A DNA stretch of 64,000 nucleotides from Bacteroidales bacterium. Its GTDB lineage: Bacteria; Bacteroidota; Bacteroidia; Bacteroidales; UBA3663. A program made the translations under genes and the position numbers. The notes under the pieces were generated by a model. The model was not told the origin of the DNA. It saw only the letters and a list, made by a program, of their open reading frames with translations, and made no database searches. Of this stretch, positions 1-64,000 are shown piece by piece. The stretch is from NCBI GenBank assembly GCA_017548545.1, contig JAFYZW010000010.1, positions 13,168 through 77,167 on the forward strand, given 5' to 3'. Numbering within the stretch: the first letter of the stretch is position 1; each line of letters starts with the position of its first letter.

Positions 1-434
1 GCCTTTGTGCCTCCTGGGAACTCAGGCTCCTGCTCTACCACGGTGAAGATCTGATTGGCATCAGCTTCTTCCTCCTCAGCGGGACCGGACTCTACAACCT
101 GCTGAATAACCTCAACGGTTGCGTTGTCGTCCTCGGCGCTCTGCATCTCGATTTCGGCAACTTCAACGTCGTCTTCAACGACGGTGAGTTCCTCAATCAC
201 GTCTGGCATCGGCGGCGGCGGTGGCGGTGGCGGAGTATTGTTCTGTACTGTCATTACAATCTCTTCTTCATCCTCAATCACATCATTGCCAAATCCGAGA
301 CTCTTGGTCTGATGAGTGACGTTGGTCCACTCGAAAGCGATGAAGAGGATTGCAAGAATTCCTGCGAGACCTGTGAGCCAATAGGTGGTTTTTCTAGGCT
401 CAAGATCAACTTGGGGGTCTTTCTTGATTTCCAT
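1..434 (-). CDS. tonB: energy transducer TonB (5' part; gene runs off the left edge of the window)
   Basis: Manual minus-strand translation from the ATG at 432-434 gives MEIKKDPQVDLEPRKTTYWLTGLAGILAILFIAFEW (membrane anchor), a PPPPPPPP spacer, an acidic region, then FTVVEQEPEFPGG, the typical start of the TonB C-terminal domain. It is absent from the ORF track because no stop codon lies in the window. Confidence 0.75.
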   Translation of the reverse strand, partial: MEIKKDPQVDLEPRKTTYWLTGLAGILAILFIAFEWTNVTHQTKSLGFGNDVIEDEEEIVMTVQNNTPPPPPPPPMPDVIEELTVVEDDVEVAEIEMQSAEDDNATVEVIQQVVESGPAEEEEADANQIFTVVEQEPEFPGGTK

Positions 435-558
435 AAAAATGAATTTAATTGGTTAAAAACTCGTCACAAAAATAGTCTTTTTTTAGATACAAACCAAAAA
501 AAATGACCAAAAAAACGTTTTTTTACTCAAAAAAATTGTATTTTAACGGAAAAAAGGG

Positions 559-566
559 TACTTTTG
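559..566 (+). promoter_or_regulatory. Bacteroidota -7 box (TActTTTG)
   Basis: Matches the TAnnTTTG consensus upstream of the porQ-like gene. Confidence 0.4.
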
Positions 567-671
567 CATACAATTTTTACACAATTTCCGTTTTAAAGGG
601 GAAAAATCTTCCGTAACTTAAAACAGACAATTGTGATTTTGACAGACAATAAGAAACAGCAATCTACGTCG

Positions 672-1682
672 ATGATTGGTACATATATGAGAGCAGTACT
701 GCTGTCTCGTCGTCTCGTTCTTGGGGTGACGTTTCTCCTTGTATATGTTACAGCTTTCTCGCAGGATATCACAGGTTATGGATATCTCGAACTTCCTGTG
801 TCGGCGCGTGTTCTTGCTTTGGGAGGGACAAACATCAGCGTGGTGGAGCCAGAGATGTCGCTGGCGGAACAGAACCCTTCGTTACTTTGTCCCGAAATGG
901 CTGGACAGGCTGCTGTCAGCTATACGCGTTACATGGGTGATGTCAATTTGGGCTATGCTGCATACGCTGGACGGTTCCTTGAAGTGGGCGGCTGGTCGGT
1001 CGGAATGCGTTTCATCGACTATGGCGACTTCAGCGGATATGACGAACAGGGTTTTTCGACTGGAAGCTTTGGCGTGAAGGACATGAGTCTGCAGGGTGCC
1101 ATCGGCTATCCCGTCAACGATAGGCTTCGAATCGGTGCGCAGGCGAAGTTCCTTTATACCAGTTACGAAAGCTATTCTGCCTTTGCCATGGGTGTTGATC
1201 TCGGGTTGAACTATTACAATGAAGCAACGGGCAATTCCATTTCTCTGACAGCCACCAACCTGGGTGGACAGTTCAAGGCACTTTACGAGGAACGGAAGGA
1301 GGACCTGCCCATGCAACTCAACCTGGGTTGGAGCAGCGAGCTCCAGCATCTTCCGCTATGTGTCTCCGTCACGGCCTATCATCTGCTCGATTGGGATCAT
1401 GACTATGTGGATGGCAGTGGCTTCAAGCATTCGTTCAAGGACTCCGAAATGGTGCTTAATCATCTCATCTTCGGCGTCGAATGGACGGCCTATGATCATT
1501 TCTGGCTCGCGGCCTCGTACAACTACCGCAATCAGCGACGTTTCTCCGGACAAGGAGGATTCTTGCGTGGCGTAGGCATGGGGACAGGGTTCAACTACCG
1601 ACAACTGTCATTCATAATGGCATATGCTTCAGCACATGCTGGAGACGGAACATTGATGTTTCAATTCAATTACAGATTCTGA
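672..1682 (+). CDS. porQ: type IX secretion system outer-membrane protein, PorQ-like
   Basis: The track ORF 633..1682 starts at GTG; in-frame ATGs at 672 and 687 are more likely starts. Signal peptide MRAVLLSRRLVLGVTFLLVYVTAFSQ. N-terminal GYLELPVSARVLALGG motif is PorV/PorQ-like, and the C-terminal residue is aromatic (F). The porQ-cmk-ispH order matches my recollection of P. gingivalis PG0602-0604. Confidence 0.6.
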   Translation: MIGTYMRAVLLSRRLVLGVTFLLVYVTAFSQDITGYGYLELPVSARVLALGGTNISVVEPEMSLAEQNPSLLCPEMAGQAAVSYTRYMGDVNLGYAAYAGRFLEVGGWSVGMRFIDYGDFSGYDEQGFSTGSFGVKDMSLQGAIGYPVNDRLRIGAQAKFLYTSYESYSAFAMGVDLGLNYYNEATGNSISLTATNLGGQFKALYEERKEDLPMQLNLGWSSELQHLPLCVSVTAYHLLDWDHDYVDGSGFKHSFKDSEMVLNHLIFGVEWTAYDHFWLAASYNYRNQRRFSGQGGFLRGVGMGTGFNYRQLSFIMAYASAHAGDGTLMFQFNYRF

Positions 1683-1715
1683 TTCTTCTTACACCTTATT
1701 AATATAATAAATACA

Positions 1716-2411
1716 ATGAAAAAGATTACAATTGCCATCGACGGTCATTCGAGCTGCGGAAAGAGCACTATGGCCAAAAGCCTTGCCAAGGCACTAAATT
1801 ATATCTATGTGGATACAGGCGCCATGTATCGTGCCGTGACACTTTATGCGTTGCGTGCTGGCTTGATGGATGCTGAAACCAAGGAGATTGATACGGAACG
1901 TCTGGCATCGCAGATGGACGAGGTGAACATTTCATTTGAGCACGATGAGGCGGGGCGTATGCAGACTGTGCTCAATGGTGAGAACGTCGAGAAGGAGATC
2001 CGTGGAATGACTGTCTCCAATTGTGTGAGCCCTATCGCTGCGTTGTCATTTGTGCGCGAACATCTGGTGGCTTTGCAGCAGAAGATGGGTCTTGAAGGCG
2101 GCATCGTGATGGATGGTCGCGACATCGGTACAGTCGTCTTCCCCAATGCTGATCTCAAGGTCTTCGTGACGGCCAGCCCCGAGGTGCGTGCCCAACGTCG
2201 TTTACTCGAACTGCAGGGTAAGGGAGACACGACAACAACCTTTGCCGAGGTGCTCAAGAATGTCGAGGAACGTGACTATATCGATTCCCATCGCGAGGTG
2301 TCACCCTTGCGTCAGGCCGAGGATGCGGTGCTGCTCGACAATAGCAATTTAACCATACCCCAGCAGGATGAGCTCCTCTTGAAGTGGGCCATGGATTGTA
2401 TCGAAGATTAG
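1716..2411 (+). CDS. cmk: cytidylate kinase
   Basis: 231 aa. P-loop [13 protein letters not shown], plus [10 protein letters not shown] and [11 protein letters not shown] motifs typical of Cmk. Confidence 0.9.
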
Positions 2412-2420
2412 TGCAAGGCT

Positions 2421-3296
2421 ATGCAGGTAACTGTTGATGCCCATAGTGGCTTCTGTCCGGGCGTAGTGAGTGCCATTCGTAAGGCCGAAGAGCAGCTCAG
2501 TGATACCGAGACACTCTACTGCTTGGGCGATATCGTCCATAATAGTGAGGAGGTCTCACGGCTGGAACAGTTGGGTCTGCGCACCATCGACCACGAGCAG
2601 CTTGCCAGCCTCCATGATATCCCTGTCCTCATACGTGCACATGGCGAGCCTCCTTCGACCTATCTTGTGGCCACGCAGAACAATATCGAGATCATCGATG
2701 CCACCTGTCCTGTAGTGCTTCAGCTCCAGAAACGCATCAAGCGTGTCTATGAGGATTCGAAGGCGATGTGTCAGGGCATACAGATTGTCATCTATGGCAA
2801 GAAGGGGCATGCCGAAGTCAATGGCCTTGTGGGTCAGACCGAAGGTACAGCCATCGTGATAGAAGGTATGCAGGACCTCGACAAGATTGATTATTCGAGG
2901 CCAGTACGCCTTTTCAGCCAGACCACGATGCCTGTCGATACCTTCCGTGAACTTGCCGCCATCATTTGCCGCAGGATGCATAACCGCGAGGACTTCCAAT
3001 ATCGTGACACCATCTGCCGCCAGGTGGCCAACCGCATTCCGCACTTGCAGGAGTTCTCGCGTCAGCATGATGTGGTGCTCTTTGTCAGTGGGAAGAAGTC
3101 GAGCAACGGCAAGGCGCTTTTCGGCGTGTGCCATGAGGTAAATCCTCGCAGCTACTTCATCAGCCATCCCGAGGAATTCCATCCCGAGATGGTAGAAGGG
3201 GCCCAAACGGTGGGGATTTGTGGCGCGACGTCAACTCCCAAGTGGCAGATGGAGGCACTTGCAAGGACTATACATGATATTTTTTCCAAAAAATAA
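2421..3296 (+). CDS. ispH: 4-hydroxy-3-methylbut-2-enyl diphosphate reductase
   Basis: 291 aa. GFCPGV, DATCP and SSNG motifs carry the three Fe-S cysteine regions of IspH/LytB. Confidence 0.9.
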   Translation: MQVTVDAHSGFCPGVVSAIRKAEEQLSDTETLYCLGDIVHNSEEVSRLEQLGLRTIDHEQLASLHDIPVLIRAHGEPPSTYLVATQNNIEIIDATCPVVLQLQKRIKRVYEDSKAMCQGIQIVIYGKKGHAEVNGLVGQTEGTAIVIEGMQDLDKIDYSRPVRLFSQTTMPVDTFRELAAIICRRMHNREDFQYRDTICRQVANRIPHLQEFSRQHDVVLFVSGKKSSNGKALFGVCHEVNPRSYFISHPEEFHPEMVEGAQTVGICGATSTPKWQMEALARTIHDIFSKK

Positions 3297-3348
3297 ACCT
3301 TAAACACTTTTTCTGCTACAAATATTTGGCCAATTGTTTCAAATGCCT

Positions 3349-3356
3349 TATATTTG
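3349..3356 (+). promoter_or_regulatory. Bacteroidota promoter (-7 TAtaTTTG; -33 TTTG at 3325-3328)
   Basis: TTTG-N20-TAnnTTTG lies 52 nt upstream of the pfkA ATG. Confidence 0.55.
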
Positions 3357-3407
3357 CAGTGTTCAAAGAATCTAATATTTTTATACTGAAATCTAATATT
3401 TACAATT

Positions 3408-4391
3408 ATGGCAGAGATTAAAAGCGTAGGCATCCTTACCAGTGGTGGTGATGCTCCAGGTATGAATGCAGCCATTCGTGCCGTCACACGTGCTGCAATT
3501 TTCAGTGGACTTCGTGTTTTTGGTATCTATCGTGGCTACCAAGGCCTTATCGAAGATAGTATTGAGGAGTTCCAGACACAGAATGTAAGTAATATCATTG
3601 CACGAGGCGGCACAATCCTCAAGACCGCCCGTTCGAAGGACTTCAAGACTCCCGAGGGTCGCAAGATAGCTTACGAGAATCTGCGCAAGCATGGGATTGA
3701 TGCTCTTGTCGTTATCGGAGGTGACGGCTCCATCACTGGTGCTTCCCATCTGGCAAAGGAGTATGACTTCCCCATCGTGGGACTTCCAGGCACCATCGAC
3801 AACGACCTTGCCGGTACAGATGCCACCATCGGTTATGATACGGCGATGAACACCATCATGGAGTGCGTCGATAAGATTCGCGACACGGCCACATCTCATG
3901 CCCGTCTCTTCATCGTCGAGGTCATGGGTCGTGATGCAGGCTTCCTGGCTTTGAATGGCGCTATTGCTACGGGTTGCGAGGATGTCATCATTCCCGAGGA
4001 GAAGACACAGTATGAGCAGCTGAAGGAACTTGTTGCCAACGGTTTCCGCAAGTCGAAGTCGTCAGCCATGGTGCTGGTGACCGAAAGCAAGGATGAGAAT
4101 GGCGGTGCCTTAGGACTTGCCCATAAGATGAAAGAGGAGTTCCCGGAGTACGATGTGCGTTTTACCGTGCTTGGACACCTGCAGCGTGGTGGCAGTCCAA
4201 CCGCTGCCGACCGTATCTTGGCCAGCCGCACGGGCTATGCAGCCATCGAGGCACTGCTCCAAGGTCAGCGCAATGTGCTCATCGGCATCCACAACGACCA
4301 TATCGTCAATATTCCATTCGCCAAGGCTATTCATCAGGAGAAGCCCATCGACCCAGAGCTGCTCACAGTGCTCCGTGTACTGTCCATTTGA
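3408..4391 (+). CDS. pfkA: ATP-dependent 6-phosphofructokinase
   Basis: 327 aa. [32 protein letters not shown] and MGR motifs. Confidence 0.92.
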
Positions 4392-4465
4392 TGGCAAAAA
4401 ATCGTTTTCTGGCAGTTTATTGACTGATTTTCAGGTGAAAATTTGGAGAATCGGGACAAATTGTG

Positions 4466-4473
4466 TACATTTG
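4466..4473 (+). promoter_or_regulatory. -7 box TAcaTTTG
   Basis: Lies inside the 5' extension of track ORF 4463, which supports the ATG at 4517 as the true start. Confidence 0.4.
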
Positions 4474-4516
4474 CCCCGATTTTTTCATGTTTTTTATTGT
4501 ATTACATTTCAAACAA

Positions 4517-6070
4517 ATGATTAAACGACTTTCTCTTTTCTTGAGTCTTTTCCTCCCTGTCTGTGTGCTGGCCGACACCGTGCCGGCATTGGTCATCGGA
4601 GAGGATACCAAGGTAGCATTGCAAGACATTGTCAGCGTGAAGCTCGATGCCAGCAACCTCTATGTGCTCAAGACCGACGGTTCCTCTCTCACCCAACCTC
4701 TTGCTACGCTTACTTTCGGTACTACAGAATATGGTATGGGCATTCGTGAACGCTTGTCTGAGAGCGGTGCTTCCGATTTCGTCGTCTATGATCTCGATGG
4801 TCGTCTGATGAAGCAGGGAGTTGCGCATAATACCCGGGAAGTTCTCTCTGGTCTTCAGGCCGGCACCTATCTCATCCGTATGGGTAGCCAGAGCTTTAAG
4901 GTGAAGACTGATGGTATGGTCAATAATGCCCAGACCGATTTCGGTAAGGGAATGAGCACGCCATGGACTTCGCTGGCCCCTGTTGCCGTTTCTCCCGACG
5001 ATGATGACGAGGAGGTGACCGAACCGGCCATGCAGATTGAGCTCCCCGGCCTTGATGCCATGACGACTATCGCCATGCTCGATAGCCTCATGTTTACTAC
5101 CGACCTTTCTTCGCTCATTGTCATTCGGGGTGGGATCTTTACATCCATCACATTGTCTGCTATCGAACAGATATCCTTCCCACAGAGCCAGTCTCATGTC
5201 TCGCTCGCCTACAGCGGCAACAGTGTCGAAGGCGTCAATCCCTTCTATTTCGACGGAGTGTCCATCCAGCTCGATGGCGCTGGAGTGACGGTCAATTCGA
5301 CCTATTTGGCCGATGAAGTGGAGTTTGAGCTTTCGGGTGCCTCTTCCAACGGATACTTCAAGTTCTATGGCGACAAGAAGTTCAAGGTCACGCTTAAGGG
5401 AATCACTTTGTGCAATCCCAACGGTCCCGTCATCAACAGCCAGAGTGGAAAGAAAGGTTCCATCAAGTCGCAGAACGGTTATGTCAATACCCTCAGTGAC
5501 GGCAGCGAGTACAACACCAGTGTCGAGGATCAGAAGGGTTGTATCTTCAGCGAAGGCCAGCTGATCTTCAACGGTAAGGGCACGCTCAACATCATCTCCA
5601 ACTACAAGCATGCCATCGTTTCCGACGATTACGTAAGTTTCGAGAACGGTTCTGTCAATGTGCTTAGCTCAGTAGGTGATGCCGTGCATGCCAAGGACTC
5701 CATTCTTGTCCAGTCGGGCACCATCAGTCTTACCTGTTCGGGTGATGGTCTTGATTGTGACGGCCCCATCACCATTCGCGAGGGAGAGAACGGCATTCCT
5801 GCGCTCTCCATCAATTCCGACGGCGATGGCGCCAAGGGTATCAAGACGGCTATGGACTTCCTGATGACCAACGGTAATGTCGATATCACACTTACAGGCA
5901 ACAAGAAGGTGGCAGATGGCAAGACAACCAACGTGATTGGTGTGAAGGCCGACGGCAATATCACCATCACGGGTGGCACGCTCACCATCGTCAACACCTG
6001 TCCGGGCGGCAAATACCTCAGTGCCGATGGAACTATCACCATTGGCGCGGCTGCTAAGGTCATCTATTGA
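4517..6070 (+). CDS. secreted Cthe_2159-like carbohydrate-binding beta-helix protein with an N-terminal T9SS-CTD-like module
   Basis: Signal peptide MIKRLSLFLSLFLPVCVLA. The C-terminal two thirds carry repeated G-x-I-x-(I/L)-x-GG / DG(L/I) turns (SGTISLTCSGDGLDCDG, GNVDITLTG, GNITITGGTLTIVN) typical of the DUF4353/Cthe_2159 family. Residues ~70-131 resemble a Por_Secre_tail. Confidence 0.55.
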   Translation: MIKRLSLFLSLFLPVCVLADTVPALVIGEDTKVALQDIVSVKLDASNLYVLKTDGSSLTQPLATLTFGTTEYGMGIRERLSESGASDFVVYDLDGRLMKQGVAHNTREVLSGLQAGTYLIRMGSQSFKVKTDGMVNNAQTDFGKGMSTPWTSLAPVAVSPDDDDEEVTEPAMQIELPGLDAMTTIAMLDSLMFTTDLSSLIVIRGGIFTSITLSAIEQISFPQSQSHVSLAYSGNSVEGVNPFYFDGVSIQLDGAGVTVNSTYLADEVEFELSGASSNGYFKFYGDKKFKVTLKGITLCNPNGPVINSQSGKKGSIKSQNGYVNTLSDGSEYNTSVEDQKGCIFSEGQLIFNGKGTLNIISNYKHAIVSDDYVSFENGSVNVLSSVGDAVHAKDSILVQSGTISLTCSGDGLDCDGPITIREGENGIPALSINSDGDGAKGIKTAMDFLMTNGNVDITLTGNKKVADGKTTNVIGVKADGNITITGGTLTIVNTCPGGKYLSADGTITIGAAAKVIY

Positions 6071-6111
6071 TTGCACTATTCAATGATGCATGGGAAATTG
6101 TTCAATGAACT

Positions 6112-6147
6112 GGCGTTTTTCTTCTACGAAACGCCGGTTCTTATTTT
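6112..6147 (+). terminator. stem-loop plus T-rich tail
   Basis: GGCGTTT..AAACGCC hairpin followed by ggttcttatttt, 40 nt after the stop. Confidence 0.4.
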
Positions 6148-6204
6148 AAACGACCACCGCTTTTCAGTGTCTAAAATGCATATCATTTCAGTTGTGAAAC
6201 AAGT

Positions 6205-9200
6205 ATGCTAATAGCTAGAAGCTTTCAGGCAAGTCGTCTGTTGACGATAATCCTGGTATTTATTATGAGCGCTGGATTGGCGCTGGCACAGCCTGGTCGT
6301 GGCCGTGGCATGATGATTAAAGCCGAGGGATCGGTTGTCGATAGTAAGACCAACGAACCCCTTGTGGGTGCGGCAGTCAAGGTTACTTCTGCCGATGGAG
6401 GCACAGGTACTTTTGGCATCTGCGACACTGAAGGTAATTTCTCCTTCGAAGTCAATCGTCCCGGCAAGTACACTTTGGAAGTAACCTACGTGGGCTATAA
6501 GATGCTCACCAAGGACGTGTCGCTCTTCCCAGGACGAGGTGCCAAGATAGGCACTCTCAAGCTGCAGGAGGATCCCAAGCAATTGGCGGAAGTGGAAACC
6601 GTAGGCCGCAATCAGCGCCTCAAGCAGGTGGGTGACACCATCGTTTATAATGCCGATGCCTACAAGGTGGCCGATGGAGCCACCGCCGAGGACCTTGTGG
6701 CCAAGATGCCGGGCATCGAAGTGACCGACACGGGCGTCAAGGCGCAGGGCGAGACCGTCGAAAAGGTGCTCGTCGATGGCAAGTCGTTCTTCGAGAATGA
6801 CCCCAAACTTGCTCTCAGGACACTGCCCGCCGAAGTGGTACAGTCGGTGTCGGTTTTCGACAAACAGTCCGACCAGGCGGAGTTCACTGGTTTTGATGAT
6901 GGCAATACCGTCAAGGCCATGGATCTTGCCACCAAGTCCTATCGCCGCAATGGCATCTTCGGACGTGTCTATGGCGGTCTCGGTTCCAACTTCGACTTCG
7001 ACCAAGGGTATTGGAACACGGGATTCAACCTCAACTTCTTCGAAGCCAATCGCCGTATCTCCCTGTTGGGTATGAGCAATAATGTCAACCAGCAGAACTT
7101 CACTTTCGACGACCTGCAGTCCAGCGGTGGCATGGGAGGTGGCTTCCGTGGTGGTATGGGCAACCGCATGGGCTCGATGGATGGCGTGTCGCGTGCCAAT
7201 GCCATCGGCATGAACTACAGCAACTCCTATCTCGACGACAAGCTCGAGGTGCAGGGCAGCTATTTCTTCAACCAGCTGCGTACTCAACTCAGCGATTCCA
7301 CCTTCGACGACTATATTAACACCGAACGTGCTTCTATCGCTCAGCAGAACCGTGTGTCGCACAACTACAGTCATCGTGCCGACATGCACATCACCTACAG
7401 GCCGAATGACAAGAACCAGCTGATCTTCCGCCCATCCATCAATTTCCAGACCACCGATGCCGATGGCTTCAACACCAACACGACTTGGAAACTGCCACTC
7501 TCCACGGTGATGGACGACTCCTTCCGTCGTTCTGACATCACTCGTATGCAGAGCTCCAGCGATACCCGTTCCATCTCTGACAACTCCAGTTGGAATGTAG
7601 GCGGTTCATTGGTTTGGCGTCATCGGTTCGACAAGCAGGGACGCACCTTGAGTGCTGGCTTCGACGGACAAGTATCGGGCAGCACTACCGATGCCGATTA
7701 CATCAAGCGAATCAATTGGAGCAATCCTTACTACCAGCGTCAGAATGCCGATACCAAGAACTACAATTGGGGCGGCAATGTGCAGTGGACCGAAAATATT
7801 GCCGACAACCAGCAGCTTTCCTTGCGTTATAATCTGAACTTCCAGAAGTCCACGCGCGACAATATGGTGTCGTATTACGACGACGAGGATTTTCATCGCA
7901 TCAAAACCGACACACTCCAGATGGGTTACGATGGAGCCAACACCAGCAAGTACATCCAACGCAACTTACGTCAGGGTGGCGAGATTGCTTGGCGCCTCCA
8001 CACCACTCATTATAATGCCAATGTGGGTGTGAACTTCCAGAACTCGCACCTCGAGGGCGAACAGGACTACTATCTGCAACCCACTCTCAGCATCGACCCC
8101 ACCAAGAAGAACTACTTTAGCGTTTTGCCGAACGTCAGACTGGAATGGCGAAGCGACAACGGCTCGCAGATCGAACTCCGTTATCGTGCTTCTTCGAGCA
8201 ATCCCTCGGTGTCAAATCTCCAGCAGAGCGTCAATACCTCGAACGAACTGAACTACTCGACGGGCAATCCAGACCTCGATCAGAGTATCGGACATAACCT
8301 GAGTCTGCGTTTCATCCATTCCAACATGGAAACGGCCACCAACTTCATGGTCTTCGGCCAATATTCTGCACGACAGGATTACATCGGCAGGCAATATCTC
8401 ACCAACAACTCCAACGAGCGTGTTTCCCTGCAGGAAGCAGGTCGTGATTTCGGCTATGGAGGTGAACAGTTCAATGGATTGAGTCTGGCAGCTGGTGCCA
8501 AGATCAGCCGTCCCGTTAATATGAGTGGCAATCAGTCGGCACGTCTGGGCCTTGTCTATGGCTTCCCCTTCGACTTGATCTACAGCAATGTCAACCTCTC
8601 GCTCGACGGCTCGTTCTCGACCACTCCGTCACAGCAGCTTTATTACGACATCAATTCCTCGACGGGTGTCGGCCACGTCACCGACTTGACCACCAAGGTT
8701 CTGCAGTGGGGGTTTGGTCCTCGTCTGCACGTGTCGAGCAATATATCCACCGATCTCGATTTCACCCTGATGTATCAGCCTTCGTTCCAGTGGGTCAAGG
8801 ATACCGAGAACAAGGCCAATTCATATAACTATGTCACCCATCGCGCCGATGCCCGTTTGAACTGGACCTTCTGGCACGGGTTCACCACCGAGCAGTCGTT
8901 GGGATACGTCTATTACGGAGGTTCGGCGATGACCAGCTCCGAGGACGAGTGGATCTGGAACATGTCTTTTGGAAAGAAGTTCCTCAAGGGCAACAAGGCC
9001 GAGGTGAAACTCCAGGCCTACGATGTGTTGGGCTCTCGCACAGGCTATCGTCAGTCGGTTAGCGACAGCTACATCCGCGCAAGCTACACCAACTTCATGC
9101 CTCGTTATTTCCTGCTCACCTTCACCTACAAACTATCCAGCTACAAGGGAAGTGGTGGCAGCGCTGAACGTCGTGGTGGTCGTGGAGGCTTCGGAGGTCC

Positions 9201-9246
9201 TGGTGGCCCCGGTGGTTTCGGCGGCCCTGGTGGAGGAAGATTCTGA
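6205..9246 (+). CDS. large outer-membrane beta-barrel / TonB-dependent-receptor-like protein with N-terminal carboxypeptidase-regulatory-like domain
   Basis: 1013 aa with a signal peptide. GSVVDSKTNEPLVGAAVKV...GNFSFEV is a CarbopepD_reg-like domain, followed by a plug-like segment (VETVGRN, VDGKSFF). The rest shows alternating beta-strand patterning and ends in F. Confidence 0.7.
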   Translation: MLIARSFQASRLLTIILVFIMSAGLALAQPGRGRGMMIKAEGSVVDSKTNEPLVGAAVKVTSADGGTGTFGICDTEGNFSFEVNRPGKYTLEVTYVGYKMLTKDVSLFPGRGAKIGTLKLQEDPKQLAEVETVGRNQRLKQVGDTIVYNADAYKVADGATAEDLVAKMPGIEVTDTGVKAQGETVEKVLVDGKSFFENDPKLALRTLPAEVVQSVSVFDKQSDQAEFTGFDDGNTVKAMDLATKSYRRNGIFGRVYGGLGSNFDFDQGYWNTGFNLNFFEANRRISLLGMSNNVNQQNFTFDDLQSSGGMGGGFRGGMGNRMGSMDGVSRANAIGMNYSNSYLDDKLEVQGSYFFNQLRTQLSDSTFDDYINTERASIAQQNRVSHNYSHRADMHITYRPNDKNQLIFRPSINFQTTDADGFNTNTTWKLPLSTVMDDSFRRSDITRMQSSSDTRSISDNSSWNVGGSLVWRHRFDKQGRTLSAGFDGQVSGSTTDADYIKRINWSNPYYQRQNADTKNYNWGGNVQWTENIADNQQLSLRYNLNFQKSTRDNMVSYYDDEDFHRIKTDTLQMGYDGANTSKYIQRNLRQGGEIAWRLHTTHYNANVGVNFQNSHLEGEQDYYLQPTLSIDPTKKNYFSVLPNVRLEWRSDNGSQIELRYRASSSNPSVSNLQQSVNTSNELNYSTGNPDLDQSIGHNLSLRFIHSNMETATNFMVFGQYSARQDYIGRQYLTNNSNERVSLQEAGRDFGYGGEQFNGLSLAAGAKISRPVNMSGNQSARLGLVYGFPFDLIYSNVNLSLDGSFSTTPSQQLYYDINSSTGVGHVTDLTTKVLQWGFGPRLHVSSNISTDLDFTLMYQPSFQWVKDTENKANSYNYVTHRADARLNWTFWHGFTTEQSLGYVYYGGSAMTSSEDEWIWNMSFGKKFLKGNKAEVKLQAYDVLGSRTGYRQSVSDSYIRASYTNFMPRYFLLTFTYKLSSYKGSGGSAERRGGRGGFGGPGGPGGFGGPGGGRF

Positions 9247-9331
9247 AAAGCCGGCGTTTATCGCGGACGTTTTGGAATGTCGTCTGAGATTATTTGACAA
9301 AAAATGTGAAATTAATTCGATTGGTAACAAA

Positions 9332-9365
9332 ACCCGGGAAAAAGATTTGTTTTTCTCGGGTTTTT
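9332..9365 (+). terminator. rho-independent-like terminator
   Basis: ACCCGGGAAAAA / TTTTTCTCGGGT hairpin (one G-U pair) followed by TTTTT. Confidence 0.5.
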
Positions 9366-9369
9366 GCAT

Positions 9370-9377
9370 TATCTTTG
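9370..9377 (+). promoter_or_regulatory. -7 box TAtcTTTG
   Basis: Lies 24 nt upstream of the ATG at 9401, which supports the short start for the DUF3737 gene. Confidence 0.5.
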
Positions 9378-9400
9378 CACCCTCAAAAATACTTTATAAT

Positions 9401-10255
9401 ATGCAAACGATAAGGAACCGGGAATTTGGAGGCGAACGTCCGCTCTATGCCTCGCATGATCTCCGTCTAGAGCATGTCACCATTCACGTGGGTGAATCCT
9501 CCATCAAGGAAAGCAGCAATATCGAGGCCGAGGATTGCCGCTTCGAAGGGAAATATGTCTTCTGGGAGACCTACGGATTCAAAGTGCGTCGCTGCTATTT
9601 CGCCGAGTCGGCACGCAGCAGCCTTTGGTACAGTAAGGGTGGCCATCTGGTCGATTGTCAGGTCGATGCCCCCAAGATGTTCCGCCGTATGCAGGGTATC
9701 GAGGTCGAGAATACCAACTTCCCCAATGCACTCGAGACTTTCTGGGACTGCTCTGACATCCAACTGCGCGATGTGAGCATTGCGAAGGCCGACTATGCCT
9801 TTATGCATTGCGAAAACATCCGTATCGACAATTATCGTCAGGATGGCAACTATTCCTTCCAGTATGCCCGCAACGTTGAGATCCATAATGCGGTGATCAA
9901 CTCGAAGGATGCCTTCTGGGAATCCGAGAACGTCACCATCTACGACTCGGAGATCAATGGAGAGTATCTGGCATGGTATGGCAAGAACATCCGCCTTGTG
10001 CGTTGCCACCTCACAGGTGAGCAACTCCTTTGCTATGTCGATGGCCTGATACTCGAGGATTGCACCTTCGGGGAGGATGCCAACCTTCTCTTCGAGTACA
10101 GCACTGTCCGCGCCACTATCCTTGGCAACGTAACCTCCATCAAGAACCCTACATCCGGACATATCGCCGTCAAGGGTAAGGTGGGGGAGATTATCTTTGA
10201 CAAAAACCAGAAACAGCCTGCCGATGCTGTAATCATTACCGATAATGATGTTTGA
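9401..10255 (+). CDS. DUF3737 family beta-helix protein
   Basis: The true start MQTIRNREFGGERPLYASHDL lies within track ORF 9023..10255. The upstream part of that ORF overlaps the OMP gene and the terminator. Repeated short beta-helix rungs; 284 aa, the typical DUF3737 size. Confidence 0.6.
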   Translation: MQTIRNREFGGERPLYASHDLRLEHVTIHVGESSIKESSNIEAEDCRFEGKYVFWETYGFKVRRCYFAESARSSLWYSKGGHLVDCQVDAPKMFRRMQGIEVENTNFPNALETFWDCSDIQLRDVSIAKADYAFMHCENIRIDNYRQDGNYSFQYARNVEIHNAVINSKDAFWESENVTIYDSEINGEYLAWYGKNIRLVRCHLTGEQLLCYVDGLILEDCTFGEDANLLFEYSTVRATILGNVTSIKNPTSGHIAVKGKVGEIIFDKNQKQPADAVIITDNDV

Positions 10256-11429
10256 TTTTGACCAGCCCATCGAACGTCGTGGTACGCGTTCGGTAAAATG
10301 GGACGAAGAGGCTGCCGACGTGCTTCCTCTTTGGGTGGCCGACATGGATTTTGCCACTGCCCCCTGCATCCAGCAGGCCATCATGCAGCGTGCCATGCAT
10401 CCTTGTTTCGGCTACACGCTTGTACCCGACGACTATTATCAGGCCATCATCCAATGGTTCTGGTCGCGTCACCAGTGGCATATCCGCCGCGAGGAAATAC
10501 TCTATACCATCGGTGTTATTCCAGCCATAGCTGCCATCCTCAAGGCCACTACGCAGCTGGGCGACAACGTGGTTGTCCTCACGCCCGTCTATAACTGTTT
10601 CTATAACCTAATACGCAATGCAGGTTGTCAGGCACTCGATGTGCCTTTGCTCAGCCGTGCCGAGTCCTCGACGCTCCATTTCTCCATCGACTGGGAAGCC
10701 CTCGAAGCTGCCCTTTCGAACGAGAAGACCACCGTTCTTCTGCTCAGTAATCCCCACAACCCCGTGGGACGCATCTGGAGTGCCGACGAACTTGAGCGTC
10801 TTGCCGCTTTGTCGAAGAGATATGGTGTGCTGGTCATCAGCGACGAGATACACAACGAGCTCACTCGCCCTGGCACCCGATATGTGCCAGCAGCACCTGT
10901 CTTCGAAGCCATGGACGAGAAACCGCTCTACGTGGTCTGCACCTCTCCTTCCAAGTCGTTCAATACAGCGGGATTACAGAATGCCAACATCATGATTCGT
11001 GATGCGGAACTGCGTCGTCGCGTCGATCGTGCCATCAACCTCAACGAGACTTGCGATGTCAATCCTTTTGGTGTTGAGGCTACGATTGCTGCCTACAACG
11101 AGGGCCTGCCTTGGCTTGATAGTCTCTGCAATTACATCTGGACCAACTATGCTTATGCTCTTCAATTTCTTGGGGACGCATTGCCCGAGTTGAAGGGGGC
11201 CGATCTGCAGGCTACCTATCTGATGTGGGTCGATTATCGTAGTTACACGTCGATGCCGAGCCAGCTGCTGAGCCGTCGGCTCATCGACGAAGCCAAAGTG
11301 TGGTTCGCGGCAGGTTCGGGTTACGGGGACGCAGGGGAAGGATTCCTGCGTATCAATCTTGCGACCACTCGTGAAGTTTTAACTGAAGCATTAACGCGAT
11401 TCGTTACATGGGTAAAGACCAACTGTTAG
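10245..11429 (+). CDS. patB: MalY/PatB-family PLP-dependent C-S lyase (cystathionine beta-lyase type aminotransferase)
   Basis: 394 aa. N-terminal FDQPIERRGTRSVKWD signature, the SPSKSFN PLP-lysine motif, and a class I/II aminotransferase layout. Confidence 0.8.
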   Translation: MMFDFDQPIERRGTRSVKWDEEAADVLPLWVADMDFATAPCIQQAIMQRAMHPCFGYTLVPDDYYQAIIQWFWSRHQWHIRREEILYTIGVIPAIAAILKATTQLGDNVVVLTPVYNCFYNLIRNAGCQALDVPLLSRAESSTLHFSIDWEALEAALSNEKTTVLLLSNPHNPVGRIWSADELERLAALSKRYGVLVISDEIHNELTRPGTRYVPAAPVFEAMDEKPLYVVCTSPSKSFNTAGLQNANIMIRDAELRRRVDRAINLNETCDVNPFGVEATIAAYNEGLPWLDSLCNYIWTNYAYALQFLGDALPELKGADLQATYLMWVDYRSYTSMPSQLLSRRLIDEAKVWFAAGSGYGDAGEGFLRINLATTREVLTEALTRFVTWVKTNC

Positions 11430-12787
11430 CCATGATCCGAGGCGGTCAGGAACTGACGTCACGTCAGCGCTTGGCGCTTGTGGTCAGCCTCTCCTTGCCC
11501 GCCATGCTGTCGCAGCTCAGCACCATCGTCGAGGAGTATGTCGATGCGATGATGGTGGGACAAATGGGAGCCGCTGCCTCTGCATCCATCGGTTTGGTAA
11601 GCACGAGCATCTGGCTCATCGGAGGGTTGTCGCACGCGGCCTCCACGGGTTTTTACGTGCAGGTGGCTCATCGTATCGGAGCCAACGACTTCCGTGGAGC
11701 ACGCGATGTCTTTCGTCAGGGCATCACGGCTTGTCTGTCGTTCTGTTGTATGCTTGTTGCCATCGGTATCGTCATCTCTCCATGGTTGCCTCAGTGGTTG
11801 GGTGGCGATCGCGAGCTCTGGCGTGATGCTACGCTGTACTTCGCCGTCTTCTGTCTCTCCATGCCGCTCCATCAGATGTGTTCGTTGGCGGGAGGCGTGC
11901 TTCGTTGTGCAGGTCATGTCAAGGTGCCTGCTTATCTGCAGGTTCTGGCTTGCGTGCTCAACATCGGGTTCAACTATCTGTTTATCTTTGTCTTCGGCAT
12001 GGGAGTGCTGGGCGCTGCTATAGGTACCTGTTGTGCCGAACTTGTTGTGGCTGGTGCTTTGAGCTGGTATGCCATCGTGAAATGTCCCGAGATGAATCTG
12101 CTTCAGGATGTTGGCACGACCAGTTTCCGTCCGTCGCGCATCACTCTCCTAAAGTCGCTCAACATCGCAGGCCCCATGGGCATCGAGCACGTCATCCTTT
12201 GTGGCGCACAGATTGTTTCCACCATCATCGTGGCACCTCTTGGAACGGTAGCTCTCGCCGCCAATTCGTTTGGCGTCATCATCGAGAGTCTTTGCTATAT
12301 GCCAGGTTATGGCATGGCCGATGCTGCTACCACCCTTGTGGGGCAAAGTTTGGGAGCGGGCCGCAAGTTCTTGGCGCGTCAGTTTGCCCACATCACCGTC
12401 ATCGGAGGCATAGCGATTATGTCGGCAATGGCTGTTATCATGTTCATATCAGCGCCTTGGATCATGCATCTTATGACACCCGATGTGCTGGTACAGAAAC
12501 TCACGACCACAGTGCTCCGCATCGAGGCTTTCGCCGAGCCTATGTTCGCAGCCTCTATCGTCTGCTATGGTGTCTTTGTGGGTGCTGGCGATACCAAGGT
12601 GCCTTGTGTGATGAACCTCGGTTCCATATGGATTGTCCGTATCACGTTGGCCGCTCTGTTGGCTGGCACTTACGGCTTGGTGGGTGTATGGATTGCCATG
12701 GCTGTCGAGCTCACTTTCCGTGGCATTATCTTCCTTGTGCGTCTCCATGGCAATGCCTGGCTCAACAAGTTCGAAAAGATAAAATAG
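11408..12787 (+). CDS. MATE family efflux transporter
   Basis: 459 aa polytopic membrane protein with about 12 TM segments. The N-terminal SLSLPAMLSQL motif and duplicated halves are typical of MATE. Confidence 0.8.
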   Translation: MGKDQLLAMIRGGQELTSRQRLALVVSLSLPAMLSQLSTIVEEYVDAMMVGQMGAAASASIGLVSTSIWLIGGLSHAASTGFYVQVAHRIGANDFRGARDVFRQGITACLSFCCMLVAIGIVISPWLPQWLGGDRELWRDATLYFAVFCLSMPLHQMCSLAGGVLRCAGHVKVPAYLQVLACVLNIGFNYLFIFVFGMGVLGAAIGTCCAELVVAGALSWYAIVKCPEMNLLQDVGTTSFRPSRITLLKSLNIAGPMGIEHVILCGAQIVSTIIVAPLGTVALAANSFGVIIESLCYMPGYGMADAATTLVGQSLGAGRKFLARQFAHITVIGGIAIMSAMAVIMFISAPWIMHLMTPDVLVQKLTTTVLRIEAFAEPMFAASIVCYGVFVGAGDTKVPCVMNLGSIWIVRITLAALLAGTYGLVGVWIAMAVELTFRGIIFLVRLHGNAWLNKFEKIK

Positions 12788-12830
12788 GGCAGCGCTTATT
12801 TCCGATTACTCCAATTACACTGAGTAAAAC

Positions 12831-12869
12831 AAAAAAAGGGGGGATCATCTCGATCCGCCCTTTTATTTA
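12831..12869. terminator. bidirectional terminator hairpin
   Basis: A7-GGGGGGATC-atctc-GATCC(g)CCC-TTTTATTT. A T-run follows the hairpin on both strands. Confidence 0.55.
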
Positions 12870-13004
12870 TCCGGGTCCTTAGCCCGAGTAACTTAATTTT
12901 GTTTGTTTTTTGTGTGTCTTCACTTGCCTCATCGGCAGTATTAGACGAAGGTCCTTTTCAGGTTGTGTTATTTAAGGTATTGTGCTATGGTTATGTTCTT
13001 TAAG
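12831..13004 (-). ncRNA. candidate small RNA (~175 nt), family unknown
   Basis: A minus-strand promoter (TTTG-N20-TATCTTTG, -7 box at 13011-13018) points into a region with no ORF. It is followed ~170 nt later by the hairpin plus U7 terminator at 12860-12831. An internal CGGG-ctaagga-CCCG hairpin is present. Confidence 0.3.
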
Positions 13005-13010
13005 GTGCTG

Positions 13011-13018
13011 CAAAGATA
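13011..13018 (-). promoter_or_regulatory. minus-strand promoter (-7 TAtcTTTG; -33 TTTG 20 nt upstream)
   Basis: Plus strand reads CAAAGATA. The minus strand reads aaaTTTGgaggtaatggaaaaacgcccTATCTTTG. No minus-strand CDS lies downstream. Confidence 0.5.
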
Positions 13019-13147
13019 GGGCGTTTTTCCATTACCTCCAAATTTTTTTATATGTTTAAAAACACAGAAAACGATTGCACTTATAAAAAAAGTGTAATTT
13101 TTCACATTTTCTTGGTCTAAAAACTTGCTTTTTTACGCTTTTCTCCC

Positions 13148-13155
13148 TATATTTG
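13148..13155 (+). promoter_or_regulatory. -7 box TAtaTTTG
   Basis: Lies 48 nt upstream of the ATG at 13203. Confidence 0.45.
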
Positions 13156-13202
13156 CACCGAAAAAAGTAAACTCCAATCATTAACACAATAATTTTTATA
13201 CT

Positions 13203-13913
13203 ATGGCAAAATCATTAATCGATCAGGGCGAAATTCGTGTAGTTATCACTCCAACCGACTCTGGTGATGTGCAGGCAGAGCGTGACTACCTCAGGGAGTT
13301 TGTTTTCCCACACCTCTCGCATCTTGGTGAGGAGCGCGACATTATTGTCAATTTCCTTTGGACGGCTCCCCTGTTTGTACAGGACGTTCACAAGTATTTG
13401 GTTAGCTATACGGTGGCTGACAATCCCCACAAGTATGCTTTCATCCTCAACACTTCGGGCAATGCCAACAAGGAGCGCCATTTTGTCGATGGCGTAGCCA
13501 CCTATGAATATGAGAACAAGGAAGAACTTGGCCGTGGCATTGAGAAGGGTCTGCGTCGTGTTCTCGACAAACTCTTCCCCAGCACTTCGGTAACCGACCT
13601 CGTGAAGAATCTGCGCCGTGTTGCCCGTATCTATCAGGAGATGGGTCAGCTTCAGGATGCCCTCGATATGCAGTCACGCGTCTTCAAGGTGCTCGACAAG
13701 GAATTTGGTGAGAAGAACACCGACACCATCGAGACCCTCTACACCTGCGGTTGGCTCAACTATAAGCTTGGCAATTACGAACAGGCACTCAAGCAGCTCA
13801 AGAGATCCTACGAGAATGCCAAGGATGTTTATGGCGATACCGATCAGCGCACCACCGACCAGCTTGGCATCATCCGTATGGTCGAGGCTTCTGCCAAGCG
13901 TCATAAAAAATAA
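13203..13913 (+). CDS. small cytosolic protein: DUF4062-like (TIR-like) N-terminal domain plus TPR (TPR_10/12-type) C-terminal domain
   Basis: 236 aa. IRVVITPTDSGDVQAERDYLREFVFPHLSHLGEERDIIVNFLW resembles the DUF4062 signature (RVFISSTFxDxxxERDxLxxxVFPxLRxxCxxRgvxxxxVDLRWG). C-terminal ARIYQEMGQLQDALDMQSRVFKVLDKEFGEKNTDTIETLYTCGWLNYKLGNYEQALKQL is a kinesin-light-chain-type TPR. Confidence 0.5.
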   Translation: MAKSLIDQGEIRVVITPTDSGDVQAERDYLREFVFPHLSHLGEERDIIVNFLWTAPLFVQDVHKYLVSYTVADNPHKYAFILNTSGNANKERHFVDGVATYEYENKEELGRGIEKGLRRVLDKLFPSTSVTDLVKNLRRVARIYQEMGQLQDALDMQSRVFKVLDKEFGEKNTDTIETLYTCGWLNYKLGNYEQALKQLKRSYENAKDVYGDTDQRTTDQLGIIRMVEASAKRHKK

Positions 13914-13933
13914 CCTAATCTTTTCTCTTTAAT

Positions 13934-13982
13934 AATAATATAATCAGGGCTCGCAAGAAACGCGAGCCCTGATTATATTATT
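13934..13982. terminator. bidirectional terminator (perfect 21-bp stem)
   Basis: AATAATATAATCAGGGCTCGC-aagaaac-GCGAGCCCTGATTATATTATT lies between convergent genes. Confidence 0.7.
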
Positions 13983-13986
13983 ACCA

Positions 13987-16929
13987 TCAATATCCGAAGA
14001 TTTCGTCAGTCTTGACGAACTTCACTGGTCCCATTGCCTTGAGGCATTTCTGGTTGATCTGGCGTGGGTCACCCAGCACGCAGATGCTGTAGTGATGATC
14101 CTTGACCCACTGTTGTTGGAACTTGACGATGTCCTGCAAGGTGAGGTTCTGCACGCCTTCGAAGAGCGTCTTGTTGGGGTCTTCGTTGAGCCCGAACTCC
14201 TGTACTCGGTCGATGTAGGTCCAAAGCACATCAGCGCGTGTAGTACGTTCAGTGCGCAAGCGGCTAATTAAGGCGTTCTTGGCATTCTCGAAAGCGACTT
14301 CCGATTCGGGCATCACTTCGATGATCTCGTTGAAGTGGGTCAGTGCCTCAGGCAGTTTGTCATTCTGGGTGATGATGTGGGCCTGCATGTTGTAGGTCTG
14401 TTCTTTGCTGCTGGGGCGGATGAAGTTGGCCCATGCGTTATAGGCCAGACCGCGAGTCTCGCGCATCTCCTGGAAGACGATGGCATTCATCGAACCGCCG
14501 AAGTACTCGTTGTAGAGGTTCCTCACAGGTTCCAGGCTGGTATCGTAGGCGTTGCCCAGGTTGCAAACCTGACGAAGGTAGGTGTTGTTGGCAATGTAAG
14601 GAGCCACATAGACCACGTTGGCCTCGGTAGGCAGCATCTGGTAGGTCTTGTTCTCGATGCAGTCCTTGAGCTCGGCAGCTACCTTGTGATGCTCGGTCAT
14701 CAGACGATTGACCTCATCGGCTGGCGTTGGGCCGTAATATACGATACGGTGCTTCAAGGTCAGCAGTTCATGGATGCGGTCGGTGAGGCTTTGTGCCTTC
14801 AATGCCAACAGCTCGGCAGTGGTCAGCGTGTGGGCCTTGACGTATTCAGGACCATAGCTTGCATAGGTGATGAGCTGGCTGTTGTTGCTGCCTTGCGAGA
14901 GCTTGTTGTCGGCCCTGGCCTTGAGCAAAGCCTGCTGGAAAGTCGGGAACATCTCGTCATTGGGCTGTGCGTCGGCCAGTACCTTGTCGAGGAGTTTGAT
15001 GGCGGCTTCGAGATTCTCGTTCAGGCCTTCCACGACGGCATAGAAGCGACGGTTGCTGCTGCCGAGATGGAAGGTGCAACCTAGGGCATAGAACGCCTTC
15101 TGCACCTGCTCGGGTGTCATGTCCGAAGTGCCGATGTAGTTCGAGTATTCACCCACGATGGGGAGCGTCTTGTCGGCATCTGCGCCCATCTCATAGACGT
15201 AGTCGAGTTCGAACAGTTGGTTGGTCTCGTTCTTCTTGCTGATAAGAGTGAGACCGCCCACGGTCTGTGTGGTCTCAACTTCCTTCGCATAATCCACAAA
15301 GACGGGTTCGATGGGAGCGGGCTCGCTGGCAGCGATGGCCGAAAGGAACTCCGACTTGGCATCGCGATTTGACTGTACGGGGGTTATTTCGGGCTTGTCG
15401 ATGCGCTGGATGTTTGGGTCGGTGCCTTGCAGTTTGTTCACAAATACATAGTTCTGAGCGGTGAGGTGGCGCTTGGCAAATGCCATGATATCCTCCTTCG
15501 TAATCTTGGCTTCGCGATCGATAGTATGAATTGCGTGAGCCCAGTCTTCGCCGTTGATGAACGCTTGTACCATCTGCATGGCGCGGAAGCTGTTGTTCTC
15601 GAGTCCGCGCTGCTGGTTGAGCTTCTGTTCGGTGAGCACCGAGGCGAGGAGATCGTCATCGAAGTCGCCATTGGCCACCTTGGCAAACTCGTCGAGCAGC
15701 AGTTGACGTACCTCGTCGAGGCTTTGTCCTGGCAGCGGCATGCCATAGGCGATTACGATGGAATAGTCGCGCATGGCTTCGGTCTCTACGCCGGCGGCCA
15801 GCACCTTCTGCTGCTGGTTCAGGTCGAGGTCAATGAGGCCGGCAGTGCCGTTGCTCAAAAGTCCTGCTACAAGGTTCAGGGTATCCATCTGGTCAGAAGA
15901 TGCGCCTTCGAAACGCCATCCCAGCATTACGTTCTCGGCTTCCTGTCCCAGTACATCTTTGCCGACGGGTTCGGTGATGGCGGGTTGTGAAGCGAAGGTC
16001 AACTGCTCGGGGCTGTTGGTGTAACCCTCTTTGGCGTTCCAGTCGCCGAAATACTTCTCGATGAGATCCACCATCTCATTGGGTTCGAAGTCGCCCGAAA
16101 GGCTAATGATTACATTGCCAGGGACGTACCACTTGTTGAAGTAGTTCTGGATATTGACGAGCGAGGGGTTCTTGAGGTGTTCCTGCGTGCCGATGGTGGT
16201 CTGGGTGCCGTAGGGATGGGTGGGGAAGAGCAGGGCCGACAGTGTCTCGAATTCCTTCGACATGTCGCGTGTCATACTCATGTTCTTTTCCTCATACACA
16301 GCCTCGAGTTCGGTGTGGAATAGACGGAAGATGGGGTTCTTGAAGCGCTCCGACTGTATCTTTGCCCAGTTCTCCACTTGGTTCGAAGGAATGTCCTCGG
16401 TATAGCATGTCACGTCGTTCGAAGTGAATGCATTCGAGCCGTTGGCACCAATCATGGCCATCATCTTGTCGTACTCGTTGGGGATGGCATATTGTGAAGC
16501 TACGCCCGAGATGGAGTCAATGATGTGGTAAGCGGCCTTTCGTTCGGTAGGGTCGGTGAGGGTACGGTAGTGTTCGAACAGGTCGGTGATGGTGTCGAGC
16601 AGAGGCTTCTCGGCCTCGTAGTCCTGTGTGCCGAACTGTGTAGTTCCCTTGAACATCAGATGCTCCAGGTAATGAGCCAGGCCAGTGGTCTCGGCGGGGT
16701 CGTTCTTCGAACCGGTGCGCACGGCGATGTAAGTTTGGATACGTGGCTGTTCCTTGTTGACCGTCATGGCCACAGTCAGGCCATTCTTCAGCGTGTAGGT
16801 CTGGACGTTCATCGGGTCGCCAGGTACTGTTGTGTAATTGTAGCGGCCTTTACCGCCACAGGCTGCCAGCACGACGATGCTGCATACAAGCATCGCGCTG
16901 GTCATGAGTTTGTTGAAAGTTTTTTTCAT
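13987..16929 (-). CDS. M16 family (insulinase/pitrilysin-like) zinc peptidase, large form, lipoprotein
   Basis: 980 aa. Lipoprotein signal LAACGG and the inverted zinc motif HYLEHLMFKG (HxxEH). Confidence 0.85.
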   Translation of the reverse strand: MKKTFNKLMTSAMLVCSIVVLAACGGKGRYNYTTVPGDPMNVQTYTLKNGLTVAMTVNKEQPRIQTYIAVRTGSKNDPAETTGLAHYLEHLMFKGTTQFGTQDYEAEKPLLDTITDLFEHYRTLTDPTERKAAYHIIDSISGVASQYAIPNEYDKMMAMIGANGSNAFTSNDVTCYTEDIPSNQVENWAKIQSERFKNPIFRLFHTELEAVYEEKNMSMTRDMSKEFETLSALLFPTHPYGTQTTIGTQEHLKNPSLVNIQNYFNKWYVPGNVIISLSGDFEPNEMVDLIEKYFGDWNAKEGYTNSPEQLTFASQPAITEPVGKDVLGQEAENVMLGWRFEGASSDQMDTLNLVAGLLSNGTAGLIDLDLNQQQKVLAAGVETEAMRDYSIVIAYGMPLPGQSLDEVRQLLLDEFAKVANGDFDDDLLASVLTEQKLNQQRGLENNSFRAMQMVQAFINGEDWAHAIHTIDREAKITKEDIMAFAKRHLTAQNYVFVNKLQGTDPNIQRIDKPEITPVQSNRDAKSEFLSAIAASEPAPIEPVFVDYAKEVETTQTVGGLTLISKKNETNQLFELDYVYEMGADADKTLPIVGEYSNYIGTSDMTPEQVQKAFYALGCTFHLGSSNRRFYAVVEGLNENLEAAIKLLDKVLADAQPNDEMFPTFQQALLKARADNKLSQGSNNSQLITYASYGPEYVKAHTLTTAELLALKAQSLTDRIHELLTLKHRIVYYGPTPADEVNRLMTEHHKVAAELKDCIENKTYQMLPTEANVVYVAPYIANNTYLRQVCNLGNAYDTSLEPVRNLYNEYFGGSMNAIVFQEMRETRGLAYNAWANFIRPSSKEQTYNMQAHIITQNDKLPEALTHFNEIIEVMPESEVAFENAKNALISRLRTERTTRADVLWTYIDRVQEFGLNEDPNKTLFEGVQNLTLQDIVKFQQQWVKDHHYSICVLGDPRQINQKCLKAMGPVKFVKTDEIFGY

Positions 16930-16998
16930 TGAATTGTTTTAATTTCGTTATCTCGATTATTATTTCTCTTTTCTCGAATTCAGGGTTTACAAAACCTG

Positions 16999-18297
16999 TT
17001 ATTGGATAATCACTGTCTTTAGAAACCTTTCGTCAAAGATCTCGATGGCCACCTTTTTGAGAAGTTCTGGCGTGACACTGTTGATGCGGTTGCAGGTTTG
17101 TTCGAGAGTCTCCACGCGACCTAGTCTTAACAGGTTCTTGGCTAAAGCGATGGCGTTGTTCTCCAAATTTGCCATGGCCACTCCCAATTGTCCGCCCAGC
17201 TGTTTTTGGGCATTGCTGATCTGGCGCGGCGAGAGCAGTTCGTTCTTGAAACGCTCGATTTGTCGAGAGCATACACGAAGGCAGCGGTTTACGTCGCGGT
17301 GGTCACAGCCAAAGTAGATGCCCAAATAGCCTGCATCGGTGAAGTTGTTGATATTGCTTTCGACGGTATATACAAGACCACGATGTTCGCGTAGTTCCAG
17401 CCCTAGGCGACTAGTTAGGCCTGGACCGCCCAAGATGTTGCAAAGGAGAGCCAAAGCTGCGGCATGCTCATGTCCGATGGGGTAAGTGGGAACTCCGAGT
17501 AGAACGTGACTCTGATGTGTATCCAAGTCGATTACTATAGGCTTTGGCTGTTCTGTGTCGTTGGCGATCAGCGAAGCACGATAACTTTTGACACGGTCGT
17601 AGGTTTGCCCCGCATCTTTTTCTCCTTTGGGCGCTCTTGAGCATCGGAAGTACTTTTCCACCAGTCTCACCACTTTGTCGAAGGATGTGGCCCCTTGGTG
17701 GAAGAAGACCATGCGGTCGGGCGTATAATTCTCTTCGATGAAGCGCAGACTCTTCACATGGTCGAAGGTGCGCACTGTCTTCTCGTTGCCAAGGATGTTG
17801 TGTCCCAAGGCGCACCAGGATTGTTGGGAGGAAGAAGTGGAGAACAGGCGGTTCTCAAACTCATCGAATATCAGTTCGGCGGGAGTGTCGCGGTACGACA
17901 TGATCTCGTCAATCACAACCTCGCGTTCCGTTTCCAGTTCGTGTTGTGGAACGGTGGGGTTACATATCATGTCGCACAGCAGGTCGGTGGCGCGGTCGAA
18001 GTCCTTGTTCAACCCGATAGCATAGAACGTCGTCTCCTCCTTGGTCGTGAAGGCGTTCAGTTCGCCGCCCACGCTCTCCATACGATTGTTGATATGCCAG
18101 GAGTCGCGCGTTGTGGTGCCCTTGAAGAGCACGTGCTCCACGAAATGTGCCATTCCGTACAATTCGGGCACGTCCTCGTCGCGCGTGCCGCAGTCCACCA
18201 TGAAGCCGCAATACATCACCGGACTGTCCGAGGAGCGATGCACGATGCGAAGGCCATTATCAAGAGTTACGCTTTGATATTGCGTGTAATTTGTCAT
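16999..18297 (-). CDS. M16 family peptidase (insulinase family protein)
   Basis: 432 aa. The HFVEHVLFKG HxxEH motif lies near the N-terminus. Confidence 0.85.
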   Translation of the reverse strand: MTNYTQYQSVTLDNGLRIVHRSSDSPVMYCGFMVDCGTRDEDVPELYGMAHFVEHVLFKGTTTRDSWHINNRMESVGGELNAFTTKEETTFYAIGLNKDFDRATDLLCDMICNPTVPQHELETEREVVIDEIMSYRDTPAELIFDEFENRLFSTSSSQQSWCALGHNILGNEKTVRTFDHVKSLRFIEENYTPDRMVFFHQGATSFDKVVRLVEKYFRCSRAPKGEKDAGQTYDRVKSYRASLIANDTEQPKPIVIDLDTHQSHVLLGVPTYPIGHEHAAALALLCNILGGPGLTSRLGLELREHRGLVYTVESNINNFTDAGYLGIYFGCDHRDVNRCLRVCSRQIERFKNELLSPRQISNAQKQLGGQLGVAMANLENNAIALAKNLLRLGRVETLEQTCNRINSVTPELLKKVAIEIFDERFLKTVIIQ

Positions 18298-18379
18298 TCA
18301 ATCTTTCAAATACAGTCTAAAAACGGCGCAAATTTACAAAAAACTTGTCATAAAATGAACAACCTATTGTTTTTTTCCT

Positions 18380-18387
18380 TATTTTTG
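18380..18387 (+). promoter_or_regulatory. -7 box TAttTTTG
   Basis: Upstream of tatA (ATG at 18457). Confidence 0.4.
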
Positions 18388-18456
18388 CAACGAAATACGT
18401 AAGAATTGGCAATTACAAATTGTATTTCTTAATATAATTGTTAATTAAATAAAGAT

Positions 18457-18684
18457 ATGTTCCTTCAACTCCCCCTCCTCGGCATCATTGGAATGCAGGA
18501 AATCCTCATTATTGCAGTTGTCATCCTCGTCCTCTTCGGGGGCAAGAAGATTCCCGAACTGATGCGTGGCCTTGGCTCGGGTGTTAAGAGCTTCAAAGAA
18601 GGCATGAAGGAAGGCATGCCTGATGACGATGAAGCTAAGAACGACACTCGCCAACAGACAGAAAAGAAAGAGGACGAGAAGTAA
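18457..18684 (+). CDS. tatA: twin-arginine translocase subunit TatA/TatE
   Basis: 75 aa. GMQEILIIAVVILVLFGGKKIPELMRGLGSGVKSFKEG is the canonical TatA TM-hinge-amphipathic helix. Confidence 0.9.
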   Translation: MFLQLPLLGIIGMQEILIIAVVILVLFGGKKIPELMRGLGSGVKSFKEGMKEGMPDDDEAKNDTRQQTEKKEDEK

Positions 18685-19380
18685 TCACTTCTCATCCTCA
18701 TCCCATCCTATCTCCAACTGCTTCGCCTCAGGCAGCAACCTGAAGCTCATTCTGTGGTAAGGTGAAGCGCCGTAGTTGGCGATAGCTTCGCGGTGTGCCT
18801 TGGTGGGGTAGCCCTTGTTGACATTCCAGGCATAGTTCGGAAACTCCTCGTGCAGGGCGTTCATCGCGTCATCACGATAGGTCTTGGCCAAGATAGAGGC
18901 GGCGGCAATCGACATCATCGTGCCGTCGCCTTTTACGATGGTCCGATAGCTTATTTCTTCAAACGGAGAAAAACGGTTTCCATCGATGAGCAAGAACTCG
19001 GGGCGCAGCACCTCACCGCCTCGCGTCAAAATCTCTTTGCCGTCGGGTTCGGCCTCGTACAGCCCCCTGATGGCACGGTGCATCGCCTTGATGCTTGCCC
19101 ATAGGATGTTAAGATGGTCGATCTCGTGGTTATCACACACACCAACAGCCCAGGCCAATGCTTCGCGTTCGATGATGGGCCTGAGCTCATAGCGACGTTT
19201 CTCGCTGAGTTGTTTCGAATCGTTTAGGGCCGCCAGTCCGCTCTCGCCTTTGGCGATCCGCTTTTCAATGTCGAGGGGCAGGATCACAGCGGCTGCATAG
19301 ACGGGCCCCGCCAGACAGCCGCGTCCCGCTTCGTCACAGCCCGCTTCCCGACGTCCTTTTTTCAGATAGGGCCTAAGCAA
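18685..19380 (-). CDS. rnhB: ribonuclease HII
   Basis: 231 aa. [14 protein letters not shown] (DEAGRG active site) and DSKQLS motifs. Confidence 0.9.
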
Positions 19381-19425
19381 GGGTTAACGATTAATGGTTA
19401 ATGGTTAACGATTAATGGTTAATGG
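19381..19425. repeat. 7-nt microsatellite with 21-nt higher-order unit (GGTTAAC GATTAAT GGTTAAT) x2
   Basis: gggttaacgattaatggttaatggttaacgattaatggttaatggttac fills the whole spacer between the stop at 19426 and the rnhB start at 19380. Confidence 0.85.
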
Positions 19426-20034
19426 TTACTCCTCTTCTTCCTCTTCTTCCAGCAAGGGGAGGGGTGTCTTTAAGTCCGTTTTCGGGCGAAGGGAAGGGTC
19501 AACCTGATACTCTTCGGTTTCCTCTTCATCCAGAGGCTTGCCATATTCATCAACAAAGGCGACAAACAACGTCGAAGGGTCGTTGAGCTGCTGCTTGAAG
19601 ATAGTCTTCAGTTCCTCGACGGCAGATTCGTCAGGTATGTAATTGTAGCCGGTGCTCTCGATGAAGCCACCTTTCGAGAATGTGGCCTTGAAGTGCCAGA
19701 TCATGGAGCTCGCACCACCCTCATTGTGGTATTCTCTTGCGAATTCGTACATCCTATGTCTGGTGATGACGGTGCGCATCTTGACCATGACCATCACGTC
19801 CATGGTCACCTTGGTATATTTCTGCGCCTGCATACTCCAATAGACCGCATTGATGACATCGTTCTCGTTCGTCAACGAAAAATAGTAGAACGGATCGGGC
19901 ACATCGCCCTTTGCCGAACATTCCAGACTCATTACGTTGCCTCTGGGCAAAGTGGCTTTCTTGACTTGACCCACAGACACACCTCCCTGGCAGATAAGCA
20001 ACAGAGCGAACAAGCTAATCAGAAAGTGTTTCAT
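19426..20034 (-). CDS. hypothetical secreted protein with poly-Glu C-terminus
   Basis: 202 aa. Signal peptide MKHFLISLFALLLICQGGVSVG and a C-terminal LLEEEEEEE tail. I recognise no family. Confidence 0.6.
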   Translation of the reverse strand: MKHFLISLFALLLICQGGVSVGQVKKATLPRGNVMSLECSAKGDVPDPFYYFSLTNENDVINAVYWSMQAQKYTKVTMDVMVMVKMRTVITRHRMYEFAREYHNEGGASSMIWHFKATFSKGGFIESTGYNYIPDESAVEELKTIFKQQLNDPSTLFVAFVDEYGKPLDEEETEEYQVDPSLRPKTDLKTPLPLLEEEEEEE

Positions 20035-20080
20035 AATGCATGATATGTTTTAAGTTAGTATTGGTAGATAAATCACGCTG

Positions 20081-20088
20081 CAAAGATA
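20081..20088 (-). promoter_or_regulatory. minus-strand promoter (-7 TAtcTTTG; -33 TTTG 20 nt upstream)
   Basis: Plus strand reads CAAAGATA, 47 nt upstream of the ATG at 20034. Confidence 0.55.
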
Positions 20089-20325
20089 AGTGGTTTTCAG
20101 CATATTTCCAAATTTTTCGGACAAAAATTTACAAAACTTTTCAAAAAGAGCCAAAAGCAGAGAGGCTCCGCCTCGCAGCGAAACCTCCCTTTACCAATTT
20201 AATAAGCATTATGCAACCTAATGGTAATCTATTACACAAAAACACAATCCAATACACATTATTATTAACCCAACAACATTAACATTATGTCTTTTTTGAC
20301 ACTGCAAAGATACGTTCTTTTTGCC

Positions 20326-20370
20326 AAAGAGCGCATCTGCCGACAATATTGTCATACAAATGCGCTCTTT
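20326..20370 (-). terminator. stem-loop downstream of the DUF4886 gene (possible terminator)
   Basis: AAAGAGCGCAT / ATGCGCTCTTT perfect 11-bp inverted repeat with a nested GACAAT/ATTGTC palindrome. There is no clear U-tract on the minus strand. Confidence 0.35.
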
Positions 20371-20402
20371 TCCCTTACTATTCTCGACAAGTTTGTCACG
20401 AA

Positions 20403-21236
20403 TTACTTCGTTGAAATCTCGTCCATGATCTTATCGATTATCTTCATCGCCTTGTGGGCAGACTTGTGGATGACCTTCACATCATACCCGCTCACGTCAT
20501 CTGGCCAATAAGTGTTGTAAATAATGGACTTCTTCGTGAGGAACTCGCACCAAGTACAGGCAGCCGCAAAGCGTCCCAACGACAATGATAGGTGAATGTC
20601 GTCACGATTCATGCAGTCGCCCAGATCCTCGCGTGCCAACTGGATGGCGATACCCGAGGGGATGCTGCGTTCGATGCCCACAGTGGGGAGCACTTCCTTC
20701 GCCGTGTTCACGATGGCTTTGTACATCACTTCCTGGCTGCCTTCGTAGTTCTTGAAGGCACCGCTGCGCGACTTCTGAGGATAAGCCCAGGTCAGGTGCC
20801 ACACGATTTCGACTTTCGGGTTGGTGGCCAGTTCCTGAACCATCTGCTTCAGTTCGCCCAGGTTTTTGCACGAAGCAGGTTGTCCCGACAGAGGGCTAGC
20901 CTGTTGCAGGGTGATGATGTCCCACGGCTCGTTCACAATAATCGAGTCGAGTCGAGTTTTCTTGTGGTCGGTTTTTTTGCCGCCCACGATCTTGCGGAAG
21001 GCATAGTCAGTCTTGCCCGTCTTGAGGTTGTCGAGATGTCGGTCGATGCTGCAACCGCCGATGTAGGCATTGCCAATCACGAGCGAGTCGCCTTGTGCGG
21101 CTGCCAGTTCGTAAAGATAGTTCTCTACGGCATCCTCCGAGAAGCTGTTGCCGATGGCCAGCACCTTGATGGTTTTGGCCTGTGCGCCCGTGCCGACCAG
21201 CAGCATCAGGGCAATCATCATTTTCTTGATAAACAT
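20403..21236 (-). CDS. DUF4886 domain protein (SGNH-hydrolase-like, secreted)
   Basis: 277 aa with a signal peptide. KVLAIGNSFSEDAVENYLYELA is the DUF4886/SGNH block I signature. Confidence 0.65.
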   Translation of the reverse strand: MFIKKMMIALMLLVGTGAQAKTIKVLAIGNSFSEDAVENYLYELAAAQGDSLVIGNAYIGGCSIDRHLDNLKTGKTDYAFRKIVGGKKTDHKKTRLDSIIVNEPWDIITLQQASPLSGQPASCKNLGELKQMVQELATNPKVEIVWHLTWAYPQKSRSGAFKNYEGSQEVMYKAIVNTAKEVLPTVGIERSIPSGIAIQLAREDLGDCMNRDDIHLSLSLGRFAAACTWCEFLTKKSIIYNTYWPDDVSGYDVKVIHKSAHKAMKIIDKIMDEISTK

Positions 21237-21372
21237 GGTGTGCCTTTGTCTTGTTCTTGTAACTATTCTGTATTATGTCACGAATTAGTCACTGTGTTTG
21301 CAGCGAACAAACACAGTGACTAATAAGGGAAGATAATAATTGATTTTTATCACGAATTTTCGAATTTACGAA

Positions 21373-22467
21373 TTATCTGCGATGGCTGCCACCTCCATGA
21401 TTGCCGCCATGTGAGTTTCCGCCGCTGTGATGCGAGCTTCCGCCACCATGAGAACCGCCGCCGCTACGGGAGTGAGAGCCGCTGCTCGAACGGGGAGCGC
21501 TGGCTGCACGAGTCGAGCTGCTTGCGCCACGCTGAGTGGTGCCCTGCATACGCTCTGACCTGCCGCTCGACTGCTGGCGCATCTGACGGCCATTGTCCTG
21601 TGGACGGGCGTGCGAATTGCGGCTATTGCTGCCACCTCGATTCACGTCGCCGTTGGGACGACCATTGCCGCTGCCGCCGCCAGGGTTCATACCGTTGCCG
21701 TGGCTATTGCCGCCACCAGAATGGTTGTCGTCGCCGCGATGGTTTATACCATCGTTCGGGCGACCGTTACCGCCACCATTGGGGCGACCTGTCCCACCGC
21801 CGTTGGGACGATTGCCGCCGTCACGGTAGTGACGATTGCTGCCGCCACCAGGCATGGAATGGCTGTTGTGCGGACGAGTTGCATGATGGTGACTCGGACG
21901 GTAAGCATGAGGGCCGAAGTCGTGACGACCACCACCGCGATGGATCGGACGGTAATGGGCATAGATGTGGTGGTGATAGCGACCGCCTCCGTAGTACCCA
22001 TGGGGGAAGTAGTGGCGTCCGTGGCCTCCGAAGTAGGTGTGGTAGATGAGCGGAGGATCGTAGTAGAAGAACCTCGTGTTCGTATAGTACTGGAACACAC
22101 GGAACAGCCAGTTGCCTGCGTATGTATAGACAGGGCGGAAGAAGTAGTCGAGAGCCGAGAAGGCCAGATACTGAGCCTCGGTCATGATGTAGCGCAAGTC
22201 ATCGTTGCGGTAATCGAGATAGTTGTAGTACCGATCGATATACTCGGGCCTGCCATAGACCACTTCGTCCATGATGGGGTTGATCGAACAGATGAAATCG
22301 TAGTTGATCTCGTAGCAGTCCTCAATCTGCTGTGGAGTCAAGTTAAGCTCGTATGCCATTCTATCGGTCAAGAAACGTGCATTCTCGCGGATTTCGAGCG
22401 GGGTCAGGGCGAAGGCCTGAACCACGCCGGTGATGGCTACTGCCATGGTAACAAGTAACTTCTTCAT
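21373..22467 (-). CDS. secreted protein with a structured N-terminal domain (one LTxxQ motif) and a ~215-aa His/Gly/Arg/Asn/Ser-rich low-complexity tail
   Basis: 364 aa. Signal peptide MKKLLVTMAVAITGVVQAFA. The tail contains GGGRHDFGPHAYRPSHHH...GRPNGGGTGRPNGGGNGRPNDG...GGSHGGGSSHHSGGNSHGGNHGGGSHRR. All overlapping alternate-frame ORFs are artefacts of the low-complexity sequence. Confidence 0.65.
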   Translation of the reverse strand: MKKLLVTMAVAITGVVQAFALTPLEIRENARFLTDRMAYELNLTPQQIEDCYEINYDFICSINPIMDEVVYGRPEYIDRYYNYLDYRNDDLRYIMTEAQYLAFSALDYFFRPVYTYAGNWLFRVFQYYTNTRFFYYDPPLIYHTYFGGHGRHYFPHGYYGGGRYHHHIYAHYRPIHRGGGRHDFGPHAYRPSHHHATRPHNSHSMPGGGSNRHYRDGGNRPNGGGTGRPNGGGNGRPNDGINHRGDDNHSGGGNSHGNGMNPGGGSGNGRPNGDVNRGGSNSRNSHARPQDNGRQMRQQSSGRSERMQGTTQRGASSSTRAASAPRSSSGSHSRSGGGSHGGGSSHHSGGNSHGGNHGGGSHRR

Positions 22468-22605
22468 AGCTTCTGACGTTTTATAGGGTTTATACTAATT
22501 TCTTGCTTTTGCCTATATGACGCAACACTATTCGAAAAGTTTAAACGATTCTTGCTTTACCAGTCCTTCGAAGGTGCCATCACAGAGAATAACTAATTTA
22601 ATATG

Positions 22606-23008
22606 GAGCAAGCATTATGACGGCCGACATAATGCTTGCGCGATTTGAAAGAGCACTCTGACGGCCGACATAATGCTTGCGCAATCTGATGGAGCACTCT
22701 GACGCGCGACAAAATGCTTTCGCGATTTGATAGAGCACTCTGACGGCCGACATAATGCTTTCGCGATTTGATAGAGCATTCTGACGCGCGACATAATGCT
22801 TTCGCGATTTGATAGAGCACTCTGACGGCCGACATAATGCTTCCGCGATCTGATAGAGCACTCTTACGGCCGACATAATGCTTCCGCGATCTGATAGAGC
22901 ACTCTGACGCGCGACATAATACTTTCGCGATTTGATTGAGCACTCTGACGCGCGACATAATGCTTTCGCGATTTGATAAAGTACTCTGACGCGCGACATA
23001 ATGCTTGC
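22606..23008. repeat. 41-bp tandem repeat array, ~10 copies, bounded by a 14-bp inverted repeat
   Basis: Unit: GAGCACTCTGAC(G/C)GC(C/G)GACATAATGCTT(T/G/C)CGCGAT(T/C)TGAT(A/G). Unit starts are at 22651, 22692, 22733, 22774, 22815, 22856, 22897, 22938 and 22979. The left end GAGCAAGCATTATG is the reverse complement of the right end CATAATGCTTGCTC. Confidence 0.9.
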
Positions 23009-23146
23009 TCTGGTTTTTTAAGTAAATAATGATGAAATATGGGGAAATTGATATTTAAAGATTGCATTATATGGGTAAAAATAACTATTATTGTAGAATG
23101 TGGTGTCAAATGTCTAGGTTCTCTTGATGATATCATAAGGAATTCC

Positions 23147-23154
23147 TATCTTTG
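23147..23154 (+). promoter_or_regulatory. -7 box TAtcTTTG (LruC-like cassette 1)
   Basis: Lies 75 nt upstream of the ATG at 23229. The surrounding sequence is conserved with cassettes 2 and 3. Confidence 0.5.
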
Positions 23155-23228
23155 CAACCGATAGTCTAATTTGACCTACCATTATTTTGATTAAGTAGTA
23201 AATTTTATATAACAAATCTTAACTTAAT

Positions 23229-24983
23229 ATGAACAAAACATTATCTTTGGCAATCGCCACTTTAGGACTCCTTACCTTCGGCAGTCTCACCTCCTGCCAG
23301 GACGAGGATTTTGATGTGAGCACTGCTGTGCTCCAGGAACGAGCCTTCGAACAGAGTTTCATCAATGAATTCGGTAAACCATCAGCTAATCAGAGCTGGG
23401 ACTTTTATGCGCAAAAGATGGAGTCTATTCGTCGAGAGGCGGGCATGACTCGTGCAACGATGGCAGATCCGATAGTCGTAGAAGTAGATACAACTATCAG
23501 TCAGCCAACGGATAAGTATTTTACAGACATTGTTAATGATATCGCGTTTGCTTTGGAAGAAAAGATCAACAACTCCAATACTGGCCAGAACAATTACACG
23601 CTTACTTCTACAGGTGACTTTAAGATTTACGCTGTAAGATATGCAGGTGCCATAGAAACAGGAGCACAATACGACTTTGATTTCGGCATAGCTTATATCG
23701 ATCCAGCTGACGATCAAGAGCACAAGGTGTCGATTTTCGGACGCGGGTATAGGAATAAAGCCTATAGGGATTCATGCTATGCTCATAACAGTAATGGTTG
23801 GGGCAACCCTGGAAAAGCAGCCGATGTTAAGATCCCTAAGGGCATATCGTTTTATTTTTATTTTGATTATACCAATCCTTTTAGAAACGGCGGTCCAAGT
23901 ATTAGACAGCATTTCTATTCAAATGAATCTCCAGTGTTCGTTCGAAAGGATGGCGTATCTACCTTTACTTTCCCTGAGTTTGGTGGAACCACAACATTGC
24001 TTTACTCTACCGACCACATTGACCCTGTAACAGGCAGGGATGAACAAGTCATGATGATTGGCTTGGAAGACGCTTGGGGCCATGATAACGGCAATGATGA
24101 TGCAGAGGGTACGCAGACTGGATGGTTTGACAAGGACTTTAACGACGTTGTCGTACTCATTGAAGGTGAACTTCCTGTCCCCACCAGCAAGCGCTTCTTT
24201 ACTGAGGATAAGAAGTCGTACGACTGGGATTACAATGATGTGGTGTTCGATGTATCGAATACAGGTATTGTACTCCGTGCTGTGGGAGGTACGCTGCCTG
24301 TTTTCTTGCGTGTAAAGAATAGATTGCCAGAGAGTACTTATGAACTTGTAAGTTTAAAAGCTGATGATGGAAAGACATACGCAGAGCTTCATGAACTCAT
24401 GCGAGCAATACAGCCGCAAACGGGTAAGAGAACTTTCCCATTGACCTATCAGCGTCAAGAATTGGATGGATCGATGGGAACCTACTACAAACCCATCGAC
24501 GTGGCTGCCTATGAAGTGTCGGGCATCGAAATGATCTGGTTTGATGCAGTACAGATCGTCAGATGGATAAGTCTGGGCACTTCAACCCAAAACACTCGAC
24601 TTGAAGAAGACGAGGTGGAGCGGTTTGCCAACCCGTTGGTTTCGGATCCCGTTGGCGGTGTCGAGTTGATTGTACTCCCGGAATATAAAACAAGTTATAA
24701 TTTGACAGAGATTGCCGCACTCGATGCTTTGACTGCATTGGATGAAGACAATACTTTAAAGGGTGCCAAGATTGTCACAATGACAGAAGTCGGAGGTATT
24801 CCTGCCATGTGGTCAGGTCCTGTATCCATCAACTGGATGAAGGAGGAGAAGAAGATCACAACTGGTTATAGCAATTTCTATGGCGGAGGTACTGCCGATG
24901 ACGATGGCATTCCTCAGTGGTGGGAGAATGGATTGAATTCCGACAACTGGTATCAGTATTGGGGAGATTATGAATTACCATAA
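23229..24983 (+). CDS. LruC-domain (DUF4842)-like surface lipoprotein, paralog 1
   Basis: 584 aa. Lipobox LTSCQDED. IGLEDAWG...DKDFNDVVVLIEG and DWDYNDVVFDV motifs resemble FEDxWPxxGDYDxNDxVV. The C-terminal IPAMWSGPVSINWMKEEKKITTGYSNFYGGG...NWYQYW resembles the LruC C-terminal LPWAL...I..AY..F..W...DWY. Confidence 0.55.
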   Translation: MNKTLSLAIATLGLLTFGSLTSCQDEDFDVSTAVLQERAFEQSFINEFGKPSANQSWDFYAQKMESIRREAGMTRATMADPIVVEVDTTISQPTDKYFTDIVNDIAFALEEKINNSNTGQNNYTLTSTGDFKIYAVRYAGAIETGAQYDFDFGIAYIDPADDQEHKVSIFGRGYRNKAYRDSCYAHNSNGWGNPGKAADVKIPKGISFYFYFDYTNPFRNGGPSIRQHFYSNESPVFVRKDGVSTFTFPEFGGTTTLLYSTDHIDPVTGRDEQVMMIGLEDAWGHDNGNDDAEGTQTGWFDKDFNDVVVLIEGELPVPTSKRFFTEDKKSYDWDYNDVVFDVSNTGIVLRAVGGTLPVFLRVKNRLPESTYELVSLKADDGKTYAELHELMRAIQPQTGKRTFPLTYQRQELDGSMGTYYKPIDVAAYEVSGIEMIWFDAVQIVRWISLGTSTQNTRLEEDEVERFANPLVSDPVGGVELIVLPEYKTSYNLTEIAALDALTALDEDNTLKGAKIVTMTEVGGIPAMWSGPVSINWMKEEKKITTGYSNFYGGGTADDDGIPQWWENGLNSDNWYQYWGDYELP

Positions 24984-25020
24984 AACAACCAATGATTCAC
25001 AAATAAATCCATCAGTTCAT

Positions 25021-25054
25021 AACAACAGGCATGGCTTCGGTCATGCCTGTTGTT
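25021..25054 (+). terminator. hairpin terminator of cassette 1
   Basis: ACAACAGGCATG-gcttcggt-CATGCCTGTTGT. Confidence 0.65.
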
Positions 25055-25200
25055 ATGAGCCGTGAAACTTCAGCGCTTGAATCGGTCATAATTCTTGCGG
25101 AAAATGATAGATTTGGATAGCATTCTAATGGAAATAATACAATTATTGATGAATAGGTAATTTAATGGCTTGATTTTTTGAAGATATTGTAAGGAATTAG

Positions 25201-25208
25201 TAATTTTG
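25201..25208 (+). promoter_or_regulatory. promoter of cassette 2 (TTTG-N20-TAatTTTG)
   Basis: ttTTTGaagatattgtaaggaattagTAATTTTG. Confidence 0.55.
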
Positions 25209-25281
25209 CAACCAATATTCTATCTTGCCCTTTCACAAACTCAATAGAAAGTAATTTTATTTATAAAAAACTTAACTTAAT

Positions 25282-26856
25282 ATGAAAAAAACATTATATT
25301 TGGCAGTAACCATTTTAGGACTCCTTACCTTCGGCAGTTTTACCTCTTGCCAGGACGAGGATTTTGATGTGAGCTCAACGGTGCTCAAGGAACGTGCCTT
25401 TGAACAAGGCTTTATCAAGGAATTCGGTAAACCATCTCCTAATCAGACTTGGGACTTCTATGCCCAGAAGATGGAGAATCTTTTTGGCAGTACGACACGA
25501 GCAACGATGGCAGAAGATCCTGTATGTACGGTGACTCTTGGCGTGGAACAGAGTTATGATATTGATTTGATTCAGGATATCGTTAATACAAAACTTCCAG
25601 CAGGAAAAGATAACTCTAATCAGGGACAGAATACCTATACTTTGAGGTCGGTAGGCAAGTTCAAGATTTCTGCGGTAAACTATGGTGGTAACGTTGAGAC
25701 AGTAGATTCATGGGATTTTCACTTCGGAATCTGCTGGAGGAAAGCCAACGGAGAGAGAGATTCTGTGGAATTATTCTCGACACAAACCATTCGTCAGGAA
25801 ATGAGTTATTATACCGTTCCTAACTCTAATCCCCCACGTTATTATGGTAATCCTGAACTGGCAGCAGAAGTGGAGTTGACTTACAATACACCTTTCTCCT
25901 TCTATATGGAATATACTAGACCGGCACAGCAGGACCATTGGATTTTTTATTCCGATGAGAAGCCCGATCCCACTGGAGGTTCGATATCAAGTTCAACTGG
26001 ACAGGCAGATGGAAATAAATATGAGGGTCCGTCAACCCTTCTCTATTCCCTGGAGGATCTGACAGCAGATGGTACTCAGGAGCAGATTATCGTTCTTGGC
26101 TTTGAAGACATTTGGTTCCCAGGTGGCAGTTCAGATCGTGATTTCAATGACGTGGTTCTCTTCATTGAGGGTACACTCCCTATCGCTAGTTCGAAGCGCT
26201 TTTTCTCGGAAGACCTCGAATCGTATGACTATGACTACAATGACGTTGTTTTTGACCTTACGAGTTCGGGCATCGTCCTGCGTGCTGTCGGCGGCACACT
26301 GCCCGTGTATCTGAAGATTTTGCCTAAAGGGGGAGATCCAGAGAATGATAATGACTGGGTGACTACAGATGAACTTCATGAGGTGATGCATGAGGGCAAT
26401 GGCAATGCCAAAGCGGGACATAAGACCTTTCAGTTAGGCGACAAGACACTTTATTCGCCTATTAATGTGGGAGACACAAAAAATGGTGTCAAACTTGATG
26501 CAGTCCGAATACCTGGCATCGCATGGACAGGTGATCAATGGCTCACTGCAGATGATGTGACCAATTTTGCAAACAGTCTGTCAGGCAGTAAGGTTGGGGA
26601 TGTCAAGTTGTTGGTAGGAAATCCAGCAGAAGTGCTTGACAAGGTCGATAGTACTGACGGTATTATAGAATACCAAGCTGTGGGAGGCGTTCCTGCCATC
26701 TGGTGGGGACCTGTGGACATCAACTGGATGAAGGAAATGCAGAAGATCTCTTTGGGCTACGAGTATTTTTATGGAGGCGCACCCGAAGGTGGCAGTTATT
26801 GGTATGAAGGAGGAAAACATTCAGAATATTGGTATGCGGGCGGCGACAAGTGGTAA
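25282..26856 (+). CDS. LruC-domain-like surface lipoprotein, paralog 2
   Basis: 524 aa. Same N-terminus (LTFGSFTSCQDEDFDVS), FEDIWFPGGSSDRDFNDVVLFIEG, YDYDYNDVVFDL, and C-terminal VPAIWWGPVDINWMKEMQKISLGYEYFYGG. Confidence 0.55.
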   Translation: MKKTLYLAVTILGLLTFGSFTSCQDEDFDVSSTVLKERAFEQGFIKEFGKPSPNQTWDFYAQKMENLFGSTTRATMAEDPVCTVTLGVEQSYDIDLIQDIVNTKLPAGKDNSNQGQNTYTLRSVGKFKISAVNYGGNVETVDSWDFHFGICWRKANGERDSVELFSTQTIRQEMSYYTVPNSNPPRYYGNPELAAEVELTYNTPFSFYMEYTRPAQQDHWIFYSDEKPDPTGGSISSSTGQADGNKYEGPSTLLYSLEDLTADGTQEQIIVLGFEDIWFPGGSSDRDFNDVVLFIEGTLPIASSKRFFSEDLESYDYDYNDVVFDLTSSGIVLRAVGGTLPVYLKILPKGGDPENDNDWVTTDELHEVMHEGNGNAKAGHKTFQLGDKTLYSPINVGDTKNGVKLDAVRIPGIAWTGDQWLTADDVTNFANSLSGSKVGDVKLLVGNPAEVLDKVDSTDGIIEYQAVGGVPAIWWGPVDINWMKEMQKISLGYEYFYGGAPEGGSYWYEGGKHSEYWYAGGDKW

Positions 26857-26915
26857 TGTCGGAGTCCTCACTGTCAGGTAATAACGTTATATTATTTACG
26901 TATTTTAGTATCATT

Positions 26916-26946
26916 CAGGCATGGCTTTGGTCATGCCTGTTTTTTG
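26916..26946 (+). terminator. hairpin plus T-run terminator of cassette 2
   Basis: CAGGCATG-gctttggt-CATGCCTG followed by TTTTTT. Confidence 0.7.
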
Positions 26947-27091
26947 CTCCTGTATAACTTGACCGGTTCGATTGGTCATACATCATCCGGAAAATGATAG
27001 TTTTGGATAGCATTCATATTGGAAAAATCCAAATATTGATGAATGATGTATCAAATGACTTGATTCTTTTGAAGATGTCACAAGAAATTAG

Positions 27092-27099
27092 TACCTTTG
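27092..27099 (+). promoter_or_regulatory. promoter of cassette 3 (TTTG-N20-TAccTTTG)
   Basis: cTTTTGaagatgtcacaagaaattagTACCTTTG. Confidence 0.55.
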
Positions 27100-27168
27100 C
27101 AGCCAAAATTATTTATTGCCTATTCACTTATTTGATTAAAGTTATTATATTAAAAAATCATCACTTAT

Positions 27169-28797
27169 ATGAAAAAACCATTATATTTGGCAGTAGCCAT
27201 TTTGGGAATCCTTGCCTTTGGCAGTCTCACTTCTTGCCAGGATGAGGATTTTGGTGTGAGCACAGCTGTGCTGAAAGAGAAAGCATTTGAACAGGGCTTC
27301 ATCAAGGAGTTCGGCAAACCTTCAGCCGACCAGAGTTGGGATTTCTATGCCCAGCAGATGGAGGCTATCCGTCGGGGGGCTGGCAAGACACGTGCGACGA
27401 TGGCAGATCCTGACGAAGTAACTGTATCAAACGCCTCTCAACCGACGGACAAAGATTATTTTAATTCTATTGTCAGCGATGTTAAAATGGTCTTGGAGGA
27501 CGAAATCAACAATTCTCATGTCGGACAGAATCATTACGAGCTAACTTCTACTGGTACATTCAATGTTTACGCGATACTATATGCAGGCGATTATGAGAAG
27601 TATTCTAAGTTCAATTTGGATTTCGGCATCGCATATATGAATGGTAATACAGAAGTTAGGAAAAAACTTTTTGGATATAAGTCTGGTAGCGGTGAAATCA
27701 ACCCTGGCTATGCAAAACAAGTTTATATTACACCTGGAGCTTCGTTTTATTTTTATATGAGTATTACTCCAAGTGGAAGTGCTTGGAATCCAACTTATTA
27801 TAGGTTCTATTCGAATTCATCAACCTATAAATATGGAACCAATGTTAATTACTTAAATAACAATGGAACCCTAATAGGTAAAGATGGAAATACTTATGAT
27901 GGTGCTTCAACATTGGTTTATTCTATGGAAGTTAATGACGAAGCCGAAGGTGATAAGCAAATCATGATTATTGGTTTTGAAGACGGGTGGGCAGGTACAG
28001 CTGACCTTGACTTTAACGACTTGGTCATAATGATCGAAGGAGATCTTCCTGTTCCTGCCGCCAAGCGCTTCTTCTGTGAAGACAAGGAGTCATTGGATTG
28101 GGACTACAACGATGTGGTGTTCGACGTGATGAACTCAGGTATCGTGCTTCGTGCAGTGGGCGGTACACTTCCAGTATGGTTGCTTGTGAAGAATAGAGAA
28201 TCAAATGAATACAAAGATATCGGAGGCGAGCTTCATGAACTGATGAGAAGCAAACAATTCCAAACAAGTCACCAAAATGCTCAGTTGACCTATCGACGCA
28301 AAGATGAAAATGGGGAAGAGAAGACCTTTTACCGCCCCATTGACGTAGGTGTTGAACATGGGCTTTGGCTTGATCCTGTCCAGGTTGTTCGATGGACGAC
28401 AAGTATGCAAGCAGGTCAACCAGACACGCGATTGAGGGAAGGCGAGGTGGAACGTTTTGCCAATCCCTTTGTGAATAATCCCGTAGGTGGACTTAAATTG
28501 GTCGTGGGCAGTGAGTATGGACAGACTTTAGCCGATGCTATTGAACGTGCTACGGTGGATATGGATAGTAAGGAAACTATCATTGAGATTGATGGCTTTG
28601 GAAGCATACCTGCCATCTGGTCTGGTCCTGTGTCTGTCAGATGGATGAAGGAGTTGGAAAAGATCACTAAGGGTTACCCTGACTTCTATGGAGGAGGCAC
28701 TCCTGCAGAGAGTGGCAGCCAACCACAATGGTGGGTGAGCAATATAAATACAAGTTACATGTATGACTTCTGGGGTGATGGTGGAGATACGCTCTAA
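27169..28797 (+). CDS. LruC-domain-like surface lipoprotein, paralog 3
   Basis: 542 aa. LAFGSLTSCQDEDFGVS, FEDGWAGTADLDFNDLVIMIEG, LDWDYNDVVFDV, and C-terminal IPAIWSGPVSVRWMKELEKITKGYPDFYGGG. Confidence 0.55.
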   Translation: MKKPLYLAVAILGILAFGSLTSCQDEDFGVSTAVLKEKAFEQGFIKEFGKPSADQSWDFYAQQMEAIRRGAGKTRATMADPDEVTVSNASQPTDKDYFNSIVSDVKMVLEDEINNSHVGQNHYELTSTGTFNVYAILYAGDYEKYSKFNLDFGIAYMNGNTEVRKKLFGYKSGSGEINPGYAKQVYITPGASFYFYMSITPSGSAWNPTYYRFYSNSSTYKYGTNVNYLNNNGTLIGKDGNTYDGASTLVYSMEVNDEAEGDKQIMIIGFEDGWAGTADLDFNDLVIMIEGDLPVPAAKRFFCEDKESLDWDYNDVVFDVMNSGIVLRAVGGTLPVWLLVKNRESNEYKDIGGELHELMRSKQFQTSHQNAQLTYRRKDENGEEKTFYRPIDVGVEHGLWLDPVQVVRWTTSMQAGQPDTRLREGEVERFANPFVNNPVGGLKLVVGSEYGQTLADAIERATVDMDSKETIIEIDGFGSIPAIWSGPVSVRWMKELEKITKGYPDFYGGGTPAESGSQPQWWVSNINTSYMYDFWGDGGDTL

Positions 28798-28834
28798 CTA
28801 ATTCTTGATTCCAGTTTGTTATGCCATAATCATT

Positions 28835-28866
28835 CAGGCATGGCCTCAGTCATGCCTGTTTTTTTC
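28835..28866 (+). terminator. hairpin plus T-run terminator of cassette 3
   Basis: CAGGCATG-gcctcagt-CATGCCTG followed by TTTTTTT. Confidence 0.7.
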
Positions 28867-28916
28867 ATTTGCTTACAAAGAGATTAGGACTTGGCGAGAA
28901 GTTGTAATATAATAAA

Positions 28917-28944
28917 GAGAGGTCTGCTGTGATGCAGGCCTCTC
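28917..28944 (-). terminator. hairpin terminator of the lectin gene
   Basis: GAGAGGTCTGC-tgtga-TGCAGGCCTCTC, 40 nt after the minus-strand stop, followed by a T-rich tract on the minus strand. Confidence 0.55.
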
Positions 28945-28984
28945 TATTGGGGGATTGGTGTGGTTGTTCAGGATGCCGTTATGC

Positions 28985-31900
28985 CTATTTGTTCACACGC
29001 TCCATGATCCACTGCTGGTTGATAGCGTTGTGTCGTCCGTAAAGTTGTATGCCGCGGTTCTCTTCATATTTCGCCCCTTCGACATCAATGGCTCGGCCTT
29101 CGTCTTTCGTGAGTAGCAGCAAGTAGTTGCCGTTGTCCATCTTCACGGCCTTCCAGCGTTCGAGATCCGAGCCCGAGTATTCGCTGAGCCATAGGAAGCC
29201 GCGCAGCTGGTCGTTGATGCTGATGACGTACTTTTCATCCAACATGCTGCGCAGGACGTAGGAGCCATCCTTCTCGCGCGACAATCTCCACTTCTGAGCA
29301 TCGGATTTCTTGTTTTTCTGAATTACCATCCTCAGGTGGTTTGACGCCTTGCCATTCACTGTAATCACATAGTCTGGGTCGCCTGCAGTCTTGATGATAT
29401 AGATGTTCCCTTCGTTCTGGGTGGTCGAAGAGGGTTTAGTGGTGGTTGAAGACGTGTTTGAAGTGTTGGATGTTGTGGAGCCGTCTGCACGTTCCATGAT
29501 CCACTGTTGGTTAGTGCCATTGTGCCGTGGGTAAAGCTGTAAGGTAGCGTTATCCTCCCATACTGCCCCTTCTATATCCAGTGCCTGGCTCTGTTTTTTC
29601 GAGTGTATCAGCACGTAGTTGCCGTTGTCCATCTTCACGGCTTTCCAACGTTCGAGATCCGAGCCTTTGGATTCGTTTAGCATCACAAATCCGCTCAGTT
29701 GATCGTTGCCACAGATGACGTAGTTTTCGTCCAACAGGCTGCGCAGGATGTAGGTGCCGTCCTTCTGGCGTGACAATCTCCATTTCTGAGCATTCGACTT
29801 CTGATTCTTCTGGATTACCATACGCTTTTGCTTTGCCACCTTGCCATCAGTCACTGTGACCACGTAGTTCGGGTCGCCCGCACTCTTTATATAATAGACA
29901 TTCCCTTCGTACTGGGTGGACGAAGATGTATTTGTGTTACCGCTGTTGTTGTTCGAAGGCTTTGTTGTGGTTGTCGTGGTAGTTGTACCGCTGTTGTTGT
30001 TTGAAGGCTTCGTGGTGTTTGTCGTGTTTGTGCTACCACTATTGTTGTTCGAAGGCTTCGAAGTAGTTGTTGTGGTAGTGCTACCACTGTTGTTGTTTGA
30101 AGGCTTGGTCGTGGAAGTCCCATCCACACGTTCCATGATCCATTGCTGGTTGAGGTCGTTGTGGCGTCCGTATAGCTGGACGCCCTGGTTCTCCGCATAT
30201 TTTGCTGCTTCGATGTCTAGGGCGCGGTTCTGGTCTTTCGAACACAACAGCATGTAGTTCCCGTTAGGCATCTTCACGGCCTTCCAGCGTTCGAGCTCCG
30301 AGCCTTTGAATTCGCTGAGCCATGCAAATCCGCGCAACTGGTCGTTGATGCTGATGACGAAGTTTTCGTCCGACATGCTACGTAGGGCATATGTGTCGTC
30401 CTTCTCGTGTGTCAATCTCCACTTCTGTGCATCCGTTTTCTTGTTTTTCTGGATAACAATCCTCTGATGGTTGGACGCCTTGCCGTTTACCGCAAGTACG
30501 TAGTTCGGGTCGCCTGCACTCTTGATATAATAGACATTACCTTCGTGTGGGGTGGACGAAGAGGTGTTTGTAGAACCACTATTGTTGTTTGAAGGCTTCG
30601 TTGTGGTTGTGGTTGTCGTAGTAGTTGTACCGCTGTTGTTGTTCGAAGGATTCGTAGACGATGTTGTGGATGTCTGCGTTGCGGAATTGTCACCGGGCTT
30701 ATCTTTTTCACAGCTACGGATCTTGAAACTTCCTTCCGACTTGCCGTAATTGCGGCTCTGTATCCCATGGGATAGTTGTGCCTCGTGCTTCTCGCTTGGA
30801 CCTTTGATTCTCACCAGGAGCGTTCCTGTCTCTCCAGGCTCCAAACGAGTGGCGTGTACAACGGCTGTTGCCAGGTCAGATTTGTCCATGTAGCCATACC
30901 CAGAGTTCTTGCCATAGACGGTTCCTGTGGTGCGGCCTGTGACGCGCACTTTTACCATTTCACCTCTCTTGTCGCGGTACTTTGAAATGTCGGGGTCGGT
31001 GACTTCGGTAACAGGAACTCCGATTACCTTGAATGCACCTTTCGCCTTCTTGTAGCTTTGGCTCTTAATGCCATTTCGAGTGATAGAGGGATAGCTGCCC
31101 TGGTCGGCTACGATTTCTATTACCACCTTGTCCACATTCCCTTCCACTTGGGCAGCAGCATGGAGGCTGGCAGTGGCAAGGTCGGAATCGATGGTGTAGA
31201 TGTAGTTCTTGCCACCCCAGATCTTGCCGTCTTTCCTCGCTTTCACCCAGAAAGTGAACCGTTGTCCGATTTTGTCGCGATATGGCGTAAGGTCGTCCGG
31301 CGCATCGATGACAGTCGATGAGGGCGTAGATGTAGTGGTAGTCGTTGGCGATGTGTTATTGTTGTTTGAGGATGTATTATTATTAGATGTGTTATTATTG
31401 TTAGAAGATGTATTGGTGTTGTTTGAGGATGTGTTGGTGTTATTAGAATTAGTGTCGTTTAAAGGGTTGGATGTGGAAGTCCCATCCACACGTTCCATGA
31501 TCCACTGCTGGTTGAGGTCGTTGTGGCGTCCGTATAGCTGGACGCCCTGGTTCTCCGCATATTTTGCTGCTTCGATGTCCAGGGCGCGGTTCTGGTCTTT
31601 CGAACACAACAGCTGGTAGTTTCCGTTAGGCATCTTCACGGCCTTCCAGCGTTCGAGCTCCGAGCCTTTGAATTCGCTGAGCCACGCAAATCCTCGTAGC
31701 TGGTCGTTGATGCTGATGACGAATTTTTCATCCGACATGTTATGCAGGGCATATGTGTCGTCCTTCTCGTGTGTCAATCTCCACTTCTGTGCATCAGTTT
31801 TCTGATTCTTCTGGATCACTATCCTCTGATGGTTGGACGCCTTGCCGTTTACCGCAAGTACGTAGTTCGGGTCGCCTGCACTCTTGATATAATAGACATT

Positions 31901-32524
31901 ACCCGCAGACTGGTCGGACGAGGAGGTGTTTGTGGATCCGCTATTGTTGTTCGAAGGATTCGTAGTGTTTGTGGGTGACGTGGAATTCGTGTCAGATCCT
32001 GATGTAGTGCTGCTCTTGACCTTTTCGAATGTCCACTGTTGATGATTGCATTTGTGCGTGCTCCATAGTTCTACGATTCCATTGTTCTTGGCATTATTGG
32101 TGCCATCCTTCAGTTCGAGGCAGAAATTCTTGTTGTCGCACGCCATCAGGACATATGAGCCATTGTTCTGCCGTTCGGGTACCCATTTCTGGCGATTTAT
32201 CCCCGTGTATGACGAAGTTACAATCAGGGCATTATTGGCTATCTGATTGTTTTTCGAATTGATGACAAGCTTGTTGTTGGCAACACTTCGCAGGATGATA
32301 GCACCACCGCTGAGGTTCTCCACTTCCCACATCTGGGAGGTCTTGTTCTGCCACTCATAGGCTACAATCTGATTGCCATCGGAAGCCTTGTCCCCTTTCA
32401 GCGTCAGTGCGTAGGAGGGGCTTTCGGTGTACTTGATGACATAGACACCATTGGGGATTACTTGAGCCATTGCGGCCAGTACGAAGAAGATAAGTGCGAT
32501 GACTGCAGTGATTCGTTTTTTCAT
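28985..32524 (-). CDS. secreted multi-domain lectin: 5 ricin-type beta-trefoil (CBM13-like) domains plus 2 central LCCL-like domains, joined by Ser/Thr/Asn-rich linkers
   Basis: 1179 aa. Signal peptide MKKRITAVIALIFFVLAAMAQ. (Q/E)xW triads recur in each ~140-aa unit (QMW/QKW/QQW, QKWRL/ERWKAV/QQWIMERV). The two central ~100-aa units, YRDKxG...G(K/T)(I/V)(W/Y)G...Y..(D)SDLATA..HA...(E)..G....V.I......Y.......GI(K/Q)S..Y.K..G(A/S)FK(V/I), match the LCCL pattern but lack its cysteines. Linkers carry KPSNNNSG repeats. Confidence 0.7.
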   Translation of the reverse strand: MKKRITAVIALIFFVLAAMAQVIPNGVYVIKYTESPSYALTLKGDKASDGNQIVAYEWQNKTSQMWEVENLSGGAIILRSVANNKLVINSKNNQIANNALIVTSSYTGINRQKWVPERQNNGSYVLMACDNKNFCLELKDGTNNAKNNGIVELWSTHKCNHQQWTFEKVKSSTTSGSDTNSTSPTNTTNPSNNNSGSTNTSSSDQSAGNVYYIKSAGDPNYVLAVNGKASNHQRIVIQKNQKTDAQKWRLTHEKDDTYALHNMSDEKFVISINDQLRGFAWLSEFKGSELERWKAVKMPNGNYQLLCSKDQNRALDIEAAKYAENQGVQLYGRHNDLNQQWIMERVDGTSTSNPLNDTNSNNTNTSSNNTNTSSNNNNTSNNNTSSNNNNTSPTTTTTSTPSSTVIDAPDDLTPYRDKIGQRFTFWVKARKDGKIWGGKNYIYTIDSDLATASLHAAAQVEGNVDKVVIEIVADQGSYPSITRNGIKSQSYKKAKGAFKVIGVPVTEVTDPDISKYRDKRGEMVKVRVTGRTTGTVYGKNSGYGYMDKSDLATAVVHATRLEPGETGTLLVRIKGPSEKHEAQLSHGIQSRNYGKSEGSFKIRSCEKDKPGDNSATQTSTTSSTNPSNNNSGTTTTTTTTTTKPSNNNSGSTNTSSSTPHEGNVYYIKSAGDPNYVLAVNGKASNHQRIVIQKNKKTDAQKWRLTHEKDDTYALRSMSDENFVISINDQLRGFAWLSEFKGSELERWKAVKMPNGNYMLLCSKDQNRALDIEAAKYAENQGVQLYGRHNDLNQQWIMERVDGTSTTKPSNNNSGSTTTTTTSKPSNNNSGSTNTTNTTKPSNNNSGTTTTTTTTKPSNNNSGNTNTSSSTQYEGNVYYIKSAGDPNYVVTVTDGKVAKQKRMVIQKNQKSNAQKWRLSRQKDGTYILRSLLDENYVICGNDQLSGFVMLNESKGSDLERWKAVKMDNGNYVLIHSKKQSQALDIEGAVWEDNATLQLYPRHNGTNQQWIMERADGSTTSNTSNTSSTTTKPSSTTQNEGNIYIIKTAGDPDYVITVNGKASNHLRMVIQKNKKSDAQKWRLSREKDGSYVLRSMLDEKYVISINDQLRGFLWLSEYSGSDLERWKAVKMDNGNYLLLLTKDEGRAIDVEGAKYEENRGIQLYGRHNAINQQWIMERVNK
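30111..30541. repeat. 431-bp intragenic direct repeat, copy A (ricin unit 3)
   Basis: Nearly identical by eye (a few dozen substitutions at most) to 31473-31903. The offset is exactly 1362 bp (454 codons). Confidence 0.9.
31473..31903. repeat. 431-bp intragenic direct repeat, copy B (ricin unit 2)
   Basis: See copy A. Both begin gtggaagtcccatccacacgttccatgatcca and end cttgatataatagacattacc. Confidence 0.9.
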
Positions 32525-32588
32525 AGTCGTAAATATTCAAATGTATAAATTAATGAAGTCATGGTAGCATGACCAAGGTTTTGTGGTG

Positions 32589-32596
32589 CAAATATA
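32589..32596 (-). promoter_or_regulatory. -7 box TAtaTTTG for the lectin gene
   Basis: Plus strand reads CAAATATA, 65 nt upstream of the ATG at 32524. Confidence 0.45.
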
Positions 32597-32845
32597 TGGA
32601 TTAATTTGAAACTCTGCAAATTTTTCATGGAAAAAAATTGAGTTCTTATTTGAAATAGGGGGATTTTTGTGCAGTCTTCTTACTTTTTTGGCTTATTGCA
32701 GTTTCACTCGGATTTGCAATGCTTTTACTTTTTATGTGGAAATTGATGGTATAAATTAGTTGAAAATCAATAAGCTGCGATTGCAATCATTTTGCAAATC
32801 TTTACTTTGAAAGACATTCGGAAATTTTTGTGTATTATTATTCCA

Positions 32846-32853
32846 TACCTTTG
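32846..32853 (+). promoter_or_regulatory. -7 box TAccTTTG for the susC operon
   Basis: Lies 94 nt upstream of the ATG at 32947, leaving a ~85-nt leader. Confidence 0.5.
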
Positions 32854-32946
32854 CACCGTGAAAACCGTTTCGCTTCACATATCATGATTTACACTGAGTA
32901 ATTGAAAAATCCATTGACACATTAATAATAATAAAAACAAACATCT

Positions 32947-35900
32947 ATGAAAAAAACAATCAAGTTATTCGGTGCGAAGCTTGTGATGATGCTTGTAATG
33001 ATGTTCACGGTGCAGGTGGCATTGGCACAAGGCAAGATCTCAGGCAGCGTCGTTGATGCGACTGGAGAACCTGTCACTGGTGCATCCATTGTCGTGGTTG
33101 GAACCCTTAATGGTACGGTTTCGGATATTGATGGCAATTTCAGCATCAATGTGAAGTCGGACGACATGCTTCAGATTTCGTACATCGGTTACGTCACTCA
33201 GACGGTCAAGCCGGTTAATGGCATGACGGTGACGCTGGCAGAAGACAACGAAATGATCGACGAGGTTGTTGTCGTAGGTTACGGTGTACAGCGCAAGAGT
33301 GACCTTACCGGTGCTGTAGCCAAGGTAGATGGCAAGACCCTCGAGGAGCGTCCGATGGCGAACATCGTGCAGGCCCTGCAGGGTGCTGTTCCCGGCCTGA
33401 ACATCTCGGTGACAGGTACCAATGCCGAAGGTTCGAGCTCGCAGACACGTATTCGTGGCGAGAAATCCATCTCGGCCGATAACAAGCCGCTCATCATCCT
33501 CGATGGTATCCCTTTCGATGGCCCTTGGTCGGAAATCAACCCCAACGATGTGGCCTCGGTGGAAGTGCTGAAGGATGCCTCGTCGGCCGCCATCTACGGT
33601 GCTCGAGGCTCGAATGGTGTTATTCTGATCACCACAAAGAAGGGTGACAAGGGCAAACTGAACGTTTCGTACTCGGCCAACTTCACAGTCAACAAAGCCG
33701 TCATCGTGCCGCGTCTGATGACTGGTCAGGAATTCTGGGATGCCAAGATTGATGCCTTGAAGGCTGCCAACGTGATTGACCCTACACCTTCGAATCCCGA
33801 GCCTTGGATGGGCAATATCACTATGACGGAGCAGCGTCTGCACGATGCCGGATTGGAGACCGACTGGCTTGACCTCGCCTTGCGTACCGCTTTCAGTCAG
33901 CACCACAACCTTTCGTTCCGTGGTGGCGTAAACAAAACGTCCTACTACGTTTCGTTCAACCTGGCCGACAATGAGGGCATCGCCGTGGGCAACAATTTCC
34001 AGCGTGTCAACCTGCGTGTGAACCTTGACCAGGAGTTCACCGACTGGCTGAAGTTCTCGACCAACACCCAACTGGGTCGTTTCGACCGCAGTGGCAGCAA
34101 CGCCTCATTCAGCCGTGCGTTCAAGATGAACCCATTGGCCGAGGCCTACAACGAGGATGGTTCGATTCGCTCTACCGCTTGGGAGGACTCGAGCGAGGCA
34201 TTCTGTGTGAATCCGCTCGATGCATTGAACAACAGGACTCGCGATATTCGCTATAAGGTCGTCACCAACAATGCCCTCGACATCAAGATCCCGTGGATCA
34301 AGGGCCTGACCTATCGCCTGAACACTGGCTTCACCTATGAGAACTCATCGTGGAAGCAGTACCAGGGACTTGACACCTATTATGGAGCCCGTGCCAACGG
34401 TATCATCAACACCGACGACTGGCATTCGGAGGAATGGATCATCGAGAACATCGTTTCGTACAATCGCGAGTTCGGCAAACATCGCCTTTTCCTCACCGGA
34501 CTCTATTCGGCTCAGAGCAAGGAGTACGAACAGAACACGATGGAGGGCAAGGACTTCCCCAATGACGTGATGTACTATTACCAGATGTCGAAGGCCAGCA
34601 CCTCGTCGGGCAGTTCTTCGTATTGGAAGGTGAACCACCTGTCGCAGATGTTCCGTATCAACTATACCTACGACAGCCGCTATCTGTTGACCCTCACGGC
34701 CCGTCGCGACGGCTATTCGGCCTTCGGTGCCGACTCGAAGTTCGGTGTGTTCCCGTCGATGGCATTGGGTTGGAACGTGATGAACGAGAAGTTCTTCAAG
34801 TCGGCCTTGGACGTGATGAATAATCTGAAGTTACGCCTTTCGTGGGGCAAGAATGGCAATGAGGCCATTTCGGCCTATTCGTCATTACCAAACCTCTCGA
34901 CCTATAATTATTTGAACGACGACCATACAGCCATGTACGGCTTCTTCCCCGAGAAACTGGCTTCGCCAACCCTTGGCTGGGAGACGACACAGCAGGTGAA
35001 CTTCGGTGTGGATTTCGCTTTCTTGAACAATCGCATTTCGGGTACGTTCGATACCTATTGGTCACATACCAAGGACCTGTTGCTCAATCGTTCCATTCCC
35101 ACCATCAACGGTACGGGCAACATTACCGAGAATCGTGGCAAGACCAAGGGCTCGGGCTGGGAGTTGCAGATCAACAGTACTAACATCGTGAAGAAGAACT
35201 TCACTTGGACCACTACACTCAATCTGGCTCATTACAATACGGAGATTGTCGATGTCGGCATTTACGACGAGAACGGAAACCCTGTGGATGACGTGGCTTC
35301 ACGCTGGTTCATCGGTGAGCCCATCAGCGTTAACTACGACTATAAGAAGATCGGCATCTGGCAGATTGCCGATGCTTCGAATCCCAAGGGCCAGCAGGAC
35401 CCCAACTACCGCTATTCGATTCCGGGATACGTGAAGGTGGAAGACAAGGATGGCCAGAATGACATCACCCCCGATGACATGCAGCTCATCGGATCGGCAG
35501 TGCCTTGGCTGATTGCTTCGCTATCGAACAGCCTTTCGTACAAAGGACTTACACTTACCGTCTTCCTCAACTCGGAGTTTGGACGCTCGGCCAACAATAC
35601 GCTGATGACCGTCTATTCGAACTCGTATCGCCAGAACCGCCTCTACCATGACTTCTGGACACCCGAGAATCCTACAAACGACTATCCGATGAATAGTCTT
35701 GACGCAGGTCCCAACCCTTACGATGCAGGATTCTATGAGGATGCCTGGTTCGTGAGACTGCAGAACGTCAACTTGAGCTACAACCTTCCTTCTACTTGGC
35801 TTAAGAAGATTAAGCTCAGCCGTGTACAGGTTTATGTCGATGGCAAAAACCTGAAGGTATGGACACCATGGAAGGGTCTTGATCCTGAATATACCTCCAA

Positions 35901-35958
35901 CCAGCAAAGCACGCCGCCTCAGCGGTCGATCAGCTTTGGCTTGAAAATCGATCTTTAA
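32947..35958 (+). CDS. susC: SusC/RagA family TonB-linked outer membrane protein
   Basis: 1003 aa. CarbopepD_reg N-terminus (GKISGSVVDATGEPVTGASIVV), the SusC plug (VVVGYGVQRKSDLTGAV, ILITTKKG), and C-terminal PQRSISFGLKIDL. Confidence 0.92.
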   Translation: MKKTIKLFGAKLVMMLVMMFTVQVALAQGKISGSVVDATGEPVTGASIVVVGTLNGTVSDIDGNFSINVKSDDMLQISYIGYVTQTVKPVNGMTVTLAEDNEMIDEVVVVGYGVQRKSDLTGAVAKVDGKTLEERPMANIVQALQGAVPGLNISVTGTNAEGSSSQTRIRGEKSISADNKPLIILDGIPFDGPWSEINPNDVASVEVLKDASSAAIYGARGSNGVILITTKKGDKGKLNVSYSANFTVNKAVIVPRLMTGQEFWDAKIDALKAANVIDPTPSNPEPWMGNITMTEQRLHDAGLETDWLDLALRTAFSQHHNLSFRGGVNKTSYYVSFNLADNEGIAVGNNFQRVNLRVNLDQEFTDWLKFSTNTQLGRFDRSGSNASFSRAFKMNPLAEAYNEDGSIRSTAWEDSSEAFCVNPLDALNNRTRDIRYKVVTNNALDIKIPWIKGLTYRLNTGFTYENSSWKQYQGLDTYYGARANGIINTDDWHSEEWIIENIVSYNREFGKHRLFLTGLYSAQSKEYEQNTMEGKDFPNDVMYYYQMSKASTSSGSSSYWKVNHLSQMFRINYTYDSRYLLTLTARRDGYSAFGADSKFGVFPSMALGWNVMNEKFFKSALDVMNNLKLRLSWGKNGNEAISAYSSLPNLSTYNYLNDDHTAMYGFFPEKLASPTLGWETTQQVNFGVDFAFLNNRISGTFDTYWSHTKDLLLNRSIPTINGTGNITENRGKTKGSGWELQINSTNIVKKNFTWTTTLNLAHYNTEIVDVGIYDENGNPVDDVASRWFIGEPISVNYDYKKIGIWQIADASNPKGQQDPNYRYSIPGYVKVEDKDGQNDITPDDMQLIGSAVPWLIASLSNSLSYKGLTLTVFLNSEFGRSANNTLMTVYSNSYRQNRLYHDFWTPENPTNDYPMNSLDAGPNPYDAGFYEDAWFVRLQNVNLSYNLPSTWLKKIKLSRVQVYVDGKNLKVWTPWKGLDPEYTSNQQSTPPQRSISFGLKIDL

Positions 35959-35991
35959 TCATCAATGGTCTTCAAATAAAAAACTAAAGAT

Positions 35992-37782
35992 ATGAAAAGC
36001 AAGAAAACTATCATAGCATGTCTGTTCCTCGCCCTTGGTCTGGCAGGATGCAACGAAGACTCCTTCCTCGAAGAGCAGCCCCATTCGTCGCTTTATCCCG
36101 AGAACCTTTTGGTGGATTACAACGGCTTCCAGTCGATGATCACGCCTCTGTATGGCATGATGCGTGCCGAATATCGTCGTGCCGATGCCTTGGGCGGTGG
36201 CATCCCGCTGGTGCTCCACAGCGCTTGGGGAGGCGGCGTCGATAACTCGTGGGCCAACAACAGCCACTCGGAGCTGAAGTTCATGTACTATCCTTCGGCC
36301 ATCAAGCAGGTCGATCTGCAGATCTTCTCCAACGTTTTCCGTTGGTGCTACCGCATCATCAACACCGCGAACATGATCATCGCCCGTGCCGAAAACGAGG
36401 AAATAAACTGGGGAGTGGGTGCACAAGCAGAAAAGAACAAGAATGAAATCCTCTCGGAAGCACGCTTTGCCAGAGCGTGGGCCTATCGTCACTTGACCTA
36501 CTCGTTTGGTGCCGTACCCCTTTCGCTCGACGAGATCACGGGTTCGAACTATCGCACTGACTGGGAGCGTACTCCCGTGAGCGAGATTCGTAAGGCGATG
36601 GAGGAGGATCTGCTCTTTGCAGCCAACAACCTGCCTCTGCGTCGCAGCAACAATAGCGAGATATCGGGAGCCATGGCACGTCACTATCTGGGAGAGCTCT
36701 ATTTGGCCGAAGGTCAGCCACAGAAGGCCGTCGATATCTTGAAACCACTGGTTGAAGGCAGCGAGTATGCCTTGATGACCGAACGTTTTGGCAAGAATGC
36801 CTCCAATCCAGGTTGCGCTTTCATCGACGTGTTCCGTACCCCGATGTATGTCGATGGCAATAAAGAGGTTCTCTTCGCTTTCGTCAATACCGAACCAGAA
36901 AACTCTGCGTACGGCACAGCTGAGGTTTATATCAAGAGCACCTACAAGGATTACTATTCGAATGATGGCACAATAAAGAAGAGCAACTTGAACGACCCCG
37001 ACTATACTTCGGGAGCGTGCACCTGGCCACAGGCATTCTGGCTCAACAATGGCGGCAAGGGTGCCGGACGTATTGTTCCCTCGCGTGGTTCGCTGCGACT
37101 CTACGATTACAAGGGCATGGGCACCATCGACGACCGTATCTCAGACTATGCGATGGTATGGACTATCAATGACCGCGCTGCCGACGGTACCATCACCAGC
37201 TTCCTGAATAATGGACAGGCCGTAATTGATACCACCGTGACCTCAAAGATGACTGACGAGGGCACCACTTCGATCAAGAAGTACAACTGGCCCACCACAC
37301 GTAAATGGGACTATACGGCTCCCGTAAAAGCTAATGGCGATAAGGACGGCTGCTATCAGGACATAGTCTATCTGCGTTTGGCCGATACCTATCTGCTTTA
37401 TGCCGAGGCTTTGATGAAGATCAGCAAGAACAGTGAGGCTATTAAGTGGATCAACAAGGTACGCAACCGCTCGCATGCCGTCAGCATTGATGAGAACGAT
37501 CTGGCCGTAGGTGGCATGGATTTCATTCTCGACGAGAGAAGCCGCGAACTGCTGTCGGAAGAGGAGCGTCGCCACACATTGATCCGTGTGTGCCAGGAGA
37601 ATGGAGGTGATGAGCGTGACGTGAACAACTACTTCAAGCGTCGTATGCGAGAACTCAACGAGATCGCTGGTCGTCCGGCTCGTGGCATGAATGACTACGA
37701 TACTCCTGTGCTGTTCCCAATTCCTCAGAACTTCATTGAATCGAACTCTGGCCGTGCGCTGGAGAATAATCCAGGGTATTGA
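35992..37782 (+). CDS. susD: SusD/RagB family nutrient-binding outer membrane lipoprotein
   Basis: 596 aa. Lipobox LAGCNEDSFLEE, TPR-like helices (EARFARAWAYRHL, RLADTYLLYAEAL) and the C-terminal ERSRELLSEEERRHTLIR motif. Confidence 0.9.
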   Translation: MKSKKTIIACLFLALGLAGCNEDSFLEEQPHSSLYPENLLVDYNGFQSMITPLYGMMRAEYRRADALGGGIPLVLHSAWGGGVDNSWANNSHSELKFMYYPSAIKQVDLQIFSNVFRWCYRIINTANMIIARAENEEINWGVGAQAEKNKNEILSEARFARAWAYRHLTYSFGAVPLSLDEITGSNYRTDWERTPVSEIRKAMEEDLLFAANNLPLRRSNNSEISGAMARHYLGELYLAEGQPQKAVDILKPLVEGSEYALMTERFGKNASNPGCAFIDVFRTPMYVDGNKEVLFAFVNTEPENSAYGTAEVYIKSTYKDYYSNDGTIKKSNLNDPDYTSGACTWPQAFWLNNGGKGAGRIVPSRGSLRLYDYKGMGTIDDRISDYAMVWTINDRAADGTITSFLNNGQAVIDTTVTSKMTDEGTTSIKKYNWPTTRKWDYTAPVKANGDKDGCYQDIVYLRLADTYLLYAEALMKISKNSEAIKWINKVRNRSHAVSIDENDLAVGGMDFILDERSRELLSEEERRHTLIRVCQENGGDERDVNNYFKRRMRELNEIAGRPARGMNDYDTPVLFPIPQNFIESNSGRALENNPGY

Positions 37783-37820
37783 ATAAGTTTGGTTAATAAT
37801 AATTGTGTGTGTAAAGTGGT

Positions 37821-39185
37821 ATGGAACTTTCTGCATTCATCGTGGCAATCGTCATCATTGGCGTGACGGGCTATTTCCTCTACAAGAAGACGAATCCTCA
37901 GGGGCTGTTGTTGCTCTCGGGCCTGCTGATGCTGGCCTTAGGTATTGCGTTCGGCATCAATCCTTCGAAGCCGGATAATCCTACGGGGAGCACCTTCTTC
38001 GACGTTATTCGATTGGTGGAGGAGACCTTCACGAAAAACTTCGCCCGTGCAGGACTGATGATCATGACCATTGGTGGCTATGTGGCCTTCATGAATGCTA
38101 TCAAGGCCACCGATGCTCTGGTTTATCTGTCGATGAAGCCCTTGCGATGGTTCAGGAAGTTCCCATACTTGAGTGCTATCGTCACCATCCCTATCGGACA
38201 GTTGCTGTTCATCACTACACCGTCTGCCTCTGGGCTCGGCCTGTTGCTGGTAGCCTCATTCTTCCCTGTCCTGATCAATCTTGGTGTAAGCCGTCTGACG
38301 GCCTTATCGGTCATTGCTGCTGCCACCATCTTTGATCAGGGGCCGGGTTCCGCCAACACTGCCCTGGCAGCACAACTCATCGGACAGACCAATGACGAAT
38401 ACTTCATCACACACCAGTTGCCTTTGGTCTTGCCTACCACTTTGGTCGTCATGGTTTTGTACTATTTCAGTAACCGCTATTTCGACCGCAAGGATAAAAG
38501 CGTGGAGGAGAAGCTGCCGGAGGTCACTCGTCCCGAAGTACCTTTGTTTTACGCCATACTACCTGTACTACCCTTGGCCACGCTGGTCATTTTCTCACCC
38601 TTTGTCGGGCTTATCGGCACGCATATCAAAATAAACACGACGATAGCTATGATCTTCTCGTTGTTCGTTTCATTGGCTGCAGTGGCCTTCTGCAATCGTG
38701 ATTTCAACAAGACGTTTGCCTTGTTTGGCACATTTTGGAAGGGTATGGGCAACGTGTTTGCTTCGGTCGTCACACTAATTGTCGCTGCCGAGGTTTTCTC
38801 CAAGGGCTTGATCAGTTTGGGTTTCATCGATTCGTTGGTCAACTACTCCTCGAACGCCGGCCTAACGGGTATCGGCATCTCAGTGATTTTTGCCATTGTG
38901 GTCTTCGGCGCCGCTGTGTTGATGGGTAGCGGCAATGCGGCCTTCTTCTCATTCGGTCCACTTCTCCCTTTGGTGGCCACACGCATCGGTCTGCCGGCGT
39001 TTGCTCTGGTGCTGCCGCTGCAACTTTCGGCCAGCATGGGACGTGCCGTATCGCCTATCTCGGGCATTATCGTGGCCATCGCAGGTGTGGGCGGTGTGTC
39101 GCCCATGGATTTGGCTAAGCGGAATGTCATTCCACTCACCGGCGGCTTCCTCTTCCTCCTGGCCTATCATTTTATCACTCTATAA
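37821..39185 (+). CDS. DcuC/YfcC-type (C4-dicarboxylate anaerobic carrier family) inner-membrane transporter
   Basis: 454 aa polytopic protein. Size, N-terminus and hydrophobicity pattern resemble DcuC (PF03606-type). The call rests on overall resemblance, not on a diagnostic motif. Confidence 0.55.
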   Translation: MELSAFIVAIVIIGVTGYFLYKKTNPQGLLLLSGLLMLALGIAFGINPSKPDNPTGSTFFDVIRLVEETFTKNFARAGLMIMTIGGYVAFMNAIKATDALVYLSMKPLRWFRKFPYLSAIVTIPIGQLLFITTPSASGLGLLLVASFFPVLINLGVSRLTALSVIAAATIFDQGPGSANTALAAQLIGQTNDEYFITHQLPLVLPTTLVVMVLYYFSNRYFDRKDKSVEEKLPEVTRPEVPLFYAILPVLPLATLVIFSPFVGLIGTHIKINTTIAMIFSLFVSLAAVAFCNRDFNKTFALFGTFWKGMGNVFASVVTLIVAAEVFSKGLISLGFIDSLVNYSSNAGLTGIGISVIFAIVVFGAAVLMGSGNAAFFSFGPLLPLVATRIGLPAFALVLPLQLSASMGRAVSPISGIIVAIAGVGGVSPMDLAKRNVIPLTGGFLFLLAYHFITL

Positions 39186-39195
39186 TACGTTCAAG

Positions 39196-40341
39196 ATGTT
39201 CACTCTAATTAAGAACTCCGACATTTATGCACCCCAGCATCTCGGCTTAAATGATATCCTGGTCTGCAACGAGCAGATTGTTCATATCGGTAAGGATATA
39301 GAGTTGCCTGACAGCTTTGATGTTCGTGTGATCGATGCCGAAGGCCTCAAGACCGTACCTGGCTTCATTGACCAGCATGTTCATGTGATTGGCGGTGGCG
39401 GACAATTGGGCTTTGCTTCGCTTGTCCCTGCTGTCACTATCAGCGAGTTGGTGCAGGTGGGCACGACTACAGTGCTTGGGTTGCTTGGCACCGATGGTTT
39501 TGTGAAGGACCTCAACACCCTCTATGCTTCCGTGAAAGCCATCTGCCAAGAGGGGTTGTCGGCTTTTATGCTCACAAGCTATTATGGCCTGCCGGAACGC
39601 ACACTTACAGGTAGCGTGGCTGAAGACCTTATCTATATCGACAAGGTGATAGGTTGTAAGCTTGCCATGAGCGATGACCGCAGCAGCTTCCCGACCACAC
39701 TCGAAATACTTCGCCTGATCAACCAGGTGCGCCTAGGAGGTTTCACCTCAGGTAAGGGCGGTGTGCTGCACATTCATCTTGGCGCCGAAGAGACGGGTAT
39801 CAGTCAACTGATTGACATTGTCAAAGAACATCCCAAGTTCGCCGACTACCTATCGCCAACCCACCTTATCCGTACACGTCCGCTTTTCGAACAAGCATTG
39901 GAATTTGCCAACCTCGGCGGTATGGTTGACTTCTCGACAGGTGGCACCAAGTTCACCCAGCCACGTCACTGCGTGATGGAGGCTCTTAACCGTGGCATAT
40001 CTATCGATCGGATTACGTTTTCGAGCGATGGGCATGGTGGTGTCAGAAAAGAGAATCCCGAAACCGGAGAAGTCATATATCGTCCGGCACCACTCGATCT
40101 GAACTACAAGGAGATGACTCTGCTCGTTAAAGATTGCGGTCTGGCGCTTGATGATGCACTCAAACTCATCACCACTAACCCTGCCCGCAACTTGAAGCTT
40201 AGGAACAAGGGGCGTATTGCCGTAAACATGGATGCCGACATCTGTTTTCTCGACGACCAATTGGGCCTGCAGCATGTCATGGCCAGGGGTCGGATGGCCA
40301 TGGAGGGACAGAAAATACTCATGAAAGGGAGATACGAATGA
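39196..40341 (+). CDS. iadA: beta-aspartyl (isoaspartyl) dipeptidase
   Basis: The true start MFTLIKNSDIYAP lies inside track ORF 38935..40341. The PGFIDQHVHVIGGGG metal-binding motif and the amidohydrolase fold pattern match IadA. 381 aa, no signal peptide. Confidence 0.8.
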   Translation: MFTLIKNSDIYAPQHLGLNDILVCNEQIVHIGKDIELPDSFDVRVIDAEGLKTVPGFIDQHVHVIGGGGQLGFASLVPAVTISELVQVGTTTVLGLLGTDGFVKDLNTLYASVKAICQEGLSAFMLTSYYGLPERTLTGSVAEDLIYIDKVIGCKLAMSDDRSSFPTTLEILRLINQVRLGGFTSGKGGVLHIHLGAEETGISQLIDIVKEHPKFADYLSPTHLIRTRPLFEQALEFANLGGMVDFSTGGTKFTQPRHCVMEALNRGISIDRITFSSDGHGGVRKENPETGEVIYRPAPLDLNYKEMTLLVKDCGLALDDALKLITTNPARNLKLRNKGRIAVNMDADICFLDDQLGLQHVMARGRMAMEGQKILMKGRYE

Positions 40342-42467
40342 AAACGTTTAAGCTGATAATGTGTCTTGTCCTGTTGATGATGCCGTGGTTGGCAAGCGCT
40401 CATATCGATGGTCCGGGGGAAGGCGTGTTCACATATGCTGGGTATGAGCCGTATACCGACAGACCAGTTGATGTGCATTACTTTATCCCATCTGACGGCA
40501 ATGTCGCGACGATGCCCATCCTGTTTGTGATGCATGGAGCTGATCGTGGTTGGAGGTATCTGATGAAAACGTGGCGACAAGATGCACAGAAGTACCGTTT
40601 TATCGTGCTGATTCCCGTCTTCACCAAGGAGCTCTATCCCGTGGAGGATTATCAGGAAATGGGTGTATATGCGGACGATGGCTCGCTAAACGCCCAGGAG
40701 CGGACGGCTGCTTTCTTGATCGACAAGATGTTTGAATGGTTCCGTGATGAAATAGGGGGCCAACAGCAACACTATTCCTTCTACGGACATTCGGCTGGCG
40801 GACAGTTCGTGCACCGTGCCTTGTTGCTCAACGACAGCCCCTATGTCGAACGTGCGGTAGTGGGAAGCCCTGGTTGGTACACCTTCCCCGACAATCGCGA
40901 AGCGCGCTATCCGTATGGCGTGAGCGATATTCCTTATATTAATGAGAATGATTTGCGACGTTTCTTGGCACAGGAAGCATGGGTACAGGTGAGCGATGGT
41001 GACACATTACGCGAGACGTTCCTCCGCAAGACACCCGAGGCAGAACTGCAGGGATGTAACCGAGAAGAGCGCGGCAAGGCGTTCTATGCAAGTCTCTGGA
41101 AGGCGGCCGAAGAGCTTGGTGTGGAGAGTGGCTGGTCATTTGTGGACGAGCACGATGTGGCGCATCATTCTTCGGGCATGGGCAAACGTGCCGTCAAGTA
41201 TCTTTTCCCAGAACAGATGCGTCGTGTGGATTGTACGTCGGTGATGACACCGCAGGAAGTCACCGGTCGTTTGCAGAGACTCGTGGAGGGTCACAAGGAT
41301 GTAGCCCGCATGGATGTGCTGGGTCAGACACCTCTTGGACAAGACATCCCTGTCTTGTACATAGGTGATCACAACGACGGCAAACTCCGAGTTTGGATAG
41401 AGGCTGCACTGCATGGCAATGAGCCGGCGGGTGTGCTTACTGTCTGCCAAATGGTGGATTTTTTGCTTAACAGCATCGAAGGGCAGGAGGTATGCAGCCG
41501 TCTCAGCTTTATGATTCTCCCTATGGCCAATGTGGATGGATATGCGAATCACGACCGACTTTCGGGCACTGGCAATGACCTCAATCGGGACCAAGCGACG
41601 TTCTCCGATACCGTGACGTGGATCCTCAAGCGGGCGTATGCCTCTTGGCAGCCTGAATTGGCCATCGACATACACGAATATCGTCCGATGCGGAAGGATT
41701 TCGCCCTTATGTGCAACATGCCTGATGCACGAATTGCCATCGGCAAGGACATTTTGCTACTGCCATCGGGACATCCCAATGTCGATCCGGCCATTCGTGC
41801 ACTCAACGATACACTACAGCGTCAGATACGTCGTGACTTGGATGCAGTTTCTTATACTCATGGCTTTTACTTTACTGCCACGGGAAATGAACAGGACGGG
41901 TATTTCATTCGCAAGGATGGAGGTAATCCGCGTTCGAGCACTACGTTCCAGGCATTGACCAATGCCGTGTCGCTCTTCTTCGAGATCAAAGGTATCGGAC
42001 TCGATGACGATCTGTTGCCTCGACGTGCTGATGTCGGTCTGGTGGCTTTACGTTCGGCTATCTGCAAAGCTGCATCCATCGCCCCTTTCATCAAGGAACA
42101 AGTGTCGCTGGCCGATCTTCGTGCTTGCGAAGCCAACCGACCACTAATTGCTCAGTCTCATCCCAAAGAGATACAGACTGAGGTGACATTTGAGAATCTC
42201 GAGACTGGTCGGTTTTTCAAGCAACGTGTGACGGCACGCGATGCCATGCAACAGGTAGTCGATGTTGAGAAAGCTCGTCCGGCATATTATCTGCTACCCC
42301 ACGATGCACTGTGTGCAAAGGAACGACTGCAGGCCATGGGTGTCATTGTCGAAGGTGACCGCGTGCCAGTAGGCCAACCGTTGGGCAACCTTGTTGTAAC
42401 GCTACTCGAACCCGAATCGCAGCATTTCGCCTTTCAAGGGTTGGAGATAAAGGCTGTGGAGAAATGA
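40338..42467 (+). CDS. secreted fusion protein: N-terminal alpha/beta-hydrolase (PHB-depolymerase/esterase-like) plus C-terminal M14 zinc carboxypeptidase
   Basis: 709 aa. Signal peptide MKTFKLIMCLVLLMMPWLASA. N-terminal domain: PILFVMHGADRG ... FYGHSAGGQFVHR (GxSxG nucleophile elbow). C-terminal domain: EAALHGNEPAG (HxxE), PMANVDGY, DLNRD, AIDIHEY (second Zn His). ATGA start/stop overlap with iadA. Confidence 0.7.
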   Translation: MKTFKLIMCLVLLMMPWLASAHIDGPGEGVFTYAGYEPYTDRPVDVHYFIPSDGNVATMPILFVMHGADRGWRYLMKTWRQDAQKYRFIVLIPVFTKELYPVEDYQEMGVYADDGSLNAQERTAAFLIDKMFEWFRDEIGGQQQHYSFYGHSAGGQFVHRALLLNDSPYVERAVVGSPGWYTFPDNREARYPYGVSDIPYINENDLRRFLAQEAWVQVSDGDTLRETFLRKTPEAELQGCNREERGKAFYASLWKAAEELGVESGWSFVDEHDVAHHSSGMGKRAVKYLFPEQMRRVDCTSVMTPQEVTGRLQRLVEGHKDVARMDVLGQTPLGQDIPVLYIGDHNDGKLRVWIEAALHGNEPAGVLTVCQMVDFLLNSIEGQEVCSRLSFMILPMANVDGYANHDRLSGTGNDLNRDQATFSDTVTWILKRAYASWQPELAIDIHEYRPMRKDFALMCNMPDARIAIGKDILLLPSGHPNVDPAIRALNDTLQRQIRRDLDAVSYTHGFYFTATGNEQDGYFIRKDGGNPRSSTTFQALTNAVSLFFEIKGIGLDDDLLPRRADVGLVALRSAICKAASIAPFIKEQVSLADLRACEANRPLIAQSHPKEIQTEVTFENLETGRFFKQRVTARDAMQQVVDVEKARPAYYLLPHDALCAKERLQAMGVIVEGDRVPVGQPLGNLVVTLLEPESQHFAFQGLEIKAVEK

Positions 42468-42552
42468 GGCAACAGATTTTTTTTGCCAAACAAAATACTA
42501 AACGAGTGTTTTTGACGTTACATTATATGAACAGTTAAAACACATTGCCGTT

Positions 42553-44154
42553 ATGCGCAGTTTTATTACATTACTGTTGTGCCTATTGACAGCGCCTACA
42601 GTATTTGCAAACTATAACATCGATTCGCTGTTTATGGTCCTTGACCGGACCATAGACAGTTCGGTGGTTTTTATCAAACAGCGTGAAGACAACATCATGC
42701 ACTTGAAGGAGAAGCTTGCTGACAACCGAGATCCTAAAGTCCATGTTGACTTGCTTGACAGTCTCTTCCACCAGTACATCTCGTATCAGTCTGATTCGGC
42801 CATGGTATATCTGCATCAGTGCATTGAGGCATCGGAGAAATTGGATGGTATGGTGCATAATGCAGAGTATTATCGCGTGCGTTTGGCGCAGCAGTACTTA
42901 CAGTCGGGCAACTACCACGATGCCGAGGCGCTGCTCAACTCGATTGATGTCAGGAAACTCCACGAGTCGGAGAAGAACTATTTCTTCCGCACAAGAAGCA
43001 ATGTGAGCTTCGAGATTGCTAATCAGACAAAAATCGAAAACGTCAGACAGCAGGAACTTGAGATATGGCGTGCCTTCAAGGACTCCATTCTTGCATGCAA
43101 GAACTATGAGAGCGACATCTATTTGCAGTCGTTAGAGGAACGGCTGCGGGATGAGAAGAAGTATGATGAATCGTTGCATATCAATGACCTTCGTCTTCAG
43201 AAGTACTCAAAGCCACTGCGACGATTTGCCATTGTCGCCTCCTGTCGTTATCAAACGCACAAACAGAAGAATTCACCGCGAGAGGAACAACTCTACTGGC
43301 TCACCGAATCGGCCATCAGCGACGTGCGTAATGCCATCATGAACCAGTCCTCGCTGTGGGAATTGGCCGACATTCTCAGCCGGGAGGGGGATCTTGATCG
43401 CTCGTGCAAGTATATCAGTTTTTCATGGGACTGTGCCACAGAGTTTCATAGCCATGCCAGGACGAAACAGATTTCGCCTATACTGAATACCATTAATGTC
43501 AAATATCGCGAGGAGTTGCAACGCTTTACGCGTAGCCTTACGGTCGGGATGTGGATCCTTGCTTTGATTTCGATCCTTTTGCTCGTTTCGTTGTATTATG
43601 TCGTCAAGGAGCATCGTCGACTGAAGCAAGCCAAACAACTTATTGACAAGAAAAACGAAGACCTATCGGCCGCGGTGAATGCACTTGACGAGTCCAACCA
43701 CAAGAAAGAGCGATACATAGGCTATTTCTTGGAACTTTGTTCAGTCTATATTGACAAACTGGAGAGTTTCCGAATCAATGTTTTGCGTAAGGCTCAGCAT
43801 GGACAACTGGTAGAGTATCTTTCGAACCAAAAAATCATGGCGCTGAAGGAGGCCGACCAAGAGAGTCTCATCAGGTGTTTCGACGATGCTTTCCTCGAAT
43901 TGTTCCCGACGTTTGTCGAACAGTTTAATGCTATGCTTCGTCCCGATGCACGCATTATACCTCCCAATGGACAATCGCTCACCTCCGAGCTGCGTGTCTT
44001 CGCCTTGATACGATTGGGTATTGATGATAGTGCCAAGATTGCCGAGTTCCTCAACTACAGCATCCGCACCATCTACAACTATCGCACAAAGATCAACAAG
44101 CTGCTTGTCATTCCCAAAGAGGAATTTGAGAAGCGACTGATGGAGATCGTATAA
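42553..44154 (+). CDS. DUF6377 domain transcriptional regulator (periplasmic TPR-like sensor, one TM, C-terminal HTH)
   Basis: 533 aa. Signal/TM at the N-terminus, a TM segment near residue 335 (VGMWILALISILLLVSLYYVV), and the C-terminal LTSELRVFALIRLGIDDSAKIAEFLNYSIRTIYNYRTKI motif characteristic of DUF6377 proteins found next to SusC/D pairs. Confidence 0.7.
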   Translation: MRSFITLLLCLLTAPTVFANYNIDSLFMVLDRTIDSSVVFIKQREDNIMHLKEKLADNRDPKVHVDLLDSLFHQYISYQSDSAMVYLHQCIEASEKLDGMVHNAEYYRVRLAQQYLQSGNYHDAEALLNSIDVRKLHESEKNYFFRTRSNVSFEIANQTKIENVRQQELEIWRAFKDSILACKNYESDIYLQSLEERLRDEKKYDESLHINDLRLQKYSKPLRRFAIVASCRYQTHKQKNSPREEQLYWLTESAISDVRNAIMNQSSLWELADILSREGDLDRSCKYISFSWDCATEFHSHARTKQISPILNTINVKYREELQRFTRSLTVGMWILALISILLLVSLYYVVKEHRRLKQAKQLIDKKNEDLSAAVNALDESNHKKERYIGYFLELCSVYIDKLESFRINVLRKAQHGQLVEYLSNQKIMALKEADQESLIRCFDDAFLELFPTFVEQFNAMLRPDARIIPPNGQSLTSELRVFALIRLGIDDSAKIAEFLNYSIRTIYNYRTKINKLLVIPKEEFEKRLMEIV

Positions 44155-45480
44155 TTACAAGGTGGAACGGACGGTGTAATAGGTGGAGAGAAGACCAACT
44201 GTGGCGACGGCTGCGAGGGTCAGGAGGGCGTCGCTCCAATGGAGAAGGACGGGATAGGAGGCGACGACGTAACGGGTGGTGTCACCCCCGCCGAGGGTAA
44301 TGAATCCGAAGTGCTGCTGAAGGAGGCAGAGGACAATACCGAGGATGAGGCCGGCGATGGCTCCTAGGCCGGTGATGAGCCATCCTTCGCAGGTAAAGAT
44401 GCGGCGGATAAGTGTGTCATCGGCTCCCATGTTGCGCAATGTGGTGATTTGGGGTTCTTTGTCGATGATGAGCATGGAGAGGGCACCGATGGCGTTGAAC
44501 GAAGCAATAAGGAGAATAAAGAAGACGAGAAGGAAGGTAAGCCACTTCTCAATCTGCATGATGCGGTAGGCATCGGCCTGTTGTTGGTATTGGGTGAGGA
44601 TGGTGAGAGAGGAGGTTGAGGGGTTCGAAAGGTTCGAAAGGTTTGAGAGGAGTGCTGTGAGCTCCTTTTTTACCCGATCGGCATTGGCACCCTTGCGGAG
44701 ACGTAGCTCGTAGGCCGAGGTGAGTAGACTGTCGCCGAGCAGTTGGCGTGCCACAGGAAGGGAACAGAGGAAGTACTGATTGTCGTAGTCGGCCTGCTGC
44801 ACCATGAAGATATTGCTGCAGTAGAGGTTGGCTTCAGCAAATGATTCGTCGGCACCAGCGAGGCTGAGAGCATCGACGGTGAGAGGTGAGGTTTTGTGGT
44901 TTTGAGGTGTTGAGTCTTGTGTATTGAGTCTGTCGGGATTGGCATATCCTTTTTCGCCGATGAGACGTGGACAGAAGACGGTAAGGGGTCGCACGAAGCC
45001 TCGGTTGGTGCCGATGATGCTAGCGAGCCCTGCGCCGAGGATGCAGTAGTCGGCGACCTCGTCTTTCAGCAGGAATCCCTCGTCGCCGAGCAGGATGCTG
45101 TCGATCTGCGTGACTTGCGCAAAGGTGTTATCGACACCCTTCATCGTGGCAGGTATCTGGTGACCGCTGTAACTGAGCAGGACGGTCTCTTCGAGGGTGG
45201 TGTTGATGGCAACTACGTCGGGATGTGCGAGTAGTTGCTGGCGTAGTTCTTCGCTGTCATGGAATGTCTTCCCGAGGACGGGCTGAATGCGCAGGTCGGG
45301 GTCAAAACGGGAGGTGAGGTCGCTGACGAGCCCCTCGAAACCGTTATAGACCGAGAGCATGCAGATCATCGCTGCGGTGATGACGCCCACACCGCATGCT
45401 GCCACCAACGTGATAAGGTTGATTGCACTATGGGATTTGCGGCTGAACAGGTAGCGCAGAGCGATACGGAGGGCAAGCAT
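44155..45480 (-). CDS. FtsX-like ABC transporter permease (LolE-like)
   Basis: 441 aa. MLALRIALRYLFSRKSHSAINLIT N-terminus, 4 TM segments, and the conserved rbfA-permease gene pair. The periplasmic loop contains the LSNLSNLSNPS microsatellite insertion. Confidence 0.8.
   Translation of the reverse strand: MLALRIALRYLFSRKSHSAINLITLVAACGVGVITAAMICMLSVYNGFEGLVSDLTSRFDPDLRIQPVLGKTFHDSEELRQQLLAHPDVVAINTTLEETVLLSYSGHQIPATMKGVDNTFAQVTQIDSILLGDEGFLLKDEVADYCILGAGLASIIGTNRGFVRPLTVFCPRLIGEKGYANPDRLNTQDSTPQNHKTSPLTVDALSLAGADESFAEANLYCSNIFMVQQADYDNQYFLCSLPVARQLLGDSLLTSAYELRLRKGANADRVKKELTALLSNLSNLSNPSTSSLTILTQYQQQADAYRIMQIEKWLTFLLVFFILLIASFNAIGALSMLIIDKEPQITTLRNMGADDTLIRRIFTCEGWLITGLGAIAGLILGIVLCLLQQHFGFITLGGGDTTRYVVASYPVLLHWSDALLTLAAVATVGLLSTYYTVRSTL
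44614..44650. repeat. 9-nt microsatellite (GGTTGAGG GGTTCGAAA GGTTCGAAA GGTTTGAGA) inside the permease CDS
   Basis: Read directly from the DNA. It translates in-frame on the minus strand to LSNLSNLSNPSTSS. Confidence 0.85.
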
Positions 45481-45510
45481 TGTGTGGGTTCAGAACATTT
45501 CGAACTTTTC

Positions 45511-45849
45511 TTAACTCTTCTTAAGGAGTTCGTCGATGCGCTCGAGGTAATCGAGCGAGTCGTCGATGTCGAAACGCAACTCGGGGATGACGCGAAGCTG
45601 ATAGCGCACTTTGTTGCCGAGAGCGCCACGGATGCCGCTGACGTGATCGTTGAGGTTCTGCACGGTTTCGGTGGCCTTGTCGGAGGGGAAGACACTCACA
45701 AAGACCTTGGCGAACGAGAGGTCAGGTGCAGTGCGCACGGCACTTACGCTAATCAAGAGGCCGTGGGTCTTGGCCGTCTCCAAACGAAGGATTTCGGCCA
45801 GCTCTTTCTCTAGGAGTCTGTTGATTTTGTCTAGTCTTGTATGTTCCAT
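45511..45849 (-). CDS. rbfA: 30S ribosome-binding factor RbfA
   Basis: The true start MEHTRLDKINRLLEKELAEIL (ATG at 45847-45849) lies inside track ORF 45511..46098, whose 5' part overlaps the OMT gene. 112 aa, typical for RbfA. Confidence 0.85.
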   Translation of the reverse strand: MEHTRLDKINRLLEKELAEILRLETAKTHGLLISVSAVRTAPDLSFAKVFVSVFPSDKATETVQNLNDHVSGIRGALGNKVRYQLRVIPELRFDIDDSLDYLERIDELLKKS

Positions 45850-45853
45850 ATTT

Positions 45854-46534
45854 TTAGAGTTTGCGAATGATGGTGAGGCCATCGCGCATAGGGAGGATGA
45901 CCTTTTGAACACGAGAGTCGCGAGCAATAAGATCATTGAAGCGCTGAAGGCCGATGGTTTGAGTATCACTCTCGGGAGGGTTAGTATTGAGGACTTTGCC
46001 ATCCCAAAGGGTGTTGTCGGCGAGGATGAGTCCACCCGTGCGGGTGAGGGGTAAAACGAGTTCGTAGTATTGGTCGTAAATGCGCTTGTCAGCATCAATG
46101 AAAACTACGTCGAAAGGACCTTCGAGCTGGGGGATGATGTCGAGGGCATCGCCGAAATGAAGGCGAACCCGACGTCCGAGGTCGCCTGCACGATGCATGA
46201 CATCGCGGAGGAAGTCCTCAAGTTCGTCAAAGACCTCAATGGTATGAAGTTCGCATTGCCCATTGATGGGATCGGGCGTGAGAGCTTCGGCCATGGAAAG
46301 AGCACTGTAGCCGCTGAAGGTCCCCAGTTCGAGGATGCGGTGCGCACCGACCATTTGGCAGAGCATCTTGAGCAGACGACCCTGAAGGTGGCCAGAACAC
46401 ATGCGCGGATATGTGAGACGAAGGTGAGTGAGCCGCTGAACTTGATGGAGCAGTTCAGGTTCGGGGTCAATGTGGGTTCGCACATATTCGTCGAGCGCAT
46501 TGTCGAGCTCCTCGTAGCGCAAATCCTTTTCCAT
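45854..46534 (-). CDS. class I SAM-dependent O-methyltransferase (family 3, caffeoyl-CoA OMT-like)
   Basis: 226 aa. ILELGTFSGYSAL SAM-binding motif, plus FIDADK and ADNTLW motifs. Confidence 0.8.
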   Translation of the reverse strand: MEKDLRYEELDNALDEYVRTHIDPEPELLHQVQRLTHLRLTYPRMCSGHLQGRLLKMLCQMVGAHRILELGTFSGYSALSMAEALTPDPINGQCELHTIEVFDELEDFLRDVMHRAGDLGRRVRLHFGDALDIIPQLEGPFDVVFIDADKRIYDQYYELVLPLTRTGGLILADNTLWDGKVLNTNPPESDTQTIGLQRFNDLIARDSRVQKVILPMRDGLTIIRKL

Positions 46535-46537
46535 GGG

Positions 46538-47008
46538 TCAACGCTCGAGCATGTGGAGCAATCCCTCAAGTGCCAGACGATAGCCGTCAATGCCGAACCC
46601 TATGACGATGCCGTGGGCGACGGGGGAGATGAAGGAATGGTGACGAAACTCTTCGCGCGTGTGGACGTTGGAGATGTGTACCTCGATGGTGGGGATGGGC
46701 ACGGCTTTGATGGCATCGTGGATGGCGATGGAGGTGTGGGTATAGGCTCCGGCGTTGAGGATGATGCCTTCACAGGGGTTCGAAAGGTTCGAGGGGTTCG
46801 AGAGGTTCGAGGGGTTCCCATAACCTGCCTCGTGGATGCGATCGATGATGTCACCTTCGTGGTTCGACTGGAAGTAGTCTATCACGACGTCGGGATATTT
46901 CTGTCGTAGGATGTCGAGGTAAGCCTCGAAGGTCTGTGTGCCGTAGATGCCAGGTTCGCGGCGGCCCAGAAGGTTGAGGTTGGGGCCGTTGATGATGAGA
47001 ATGCGCAT
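46538..47008 (-). CDS. aroQ: type II 3-dehydroquinate dehydratase
   Basis: 156 aa. MRILIINGPNLNLLGRREPGIYG, FQSNHEG and NAGAYTHTSIAIHDA motifs. It carries an extra GNPSNLSNPSNLSNP segment encoded by the 9-nt microsatellite. Confidence 0.9.
   Translation of the reverse strand: MRILIINGPNLNLLGRREPGIYGTQTFEAYLDILRQKYPDVVIDYFQSNHEGDIIDRIHEAGYGNPSNLSNPSNLSNPCEGIILNAGAYTHTSIAIHDAIKAVPIPTIEVHISNVHTREEFRHHSFISPVAHGIVIGFGIDGYRLALEGLLHMLER
46775..46819. repeat. 9-nt microsatellite (GGTTCGAAA GGTTCGAGG GGTTCGAGA GGTTCGAGG GGTTCC) inside aroQ
   Basis: Read directly from the DNA. It is in-frame on the minus strand and encodes GNPSNLSNPSNLSNP. Confidence 0.9.
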
Positions 47009-47083
47009 TTTCTTGTCCTTTTATTTGGAAATTCGCAAAAAATGGTGTATTTTTGCGCTGCAAATATAGGCTATTTTTTTGAA

Positions 47084-47980
47084 ATGGACAAGAAACAGGC
47101 AGCAAAATATTATTCATACCTCAAATTTGAGCGCAACTTGACCGATAATTCGGTGGAGGCCTACCTGCATGACATTGCCAAATTGCAGAAGTTTGCCGAT
47201 GACTTGGGTAAGTCGTTGGAGGCTTTGGAGCAATCCGACATCGAGACATTCCTATGGGGGCTGCACGATGTGGGCATTACTCCAACGTCGCAGAATCGCA
47301 TTCTGGCTGGCATACGCAGCTACTTCCGTTTCCTGCGTTTGGAAGGCGAGCTGGAGGTGGATCCGACTGACTGCATCGACTCACCCAAGTTGCCTGAGCA
47401 TGTGCCTATGGTGCTGACGCTCGAGGAAGTGAATCGTGTGATTGCGGCCACCGACCCGACAACGTGCGATGGGCAGCGCAATCGGGCTATACTCGAGACG
47501 CTCTACTCGTGCGGCCTCCGTGTGAGCGAACTCACCGACCTGCGTATCGGCCACATCTTCGAGAAGGAGGGGTTCATCCAGGTCTTCGGCAAAGGGCGCA
47601 AGGAGCGCATCGTGCCGATTGCCGAAAGTGCCCTGCGCGAGATACACAACTATTACTTGTTTCGCAACGAACTCGACGTGAAGCGAGGTTTCGAGGACTA
47701 TGTTTTCCTGAACCGTTTCGGGCGAAAACTGTCGCGCATCATGGTGTTCAACATCGTAAAGCGCTATTGTCAGGAGGCCAATATCCGGAAGGAGGTGTCT
47801 CCCCACACCTTCCGTCACACTTTTGCCACCCATCTGCTGGAGGGGGGTGCCAATCTGCGTGCCATACAGATGATGCTGGGTCATGAGCAAATATCGACCA
47901 CCGAGATCTATACCAAGGTGGATCGGCAGATGCTGCGTGAGGAGATTTTGACATATCATCCGCGCAATAAGATGCGATAA
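47084..47980 (+). CDS. xerD: site-specific tyrosine recombinase XerD
   Basis: The start MDKKQAAKYYSYLKFERNLTDNSVEAYLHDI lies inside track ORF 47042. The catalytic R...HxxR...Y signature is present (ETLYSCGLRVSEL, SPHTFRHTFATHLLEGGANLRAIQMMLGHEQISTTEIYT). aroQ-xerD is a housekeeping context. Confidence 0.85.
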   Translation: MDKKQAAKYYSYLKFERNLTDNSVEAYLHDIAKLQKFADDLGKSLEALEQSDIETFLWGLHDVGITPTSQNRILAGIRSYFRFLRLEGELEVDPTDCIDSPKLPEHVPMVLTLEEVNRVIAATDPTTCDGQRNRAILETLYSCGLRVSELTDLRIGHIFEKEGFIQVFGKGRKERIVPIAESALREIHNYYLFRNELDVKRGFEDYVFLNRFGRKLSRIMVFNIVKRYCQEANIRKEVSPHTFRHTFATHLLEGGANLRAIQMMLGHEQISTTEIYTKVDRQMLREEILTYHPRNKMR

Positions 47981-48057
47981 ATTGTCAAAAGATTAAAAAA
48001 ACGGCCTATTTTTGTGAAATAATTGAAGAAAGATGCACATTTGTCGAAAAAGTTTAT

Positions 48058-48065
48058 TATCTTTG
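48058..48065 (+). promoter_or_regulatory. -7 box TAtcTTTG
   Basis: Lies 75 nt upstream of the ATG at 48140. Confidence 0.45.
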
Positions 48066-48139
48066 CAGCGCAGTATTATGGGCAAATTATTTCTTAACCT
48101 CGAAAGAAACATCAATATATAAACTAATAATTTTTTACT

Positions 48140-49822
48140 ATGATCAAGAAAGTCTTTCTGACCGCAGGTGCAGCAGTTATGCTTGCTGCCGTTACGTCGT
48201 GCGGCAAGCTCGATCCGCTCACCGCTGACAATTTCGTTTGCAATCCCAATCCCCTCGTTGAAGAGGGCGGACAGGTGAATGCAACCGTCACCGTGACCTA
48301 TCCTGAAAAGTATTTCAACAAGAAAGCCAGCATCACTATCACCCCCGTGTTGGAGTATGCTACCGGCGAAACCGCAGGCACTCCCGTAACCTTCCAGGGC
48401 GAGAAGATAAGCGGCAACGATCAGGAGATCAACTACAAGTACGGTGGTACGGGTACGTTCCGTTGTTCGTTCCTCTACAAGGATGAGATGGCTGCTTCGA
48501 AACTCCGTCTGGATTTCAATGCCGAGGTGAAGGGTAAGCCCTACAAGCTGCCCAGCGTATATATCGCCGACGGTGTGATTGCTACCGAAAGCCTCTGCTC
48601 GGCTTATGGCAACACCCCAGCTTATGCTAAGGACAACTTTGTGAAGGACACCTTCGACAAGTACATCGCCACCATGATCTACCAGTATCAGAGTACCAAT
48701 CTGCGTGCTTCTGAGTCGGAGAAGAAGCAGGAGGTGAAGGATATGCAGAATGCCATCACTGCCACCAAGAACCAGGATCGTCGTGAGTTCGAGGGTCTCG
48801 ATATGGTCAGCACCGCTTCACCTGAAGGTGCCTACTCGCTTAACGAGCGCCTTGCCGCTGGTCGTGAGAAGAGTTCGGCTGCCTATCTGAACAAGTTCCT
48901 CAAGAAGGCCAAGATGCAGGGCGAGATTACTCCTGAGCAGATTGCCGAGGATTGGGATGGCTTCAAGGAGCTCGTCGAGAACAGCAGCATCCAGGACAAG
49001 CAGCTCGTGCTCAATGTGCTGAGCCGCATCAGTGATCCTGACCGCCGCGAGCAGGAAATCCGCAACCTGTCGGCTGCCTATAAGGAGCTGGCTGACGAGA
49101 TTCTGCCACAGCTGCGTTATTCGAAGGTGACCGCTACCGTTCGCAACATCGGCCACACCGATGACGAGATTGCCGACCTCTGGAAGAACAACAAGGATGA
49201 GCTCACCGTCGAGGAGCTCCTCTATCTGGCTAACATGTCGAGCGACAATGTGAAGGAGGCCATCTACAAGTTCACTCAGAACAAGTTCGGCAAGGACCTT
49301 CGTGCGGCCAACGATTTGGCTGACCTCTACTACACTCAGGGCAAGTATGCCGATGCTGAGAACATCTGGAAGAGCATTCTTAACAAGGATGCCAACAACC
49401 CACAGGCCAACCTCAACATGGGTCTCGTTGCCATGAACAATGGCGATTGGCAGGCTGCCCAGACCTATCTTGGCAAGGCTGGCGACTGCGTTGAGTATGG
49501 CGAGGCTATGGGTACTCTGCTCACCAACAAGGGCCAGTATGCACAAGCTGTACAGAGTTTCGGCGACGTGAAGTCGAACAACTCGGCTGTAGCCAACATC
49601 CTCAACAAGAACTACAGCGCTGCCAAGTCAATTCTTGATAGCATTAAGGACAAGAACGCCATCACCTACTATCTTGCTGCTATCGTGGCTGCTCGTACGA
49701 ACAACGCTACGGGTGTGGGTGACAACCTCCGCAAGGCCATTGGCATGGACAGCTCGCTCAAGAACAAGGCTCTGAGCGACCTTGAGTTCGCCAAGTTTGC
49801 CAGCGTGCTCAGCAATCTTTGA
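48140..49822 (+). CDS. lipoprotein with C-terminal TPR repeats, function unknown
   Basis: 560 aa. Lipobox AAVTSCGK. C-terminal TPR-like helices include ANDLADLYYTQGKYADAENIWKSIL and NLNMGLVAMNNGDWQAAQTYLGKA. Confidence 0.65.
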   Translation: MIKKVFLTAGAAVMLAAVTSCGKLDPLTADNFVCNPNPLVEEGGQVNATVTVTYPEKYFNKKASITITPVLEYATGETAGTPVTFQGEKISGNDQEINYKYGGTGTFRCSFLYKDEMAASKLRLDFNAEVKGKPYKLPSVYIADGVIATESLCSAYGNTPAYAKDNFVKDTFDKYIATMIYQYQSTNLRASESEKKQEVKDMQNAITATKNQDRREFEGLDMVSTASPEGAYSLNERLAAGREKSSAAYLNKFLKKAKMQGEITPEQIAEDWDGFKELVENSSIQDKQLVLNVLSRISDPDRREQEIRNLSAAYKELADEILPQLRYSKVTATVRNIGHTDDEIADLWKNNKDELTVEELLYLANMSSDNVKEAIYKFTQNKFGKDLRAANDLADLYYTQGKYADAENIWKSILNKDANNPQANLNMGLVAMNNGDWQAAQTYLGKAGDCVEYGEAMGTLLTNKGQYAQAVQSFGDVKSNNSAVANILNKNYSAAKSILDSIKDKNAITYYLAAIVAARTNNATGVGDNLRKAIGMDSSLKNKALSDLEFAKFASVLSNL

Positions 49823-49844
49823 TTGGTTTGCTGAATGAAAGATT

Positions 49845-49875
49845 AGCCCTCGCCAAACTGGCGAGGGCTTTTTTG
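49845..49875. terminator. hairpin plus T-run between convergent genes
   Basis: AGCCCTCGCC-aaact-GGCGAGGGCT followed by TTTTTT. Confidence 0.7.
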
Positions 49876-49913
49876 TTGTTCGATGAAGTCTTGGAGTGTT
49901 CGGATAACTCCGA

Positions 49914-52900
49914 TTATTTGATCTCTATTACCGTTTCGTCCTTGAAGAAGAGAAGGAAACCCTGTACGGACTTGTATCCTAACAGACGGAGGAGGTACAT
50001 GTAGCGAGCCACTTGCTTTCGATAACCTGGGTGGTTGCTGCCTGTCTTGTAGTCGATGACGACGACTTGTCTATCGGGGGTGATGACGATGCGGTCGGGT
50101 CGTTGCTGTTGGCCTTGCGGGTCCATGAGGGTGAGTTCGTTGAGTACTTGAAGGCCGGGTTGGAACCATGGAGCCACTTCGGGTATGGCGAGGATGTGGG
50201 CAATGGTTTGCTGCATCTGTGGCTCGGTGATGATTGTCTCGTCGATGACCCCACGGGCATAAAGATCGCGGATGACCTGAGGGGCCTTGTCGGCGGAGCG
50301 AATTTCCTGCATAACGGTGTGGATGTACGTGCCTTTTTCTTTAGCGGTGATGTCGGGTTTGGCTGGGTCGTGGAGGATGGCGAGGTTGGGTAGATGTGGA
50401 GTGCGGCTTGCAGATGCTGGTGACGTGGTTAAGGCTGAAGTTGATGATGTGGATGAGGTGGAAGCGATCGACGTGGGAATCTCGGTGGGTAATGAGGCCT
50501 GTCGTGGCCAATCGCCGAGGGTGATACCGTTGGGATTCCCTTGGGCGGCGCAGTACTTGTGGAGCCAGTCCTTTAGGTCGGTGCCCTCTGTTTTTTTCGA
50601 CTTAGGAGCCATGACGATGAGAACCTCCTTGGCACGAGTGAAGGCTACGTAGGCTGTGTTCAGGTTGTCGATGATTACCCGTTCACGCTCCTCTCTGTAA
50701 TCCTTTTCGAAGATGGTCTTCTCCAGCTCACTTTTCAGGGGGATGGGGAGCAGGATATTGTTGGAGGATGAGTCGGAGATCTCCACTTTGAAGGGCGCCA
50801 CTTGGGGTTCGCACCAGATAATGTCGCCAACGCGTGGGTCTAGGTCGAGGTTCCATGAGGCATAAGGGAGGATGACTGCAGGCTTGCCGAGTCCTTTCGA
50901 CTTATGGACCGACATGATCAGGATAGCTTCCTGTTCGGCGGGCGTGATGATGGATTTCTTGCAGCCCGTCTGCAGCCACCAGTTCAGGAATGCCGAGAGG
51001 TCGCTGCCCTTGGTCTGCACGAATTCGAGCACCAGGTCGCGGAAAGCCTGTAGGAAAGGGGCGTCTTCCTGGCATGCCTTTTCGGGCAGTAGGGCTATGA
51101 GCTCCTCGGTCATCTCATAGAGGGGACGATGTGCCAGTTCGGGATGGAAGACACGCCTTGATTCGTCGAGTGCAAAATATTGGCTGATGGCTTCTTCGGG
51201 GGTGCAGTTGTCGAGTTGGAAGAAACTGCACCACGCAATGGCTCGGAAGATGTCGGAGTCGGGTGTCTGCAGATGAGTCATCAGGTGGATGAGTGCTTGG
51301 ATGGTGGGACGAACCGCGAGCAGTAAGGCTTCACCCGAGATGATGTCCATGCAGTATGGACTGTCGGGATGCTCATTCTTGTAGCGCAGCAACGATTCGG
51401 CTACCCAACTGCATTCTTTGTTTCGACGGCAGAGGATCACGATGTCGCTGGGCCGGTAGCCTTTTTTCTGCAGTTCGATGATGACCAGAGGCAGTCGGCG
51501 CGATGCCTCGGCGATGTAGTCATCCACATGTGGCGAATCGATGGGGAGGCCGTGGTCGTCCTTCGGTTCAAGGAAACTGATGTCGACATATCCTTGCGGC
51601 TTGTTGTCCCCCTGTTTGGAAGGGGCGATGTGCTGTCGGACATCGGCATATATGGCCCGAATACGTTCGGATTTAATGAGATTGTCGAGCTTGGCGGCCA
51701 GATCTTCGAAGAAGTCGTTGTTGAACTCAACAATAGCTGGCAGCGAACGCCAGTTGGTGGTGAGCGAGGTGGAGTCGTCATGGTGTGCCCAGCTCTCGTA
51801 GTTGTTGATCCCCGAGTTCAGGAGGTTCCAGTCTCCGCCACGCCAGCGGTAGATGCTCTGCTTGACGTCTCCTATGATGAGGTTCTGATACAATTGTGCA
51901 ATGGAGTTGCTGAGCAGGGGCTTGAAGTTGCCCCACTGCATGACGGAAGTGTCCTGAAACTCGTCAATCATGTAGGAATGGATGCGTGTGCCCGTCTTCT
52001 CGTAGATGAAGGGCGCATCGTCCTTGTCGATGAGTCGTGCGAGCATCTCGGTGGTCGAACTCAACAGCATGATGTTCTGCTCATTGCAATAGGCCGTCAC
52101 TTCCTTGTCGATGTTGGCAATAATGCCCAGTTCGTAGAAGTTGCTCTGAATAGCGCGGGCTGTAAGGAAGTGCTGATAGGTGTCGCCTGAAGTGTGGATG
52201 ATACACTGCATCATGAGCCCTTGAAAGGCATCCTTAACAAGCTGGGGCGCATCTTTTCGTTTGAATAATTTGTCTGGATCCTCGGCACAATTGACAAAAC
52301 GCACAGCTGGCTGCTCGGAGCTGCCGTTGGCGAGCTTGTCGAAGAAGGAGATGGTGCCAGAACCATTCCATGCAAAGTCCGAGTTTTGCAGGCCGTTTTC
52401 TTCGATCAGTCGCCTACCTTGTTCGCCCAAATCTATGGCAGTTTTGCGCCAATCGTTCACTAGTTGGTCGAGCATCCGGGCATATTGGCTGAGTCGCTCC
52501 TTGTCGGACGTGAATGCTCGAATGGCATCGCTGTGCTGGCGGTAGGTCTCGCTTCCCAGCACCTTATTGGCCAATGAAATTAGACTGTCACGGAAATCCC
52601 ATCCCGAACCCTCTTCGATGCGCTTTTCCGAGAATCGCACCATCCAATTGAACAGTGAGGGATTGTCCTTCCGACTGAGTTTGTCGAGGAAGTTGGTGAC
52701 AGCAGCTTCGAGCACACGGTCGGCATCGAGTTCCACCTCGTAGTTGCCCGGGATGTTCAGTTCCCGTGCAAAGCTTCGGACGATGCGCTGGAAGAAACTG
52801 TCGATGGTCGAGATGTTGAAGGACGAGTATTCGTTCAATATCTGCACGAGCAGATGGGTGGCTTTCTCGCGGATGGCATTGACGACGCGCTGGTGTTCGA

Positions 52901-53207
52901 CCGTATCGGCGAGGTCGCCTTTGGTAAAGCTGGGGGCAATGTCGTCGAAATAGTCTGAGCTCTCGGGATCCTGGCTGAGGAGGTAGAGCTGGTCGATGAT
53001 GCGGCTCTTCATCTCGCCCGTAGCCTTGTTGGTGAACGTCACGGCTAGTATTTCGTTGAACCTCAACTCACCCGAATGTGTTTCGGGGAGGAGCTGTGGC
53101 GAAAAGATAAGCTTGAGGTAGAAACCCGTGAGCAGATGGGTCTTGCCTGAACCTGCTGAGGCACGGTAGATGTTGAGCGGATGCTGTTGGTCTTGGGTGA
53201 TAGCCAT
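49914..53207 (-). CDS. UvrD/AddA-like ATP-dependent helicase with C-terminal PD-(D/E)XK nuclease domain
   Basis: The start MAITQDQQHPLNIYRASAGSGKTH (Walker A) is at 53207; the longer track ORF would include the promoter box. The C-terminal VVVIDYKTG nuclease motif is present. 1097 aa. Confidence 0.8.
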   Translation of the reverse strand: MAITQDQQHPLNIYRASAGSGKTHLLTGFYLKLIFSPQLLPETHSGELRFNEILAVTFTNKATGEMKSRIIDQLYLLSQDPESSDYFDDIAPSFTKGDLADTVEHQRVVNAIREKATHLLVQILNEYSSFNISTIDSFFQRIVRSFARELNIPGNYEVELDADRVLEAAVTNFLDKLSRKDNPSLFNWMVRFSEKRIEEGSGWDFRDSLISLANKVLGSETYRQHSDAIRAFTSDKERLSQYARMLDQLVNDWRKTAIDLGEQGRRLIEENGLQNSDFAWNGSGTISFFDKLANGSSEQPAVRFVNCAEDPDKLFKRKDAPQLVKDAFQGLMMQCIIHTSGDTYQHFLTARAIQSNFYELGIIANIDKEVTAYCNEQNIMLLSSTTEMLARLIDKDDAPFIYEKTGTRIHSYMIDEFQDTSVMQWGNFKPLLSNSIAQLYQNLIIGDVKQSIYRWRGGDWNLLNSGINNYESWAHHDDSTSLTTNWRSLPAIVEFNNDFFEDLAAKLDNLIKSERIRAIYADVRQHIAPSKQGDNKPQGYVDISFLEPKDDHGLPIDSPHVDDYIAEASRRLPLVIIELQKKGYRPSDIVILCRRNKECSWVAESLLRYKNEHPDSPYCMDIISGEALLLAVRPTIQALIHLMTHLQTPDSDIFRAIAWCSFFQLDNCTPEEAISQYFALDESRRVFHPELAHRPLYEMTEELIALLPEKACQEDAPFLQAFRDLVLEFVQTKGSDLSAFLNWWLQTGCKKSIITPAEQEAILIMSVHKSKGLGKPAVILPYASWNLDLDPRVGDIIWCEPQVAPFKVEISDSSSNNILLPIPLKSELEKTIFEKDYREERERVIIDNLNTAYVAFTRAKEVLIVMAPKSKKTEGTDLKDWLHKYCAAQGNPNGITLGDWPRQASLPTEIPTSIASTSSTSSTSALTTSPASASRTPHLPNLAILHDPAKPDITAKEKGTYIHTVMQEIRSADKAPQVIRDLYARGVIDETIITEPQMQQTIAHILAIPEVAPWFQPGLQVLNELTLMDPQGQQQRPDRIVITPDRQVVVIDYKTGSNHPGYRKQVARYMYLLRLLGYKSVQGFLLFFKDETVIEIK

Positions 53208-53225
53208 GGTGCATGAAATATGGTG

Positions 53226-53233
53226 CAAAGATA
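53226..53233 (-). promoter_or_regulatory. -7 box TAtcTTTG for the helicase gene
   Basis: Plus strand reads CAAAGATA, 19 nt upstream of the ATG at 53207. Confidence 0.45.
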
Positions 53234-53398
53234 CGCAAAATAATCGACACAAGCATCAAACGTGCCAATCAAATTGTTGAAATTGACAAAATAAAGTGCT
53301 AAATTGTCCCAACTGTCGGGATTTTAGTGCAAAAATATCTAAATCGCGCGTGTAAATTTTGCCAATTCGTGGGAATTTTGTAACTTTGCGCCCGATAT

Positions 53399-54655
53399 AT
53401 GGCCAATCAAATGCAAATGAACAAATATATAATACTTTGTCTTGCCCTTCTTGGGGCGTTATTCATGTCGGCATGTGATGCCGACGATCCGTCGCTCGAC
53501 TACACTGCCCAGTACTATTCGGTGGGTCAGGTTAGTCTGAGCAACTCGCTGACCGAATCACAGCGTGCCGTCATAGGGCGGCTACTCGACAACATGGTGA
53601 AGGTTGAACATTGTCAGTTCTATATGGGAACCCAGTCTCGCTCGGCGGCTCGTGCCAATTACAATCCGTCTTATTCATCAGCCAAGGACTCGATGAAGCT
53701 TACAGCATTTACCGACGAGAACGGTGTAATTACATATACGAAGAACAACCCGTTTGTCGATTATGTCCACCTCTTGGACAAGCGCGCCTATCGTCACACC
53801 TTGTCCAACGGCACGGTGAAGGTCGATACCATCTATTACACACAGATCTACCGAATGCCCGAAACCTCGGGATTGGACAACGGACATCTGTGGGTGGGCC
53901 CGGTCACCGAAATGAGTATGCCTAACGACTACTACATTGGAATGTACGAAGTGTCGCAGGCCGAATGGATTGCCGTGATGGGTGAAGGCAACTGGCCTAC
54001 AGGTCGCCGCTGCATCGAGGTGCAGGCCAACGACCGTCGCGACAGTGCCTGGTATGCTGCTGTAGGACGCGGTGACGACTACCCCGCCTATAACGTGTGG
54101 TACGATGATGCCCTGGCTTTTTGCGAGCGTCTGAACCAGCTCTGCAACATGCCTAACAGCGATGGCCTCCGCTTCCGTCTGCCTACCGAGGCTGAGTGGG
54201 AGTGTGCAGCACGTGGTGGTATGTATAGTCGCGGTTATCGCTATCCTGGCAGCGACACCTACAGCGAAGTGGCTTGGTATTCAGGTAATGCGTTCAGCAT
54301 TGGTCTAGGTGCCACCAACTTCGGCATGCATCCCCATGGTGAACTCGAGCCCAACGAGTTGGGACTCTATGACATGGCGGGCAACGTCTCCGAGTGGGTG
54401 CTCAACACCTACTATCGCTATACTTTTCGCGACAGCATCGCCGATGCTGCTTTTGATGCAAGTCATTTGCCACTTCATGCCGCCGACGGATACGAGGGCG
54501 ACACACTAGTGCTGCGTGGCGGTTCGTGGTATCAGTCCAGTGCATTCGCCTTCGGTTCGTCCAGTCGTCAGGAATATACACGCGGGTCGAAGGATTACGA
54601 GAACCTACAGGGTGTGATTATGCACTGTGGCTTCCGTATCGTGCTGGCCAAATAA
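53399..54655 (+). CDS. formylglycine-generating-enzyme (SUMF1/FGE-sulfatase) family lipoprotein
   Basis: 418 aa. Lipobox FMSACDAD. FRLPTEAEWECAARGG, GLYDMAGNVSEWV and LRGGSW are FGE-domain signatures. Confidence 0.75.
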   Translation: MANQMQMNKYIILCLALLGALFMSACDADDPSLDYTAQYYSVGQVSLSNSLTESQRAVIGRLLDNMVKVEHCQFYMGTQSRSAARANYNPSYSSAKDSMKLTAFTDENGVITYTKNNPFVDYVHLLDKRAYRHTLSNGTVKVDTIYYTQIYRMPETSGLDNGHLWVGPVTEMSMPNDYYIGMYEVSQAEWIAVMGEGNWPTGRRCIEVQANDRRDSAWYAAVGRGDDYPAYNVWYDDALAFCERLNQLCNMPNSDGLRFRLPTEAEWECAARGGMYSRGYRYPGSDTYSEVAWYSGNAFSIGLGATNFGMHPHGELEPNELGLYDMAGNVSEWVLNTYYRYTFRDSIADAAFDASHLPLHAADGYEGDTLVLRGGSWYQSSAFAFGSSSRQEYTRGSKDYENLQGVIMHCGFRIVLAK

Positions 54656-54661
54656 AGTGTT

Positions 54662-55441
54662 ATGCGGTCGAAAAAGTATTACGACATCAGTTTCGGGACT
54701 TATGTGCTGGCCCTGTTGCCGTTCTTCGTCTATTTCGCCATCTACGGGTCATTGGGACTGTATCCCAACTACAAGGTGAGTCCTATCGACCTGCGGCCGC
54801 TGCACGATCTTGAGTTGCAGTTCTTCGGCGTGATGGATGGTGCGACAAAGTTGATACCTGGGGCCTACTTCCAGCGCCACAACAATGCGTTGCTCGACCT
54901 GATAGCAGGTTTCAGCTATCTGTGCTGGCTACCTGTACCTATGGGCTATGCCCTTTGGCTGACACGTCAGGGACGCATCGACCGTGCCTTGCGCATGGGG
55001 TGGGGCTTCCTCACGGTTAATCTGGTGGGTTTCGTTATCTATTATGTGCATCCCGCAGCTCCACCGTGGTACGTCATCAATCATGGCTTCGAGGCCGACT
55101 TCTCCGCACCGGGCAGTTGTGCCGGTCTGGCACGTTTCGACGCCTTGACCCACGTGCCGTTCTACCACGCCTTCTACGACAAGAACGCCAACGTCTTCGC
55201 AGCCATGCCATCGTTGCATGCCGCCTATATGTTCATCTGCACGCTCTATGCCATGCGCTATAAAGCTAACCATTGGATGCTCCTCGTCTTTTGGGTCATC
55301 ACCCTTGGTACGTGGTTCGCAGCCGTCTATTCGGCTCACCATTACATCCTCGATGTTATGGCCGGCATCGTTGTCTCGCTGTTAGGTATTGAGCTTTTCG
55401 AATGGTTCAATCGCCGCTATAAGCTTTATAGCCCCTCATAA
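54662..55441 (+). CDS. PAP2-superfamily membrane protein, AUR1/inositol-phosphorylceramide-synthase-like
   Basis: 259 aa polytopic protein. PAP2 C2/C3 motifs MPSLHAAY and YSAHHYILDVMAG, as in Aur1-type IPC synthases. It is clustered with pgpA and a CDP-alcohol transferase. Confidence 0.65.
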   Translation: MRSKKYYDISFGTYVLALLPFFVYFAIYGSLGLYPNYKVSPIDLRPLHDLELQFFGVMDGATKLIPGAYFQRHNNALLDLIAGFSYLCWLPVPMGYALWLTRQGRIDRALRMGWGFLTVNLVGFVIYYVHPAAPPWYVINHGFEADFSAPGSCAGLARFDALTHVPFYHAFYDKNANVFAAMPSLHAAYMFICTLYAMRYKANHWMLLVFWVITLGTWFAAVYSAHHYILDVMAGIVVSLLGIELFEWFNRRYKLYSPS

Positions 55442-55480
55442 CCCTTCTTAACCCCTCTTAACCTCTTGAACCTTTGAACC
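55439..55480. repeat. degenerate 9-nt microsatellite (complement of GGTTCAAAG GTTCAAGAG GTTAAGAGG GGTTAAGAAGGG), intergenic
   Basis: taacccttcttaacccctcttaacctcttgaacctttgaaccc starts at the stop codon of the PAP2 gene. It belongs to the same motif family as 44614 and 46775. Confidence 0.7.
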
Positions 55481-55488
55481 CTAAAAAT

Positions 55489-55974
55489 ATGTCCCGTCCT
55501 CGCCCCTTCGATGTTTTCCTGACCACAGGTTTCTACTCAGGCTATTCCCCCTTTGCTCCTGGAACGATGGGTGCATTGGTAGCCACGCTGCTTTGGCTTG
55601 TGGGCTATTGGCTCATGAGCTTTTGGACCTTGCAAATAGTGACAGCGTTCTGCATCGTGCTTTTCACGCTGATCAGTATCCAGCCCATCAATCGAGTGGA
55701 GAAATTTTGGGGCGAAGATCCGAAGCGCGTAGTTATCGACGAGGTGGTGGGCGTGTGGATCTGTCTGCTGGGTGTGCCTCTGACGACTGATACTACACGT
55801 TTCTGGATCTACGTGGTGATGGCCTTTGCATTGTTCCGCTTGTTCGACATTTTCAAGCCGCTCGGTATCCGCAAGATGGAGGCGTTGCACGGCGGTTGGG
55901 GTGTGATGATGGACGATGTCCTCGCTGGCATCTATGGCCTTATCGTGATGATTGTCTGCCGATGGTTCTTTTGA
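55489..55974 (+). CDS. pgpA: phosphatidylglycerophosphatase A family protein (candidate phosphatidylinositol-phosphate phosphatase)
   Basis: The ATG at 55489 is preferred because the track start at 55474 is TTG and lies inside the repeat. PFAPGTMG, IDEVVG, FRLFDIFKP and GVMMDDVLAGIYG are PgpA motifs. Confidence 0.8.
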   Translation: MSRPRPFDVFLTTGFYSGYSPFAPGTMGALVATLLWLVGYWLMSFWTLQIVTAFCIVLFTLISIQPINRVEKFWGEDPKRVVIDEVVGVWICLLGVPLTTDTTRFWIYVVMAFALFRLFDIFKPLGIRKMEALHGGWGVMMDDVLAGIYGLIVMIVCRWFF

Positions 55975-56001
55975 TCGAAAAGTCTAAAACACAACAAAGA
56001 T

Positions 56002-56673
56002 ATGAGCAAGAGTATTTACTCCAGTATTCGCGACGGTATACAGCTGTTGGTTTACCGCATACTTGACCCAAGTATCCGTTTTATGATACGTCTGGGTGTG
56101 ACTCCCAACATGATCACCACACTGGGCCTTCTGGGCAATATCGCTGCTGCGGCTATCCTTATCTATTCGGCGCTCTATGTTCCTGCGAGCTGCTACTGGT
56201 GGGTGGGACTGGCTGGTTGGGTCATCATTGGCTTTAGCATCCTCGACATGGTGGATGGCCGCATGGCGCGTGTGGGTAATCTGTCGAGCACGTTTGGTGC
56301 ATTCTACGATTCGGTGCTTGACCGCTACTCCGAGCTCTTCACGCTAAGCGGTATCGCATTCTACTTCATCGAGACGGGCCATCCTGTTGCCACCGTCATT
56401 ACCTTCCTGTCGCTCATCGGCTCCATCATGGTGAGCTACGTGAGGGCACGTGCCGAGGGTCTCGATGTGGAGTGCAAGGTGGGACTGATGCAGCGTCCCG
56501 AGCGCGTGGTGCTTACCAGCTTGGGTGCCATCCTCTGCGGCCTTTTGGCGGACACCTGTCGCGAGAGCTTCGACCCGATGTGGTTCCTGCTCGTCCCGCA
56601 GATCATCATCGCAGTGTTGGCCAACTATACTGCCTTTGTGCGCATCAATCATGTGCGTAAACAACTGAAGTAA
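56002..56673 (+). CDS. CDP-alcohol phosphatidyltransferase family protein (candidate phosphatidylinositol-phosphate synthase)
   Basis: 223 aa. DMVDGRMARVGNLSSTFGAFYDSVLDRYSE matches the D(x)2DG(x)2AR...G(x)3D(x)3D motif. Confidence 0.8.
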   Translation: MSKSIYSSIRDGIQLLVYRILDPSIRFMIRLGVTPNMITTLGLLGNIAAAAILIYSALYVPASCYWWVGLAGWVIIGFSILDMVDGRMARVGNLSSTFGAFYDSVLDRYSELFTLSGIAFYFIETGHPVATVITFLSLIGSIMVSYVRARAEGLDVECKVGLMQRPERVVLTSLGAILCGLLADTCRESFDPMWFLLVPQIIIAVLANYTAFVRINHVRKQLK

Positions 56674-56697
56674 ATAAGGAATACTAGGAAAACAACC

Positions 56698-56730
56698 AGC
56701 CCCGACTATCGTTCGTGATAGCCGGGGCTG
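56698..56730. terminator. bidirectional hairpin between convergent genes
   Basis: CAGCCCCG-a-CTATC-gttcgt-GATAG-c-CGGGGCTG. Confidence 0.6.
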
Positions 56731-56751
56731 ATTGTCTTGTGATTAGAAGTA

Positions 56752-59079
56752 TCAGAGGTCGCGGTTCGGACGAAGCACGTCATGCACCTGCAGGCTGAAT
56801 GCCTTGTTGAGCGTGTAGATGCCGGTGGCGCGGATATCCTCGACGTTGGCACCGAAGAGCACCTGGTACTTGCCGGCGGGTGACTCCCAGCACTGGGTGT
56901 CGATGTTGAACGAAGCCAGTCCGTAGTTCGTCACGTCGAAGGTGAGCACCTGGCTTTCGCCCGGCTGCAGCAGACGTGTCTTGGCGAAGCTGCGAAGCTC
57001 CTTGGCGGGCTTTGCCAGTCCTCCTGCAGGTGCAGCGACATAGAGCTGGACAGCCTCCTTGCCGGCCATGCTGCCGGTATTGGTCACGGTGATAGTGGCC
57101 TGGAAGCCCGTACGCGTTGCCTTCACGGTCGGTTTGCTGTAGGCGAAGGTGGTGTAGCTCAAACCATAGCCGAAGGGATAGCTAACCTCCACGCCCTCGG
57201 TGTCGAAGAAGCGGTAGCCCACGTTGATGCCCTCGGTATGCAGAGTGTAGTCCACGTTCTTCTTTTCGGGCTTGGCTCCTCCGAACGAGAAGTCCGAACT
57301 TGCCACTTCAGGCAGTACGTTCGGATAGTTACGGCTCGATGGGATGTCCATGATGCTGACGGGGAATGTCATCGTGAGCTTGCCCGAAGGATTGGCCTTT
57401 CCAGTGAGCAGGTCGGCCACCGAATTGCCGGCCTCCTGTCCGGGAGCCCATGCGAGAAGGATGGCATCGGCAAGTCCCTTCCACGATGCTGTCTCGATGG
57501 GGCCGCCGATATTCATGATGACGATCACCTTCTTCCCCTGGGCATGGAATGCCTCGTTCACGTTGTTGAGCAGGTTACGCTCCAGGGCGCTTAGTGTGAA
57601 GTCTCCGTCGATGGTGCGGTCGCCGCCTTCACCGGCCTGACGTCCGATGGTCACGATAGCCACATCGGCCTTGAGAGCCTGCTGGTCGATGGTGTAGCGC
57701 GATACATTGAGTTCGGGAGCCTGGACTGAGCCCAGCTGATCCCAGAACGAGGCGGCACGGCTGATGTCGTACTCGGCCTTGGCATAGGTGATGTACTTCT
57801 TATAGTAGCTGCTGAGGTCATCAGTAACCTTGAGTCCGGCTTGGGTCAGACCTTCGACAAGATCAACGGTATATGCCTTGTTCACGTTGCCCGAACCTGT
57901 GCCACCGGCGATGAAGTCGTACGAAGTGACACCAAACAGAGCCACGGTCGGCGTACCCTGCAGAGGCAGTGTGGTGGCCTCGTTCTTCAGGAGCACCATG
58001 CCCTCGGTAGCCGACTGACGAGTGACGGCAGCATGGGCCTTCAGGTCGGGCTTGTCGCTGTACTTGTAACCTTTGAACGAAGGAGTCTTGACGACATACT
58101 CGAGGATTCGCCTTACACAGATATCGAGGTCAGCCTCGTCGAGCGAGCCGTTCTTGACGGCATTGATGGCATCCTGTGTCTGGGCAGGCATACCTGGCTC
58201 CATGAGGTCATTGCCGGCATGCAGCTGGGCTGCGATGTTGCGGGGTCCCGTCCAGTCGGTCATCACGATGCCGTTGAAGCCCCATTCGTCACGCAGGATG
58301 GTGGTGAGCAGGTCGCGGCTCTGCTGGGTATATTCGCCGTTCAGCTTGTTGTACGACGACATGATGGTCCAGGGATCCGACTCCTTGACAGCAATCTCGA
58401 AGTTCTTGAGGTAGATCTCGCGCAGGGCACGCTGGTCAACGACCTCGTCACATTCCATTCGGTTGGTCTCCTGACTGTTCACGGCATAATGCTTGAGCGA
58501 GACTCCCACACCGTTGCTTTGAATGCCGCGGGTATAGGCAGCAGCCACCTTGCCGGCCACCAGAGGATCTTCGGAGAAGTACTCGAAGTTGCGACCGCAG
58601 AGCGGTGAGCGATGGATGTTCATGCCAGGTGCAAGCAGTACGTCGCAACCGTATTCGAGCACCTCGTTGCCCATGCTACGCCCTACAGCCTCGATGAGTT
58701 CCTGATCCCAGGTGCAGGCGAGGAGGGTGCCGATGGGGAAACCGGTGGCATAGAACGTCTGGTCGGTGCCGTTGCGTGTCGGTGCGATGCGCACACCTGC
58801 AGGGCCATCGGTGAGTACGGTGATGGGGATGCCGAGGCGCTCGACGGCTTGTGTCTGTCCGGCAGCGCCGGGCACACGGTCGGCATTCTGGCCCAACATG
58901 CCGTTCTCGCCACCCGTGAAGAAGGATGACATGTACTCGTTGTAACCAACTACGAGGGTGGCCTTCTCTTCGAGCGTCATGGCCTTCAGGACTTCGTCGA
59001 TGTTGTCCGAAGTGAGCTTTAGCTGTGCAAAAGCGGTTGTTGCTGCCATAATACAAATGCAGAATAATAATTTTTTCAT
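56752..59079 (-). CDS. glycoside hydrolase family 3 (beta-glucosidase-like)
   Basis: Start MKKLLFCICIMAATTAFAQ at 59079. LKHYAVNSQE and the GIVMTDW nucleophile region are present, with a C-terminal fibronectin-like domain. 775 aa. Confidence 0.85.
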   Translation of the reverse strand: MKKLLFCICIMAATTAFAQLKLTSDNIDEVLKAMTLEEKATLVVGYNEYMSSFFTGGENGMLGQNADRVPGAAGQTQAVERLGIPITVLTDGPAGVRIAPTRNGTDQTFYATGFPIGTLLACTWDQELIEAVGRSMGNEVLEYGCDVLLAPGMNIHRSPLCGRNFEYFSEDPLVAGKVAAAYTRGIQSNGVGVSLKHYAVNSQETNRMECDEVVDQRALREIYLKNFEIAVKESDPWTIMSSYNKLNGEYTQQSRDLLTTILRDEWGFNGIVMTDWTGPRNIAAQLHAGNDLMEPGMPAQTQDAINAVKNGSLDEADLDICVRRILEYVVKTPSFKGYKYSDKPDLKAHAAVTRQSATEGMVLLKNEATTLPLQGTPTVALFGVTSYDFIAGGTGSGNVNKAYTVDLVEGLTQAGLKVTDDLSSYYKKYITYAKAEYDISRAASFWDQLGSVQAPELNVSRYTIDQQALKADVAIVTIGRQAGEGGDRTIDGDFTLSALERNLLNNVNEAFHAQGKKVIVIMNIGGPIETASWKGLADAILLAWAPGQEAGNSVADLLTGKANPSGKLTMTFPVSIMDIPSSRNYPNVLPEVASSDFSFGGAKPEKKNVDYTLHTEGINVGYRFFDTEGVEVSYPFGYGLSYTTFAYSKPTVKATRTGFQATITVTNTGSMAGKEAVQLYVAAPAGGLAKPAKELRSFAKTRLLQPGESQVLTFDVTNYGLASFNIDTQCWESPAGKYQVLFGANVEDIRATGIYTLNKAFSLQVHDVLRPNRDL

Positions 59080-59121
59080 GTGTTTGGATTTAATGATTAT
59101 GTATAAATAAATGTAAGCCAA

Positions 59122-60672
59122 TCAAAGGACGATGGTGTTGAGGGTTCCTGCAGGGATGGTGACATTGAGGCTTTCATTGCCAAGTTGCAGGACGATGTTG
59201 GCATCGACATCGGTCTGGTTTCCTATGATGAGGACAATGCTTCCATCAGGGTTGACAAAGCCGAGCGCTTCGTTATAGGAACCGCCGAGGACGAGTTTTT
59301 TGGCTCCGGTCATCACGAAGTGACTGAGGTGCTTGAGTTCGTAGTATTCTGGCGTAAATGTCCAGGTTTTGTCTTCCTCATTGACTGTGATAAGCGAGTT
59401 CTGGAACCATCCCCAGCGCGAAGGCCTCTCATAGAAAAGAGAGGTATTCCAGTAATAGTATTGTGTCACTCCGTTGTCGAAATATTCGCGCTGAAGGTCC
59501 CAGGAGTACATGGCACCCTCCCAGTTGTTCTTGCCGTTGCCACACTCTTGCTCACTCTCGACGAGATCGATGCCCGAATAGTTCTTGTATATTGTTGGGA
59601 GAGCCTCTTTGCCGGCCCACTGGAAGCCAACGCCCTTGACATATTTGCTTGATTCGGGGTCTTGCAGGAGGGTATCTATCTTTGCAGGGTCTGGACGTTC
59701 GCAGGTACCGAAATATACATCTACTCCGCGTTTAGCCATCTCGGGACCAAGATATTGCCCCACAAAGATGTTCAGGTCACGTGACAGCCAACAGCATGAA
59801 GGATAAGGTTGTGCCGAATTAGGTTCGTTCTGCGGCATCACCATCTTGATGTCGATGCCCTCTGCCTTATATGCATCTGCGAATTTGCCGAAGTAACGGG
59901 CATAGGCATCAAGGTATTCGGGCTTCATATTGAAGGATGTCTGACCTTCGGACCCCTCCTCATTTGGTTTGGCATCATTCTGTTGAGGAACCATACGGAA
60001 AGCCAAGGGGCCGTCGGAGAAGAATCCGGAGGTGGCACTGACACCGCCTTCTTCACCAGGCTTGGGACCACGTTTCTTGTTGGCATTGTCAGCGGCTTGC
60101 TTCATGCGATCTATCATCTGTTGAGTCACGGCTCGTTCGGCATAATGCTTGGTCCTTTTCATCCATCGAGGTGGACACCAGGGTGAAGCAAACCAGTAGA
60201 TATCGGGATTGGCCGACAGGGCATACTTCATCATGGGGATAAGGGTTTCTTTGTCGCGCTCGATGCTGAAGTCTTTCAACTCGAAGTCGTTATTGGTATC
60301 GTCACAAGAATAGTAATCGAGAGAGAAGTCATTGGCACCGATCGACATGCGTGCGCGATTGAAGTTAGCACCCTTGCCAGGTTCGTAGAGCTCTGCAAAG
60401 ATTTCCTTCAGCGTCTGTTCGGGGAGAATCTTGAGACTCGCCCAGCCGAGTTCATTGAAACAAGTGCCAAAGCCCTTGACGGTTTGTGCTGTAGCATTCA
60501 CATCGATAGCGATGGTTTGGTCTGCCTGTGTTGGAGCAACGGGCTGAACGGTCTGGTAATAATTGTCTCGCGACGATTGCACCATCTCCTTGATACTCAT
60601 TTTTGAGTTCGTCTGGCAGCTGGTGAGCACAAGGAGTCCGCTGACACCAACTGAAAGAATTCTTGAATTCAT
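59122..60672 (-). CDS. glycoside hydrolase family 30 (glucosylceramidase / beta-1,6-glucanase-like) lipoprotein
   Basis: Start MNSRILSVGVSGLLVLTSCQ at 60672. GFGTCFNELGW, ARMSIGANDFS and MPQNEPN (acid/base Glu region) are GH30 signatures. Confidence 0.75.
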   Translation of the reverse strand: MNSRILSVGVSGLLVLTSCQTNSKMSIKEMVQSSRDNYYQTVQPVAPTQADQTIAIDVNATAQTVKGFGTCFNELGWASLKILPEQTLKEIFAELYEPGKGANFNRARMSIGANDFSLDYYSCDDTNNDFELKDFSIERDKETLIPMMKYALSANPDIYWFASPWCPPRWMKRTKHYAERAVTQQMIDRMKQAADNANKKRGPKPGEEGGVSATSGFFSDGPLAFRMVPQQNDAKPNEEGSEGQTSFNMKPEYLDAYARYFGKFADAYKAEGIDIKMVMPQNEPNSAQPYPSCCWLSRDLNIFVGQYLGPEMAKRGVDVYFGTCERPDPAKIDTLLQDPESSKYVKGVGFQWAGKEALPTIYKNYSGIDLVESEQECGNGKNNWEGAMYSWDLQREYFDNGVTQYYYWNTSLFYERPSRWGWFQNSLITVNEEDKTWTFTPEYYELKHLSHFVMTGAKKLVLGGSYNEALGFVNPDGSIVLIIGNQTDVDANIVLQLGNESLNVTIPAGTLNTIVL

Positions 60673-60761
60673 AATGTTCGCATTATATGAAGGTGATATT
60701 GTAGGCTGCCTCAGTCTTAGCCACTTGAACACTAACGATCGAGATCTTCATCTTCATACCG

Positions 60762-63128
60762 TCATAACGCCGAGACCTCCGAGAAGTAGTATTCGCGGAT
60801 GGGTTTGCTGAAGGGTTTGCCGATGAGGGTGATTTGGGTCTGCAGACGGATGTCCTGTGACGAGGCTCCCACTTTGATCAGATATGTGCCGGGCGCTACG
60901 TCCCATTGGCGCTTGCTCTCGTGGGTATAGTAGCCGAACTGTTCGGTGTAAAGCCTTACGCTGACGGTCTTGGTCTCGCCGGGCTTGAGCGACACGCGTG
61001 CAAAGCCTTGCAGCTGGATGGGGCGCAAGGGCTGGCTCTCCTCGATAGGTGACAGGTAGATCTGGGCGATCTCGTCGGCAGCTACACTGCCGGTGTTGGT
61101 TACGTCGAACATGAGGATGATGGCTGGCATGTTGGTCGCGGCTTCGGCAAACGCCTTGAGGTTGGAATAATCGAAGGTGGTGTAGCTGAGGCCGTAGCCG
61201 AACGGCCACTGGATGCGTGGATCCTGCTCGGCAGAATAGTTGTAGCATATCGGTTCGTCAAGCTCGACCTTGGGATAGCTAACCGAAAGCTTGGCCGATG
61301 GCGAAACCTTGCCATAGAGGATGTCAGCTACCGCATTGCCGCCCTCTTCACCGGGGTACCATGCCTGGATGACGGCCGCACAACGTTCGGCGATGCCGCT
61401 GATCACCTGCGCCCTTCCTCCGAAGACGACGAGCACCACGGGACGGCCAGTCTTGATGAGGTCTTCGACAAACTGCTCCTGACGTCCGGGCAGGCGGAGT
61501 CCCCGACGGTCGCGGTTCTCGCCGCAGAGCATCACGTTTTCGCCCATGGCGGCAACGATCACATCGGCCCTGCGGGCTTTGGCAAGGGCATCGCGCGCAT
61601 CGGCCTTCTCGCCCGCATCCACCTTGCGGTGCAGCAGGTCGTAGTCCCAGGCGCGTTCATCGCCGCCCTCCGAATATTTTGTCTCAATTTCTTCGGTCCA
61701 GTCGCAGCCACGCGAGTAGAGCAGGTTGATACCTTCGGGTTTGCGGTTGGTCATGCCTTCGAGCAGGGTGACCAGATGCGCCTCCTCGAGCCCTTCGGTC
61801 TGCATCTTCCAGAAGTAGCTCATCGCAGGGAAGGAGTAGTCGCCGCAATCGGCCCATATCGAGTTGGCGTTCGGGCCTGTCAGCAGTACGTTCAGTTTCT
61901 TGCCTTTAGCCTTCGCTTCTTTGTCCGACAAGGGCAGGATGCCGTTGTTCTCGAGCAGGACGATCGACTGAGTGGCGATGTCGTAGGCTGTTTGGCGCTC
62001 TTCGGGCGAGTCGAGCTCGATTGTTTCTTCCGAATAGAGATAGCAGTCGCTGTCGAACACTCCGGCACGGAACTTCTGGCGAAGCACGTCCTTCACCGCA
62101 CGCTCGAAGACCTCCTTCTTGACGAGTCCGCGGTCCAGAGCCTCCTGGAGATGCTGGTATGCTTCACCGTTGGGGAAGTCGGCATCGTTGCCACCGTTGA
62201 TGGCAGCAGCGGCCTGCTCCACGATGTCGGTGTATTCGGGGTTTTGGATGATGGCGCCATAGTCGCTTACCACCATGCCGTCGAAACCGATATAGCCGCG
62301 CAGGATGTCGTTCAGCAGTTCGTCATTGGCAACGCACTTGGTGCCATGTACGTCATGGTAGCCAGGCATCAGAACTCTGCTGCCGGCCAGGCGTATCATC
62401 GCCTCGTGAGGCATCAGGATTTCCTCCATCAGCTCCTTCTCGTCGGCATCGCCACCGCCACCATAGCCGAGGTAATGCTTTGAACAGGCACCTACGCCCT
62501 TCTTCAGGTCCTCTTGCTGCAGACCTTCGACAAAGGCTACACCCATCATGGCAGAAAGGTAGGCATCCTCGCCATACGACTCTTCGAGGCGGTTGAAGCT
62601 TGGTGTACGGCACACGTCAACCATCGGTGAGAGCGACAATAGACCGCCCATCTTTCGCAGTGCGATACCCGTCTGCAGCGTTTTCAGCTTGGCCAGTTCG
62701 GGATTGAACGAACAGGCTTGTCCTATCTGCTGTGGATAAATGGTCGAGCCCTGCGTATTGACGCCCGAGAGCACCTCTTCATGGAAGAGGGCGGGGATGC
62801 CGCTGGGCGTATTGTTGATGAGCCAGTTCTGCACGGCAGCCACACGGTCGCGGATGACATTGGGGTCGAGGGGTTCCTGCATGGCAAACTGTGAGAAATG
62901 TCCCAGGCCGTAGGGGATCAGCTCGCGGCACTTGGCGGTGTCGAGGTTGCCCTCCGAGTCGAAGAGTTCATTCATAAACATGCTCTTCAGTTGGGCTATA
63001 CGCTCCTCCTGCGGCATTCGTTCATAGAGTTTGTCAATTTGCTGCTCAAGAGTTGGTTCTGAGTTACAGCTCACAAGGCTGGTCAGCAGCATCGTTGACA
63101 CCGATGCTACCGTCACAAGGTTCTTCAT
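60762..63128 (-). CDS. glycoside hydrolase family 3, lipoprotein
   Basis: Start MKNLVTVASVSTMLLTSLVSCNS; an alternative ATG lies at 63143. SKHYLGYGGG and the GMVVSDYGA nucleophile region are present. Confidence 0.85.
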   Translation of the reverse strand: MKNLVTVASVSTMLLTSLVSCNSEPTLEQQIDKLYERMPQEERIAQLKSMFMNELFDSEGNLDTAKCRELIPYGLGHFSQFAMQEPLDPNVIRDRVAAVQNWLINNTPSGIPALFHEEVLSGVNTQGSTIYPQQIGQACSFNPELAKLKTLQTGIALRKMGGLLSLSPMVDVCRTPSFNRLEESYGEDAYLSAMMGVAFVEGLQQEDLKKGVGACSKHYLGYGGGGDADEKELMEEILMPHEAMIRLAGSRVLMPGYHDVHGTKCVANDELLNDILRGYIGFDGMVVSDYGAIIQNPEYTDIVEQAAAAINGGNDADFPNGEAYQHLQEALDRGLVKKEVFERAVKDVLRQKFRAGVFDSDCYLYSEETIELDSPEERQTAYDIATQSIVLLENNGILPLSDKEAKAKGKKLNVLLTGPNANSIWADCGDYSFPAMSYFWKMQTEGLEEAHLVTLLEGMTNRKPEGINLLYSRGCDWTEEIETKYSEGGDERAWDYDLLHRKVDAGEKADARDALAKARRADVIVAAMGENVMLCGENRDRRGLRLPGRQEQFVEDLIKTGRPVVLVVFGGRAQVISGIAERCAAVIQAWYPGEEGGNAVADILYGKVSPSAKLSVSYPKVELDEPICYNYSAEQDPRIQWPFGYGLSYTTFDYSNLKAFAEAATNMPAIILMFDVTNTGSVAADEIAQIYLSPIEESQPLRPIQLQGFARVSLKPGETKTVSVRLYTEQFGYYTHESKRQWDVAPGTYLIKVGASSQDIRLQTQITLIGKPFSKPIREYYFSEVSAL

Positions 63129-63169
63129 AATAATACTGGTCATCGTATTGTAGTTATTGGTTGACGTGG

Positions 63170-63177
63170 CAAATATA
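63170..63177 (-). promoter_or_regulatory. -7 box TAtaTTTG for the GH3-GH30-GH3 operon
   Basis: Plus strand reads CAAATATA, just upstream of the GH3 start. Confidence 0.45.
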
Positions 63178-63298
63178 CGAAAAAAATCTAATTCGACAAA
63201 GCTTTTGGGATAATTTTTTATTGAATGGATTTATTGACCTGCTTTCTGTGTCAAAAAAAAACAATAATGGGAGATATCAGACATTATCATATGTAGAA

Positions 63299-63324
63299 AG
63301 CATTCTGTCGGCCGACAGAGTGCT
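63299..63324 (-). terminator. palindromic hairpin after the SemiSWEET gene
   Basis: AGCATTCTGTCGGCCGACAGAGTGCT, containing the perfect 14-bp palindrome CTGTCGGCCGACAG. Its reverse complement is 24/26 identical to the core of the 41-bp array unit at 22.6-23.0 kb. Confidence 0.5.
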
Positions 63325-63353
63325 TCTTCGATTTAATAAAGAGTAATTTGATA

Positions 63354-63626
63354 CTACCTTTTTTTAAAGTGGTCGTTGTACATCTTGATGGCAAAGATGA
63401 TGACGCTGCAGATAAATGTGATGAGGTTGGTGAGTGCCATGTAATAATTCGCGCTGATGAGTCCCTGTGTCAGGAAGCCGAAGGAACCTACGGCCATCAT
63501 GATGAAGCCAGGAAGTGAGATGCCGTCGGTGTTGCGTGTACGAATGGTTTGAATGGCTTGAGGGAGATAACCCAGTACAAGACCAATACTGCCTACAAAG
63601 CCGCAAATATCAAAGAGTGAGCCCAT
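63354..63626 (-). CDS. SemiSWEET / PQ-loop family sugar transporter
   Basis: 90 aa with three TM helices and the LPQ motif (GYLPQAIQTIRTR), the typical bacterial SemiSWEET size. Confidence 0.75.
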   Translation of the reverse strand: MGSLFDICGFVGSIGLVLGYLPQAIQTIRTRNTDGISLPGFIMMAVGSFGFLTQGLISANYYMALTNLITFICSVIIFAIKMYNDHFKKR

Positions 63627-63652
63627 AGTATATATATTTTAAAAGTTTGCTG

Positions 63653-63660
63653 CAAAGATA
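63653..63660 (-). promoter_or_regulatory. -7 box TAtcTTTG for SemiSWEET
   Basis: Plus strand reads CAAAGATA, 27 nt upstream of the ATG at 63626. Confidence 0.45.
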
Positions 63661-63769
63661 TAATAAAAAAAGGAAAAAACAAAGAGAATCCTTGCTTTTT
63701 CCGAAAAAATAATAATGATTTGCCCTGAAAACCATGATTGAAGTCTAGGTTTTACAGGGCAAACAATAT

Positions 63770-64000
63770 TTATGCACAGAATCCGATGCCACGTGTCTTC
63801 TTGTCGTAGCCTTCCTCGCGGCAGATTCGGTTGAGCGAATCGAAGCTGATATCGTGACCATAGAGGGCGTATTCGACGCGCTGGCGACGTACTACATTCT
63901 CAATCTGGCCACCGCTGAAGTCATATTGGGAGGCGAGGGCTAGAGCGGTCTTCTCGTCGATTTCGGGCAACATCGACCGCCATATTTTCGCCTTGGTCTC
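63770..64000 (-). CDS. AAA-type ATP-binding protein, C-terminal part (gene runs off the right edge)
   Basis: The frame stays open to the window edge (...ETKAKIWRSMLPEIDEKTALALASQYDFSGGQIENVVRR...). FSGGQIENV is the C-terminal lid motif of a Bacteroidota AAA ATPase family. Confidence 0.55.
   Translation of the reverse strand, partial: ETKAKIWRSMLPEIDEKTALALASQYDFSGGQIENVVRRQRVEYALYGHDISFDSLNRICREEGYDKKTRGIGFCA

Follow-up and report, generated by a model that had tools for sequence, protein, structure and literature searches.

A putative recombining cassette locus of variable surface lipoproteins in an uncultured Bacteroidales genome

In an uncultured Bacteroidales genome of rumen type, three adjacent genes probably belong to a hypervariable cassette locus, driven by recombination, whose products would be surface lipoproteins acting as adhesins or lectins. 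We hold this reading with only somewhat better than even confidence, and its functional elements (surface exposure, calcium and ligand binding) are inferred from sequence. ORF calls place all three genes on the forward strand of the window, the 64-kb stretch of DNA analysed here: cassette 1 (c1, 23229..24983, 584 aa) encodes a type A lipoprotein, cassette 2 (c2, 25282..26856, 524 aa) a type B lipoprotein, and cassette 3 (c3, 27169..28797, 542 aa) a lipoprotein of a singleton type. They are the only family members detected by tblastn in the window. The c1 and c3 proteins are 100% identical to the NCBI MAG proteins IKX25_01050 (annotated as 'hypothetical protein') and IKX25_01060, respectively, and the nearest relative of c2 is located in another genome (L001, 85% identity at the amino acid level).

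A first-pass annotation described these genes as paralogous lipoproteins with conserved ends and divergent middles, and that description holds. Pairwise BLASTP identity is 48% between c1 and c3 and 41% for both c1-c2 and c2-c3. The paralog alignment contains the reported N-terminal motif (...LTSCQDEDF(D/G)VS..VL.E.AFEQ.FI.EFGKPS..Q.WDFYAQ.ME), both core motifs (FED.W...D.DFND.V..IEG and KRFF.ED..S.D.DYNDVVFD....GIVLRAVGGTLPV) and the C-terminal motif (..PA.W.GPV...WMKE..KI..GY..FYGG.). The two proposed variable regions, at approximately aa 90-270 and 360-470, coincide with indel-rich alignment windows of low identity, and the cassette block is indeed AT-rich (GC 0.35-0.47, versus approximately 0.50-0.56 in the flanks).

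Each gene is a self-contained unit of promoter, ORF and terminator. The terminator CAGGCATG-N8-CATGCCTG is found exactly at 25026, 26916 and 28835, with 0 occurrences expected by chance, and RNA folding of the three hairpins yields z-scores of -5.5 to -9.8. The c1 hairpin (25017..25058, forward strand, like all the elements that follow) has a longer stem, 17 bp and perfect, around CAGGCATGGC-TTCG-GTCATGCCTG (-36.4 kcal/mol, z -9.75), but lacks a T-run. The c2 terminator (26916..26945) has a 10-bp stem, a UUUG loop and a T-run, and that of c3 (28835..28865) has a 10-bp stem followed by a T7 run. This 24-nt hairpin also comes after a gene of the family in each of the 15 metagenome contigs that allowed the comparison. 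The promoter claimed for every copy, TTTG-N20-TAnnTTTG, is exact in c2 (TTTG-N20-TAATTTTG, 25177-25208) and c3 (TTTG-N20-TACCTTTG, 27068-27099), whereas c1 has CTTG at -33 (CTTG-N20-TATCTTTG, 23123..23154), a Bacteroidota -33/-7 type promoter one base off consensus in its -33 box. The Bacteroidota-type motif TTTG-N20-TAnnTTTG occurs 13 times in the window, at sites upstream of genes, versus 0.37 expected, and the -7 box TAnnTTTG precedes 10/10 aligned family copies (the L003_c variant is TATCTCTG). The promoters of c2 and c3 lie in conserved upstream blocks (25060..25281 and 26946..27168, respectively), the former also holding a shared element, ...GGAAAATGATAGATTTGGATAGCATTC. Conservation of these blocks, also noted previously, amounts to a mean column identity of 79%, but the c1 block diverges more, with 55-78% identity to the others.

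Directly upstream of cassette 1, and bordering the locus, is a 41-bp tandem array of 9.7 units (22611..23006, detected by TRF) that the first-pass annotation did not mention. The array, whose units are imperfect palindromes, is the sole non-coding one in the window, and an orthologous array is carried by L002.

Content at this locus differs among relatives. Six syntenic loci contain 1-4+ copies each, drawn from at least nine cassette types and arranged in different orders; they also include a chimera, pseudogene fragments of the family (in L001 and L005) and a group II intron. Cassette types common to several genomes occur in differing combinations. Identical single-copy synteny in all relatives, which had been named as the pattern that would speak against a diversified family, is thus not what is seen, as copy number and content vary. 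The chimera is the second gene of L002; one of its breakpoints falls within the conserved 5' part of c2, the other within the conserved 3' part of c3. Between c2 and its L001 counterpart (W_c2/L001_a), dS is 1.02 at the N-terminus, 0.13-0.17 in the body and 0.91-1.87 in the flanking genes; the Nei-Gojobori values for segments of 60-200 codons are noisy. Between these two genomes, synonymous divergence in cassette bodies is 5-8 times lower than in flanking genes, and the breakpoint is located in the conserved 5' end. On comparative evidence from a few MAGs, in which repeated cassettes are not always assembled correctly, related bacteria appear to swap cassette units by recombination at the conserved ends.

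It may instead be that this is an ordinary old paralog family, consisting of ancient tandem duplicates under relaxed constraint, with constrained functional ends and differential loss but no special exchange. The paralogs are old, since synonymous sites are saturated between c1, c2 and c3 everywhere except in codons 1-30. The earlier proposal that the whole expression unit was duplicated is sound insofar as the units are self-contained, but its implication of a recent event is misleading in light of this saturation; the likeness of promoters and terminators is not a leftover of recent duplication and must have been kept by selection, recombination or both. Conservation would be expected of functional elements such as the hairpin and the -33/-7 boxes, and regulatory constraint alone could account for conserved junctions. 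Within cassette types, dN/dS is 0.12-0.38, below 1, in keeping with an ordinary family, and purifying selection maintains each type. However, constraint does not explain the low pS in codons 1-30 (0.15-0.30, compared to approximately 0.7 otherwise), nor why approximately 220 nt of non-coding junction sequence are 70-85% identical, non-motif positions included. The junction module as a whole (hairpin, promoter, 5' UTR and the first ~65 codons) spans approximately 470 nt and is 70-90% identical. The L002 chimera, the differing order of shared cassette types, and the low divergence of cassette bodies relative to flanking genes, with its 5'-end breakpoint, are likewise left unexplained, and we consider a family without exchange unlikely. 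The dN/dS values also bear on the suggestion of an antigenic family, which gains no backing from positive selection; a diversified surface-binding family, differing in cassette number and content among relatives, remains the best reading.

A second possibility is that the cassettes are accessory substrate-capture lipoproteins, acting like surface binders of glycans or peptides that supply the TonB-dependent transporter, for an adjacent conserved uptake locus that encodes SusC/SusD, DcuC, an amidohydrolase and an M14 carboxypeptidase, with cassette diversity matching the diversity of substrates. SusC/D systems do employ surface lipoproteins bearing the same export signal (PMC5080379). The array adjoins the same SusC/SusD locus in 6/6 syntenic loci, and in L003, L004 and L005 it is directly upstream of it on the same strand. 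However, known accessory binding proteins of SusC/D systems usually come after susD in the operon, and here every cassette comes with a promoter and a terminator of its own. Moreover, a ricin-lectin gene on the opposite strand separates the array from SusC in the window and in L002, as does a CotH gene in L001, and SusC/SusD are extremely conserved (dN/dS 0.01-0.03) whereas the cassettes turn over. An accessory role in this uptake system is therefore unlikely.

Phase-variable or mutually exclusive expression, through invertible promoters like those of Bacteroides capsules or through site-specific recombination at the junctions as at integron attC sites, might be suggested by tandem cassettes of one family with hairpin-bearing conserved junctions and by the bordering palindromic array, but it is very improbable, as the promoters lack bracketing inverted repeats and are intact and in the ON orientation in every copy, no recombinase is found among the annotated neighbours, and the hairpin lacks an attC-type GTTRRRY core. 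An inverted-repeat search of 22400-29100 returned only terminators, tandem-array units and chance pairs, none of them flanking promoters, so the Bacteroides type of inversion was rejected. An integron array was rejected as well: in addition to the missing core, each cassette has a promoter, a single family is present, unlike in integrons, and the annotated genes around the locus include no IntI integrase.

In Bacteroidota, the signal for surface lipoproteins consists of a polar residue and then acidic residues after the lipobox cysteine (PMC5080379, PMC6222051). All three proteins have the lipobox L-T-S-C followed by Q-D-E-D-F, and C-(Q/H)-D-E-D is present in 15/15 family copies examined. Their C-QDED sequence agrees with the LES criterion of a lipobox cysteine, a polar residue and at least two acidic residues at +3 to +5. 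Because of this acidic export signal, the cassette products are probably flipped to the surface and exposed there.

The LruC/DUF4842 label given to the family by the first-pass annotation does not survive a profile check. Against the LruC_dom model (TIGR04456, cut-off 36 bits), c3 scores best, at 16.2 bits (E 0.0096, model positions 3-25 only), and neither c1 nor c2 matches; against DUF4842 (PF16130, cut-off 22 bits), none of the three matches. The only curated domain they reach is DUF4114 (PF13448, cut-off 27 bits), at 40.5 bits for c2 and 29.4 bits for c3; c1, though clearly homologous, scores 17.6 bits, under the cut-off. Among 74 family members, at E<=1, all match DUF4114, 26 match LruC_dom weakly (best E 4.4e-9) and one matches DUF4842 (E 6.3e-5). 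Distant relatives match LruC_dom weakly at both model ends, and one of 936 aa scores 24 bits on DUF4842. A structure model of c2 (pLDDT 81.5) has one credible Foldseek match, PDB 3oqq (probability 0.87), although the TM-score is only 0.21-0.26 and identity 15%; 3oqq also tops the profile search, with three collinear motifs. It is described as a putative calcium-binding lipoprotein and is a template for DUF4842 proteins, including LIC13086 of Leptospira, an experimental adhesin modelled on it (PMC8280789). Like the cassette products, the LruC/DUF4842 proteins (Leptospira LruC and LIC13086; Bacteroides ovatus BACOVA_00967, the 3oqq protein) are outer-membrane lipoproteins, and they share an FEDxW...DxDFNDxV start, an RAVGG-like block and a C-terminal YPxF...W in the same order. 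However, the cassette proteins, at 0-16 bits on LruC, add a second calcium motif and have a different, larger N-terminal half. The LruC likeness thus appears to survive solely as a remote relationship, and the family is best described as uncurated, DUF4114-containing and remotely akin to LruC/DUF4842.

DUF4114 domains have been implicated in calcium-dependent adhesion (PMC9109919), and mannose binding has been demonstrated for one from Acanthamoeba (PMC11934332). The same calcium-dependent sugar binding or adhesion proposed for such proteins (the Acanthamoeba protein and the N-terminal domain of Myxococcus PilY1.1) is proposed here, although the match of the cassette proteins to the model is confined to ~45 residues at its end. 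They contain two tandem E-D...D-x-D-x-N-D motifs, both invariant or at least 90% conserved across 74 sequences. In the profile alignment, GfED...DlDfNDvv falls on GSEDS..TDNDYNDAVV of LecB, so that E275, D276, D285, D287, N289 and D290 of c2 align with E95, D96, D99, D101, N103 and D104, the LecB calcium and fucose ligands (PMC8752737); the second set in c2 is E310, D311, D316, D318, N320 and D321. The residue set of the LecB/PA-IIL two-calcium site is thus present by sequence alignment, at the motif level only (E = 1.4). Only 1/74 members matches the PA-IIL family (PF07472, E 0.24), and neither the whole model nor its N-domain matches the LecB fold. The other LecB ligands, the Asn21 main chain and the C-terminal Gly114 of the neighbouring subunit, are not assignable. 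The modelled N-terminal beta-sandwich, taken by itself, finds no credible match among PDB folds, so that a lectin fold would be hypothetical. Compared to DUF4114 proteins and LecB, in addition to the doubled acidic motif, the family consists of lipoproteins of 520-600 aa with additional conserved N- and C-terminal modules.

In its organization, the locus appears to resemble recombining multigene families of surface lipoproteins such as Borrelia Erp/OspE-F, with its 'upstream homology box', and Mycoplasma Vlp/Vsa. There, too, tandem or clustered paralogs have near-identical promoters and signal peptides and divergent mature regions, the variable parts are shuffled by recombination, and gene content depends on the strain. 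However, the proteins and phyla are unrelated. The cassette locus also lacks short-repeat or homopolymer switches, its types experience purifying selection instead of switching rapidly within a host, and its conserved module includes the terminator hairpin.

In the model we favour, each cassette would be transcribed alone, from its promoter to its stable hairpin terminator, and the product, carrying a signal peptide and lipobox, would reach the cell surface and perhaps also be packed into vesicles. The conserved scaffold, made up of N-terminal helices, beta-sandwich strands, the two acidic motifs and the RAVGG..P block, would display the indel-rich variable segments, which fall mostly in predicted loops. 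The acidic motifs would reproduce the ligands that make up the two-calcium sugar site in LecB. The proteins would thus likely bind glycans or other ligands on surfaces in a calcium-dependent way, each cassette type with a specificity of its own. By comparison of the loci, the junction module and the conserved 3' end appear to act as arms of homology at which homologous recombination, both within lineages and between them, adds, deletes, replaces and recombines cassettes. Genomes accordingly differ in which 1-4+ types of a common pool they carry, and purifying selection keeps each type. On this reading, the locus would be a clear case of a variable surface-protein locus, if not a revolutionary one.

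The three tandem lipoprotein genes, here c1, c2 and c3, lie on the plus strand at 23229-24983 (584 aa), 25282-26856 (524 aa) and 27169-28797 (542 aa), as the first-pass annotation had described them, and tblastn finds no other family member in the 64-kb window. By BLASTP, c1 and c3 are 48% identical, and the c1-c2 and c2-c3 pairs are both at 41%. All of the motifs quoted earlier are found in the alignment of the three proteins, and the two divergent, indel-rich regions are visible there as well. The block is also AT-rich as reported, with a GC content of 0.35-0.47 versus about 0.50-0.56 in the flanks. The terminator pattern CAGGCATG-N8-CATGCCTG is matched exactly, once 3' of each gene (25026, 26916 and 28835; chance expectation 0), and the corresponding RNAs have 10-21-bp stems capped by a UUCG-like loop (z = -5.5 to -9.8). 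T-runs follow the hairpins of c2 and c3, whereas that of c1 is built on a longer, perfect 17-bp stem. A second GC-rich hairpin, GAGAGGTCTGC-TGTGA-TGCAGGCCTCTC, is located at 28905-28950, in the gap separating the c3 terminator from the end of a minus-strand ricin-lectin gene, and is retained in one related locus (L002); it is probably the terminator of that convergent gene.

The window contains 13 instances of the Bacteroidota promoter motif TTTG-N19-21-TAnnTTTG, versus 0.37 expected, typically just 5' of genes. The proposal that every copy carries such a promoter holds exactly for c2 (25177-25208, plus strand) and c3 (27068-27099, plus strand), but c1 has CTTG in place of TTTG, in the form CTTG-N20-TATCTTTG (23123-23154, plus strand). 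Similarly, the conserved upstream block is present, but that of c1 diverges more than those of c2 and c3. Each cassette would be transcribed independently, from its own promoter. Matches from a sigma-70 promoter scan were rejected, being mostly artefacts of a 41-bp tandem array and of no relevance to Bacteroidota. A search of the UTRs and junctions against Rfam found no known RNA element above chance.

The c1 and c3 proteins are 100% identical to IKX25_01050 and IKX25_01060, both listed by NCBI under "MAG: Bacteroidales bacterium" as "hypothetical protein". All 129 homologues found come from uncultured Bacteroidales/Prevotellaceae in gut and rumen metagenomes, and none has a functional name. 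The earlier assignment to LruC/DUF4842 is not borne out by the NCBIfam and Pfam profiles. DUF4114 is the sole Pfam match (c2 at 40.5 bits and c3 at 29.4 bits, at or above the cut-off of 27; c1 below it at 17.6), and NCBIfam LruC_dom reaches 16 bits in c3, against a cut-off of 36, with no match in c1 or c2. Among 74 aligned family members, DUF4114 is found in all 74, LruC_dom weakly in 26 (best E 4.4e-9) and DUF4842 in one. An exhaustive profile search of 1.84 billion cluster representatives recovered only 56 (of which several are fragments) at E<=1e-30; relaxing the threshold to E<=1e-10 gives 1040, and to E<=1e-3 gives 2159. Proteins of 1000-1600 aa with InlB-type B-repeats occur in the outer shell, and some of these weakly match both ends of the LruC_dom or DUF4842 models. 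These scores and searches place c1-c3 in a small, uncurated family with a DUF4114 core, a distant relative of LruC/DUF4842 and not a member. The family has about 56 representatives at 50% identity, called "hypothetical protein" wherever the source names them.

With the 74-sequence alignment as input, AlphaFold2 gives a confident model of c2 (pLDDT 81.5, pTM 0.81). The model comprises a signal peptide, two to three conserved helices at aa 32-77, a beta-sandwich at about aa 80-300 and a second, mostly beta domain at about 300-524. In c2 numbering, the conserved blocks of the family are aa 21-60, 111-140, 271-345, 361-370 and 471-500, and the indel-rich variable stretches are 81-110, 141-190, 211-250, 351-360, 371-390, 411-420 and 441-470, with at most 11 inserted residues per sequence. 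Structure prediction had been suggested as a way to place the variable regions, and in c2 most of them coincide with predicted loops, as would be expected of a fixed scaffold displaying variable surface loops. In a Foldseek search of the PDB with the c2 model, one match alone is credible, to the Bacteroides ovatus lipoprotein 3oqq (prob 0.87, TM 0.21-0.26, 15% identity), which also ranks first when the family profile is compared with PDB sequences (E 0.16). The two share the collinear motifs FEDxW..DxDFNDVV, RAVGG..P and a C-terminal YPxF...W. A profile of the three paralogs returned only chance-level SycE matches among PDB sequences, and a short sub-query was likewise unhelpful; the N-terminal beta-sandwich modelled separately (pLDDT 84) has no credible PDB match, the best being CBM22, PA14 and alpha-toxin C2-like domains (prob <0.3). 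The 3oqq protein is described as a putative calcium-binding lipoprotein; Leptospira LIC13086, which was modelled on it, is an outer-membrane protein of the DUF4842 family with experimentally shown binding to host matrix and complement components (PMC8280789).

The mature N-terminus reads C-Q-D-E-D-F in c1-c3, and each of the 15 copies compared has C-(Q/H)-D-E-D. In Bacteroidota, a polar residue and then acidic ones directly after the lipidated cysteine form an experimentally defined export signal that drives surface exposure and vesicle packing (PMC5080379, PMC6222051). The cassette lipoproteins, whose N-termini fit this signal, are probably surface-exposed. The profile block GfED...DlDfNDvv aligns to G93-N110 of LecB, at motif level only (E 1.4), with c2 E275, D276, D285, D287, N289 and D290 corresponding to LecB E95, D96, D99, D101, N103 and D104; those LecB residues are the side-chain ligands of its two calcium ions together with the fucose-contacting Asp96 (PMC8752737). 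A second motif set lies 35 residues further on in c2 (E310, D311, D316, D318, N320 and D321), and each of the twelve positions is either invariant or conserved to at least 90% among the 74 sequences. Elsewhere, DUF4114 has been implicated in calcium-dependent adhesion in Myxococcus PilY1.1 (PMC9109919) and shown to be a mannose-binding domain in Acanthamoeba (PMC11934332). It is reasonable to infer that the cassette proteins would bind ligands in a calcium-dependent manner.

The neighbourhood of the array was recovered in five other genomes or contigs (L001-L005). On one side lie an M16 peptidase, RNase HII, DUF4886 and a secreted G/H-rich protein of about 350 aa, and on the other SusC/SusD, DcuC, an amidohydrolase and an M14 peptidase. 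Comparison of copy number and content among relatives had been proposed, and across the six loci the array differs in each: three copies in the window, one copy and a fragment in L001, two copies in L002, four in L003, three and a group II intron in L004, and a fragmented copy and three further copies in L005. A tree of the 15 copies resolves discrete types found in several genomes (W denotes the window, letters the copies within a locus): type A (W_c1, L002_a and L003_b; 84-97% identity), type B (W_c2 and L001_a; 85%), type C (L003_c and L004_c; 78%) and type D (L003_d, L004_b and L005_c; 89-93%), with five singletons, W_c3 among them. The order and combination of types vary between loci. In L001, a remnant of about 85 codons from the middle of a c3-like gene (9807-10067) directly follows the lone intact cassette, truncated beside a CotH gene, and is the footprint of a cassette loss. 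The L004 intron (5400-7340) is complete, with Rfam D1-D4 (144 bits) and domain V and an RT/maturase ORF at 5832-7238, and sits immediately 3' of the first cassette's terminator hairpin and T-run; terminator-targeting bacterial group II introns insert just after terminator hairpins. Among known plasmids and phages, tblastn found no match to the cassettes.

Neighbouring cassettes are joined by a module of about 470 nt that begins with the hairpin at about -275, takes in the promoter and 5' UTR and ends at about +190 of the following gene. Cassettes are 70-90% identical to one another within this module, but past +190 the figure drops to 40-55%. Almost all 15 copies have the hairpin after them and a -7 box before them, L005_c being without a hairpin match, and in type D copies the stem carries a compensatory change from A-U to G-C. 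When 241 million metagenome records were scanned for exact matches to the 24-nt hairpin, 16 contigs had it; in all 15 that were testable, a family gene on the same strand ends 30-60 nt upstream of it, including cases in which the protein is just 44-59% identical to c1. The hairpin is a family-specific part of the cassette.

Synonymous differences among c1-c3 are saturated almost throughout (pS about 0.5-1.0), strongly conserved protein blocks included (pN 0.08-0.10 and pS 0.57-0.91 at aa 31-60; pN 0.10 and pS 0.73-0.90 at aa 329-358). The paralogs are therefore old, and purifying selection maintains the conserved blocks. It may be that they are simply ordinary old paralogs, shaped by regulatory constraint alone. 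This is unlikely, given three observations. Low pS between the paralogs is confined to codons 1-30 (0.15-0.30). The L002 locus is collinear with the window at about 92% identity up to 25476, 195 nt into c2, and rejoins it at 28606, with 190 nt of c3 remaining. The second gene of L002 is thus a chimera: its 5' end is of c2 type, its 3' end of c3 type, and the body between them is unrelated. Finally, cassette dS is decoupled from that of the flanks: between the window and L001, flanking genes have dS of 0.91-1.87, versus 0.13-0.17 for the type B body and 1.02 for its first 70 codons, and between the window and L002, flanking genes are at 0.28-0.56, versus a mosaic of 0.39, 0.08, 0.43, 0.03 and 0.00 for successive c1 segments from N- to C-terminus. 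The cassette bodies therefore have histories separate from that of the chromosome backbone, with breakpoints in the conserved blocks. This is direct comparative evidence for recombinational exchange, in which the conserved cassette ends would serve as homology arms and which may be of adaptive value.

Positive selection was considered and rejected. The dN/dS scan proposed for the paralog alignment meets saturated synonymous sites, and orthologue dN/dS is below 1 in every segment. Within types, dN/dS is 0.12-0.38 overall and 0.1-0.65 in variable segments, versus 0.01-0.17 in flanking genes; the cassettes evolve faster than their neighbours, yet under purifying selection. At the available resolution, these ratios favour a set of stable and distinct specificities over a continuing arms race.

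The cassettes could also be accessory binding proteins of the neighbouring Sus-like locus (32947-42467, plus strand), which encodes SusC/SusD followed by a DcuC C4-dicarboxylate carrier, an amidohydrolase (seen in L004) and an M14 carboxypeptidase, and to which their adjacency is conserved. This is quite unlikely, as the cassettes carry their own promoters and terminators, opposite-strand genes lie between in three loci, and the two evolve at very different rates, the Sus-like locus being extremely conserved across genomes (SusC dN/dS 0.01-0.02). That locus is unusual and does not look glycan-related; its substrates are possibly peptides or derived from amino acids. In the window the intervening gene (28985-32524, minus strand) encodes a secreted 1179-aa protein with six ricin-type beta-trefoil lectin domains, an LCCL domain and long T/S/N-rich linkers from coding repeats of about 48 bp. 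This slot between array and SusC holds a 1353-aa version in L002 and a CotH kinase-like gene in L001, and is empty in L003. On the other side, the G/H-rich protein (21373-22467, minus strand; 364 aa) has a signal peptide, a Tyr/Phe-rich N-terminal half, an extremely Gly/His/Arg/Asn/Ser-rich tail and no Pfam match, and is kept (345-362 aa) immediately 5' of the cassette array in all syntenic loci.

Directly 5' of the first cassette's promoter, and absent from the first-pass annotation, is a 41-bp x 9.7 tandem array (22611-23006), the sole non-coding tandem array in the window. Its units are imperfect palindromes around CGGCCG/CGCGCG and resemble the cassette upstream element GATTTG(G)ATAG over a stretch too short to interpret. 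It has no spacers, and so is not CRISPR-like, and has no Rfam match; minus-strand ORFs called across it look like repeat artefacts. L002 has an orthologous array (9398-9779); in L003 a 42-bp x 9.8 array, unrelated to it, lies on the opposite side of the cassettes (15925-16337), with a perfect 8-bp inverted repeat per unit. A period of 41-42 bp corresponds to roughly four helical turns. A bolder and very unlikely reading makes the junction module a dedicated exchange adaptor, perhaps organised by such palindromic arrays, and the proteins a new lectin class. The module could then be a portable recombination and expression unit by which rumen and gut Prevotellaceae trade whole surface-lectin cassettes between species. 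This would be chromosomal cassette exchange without a site-specific recombinase, and bacterial surface lectins would gain a new class, defined by the double LecB-like calcium sites. A phase-variable or integron-like system is scarcely credible, since every copy of this single family has its own promoter, a search of 22400-29100 found no inverted repeats flanking the promoters (on which ground invertible ones were rejected), the hairpin lacks an attC core, and no recombinase or integrase was seen among the annotated neighbours.

The reading we favour, and consider reasonably probable, is that recombination drives this cassette locus, whose lipoproteins, either adhesins or lectins, would be expressed autonomously, exposed at the surface and dependent on calcium for binding. 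The sequences themselves establish the cassette anatomy, the family assignment, the conservation of the motif sets, the variation in copy number and type, the chimera and the mosaic, decoupled dS; surface exposure, calcium and ligand binding, independent transcription and an adaptive role for the exchange are inferences. Loci of this general kind, with variable, recombining multigene surface lipoproteins or adhesins, are well known, and nothing is overturned here. The protein family itself is uncharacterised, within the DUF4114/LruC superfamily, and what is particular to this case is the tandem doubling of the LecB-like motif, a hairpin specific to the family that accompanies every cassette, and clean evidence of cross-lineage cassette exchange at a fixed chromosomal site. 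Bacteroidales dominate the communities of gut and rumen, and their surface lipoproteins largely set what they bind and what recognises them, be it phage, host antibodies or other microbes. With its predicted double calcium site, the cassette family offers concrete candidates for glycan-array and adhesion assays, and the locus, with its clear population-level pattern of cassette exchange, may serve as a compact natural case of promoter and terminator sequences doubling as homology arms.

Follow-up and report, generated by a model that had tools for sequence, protein, structure and literature searches.

A conserved SusC/SusD operon without carbohydrate enzymes in a rumen Bacteroidales, with a predicted PahZ1-like poly(aspartic acid) hydrolase domain: a candidate uptake system for beta-linked aspartyl polymers

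Gene content of the operon and its conservation

The window analysed is a 64,000-nt stretch from the genome of a rumen Bacteroidales. It contains an operon of six genes, all in one direction (+), with the following features:

32846..32853, +, putative Bacteroidota -7 promoter element TAnnTTTG (TACCTTTG), about 94 nt 5′ of susC, from direct sequence reading
32947..35958, +, susC, SusC/RagA-type TonB-dependent outer-membrane transporter, 1003 aa, signal peptide present, without STN domain
35992..37782, +, susD, surface lipoprotein of the SusD family, 596 aa, lipobox LAGC
37821..39185, +, dcuC-type gene, inner-membrane carrier of the DcuC family, 454 aa
39196..40341, +, IadA homologue, 381 aa, starting at an internal ATG at 39196, IadA-family amidohydrolase, predicted cytoplasmic
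40338..42467, +, PahZ1/M14 fusion gene, 709 aa
42553..44154, +, SusR-family regulator gene, 533 aa, TPR sensor with DUF6377/SusR_C

Successive gaps of 33, 38 and 10 nt are followed by a 4-nt ATGA overlap and then by 85 nt, and the tight co-directional packing described in the first-pass annotation agrees exactly with the ORF coordinates. The TAnnTTTG element may serve as the promoter, and the upstream block ATACCTTTGCACCG is invariant across three related loci (L007-L009).

HMM searches bore out all domain-family calls made earlier (TIGR01975, PF03606, PF00246 and DUF6377). SusC matched TIGR04056 with 871 bits and has Plug and CarboxypepD_reg domains. SusD matched PF07980 and PF14322 and its LAGC lipobox was recognized by eye; a search for a close homologue of solved structure returned none for this protein. 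The carrier matched PF03606 (219 bits), NF037994 (355 bits) and TIGR00771 (297 bits, cut-off 187), and did not reach the cut-offs set for the DcuC equivalogs of E. coli. The gene 85 nt downstream encodes, as had been proposed, a regulator of the DUF6377 type (PF19904, presently named SusR_C; 254 bits), which reached 431 bits with NF058541, under its cut-off of 480. The interval 32947-44154 is free of glycoside hydrolases, lyases and CAZy-type esterases, in line with the earlier description of the locus as CAZyme-free.

A lookup in orthologous genomes showed that the SusC-SusD-DcuC-IadA-PahZ1/M14 order is kept in 36 genome loci, including those of Bacteroides intestinalis, B. cellulosilyticus and Prevotella, and that 8 others encode PahZ1 and M14 in separate genes within the same operon. 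Recurrence of the same order in 36 independent loci, together with the split versions, rules out chance juxtaposition. The DcuC-type gene invariably adjoins that of the IadA homologue. The regulator differs in place and type: it is SusR-like and downstream, SusR-like and upstream, or an ECF sigma/anti-sigma pair with an STN-SusC, and MocR-type regulators take the place of a SusR-like one in the Flavobacterium and Saprospiraceae versions. As flanks and regulators vary between loci, the five genes appear to be a selected unit. SusD is the best conserved component (median identity 73% vs. 37-48% for the enzyme domains); SusC orthologues are 56-69% identical. Outside the gut, aquatic Flavobacterium and Saprospiraceae and Prolixibacteraceae from sediment also carry the cassette.

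We thus describe a conserved nutrient-uptake system that lacks carbohydrate enzymes. That it is an ordinary glycan utilisation locus, with its CAZymes at other genomic sites and peptidase-like genes that are unrelated neighbours, is hardly credible. Its regulator does belong to the SusR family, whose name comes from glycan utilisation, but 44 loci keep these five genes together despite changing surroundings, and the annotated loci are all free of CAZymes inside the cassette.

The PahZ1-like/M14 fusion protein

The product of the fifth gene, previously described as an esterase-M14 fusion, could be divided into four parts:

40338..40400, +, putative type-I-like signal peptide, residues 1-21, MKTFKLIMCLVLLMMPWLASA followed by H (ending ASA/H), by eye
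40401..41222, +, poly(aspartic acid) hydrolase domain of the PahZ1 type, residues 22-295, from PDB matches, fold and catalytic residues
41235..42137, +, M14 metallocarboxypeptidase domain (PF00246), about residues 300-600
42138..42467, +, C-terminal beta-rich domain, residues 601-709, AlphaFold pLDDT above 90, for which no family match was found

The new result is the identity of the N-terminal domain, which sequence, profile and fold comparisons assign to the PahZ1 poly(aspartic acid) hydrolases. The domain (residues 21-292) matched PDB entries 9o7u and 6ve6 in sequence (E 4.5e-41 and 1.9e-39), in profile searches (E 1.4e-71 and 2e-61) and in Foldseek comparisons (TM 0.94 and 0.92, rmsd 1.8-1.9 Å). 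The relation to PahZ1 suggested in the first-pass annotation thus proved strong and specific, beyond the common alpha/beta-hydrolase fold. The predicted triad Ser152 (GHSAGG), Asp222 and His276 and the predicted specificity arginine Arg242 are invariant in 70 homologues and align with S157, D225, H280 and R246 of PahZ1 KT-1, validated by mutagenesis (PMC13017698). Further invariant basic residues (R225, R230, K231, R245) are found in the flanking stretch that also holds the His/Arg residues linked to polyanion binding. As identity to characterised PahZ1 enzymes is just 32-35%, the specificity here could differ. PahZ1 KP-2 of Pedobacter cuts beta-tri(Asp) and spares both beta-di(Asp) and alpha-linked Asp, and PahZ1 enzymes require several Asp units in their subsites (PMC4456602). 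Because beta-di(Asp) is left intact, a second enzyme is needed, and a dipeptidase acting downstream makes biochemical sense.

In the M14 domain, the proposed zinc ligands His359, Glu362 and His446, the substrate-carboxylate residues Asn416 and Arg417 and the general base Glu549 are likewise all invariant. Foldseek retrieved CPA, CPB, CPO, CPT and bacterial M14 enzymes at TM 0.5-0.7, and HHalign gave 98% probability against CPA, an alignment from which the S1′ specificity is not readable. Profile matches in the PDB were of CPA/CPB type, with AstE-like entries at just E ~1e-3 and no significant similarity to CphZ-type proteins.

The IadA homologue and its Glu77 replacement

The IadA homologue exceeds the TIGR01975 cut-off (359 vs. 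331 bits) and matches PDB IadA entries with E 2e-79 to 4e-69. Both features cited earlier for a cytoplasmic IadA, the motif GFIDQHVHVIGGGG and the lack of a signal peptide (by eye), are present. It shares 36-40% full-length identity with IadA of E. coli and Colwellia and keeps all metal ligands, Tyr137, Arg169, Arg233 and Thr106. Unlike these enzymes, it carries Gln70 (39403-39405) in place of E. coli Glu77, and Gly in place of Ser289. Throughout the cassette clade Glu77 is replaced by Gln (47/50 loci) or Lys (two loci) and Ser289 by Gly, while Glu is found at position 77 in 105 of 134 IadA-family representatives. Glu77 touches the free alpha-amino group of the substrate, and the E-to-Q mutant of CpsIadA does not hydrolyse beta-Asp-Leu (PMC5517026). 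With this residue replaced, cleavage of beta-Asp-X dipeptides cannot be assumed. The family assignment stands, but the dipeptidase function ascribed to the protein is not supported, and its sequence makes an ordinary beta-Asp-X dipeptidase unlikely.

The same substitution weakens two substrates that had been proposed, cyanophycin-derived beta-Asp-Arg and free isoAsp dipeptides. Cyanophycin or its fragments could be used if the PahZ1/M14 protein stripped Arg from the beta-carboxyl side chains or freed beta-Asp-Arg, and the IadA-like enzyme finished the process. Cyanophycin is the sole well-known natural polymer with beta-aspartyl isopeptide bonds, IadA acts in its catabolism, and the isoaspartyl dipeptidase of cphA1-carrying Bacteroidota is reported as undiscovered (PMC10206079); beta-Asp-Arg is also hydrolysed by CphZ, an M14-like enzyme (PMC9974463). 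We nevertheless regard this substrate as quite unlikely. Known pathways join a cyanophycinase with IadA, IaaA or CphZ, but no cyanophycinase was found in annotated cassette loci and the M14-fold zinc hydrolase here is not CphZ-like. Beta-Asp-Arg has a free alpha-amino group and needs Glu77, which is retained in cyanophycin-linked IadA (LmIadA) and lost here. The cassette has dicarboxylate-type carriers and no conserved Arg-handling gene.

The loss of Glu77 would suit isoAsp with an acylated amino group, as in protease-resistant peptides with internal isoaspartate from aged or heated proteins. These could be imported by SusCD as in RagAB and trimmed from the C-terminus up to isoAsp by M14, and the isoAsp-X bond of N-extended peptides could be cut by PahZ1 and the IadA-like enzyme. 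All cassette enzymes are of peptide type, and such peptides are present in every gut habitat that has the cassette. We consider this unlikely: PahZ1 subsites need several Asp units, conserved basic residues speak for a polycarboxylate, the conserved importers are dicarboxylate-type (DcuC, DASS, CitMHS) and not peptide permeases, and heterogeneous peptides sit badly with a highly conserved SusD.

Murein peptide amidases belong to the M14 family, and the D-Asp of D-iso-Asx cross-bridges in lactobacilli, enterococci and bifidobacteria, being N-acylated and beta-linked, might also match an IadA without Glu77. The SGNH domain of Bacteroides versions could remove O-acetyl groups from such peptidoglycan peptides. 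As a substrate they are very unlikely, however, as PahZ1 KP-2 needs an L-Asp acyl donor and leaves D-Asp-X bonds uncut (PMC4456602), every cassette lacks a muramidase, amidase or NagZ-type gene, and the cassette extends to aquatic and sediment bacteria.

A candidate pathway for beta-linked aspartyl polymers

At about even odds (roughly 0.5), the locus is a Sus-like system for uptake and degradation of a soluble polyanion, polymeric or oligomeric, that contains beta-linked aspartyl (isopeptide) bonds, with beta-oligo- or poly-aspartate as the candidate model substrate. In the pathway that we infer, SusD would bind oligomers at the surface and SusC would import them; with no surface-exposed depolymerase among the operon's products, whatever is imported should measure a few kDa at most. 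In the periplasm, where characterised PahZ1 enzymes are located (PMC13017698), the PahZ1 domain would cut beta-Asp-Asp amide bonds endolytically to di- and trimers, and the tethered M14 domain, as a functional analogue of PahZ2, would remove C-terminal residues. The DcuC-type carrier would then pass the resulting small di- and tricarboxylates (Asp, beta-Asp-Asp, perhaps trimers) across the inner membrane, and the IadA-family enzyme would hydrolyse the last beta-aspartyl bond in the cytoplasm. Gln in place of Glu77 suggests a substrate without a free positive alpha-amino group, e.g. N-acylated beta-Asp, as in a beta-linked trimer. The SusR-like protein would detect a periplasmic intermediate and switch the operon on.

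The high conservation of SusD favours the beta-aspartate polymer, as do the extra DASS/CitMHS di- and tricarboxylate carriers of the Saprospiraceae and Rikenella-type versions. The pathway first proposed gains from the strict conservation of the cassette, from the split-gene variants and from a PahZ1-DcuC-exopeptidase link outside Bacteroidota: in Selenomonas ruminantium the order is LysR, M20 peptidase, DcuC, secreted protein and PahZ1, and the M20 peptidase resembles CPG2 (E 4e-36) and PahZ2 (7ljh, E 2e-17). Its IadA step is not supported as written, and the Glu77 substitution, inactivating in characterised IadAs, makes the role of this homologue uncertain and counts against a beta-aspartyl polymer. 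So does the net acidity of SusD and the fusion protein in the source organism (pI ~5.3), unexpected for polyanion binders; net charge of the orthologues ranges widely. Against this reading, too, PahZ1 activity has to our knowledge been demonstrated solely on synthetic polymer, and we know of no natural beta-linked polyaspartate.

Another natural polyanion, isosteric with or near beta-polyaspartate, such as the fungal polyester beta-poly(L-malate) or poly-gamma-glutamate, is an unlikely substrate. The PahZ1 lineage is that of PHB depolymerases, which are beta-ester hydrolases, and PahZ1-like domains are recurrently fused to SGNH/GDSL esterase domains, so that the substrate may be an ester or an acylated polymer. 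Malate, a classical substrate of DcuC-type carriers, would suit the carrier, and Gln or Lys for Glu77 would probably favour a hydroxyl or carboxylate over ammonium. One PahZ1 from a verrucomicrobial source occurs as a fusion with a CapA-like poly-gamma-glutamate protein, and the Selenomonas partner enzyme resembles glutamate carboxypeptidase. Against these polymers, three cassette enzymes belong to amide-hydrolysing families, the MocR-type regulators of Flavobacterium and Saprospiraceae would usually sense amines, glutamate is no C4-dicarboxylate, and known polymalate hydrolases are reported as not being serine esterases (PMC9210645).

We found no published description of such a locus, and a term search of two PahZ1 papers gave no mention of an operon, a gene cluster or an M14/carboxypeptidase partner. 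The enzyme at the centre of the operon is closely related to the sole poly(aspartic acid) hydrolase known so far, which suggests that gut bacteria naturally feed on an acidic polymer or peptide of beta-linked aspartate. The closest systems, PahZ1/PahZ2 of Sphingomonas sp. KT-1 and PahZ1 of Pedobacter sp. KP-2, share the fold, Ser-Asp-His triad, specificity Arg, periplasmic location (predicted here) and two-step order, in which a serine hydrolase acts endolytically before a zinc exopeptidase. They differ in that the partner is an M20/M28-type PahZ2 and not a fused or operon-linked M14 carboxypeptidase, in lacking the SusC/SusD-DcuC-IadA setting, and in their origin from river-water isolates selected on synthetic polymer and not from anaerobic gut Bacteroidales. 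Sus-like systems (polysaccharide utilisation loci) and the peptide importer RagAB of Porphyromonas gingivalis likewise combine adjacent SusC/SusD with enzymes that trim in the periplasm, a carrier in the inner membrane, a last hydrolase in the cytoplasm and a sensor-regulator of their own; here, in contrast, a beta-amide hydrolase, a metallocarboxypeptidase and an amidohydrolase stand in place of CAZymes, and a dicarboxylate-type carrier in place of an MFS sugar permease.

Gene layout and surroundings of the locus

The six open reading frames between 32947 and 44154 were found exactly where the first-pass annotation had placed them, with the same spacing (gaps of 33, 38 and 10 nt, then an overlap of 4 nt and a final gap of 85 nt), and every family name it had put forward was borne out by Pfam/NCBIfam profiles (TIGR04056, PF07980, PF03606, TIGR01975, PF00246, PF19904).

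Genes of the locus, with window coordinates, strand, product and profile matches
32947-35958, + strand, susC (TIGR04056, 871 bits)
35992-37782, + strand, susD (PF07980)
37821-39185, + strand, DcuC-family carrier (PF03606, 219 bits; TIGR00771, 297 bits)
39196-40341, + strand, IadA homologue (TIGR01975, 359.1 bits vs. cut-off 331.25)
40338-42467, + strand, 709-aa secreted fusion protein (PF00246, 57.9 bits)
42553-44154, + strand, DUF6377/SusR-type regulator (PF19904, 254 bits; PF28559)

The susC-like (TIGR04056) and susD-like (PF07980) genes are adjacent, with 33 nt between them. For the IadA homologue, ATG 39196 was taken as the start on the basis of a family alignment and of the gene called in an identical public contig; the mechanical ORF opens at 38935. 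The carrier scores above the cut-offs of PF03606 and TIGR00771 but below those of NF007937 and NF007317, the equivalogs for DcuC of E. coli, and is therefore a paralogue. The regulator has the TPR_SusR plus SusR_C (DUF6377) architecture and reaches 431 bits against the SusR equivalog NF058541, under its cut-off of 480. The locus had been described as CAZyme-free, and domain annotation indeed revealed no CAZymes in 32947-44154, nor inside the cassettes of the other annotated loci. It shares the susC/susD pair with Sus-like systems and polysaccharide utilization loci (PULs) but differs from them in the absence of CAZymes from the window cassette.

A putative Bacteroidota-type -7 promoter element, TACCTTTG, lies upstream of susC at 32846-32853 and is invariant in three related loci. 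Repeated TTGCAA-centred elements occupy 32700-32810, also upstream of susC, where GATTTGCAA and TTGCAAATC form a perfect 9-nt inverted pair accompanied by TTGCAAT copies; they are partly conserved among related loci and may be an operator for the SusR-like regulator.

The neighbours of the six-gene locus are unrelated to it: a ricin-lectin/LCCL protein gene upstream on the opposite strand, and LolE, RbfA and an O-methyltransferase downstream. The former (28985-32524, - strand), divergent from susC, encodes 1179 aa with six ricin-B lectin repeats, LCCL and a peptidase-inhibitor-I66-like region, and is not kept beside the cassette in other genomes. At 23229-28797 (+ strand) there are three tandem paralogous lipoproteins of 584, 524 and 542 aa, 41-49% identical, two of them with a DUF4114 match. 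The G+C content of this stretch is 0.42-0.44 vs. about 0.51 elsewhere, and it may be a recently acquired or fast-diversifying surface-protein array.

The PahZ1 and M14 domains of the fusion protein

Residues 21-292 of the fusion protein match the poly(aspartic acid) hydrolase PahZ1 of Pedobacter sp. KP-2 (9o7u, E 4.5e-41) and of Sphingomonas sp. KT-1 (6ve6, E 1.9e-39) in PDB sequence searches. With a 70-sequence profile these values were 1.4e-71 and 2e-61, and just 3e-37 for the 'putative PHB depolymerase' LpqC. The AlphaFold model of the fusion protein (mean pLDDT 91.2) shows a PahZ1/LpqC-type alpha/beta-hydrolase fold, and Foldseek gives TM scores of 0.94 (9o7u) and 0.92 (6ve6) at an rmsd of 1.8-1.9 A. 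In KT-1 PahZ1, S157 (GHSAG), D225, H280 and the substrate-positioning R246 were found essential by mutagenesis (PMC13017698). They align to S152, D222, H276 and R242 of the fusion protein, which are invariant in 70 homologues, as are R225, R230, K231 and R245; the latter four fall within the stretch where the KT-1 and KP-2 enzymes hold His/Arg residues implicated in polyanion binding. The link to PahZ1 suggested in the first-pass annotation was correct by sequence, profile, fold and catalytic residues, and is now a tested similarity. The predicted function of the domain, as judged from sequence and model comparison, is beta-amide hydrolysis of poly- or oligo-aspartate.

PahZ1 of KP-2 cuts beta- and not alpha-linked Asp and needs three occupied subsites, leaving beta-di(Asp) uncut (PMC4456602). 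D-Asx-bridged muropeptides as the substrate are very improbable, as PahZ1 requires an L-Asp acyl donor.

The C-terminal part of the fusion protein has an M14 carboxypeptidase fold, with Foldseek TM scores of 0.5-0.7 to CPA, CPB, CPO, CPT and bacterial M14 enzymes. HHalign places HGNE 359-362 and NR 416-417 on the CPA zinc-ligand and N144/R145 carboxylate-clamp motifs. The reference was a bovine CPA sequence with its key residue numbers checked; the N-terminal half aligned well and the register was off around His196 and Glu270, so the third His (H446, in DIHEY) and the Glu270 equivalent (E549) were assigned by motif and spacing. HGNE, NR, H446 and E549 are invariant among homologues. The S1' position (CPA 255) probably corresponds to Ser533 or Ser534, which is invariant and neither acidic nor basic, in the C-terminal half where the HHalign register is unreliable. 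A CphZ-like function for this domain finds no support in its sequence: its best PDB M14 matches are of CPA/CPB type in both sequence and profile searches, and neither search gave a CphZ-annotated match to the fusion protein. A match of the M14 region to AstE_AspA_cat (25.5 bits) is barely over the cut-off of 25.

The PahZ1 + PahZ2 two-enzyme system differs from the locus in its second enzyme: the window holds no M20/M28 gene of PahZ2 type, and the M14 domain fills that place.

A non-canonical IadA homologue

The assignment of the fourth gene to IadA in the first-pass annotation stood in part. The protein is over the TIGR01975 equivalog threshold, the metal ligands H68, H70, K162, H201, H230 and D285 and also Tyr137 are kept in 50-51 of 51 cassette-linked sequences, and Arg169, Arg233 and Thr106 are retained as well. 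Glu77 (E. coli numbering), which binds beta-Asp-X by its free alpha-amino group, is missing: directly behind GGGG the window protein has Gln (ggggQ), where the wild-type enzyme of E. coli (1onw) carries Glu77 (ggggE). An engineered E. coli variant with Gln, E77Q (2aqo), scores slightly better than 1onw against the window homologue. Across 50 cassette-linked loci this position is Gln in 47, Lys in 2 (the Flavobacterium and Saprospiraceae versions) and Leu in 1, and the Ser289 position is Gly in all 51 cassette-linked sequences. GGGGQ occurs in 118 of the 120 closest database homologues; among 134 IadA family representatives (50% clustering), 105 have Glu at position 77 and just 3 have Gln.

In Colwellia IadA the equivalent residue, Glu80, touches the alpha-amino nitrogen of the substrate, and E80Q is inactive on beta-Asp-Leu (PMC5517026). 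From the sequence we infer that the substrate of the cassette IadA lacks a free ammonium group on its 'Asp' moiety; candidates would be beta-Asp amino-acylated by a further beta-Asp, and hydroxy or polycarboxylate analogues. Protease-resistant peptides that contain isoAsp would suit the peptide enzymes and the absence of Glu77, but they sit poorly with the multi-Asp subsites of PahZ1, with carriers of dicarboxylate type and with the conservation of SusD, and we consider them rather unlikely. Cyanophycin is more doubtful. The cyanophycin-linked Leucothrix IadA retains Glu at this position (PMC10206079), which the cassette IadA does not; no cyanophycinase family (peptidase S51) was found by Pfam in the window locus and four related contexts, and CphZ similarity is lacking.

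Conservation of the cassette and its predicted substrate

When each species was represented by one genome, scanning gave 370 PahZ1-like stretches, and the window proteins were mapped onto the best 80. Among these 80, SusC, SusD, DcuC, IadA and PahZ1-M14 follow in the same order and orientation in 36 loci, and the arrangement is interrupted by contig ends in 4 more. Another 8, from Rikenella-like and other Bacteroidales, read M14, SusC, SusD, DcuC, IadA, PahZ1; in these split-type loci PahZ1 and M14 are separate genes of one operon, whereas they are fused in the window. In 27 loci (e.g. L044 and L076) the PahZ1 homologue stands alone, without cassette or informative neighbours. The closest host among the matches listed is a water-buffalo omasum MAG (91% identity). 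Hosts include rumen Bacteroidales, Prevotellaceae, Prevotella sp. P6B1, Mediterranea, Parabacteroides, Muribaculum, several Bacteroides (B. intestinalis, B. cellulosilyticus DSM 14838, B. oleiciplenus, B. timonensis, B. stercorirosoris, B. muris) and Tannerellaceae and Prolixibacteraceae MAGs.

Both the flanking genes and the regulator vary among loci; the latter is SusR-like downstream in the window, distantly SusR-like upstream (26-29% identity), or ECF sigma/anti-sigma with an STN-bearing SusC. Median identity among cassette loci is highest for SusD (73%), followed by PahZ1 (48%) and M14 (37%), and this conservation of SusD argues for a constrained ligand. A conventional glycan PUL is contradicted by the conservation pattern and is scarcely credible. 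The novelty lies in the combination of these genes as a single cassette and how strictly it is conserved, in the fusion/split relationship of PahZ1 and M14, and in the Gln77 IadA clade; the enzyme families and Sus-like loci as a system type are already known.

Several single loci deserve mention. A GNAT gene adjoining one Bacteroides cassette is not conserved and was rejected as a member. A contig labelled 'Clostridia bacterium' (L018) holds a complete Bacteroidales-type cassette (identity to the window proteins 63% for SusC, 72% for SusD) and is probably mis-binned. In the B. intestinalis/cellulosilyticus clade (L002, L026-L035) the fusion proteins measure about 1010 aa (e.g. P0074): these human-gut Bacteroides proteins have a longer C-terminal domain and, between PahZ1 and M14, an additional domain of SGNH type, about 250 aa long (DUF4886; IGNSYT...DHSHP motifs), which hints at an added esterase/deacylase step or an acylated substrate. 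The standalone L044:10001-11569 (sheep omasum Bacteroidales MAG; 522 aa) represents a second family of PahZ1-like paralogues, which are joined to a GDSL lipase/acylhydrolase domain; it lies amid CysS, sigma-54, MiaB-like and UPRTase housekeeping genes, with no SusCD, DcuC or IadA near; L045-L057 are similar.

Outside the core clade the gene set varies. A Saprospiraceae locus encodes SusC, SusD, a 295-aa protein, PahZ1, a divergent MocR-type regulator, DcuC, IadA, a T9SS-sorted protein and a DASS (Na_sulph_symp/CitMHS) carrier, and the Rikenella-type locus has a second DcuC-family and a CitMHS/DASS carrier in addition; such extra di-/tricarboxylate carriers border split-type and Saprospiraceae cassettes at L058:1593-3011, L058:12870-14210 and L070:17093-18538. 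The Flavobacterium locus consists of DcuC, IadA, M14, two paralogous secreted proteins, a MocR regulator and a divergent PahZ1, with no SusCD. The paralogues (L079:8530-9834 and L079:11379-12608; 434 and 409 aa, 31% identical) flank the M14 gene and may be the outer-membrane uptake component in place of SusCD. In a different phylum, Selenomonas ruminantium HD4 (L072:5063-10873) carries LysR, a cytoplasmic M20 peptidase, DcuC, a secreted 404-aa protein and PahZ1. Its M20 enzyme is PahZ2/CPG2-like (carboxypeptidase G2, E 4e-36; PahZ2 7ljh, E 2e-17), and the Negativicutes version recurs in L078, L082 and L083. The secreted 404-, 409- and 434-aa proteins gave no family match (Pfam and NCBIfam for the latter two). 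Taken together, the variants leave PahZ1, a dicarboxylate-type carrier and a zinc exopeptidase as the recurring core, and the outer-membrane component is exchanged according to phylum.

From the observed gene content, residue conservation and co-occurrence we infer locations, substrates and an order of steps. SusCD would import oligomers, which periplasmic PahZ1 would cut down to di- and trimers and the tethered M14 would trim at their C-terminal residues; the DcuC-type carrier, in some species with extra DASS or CitMHS carriers, would take up small di- and tricarboxylates, and the cytoplasmic IadA-like enzyme would cleave the last beta-aspartyl bond. That KP-2 PahZ1 requires three subsites and spares beta-di(Asp) provides a rationale for the remaining cassette genes. 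The cassette probably serves to utilise an acidic polymer of amino acids, or an acidic peptide, rather than a glycan, and we put the probability that the substrate is of the beta-linked oligo- or poly-aspartate type at about one half. Beta-poly(L-malate) and poly-gamma-glutamate, taken together, are unlikely. The beta-ester-hydrolase ancestry of PahZ1 speaks for them, as do the recurrent fusions of PahZ1-like domains to SGNH/GDSL domains, the single fusion to a CapA-like domain and the place of malate among typical DcuC-type substrates, but the amide-hydrolase families and MocR regulators favour an amino compound. Computed net charge/pI of SusD and the enzyme domains was discarded as a polyanion-binding test: the window proteins are acidic, and the spread among orthologues (-13 to +14) makes it non-discriminating.

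Gut Bacteroidota acquire nutrients mainly through Sus-like systems, nearly all of which are read as glycan systems. To our knowledge, the PahZ1 family has so far been known solely as degraders of synthetic polymer. The PahZ1 papers found in the open-access literature contain no operon, gene-cluster or M14/carboxypeptidase terms, and searches of that literature gave nothing relevant on a PUL containing IadA, on cyanophycin with SusD or on a beta-aspartyl peptidase in Bacteroides. A widely conserved CAZyme-free cassette around a PahZ1 homologue would extend the Sus paradigm to acidic beta-peptide/isopeptide polymers, point to a substrate rich in nitrogen and carbon that has been overlooked in gut ecosystems, and give a natural context to enzymes of interest in polyaspartate recycling. 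More tentatively, a Sus-like system common to gut, rumen, termite-gut and aquatic Bacteroidota might be dedicated to a natural beta-linked polyaspartate-type polyanion that has so far escaped notice as an environmental biopolymer. If true, the PahZ1 family would gain a physiological role, and a new IadA subfamily (Gln/Lys77) would act on N-substituted beta-aspartyl compounds. The question is directly testable, since cultured strains carry the cassette: B. intestinalis, B. cellulosilyticus DSM 14838, B. oleiciplenus YIT 12058, Prevotella sp. P6B1 and Selenomonas ruminantium HD4.
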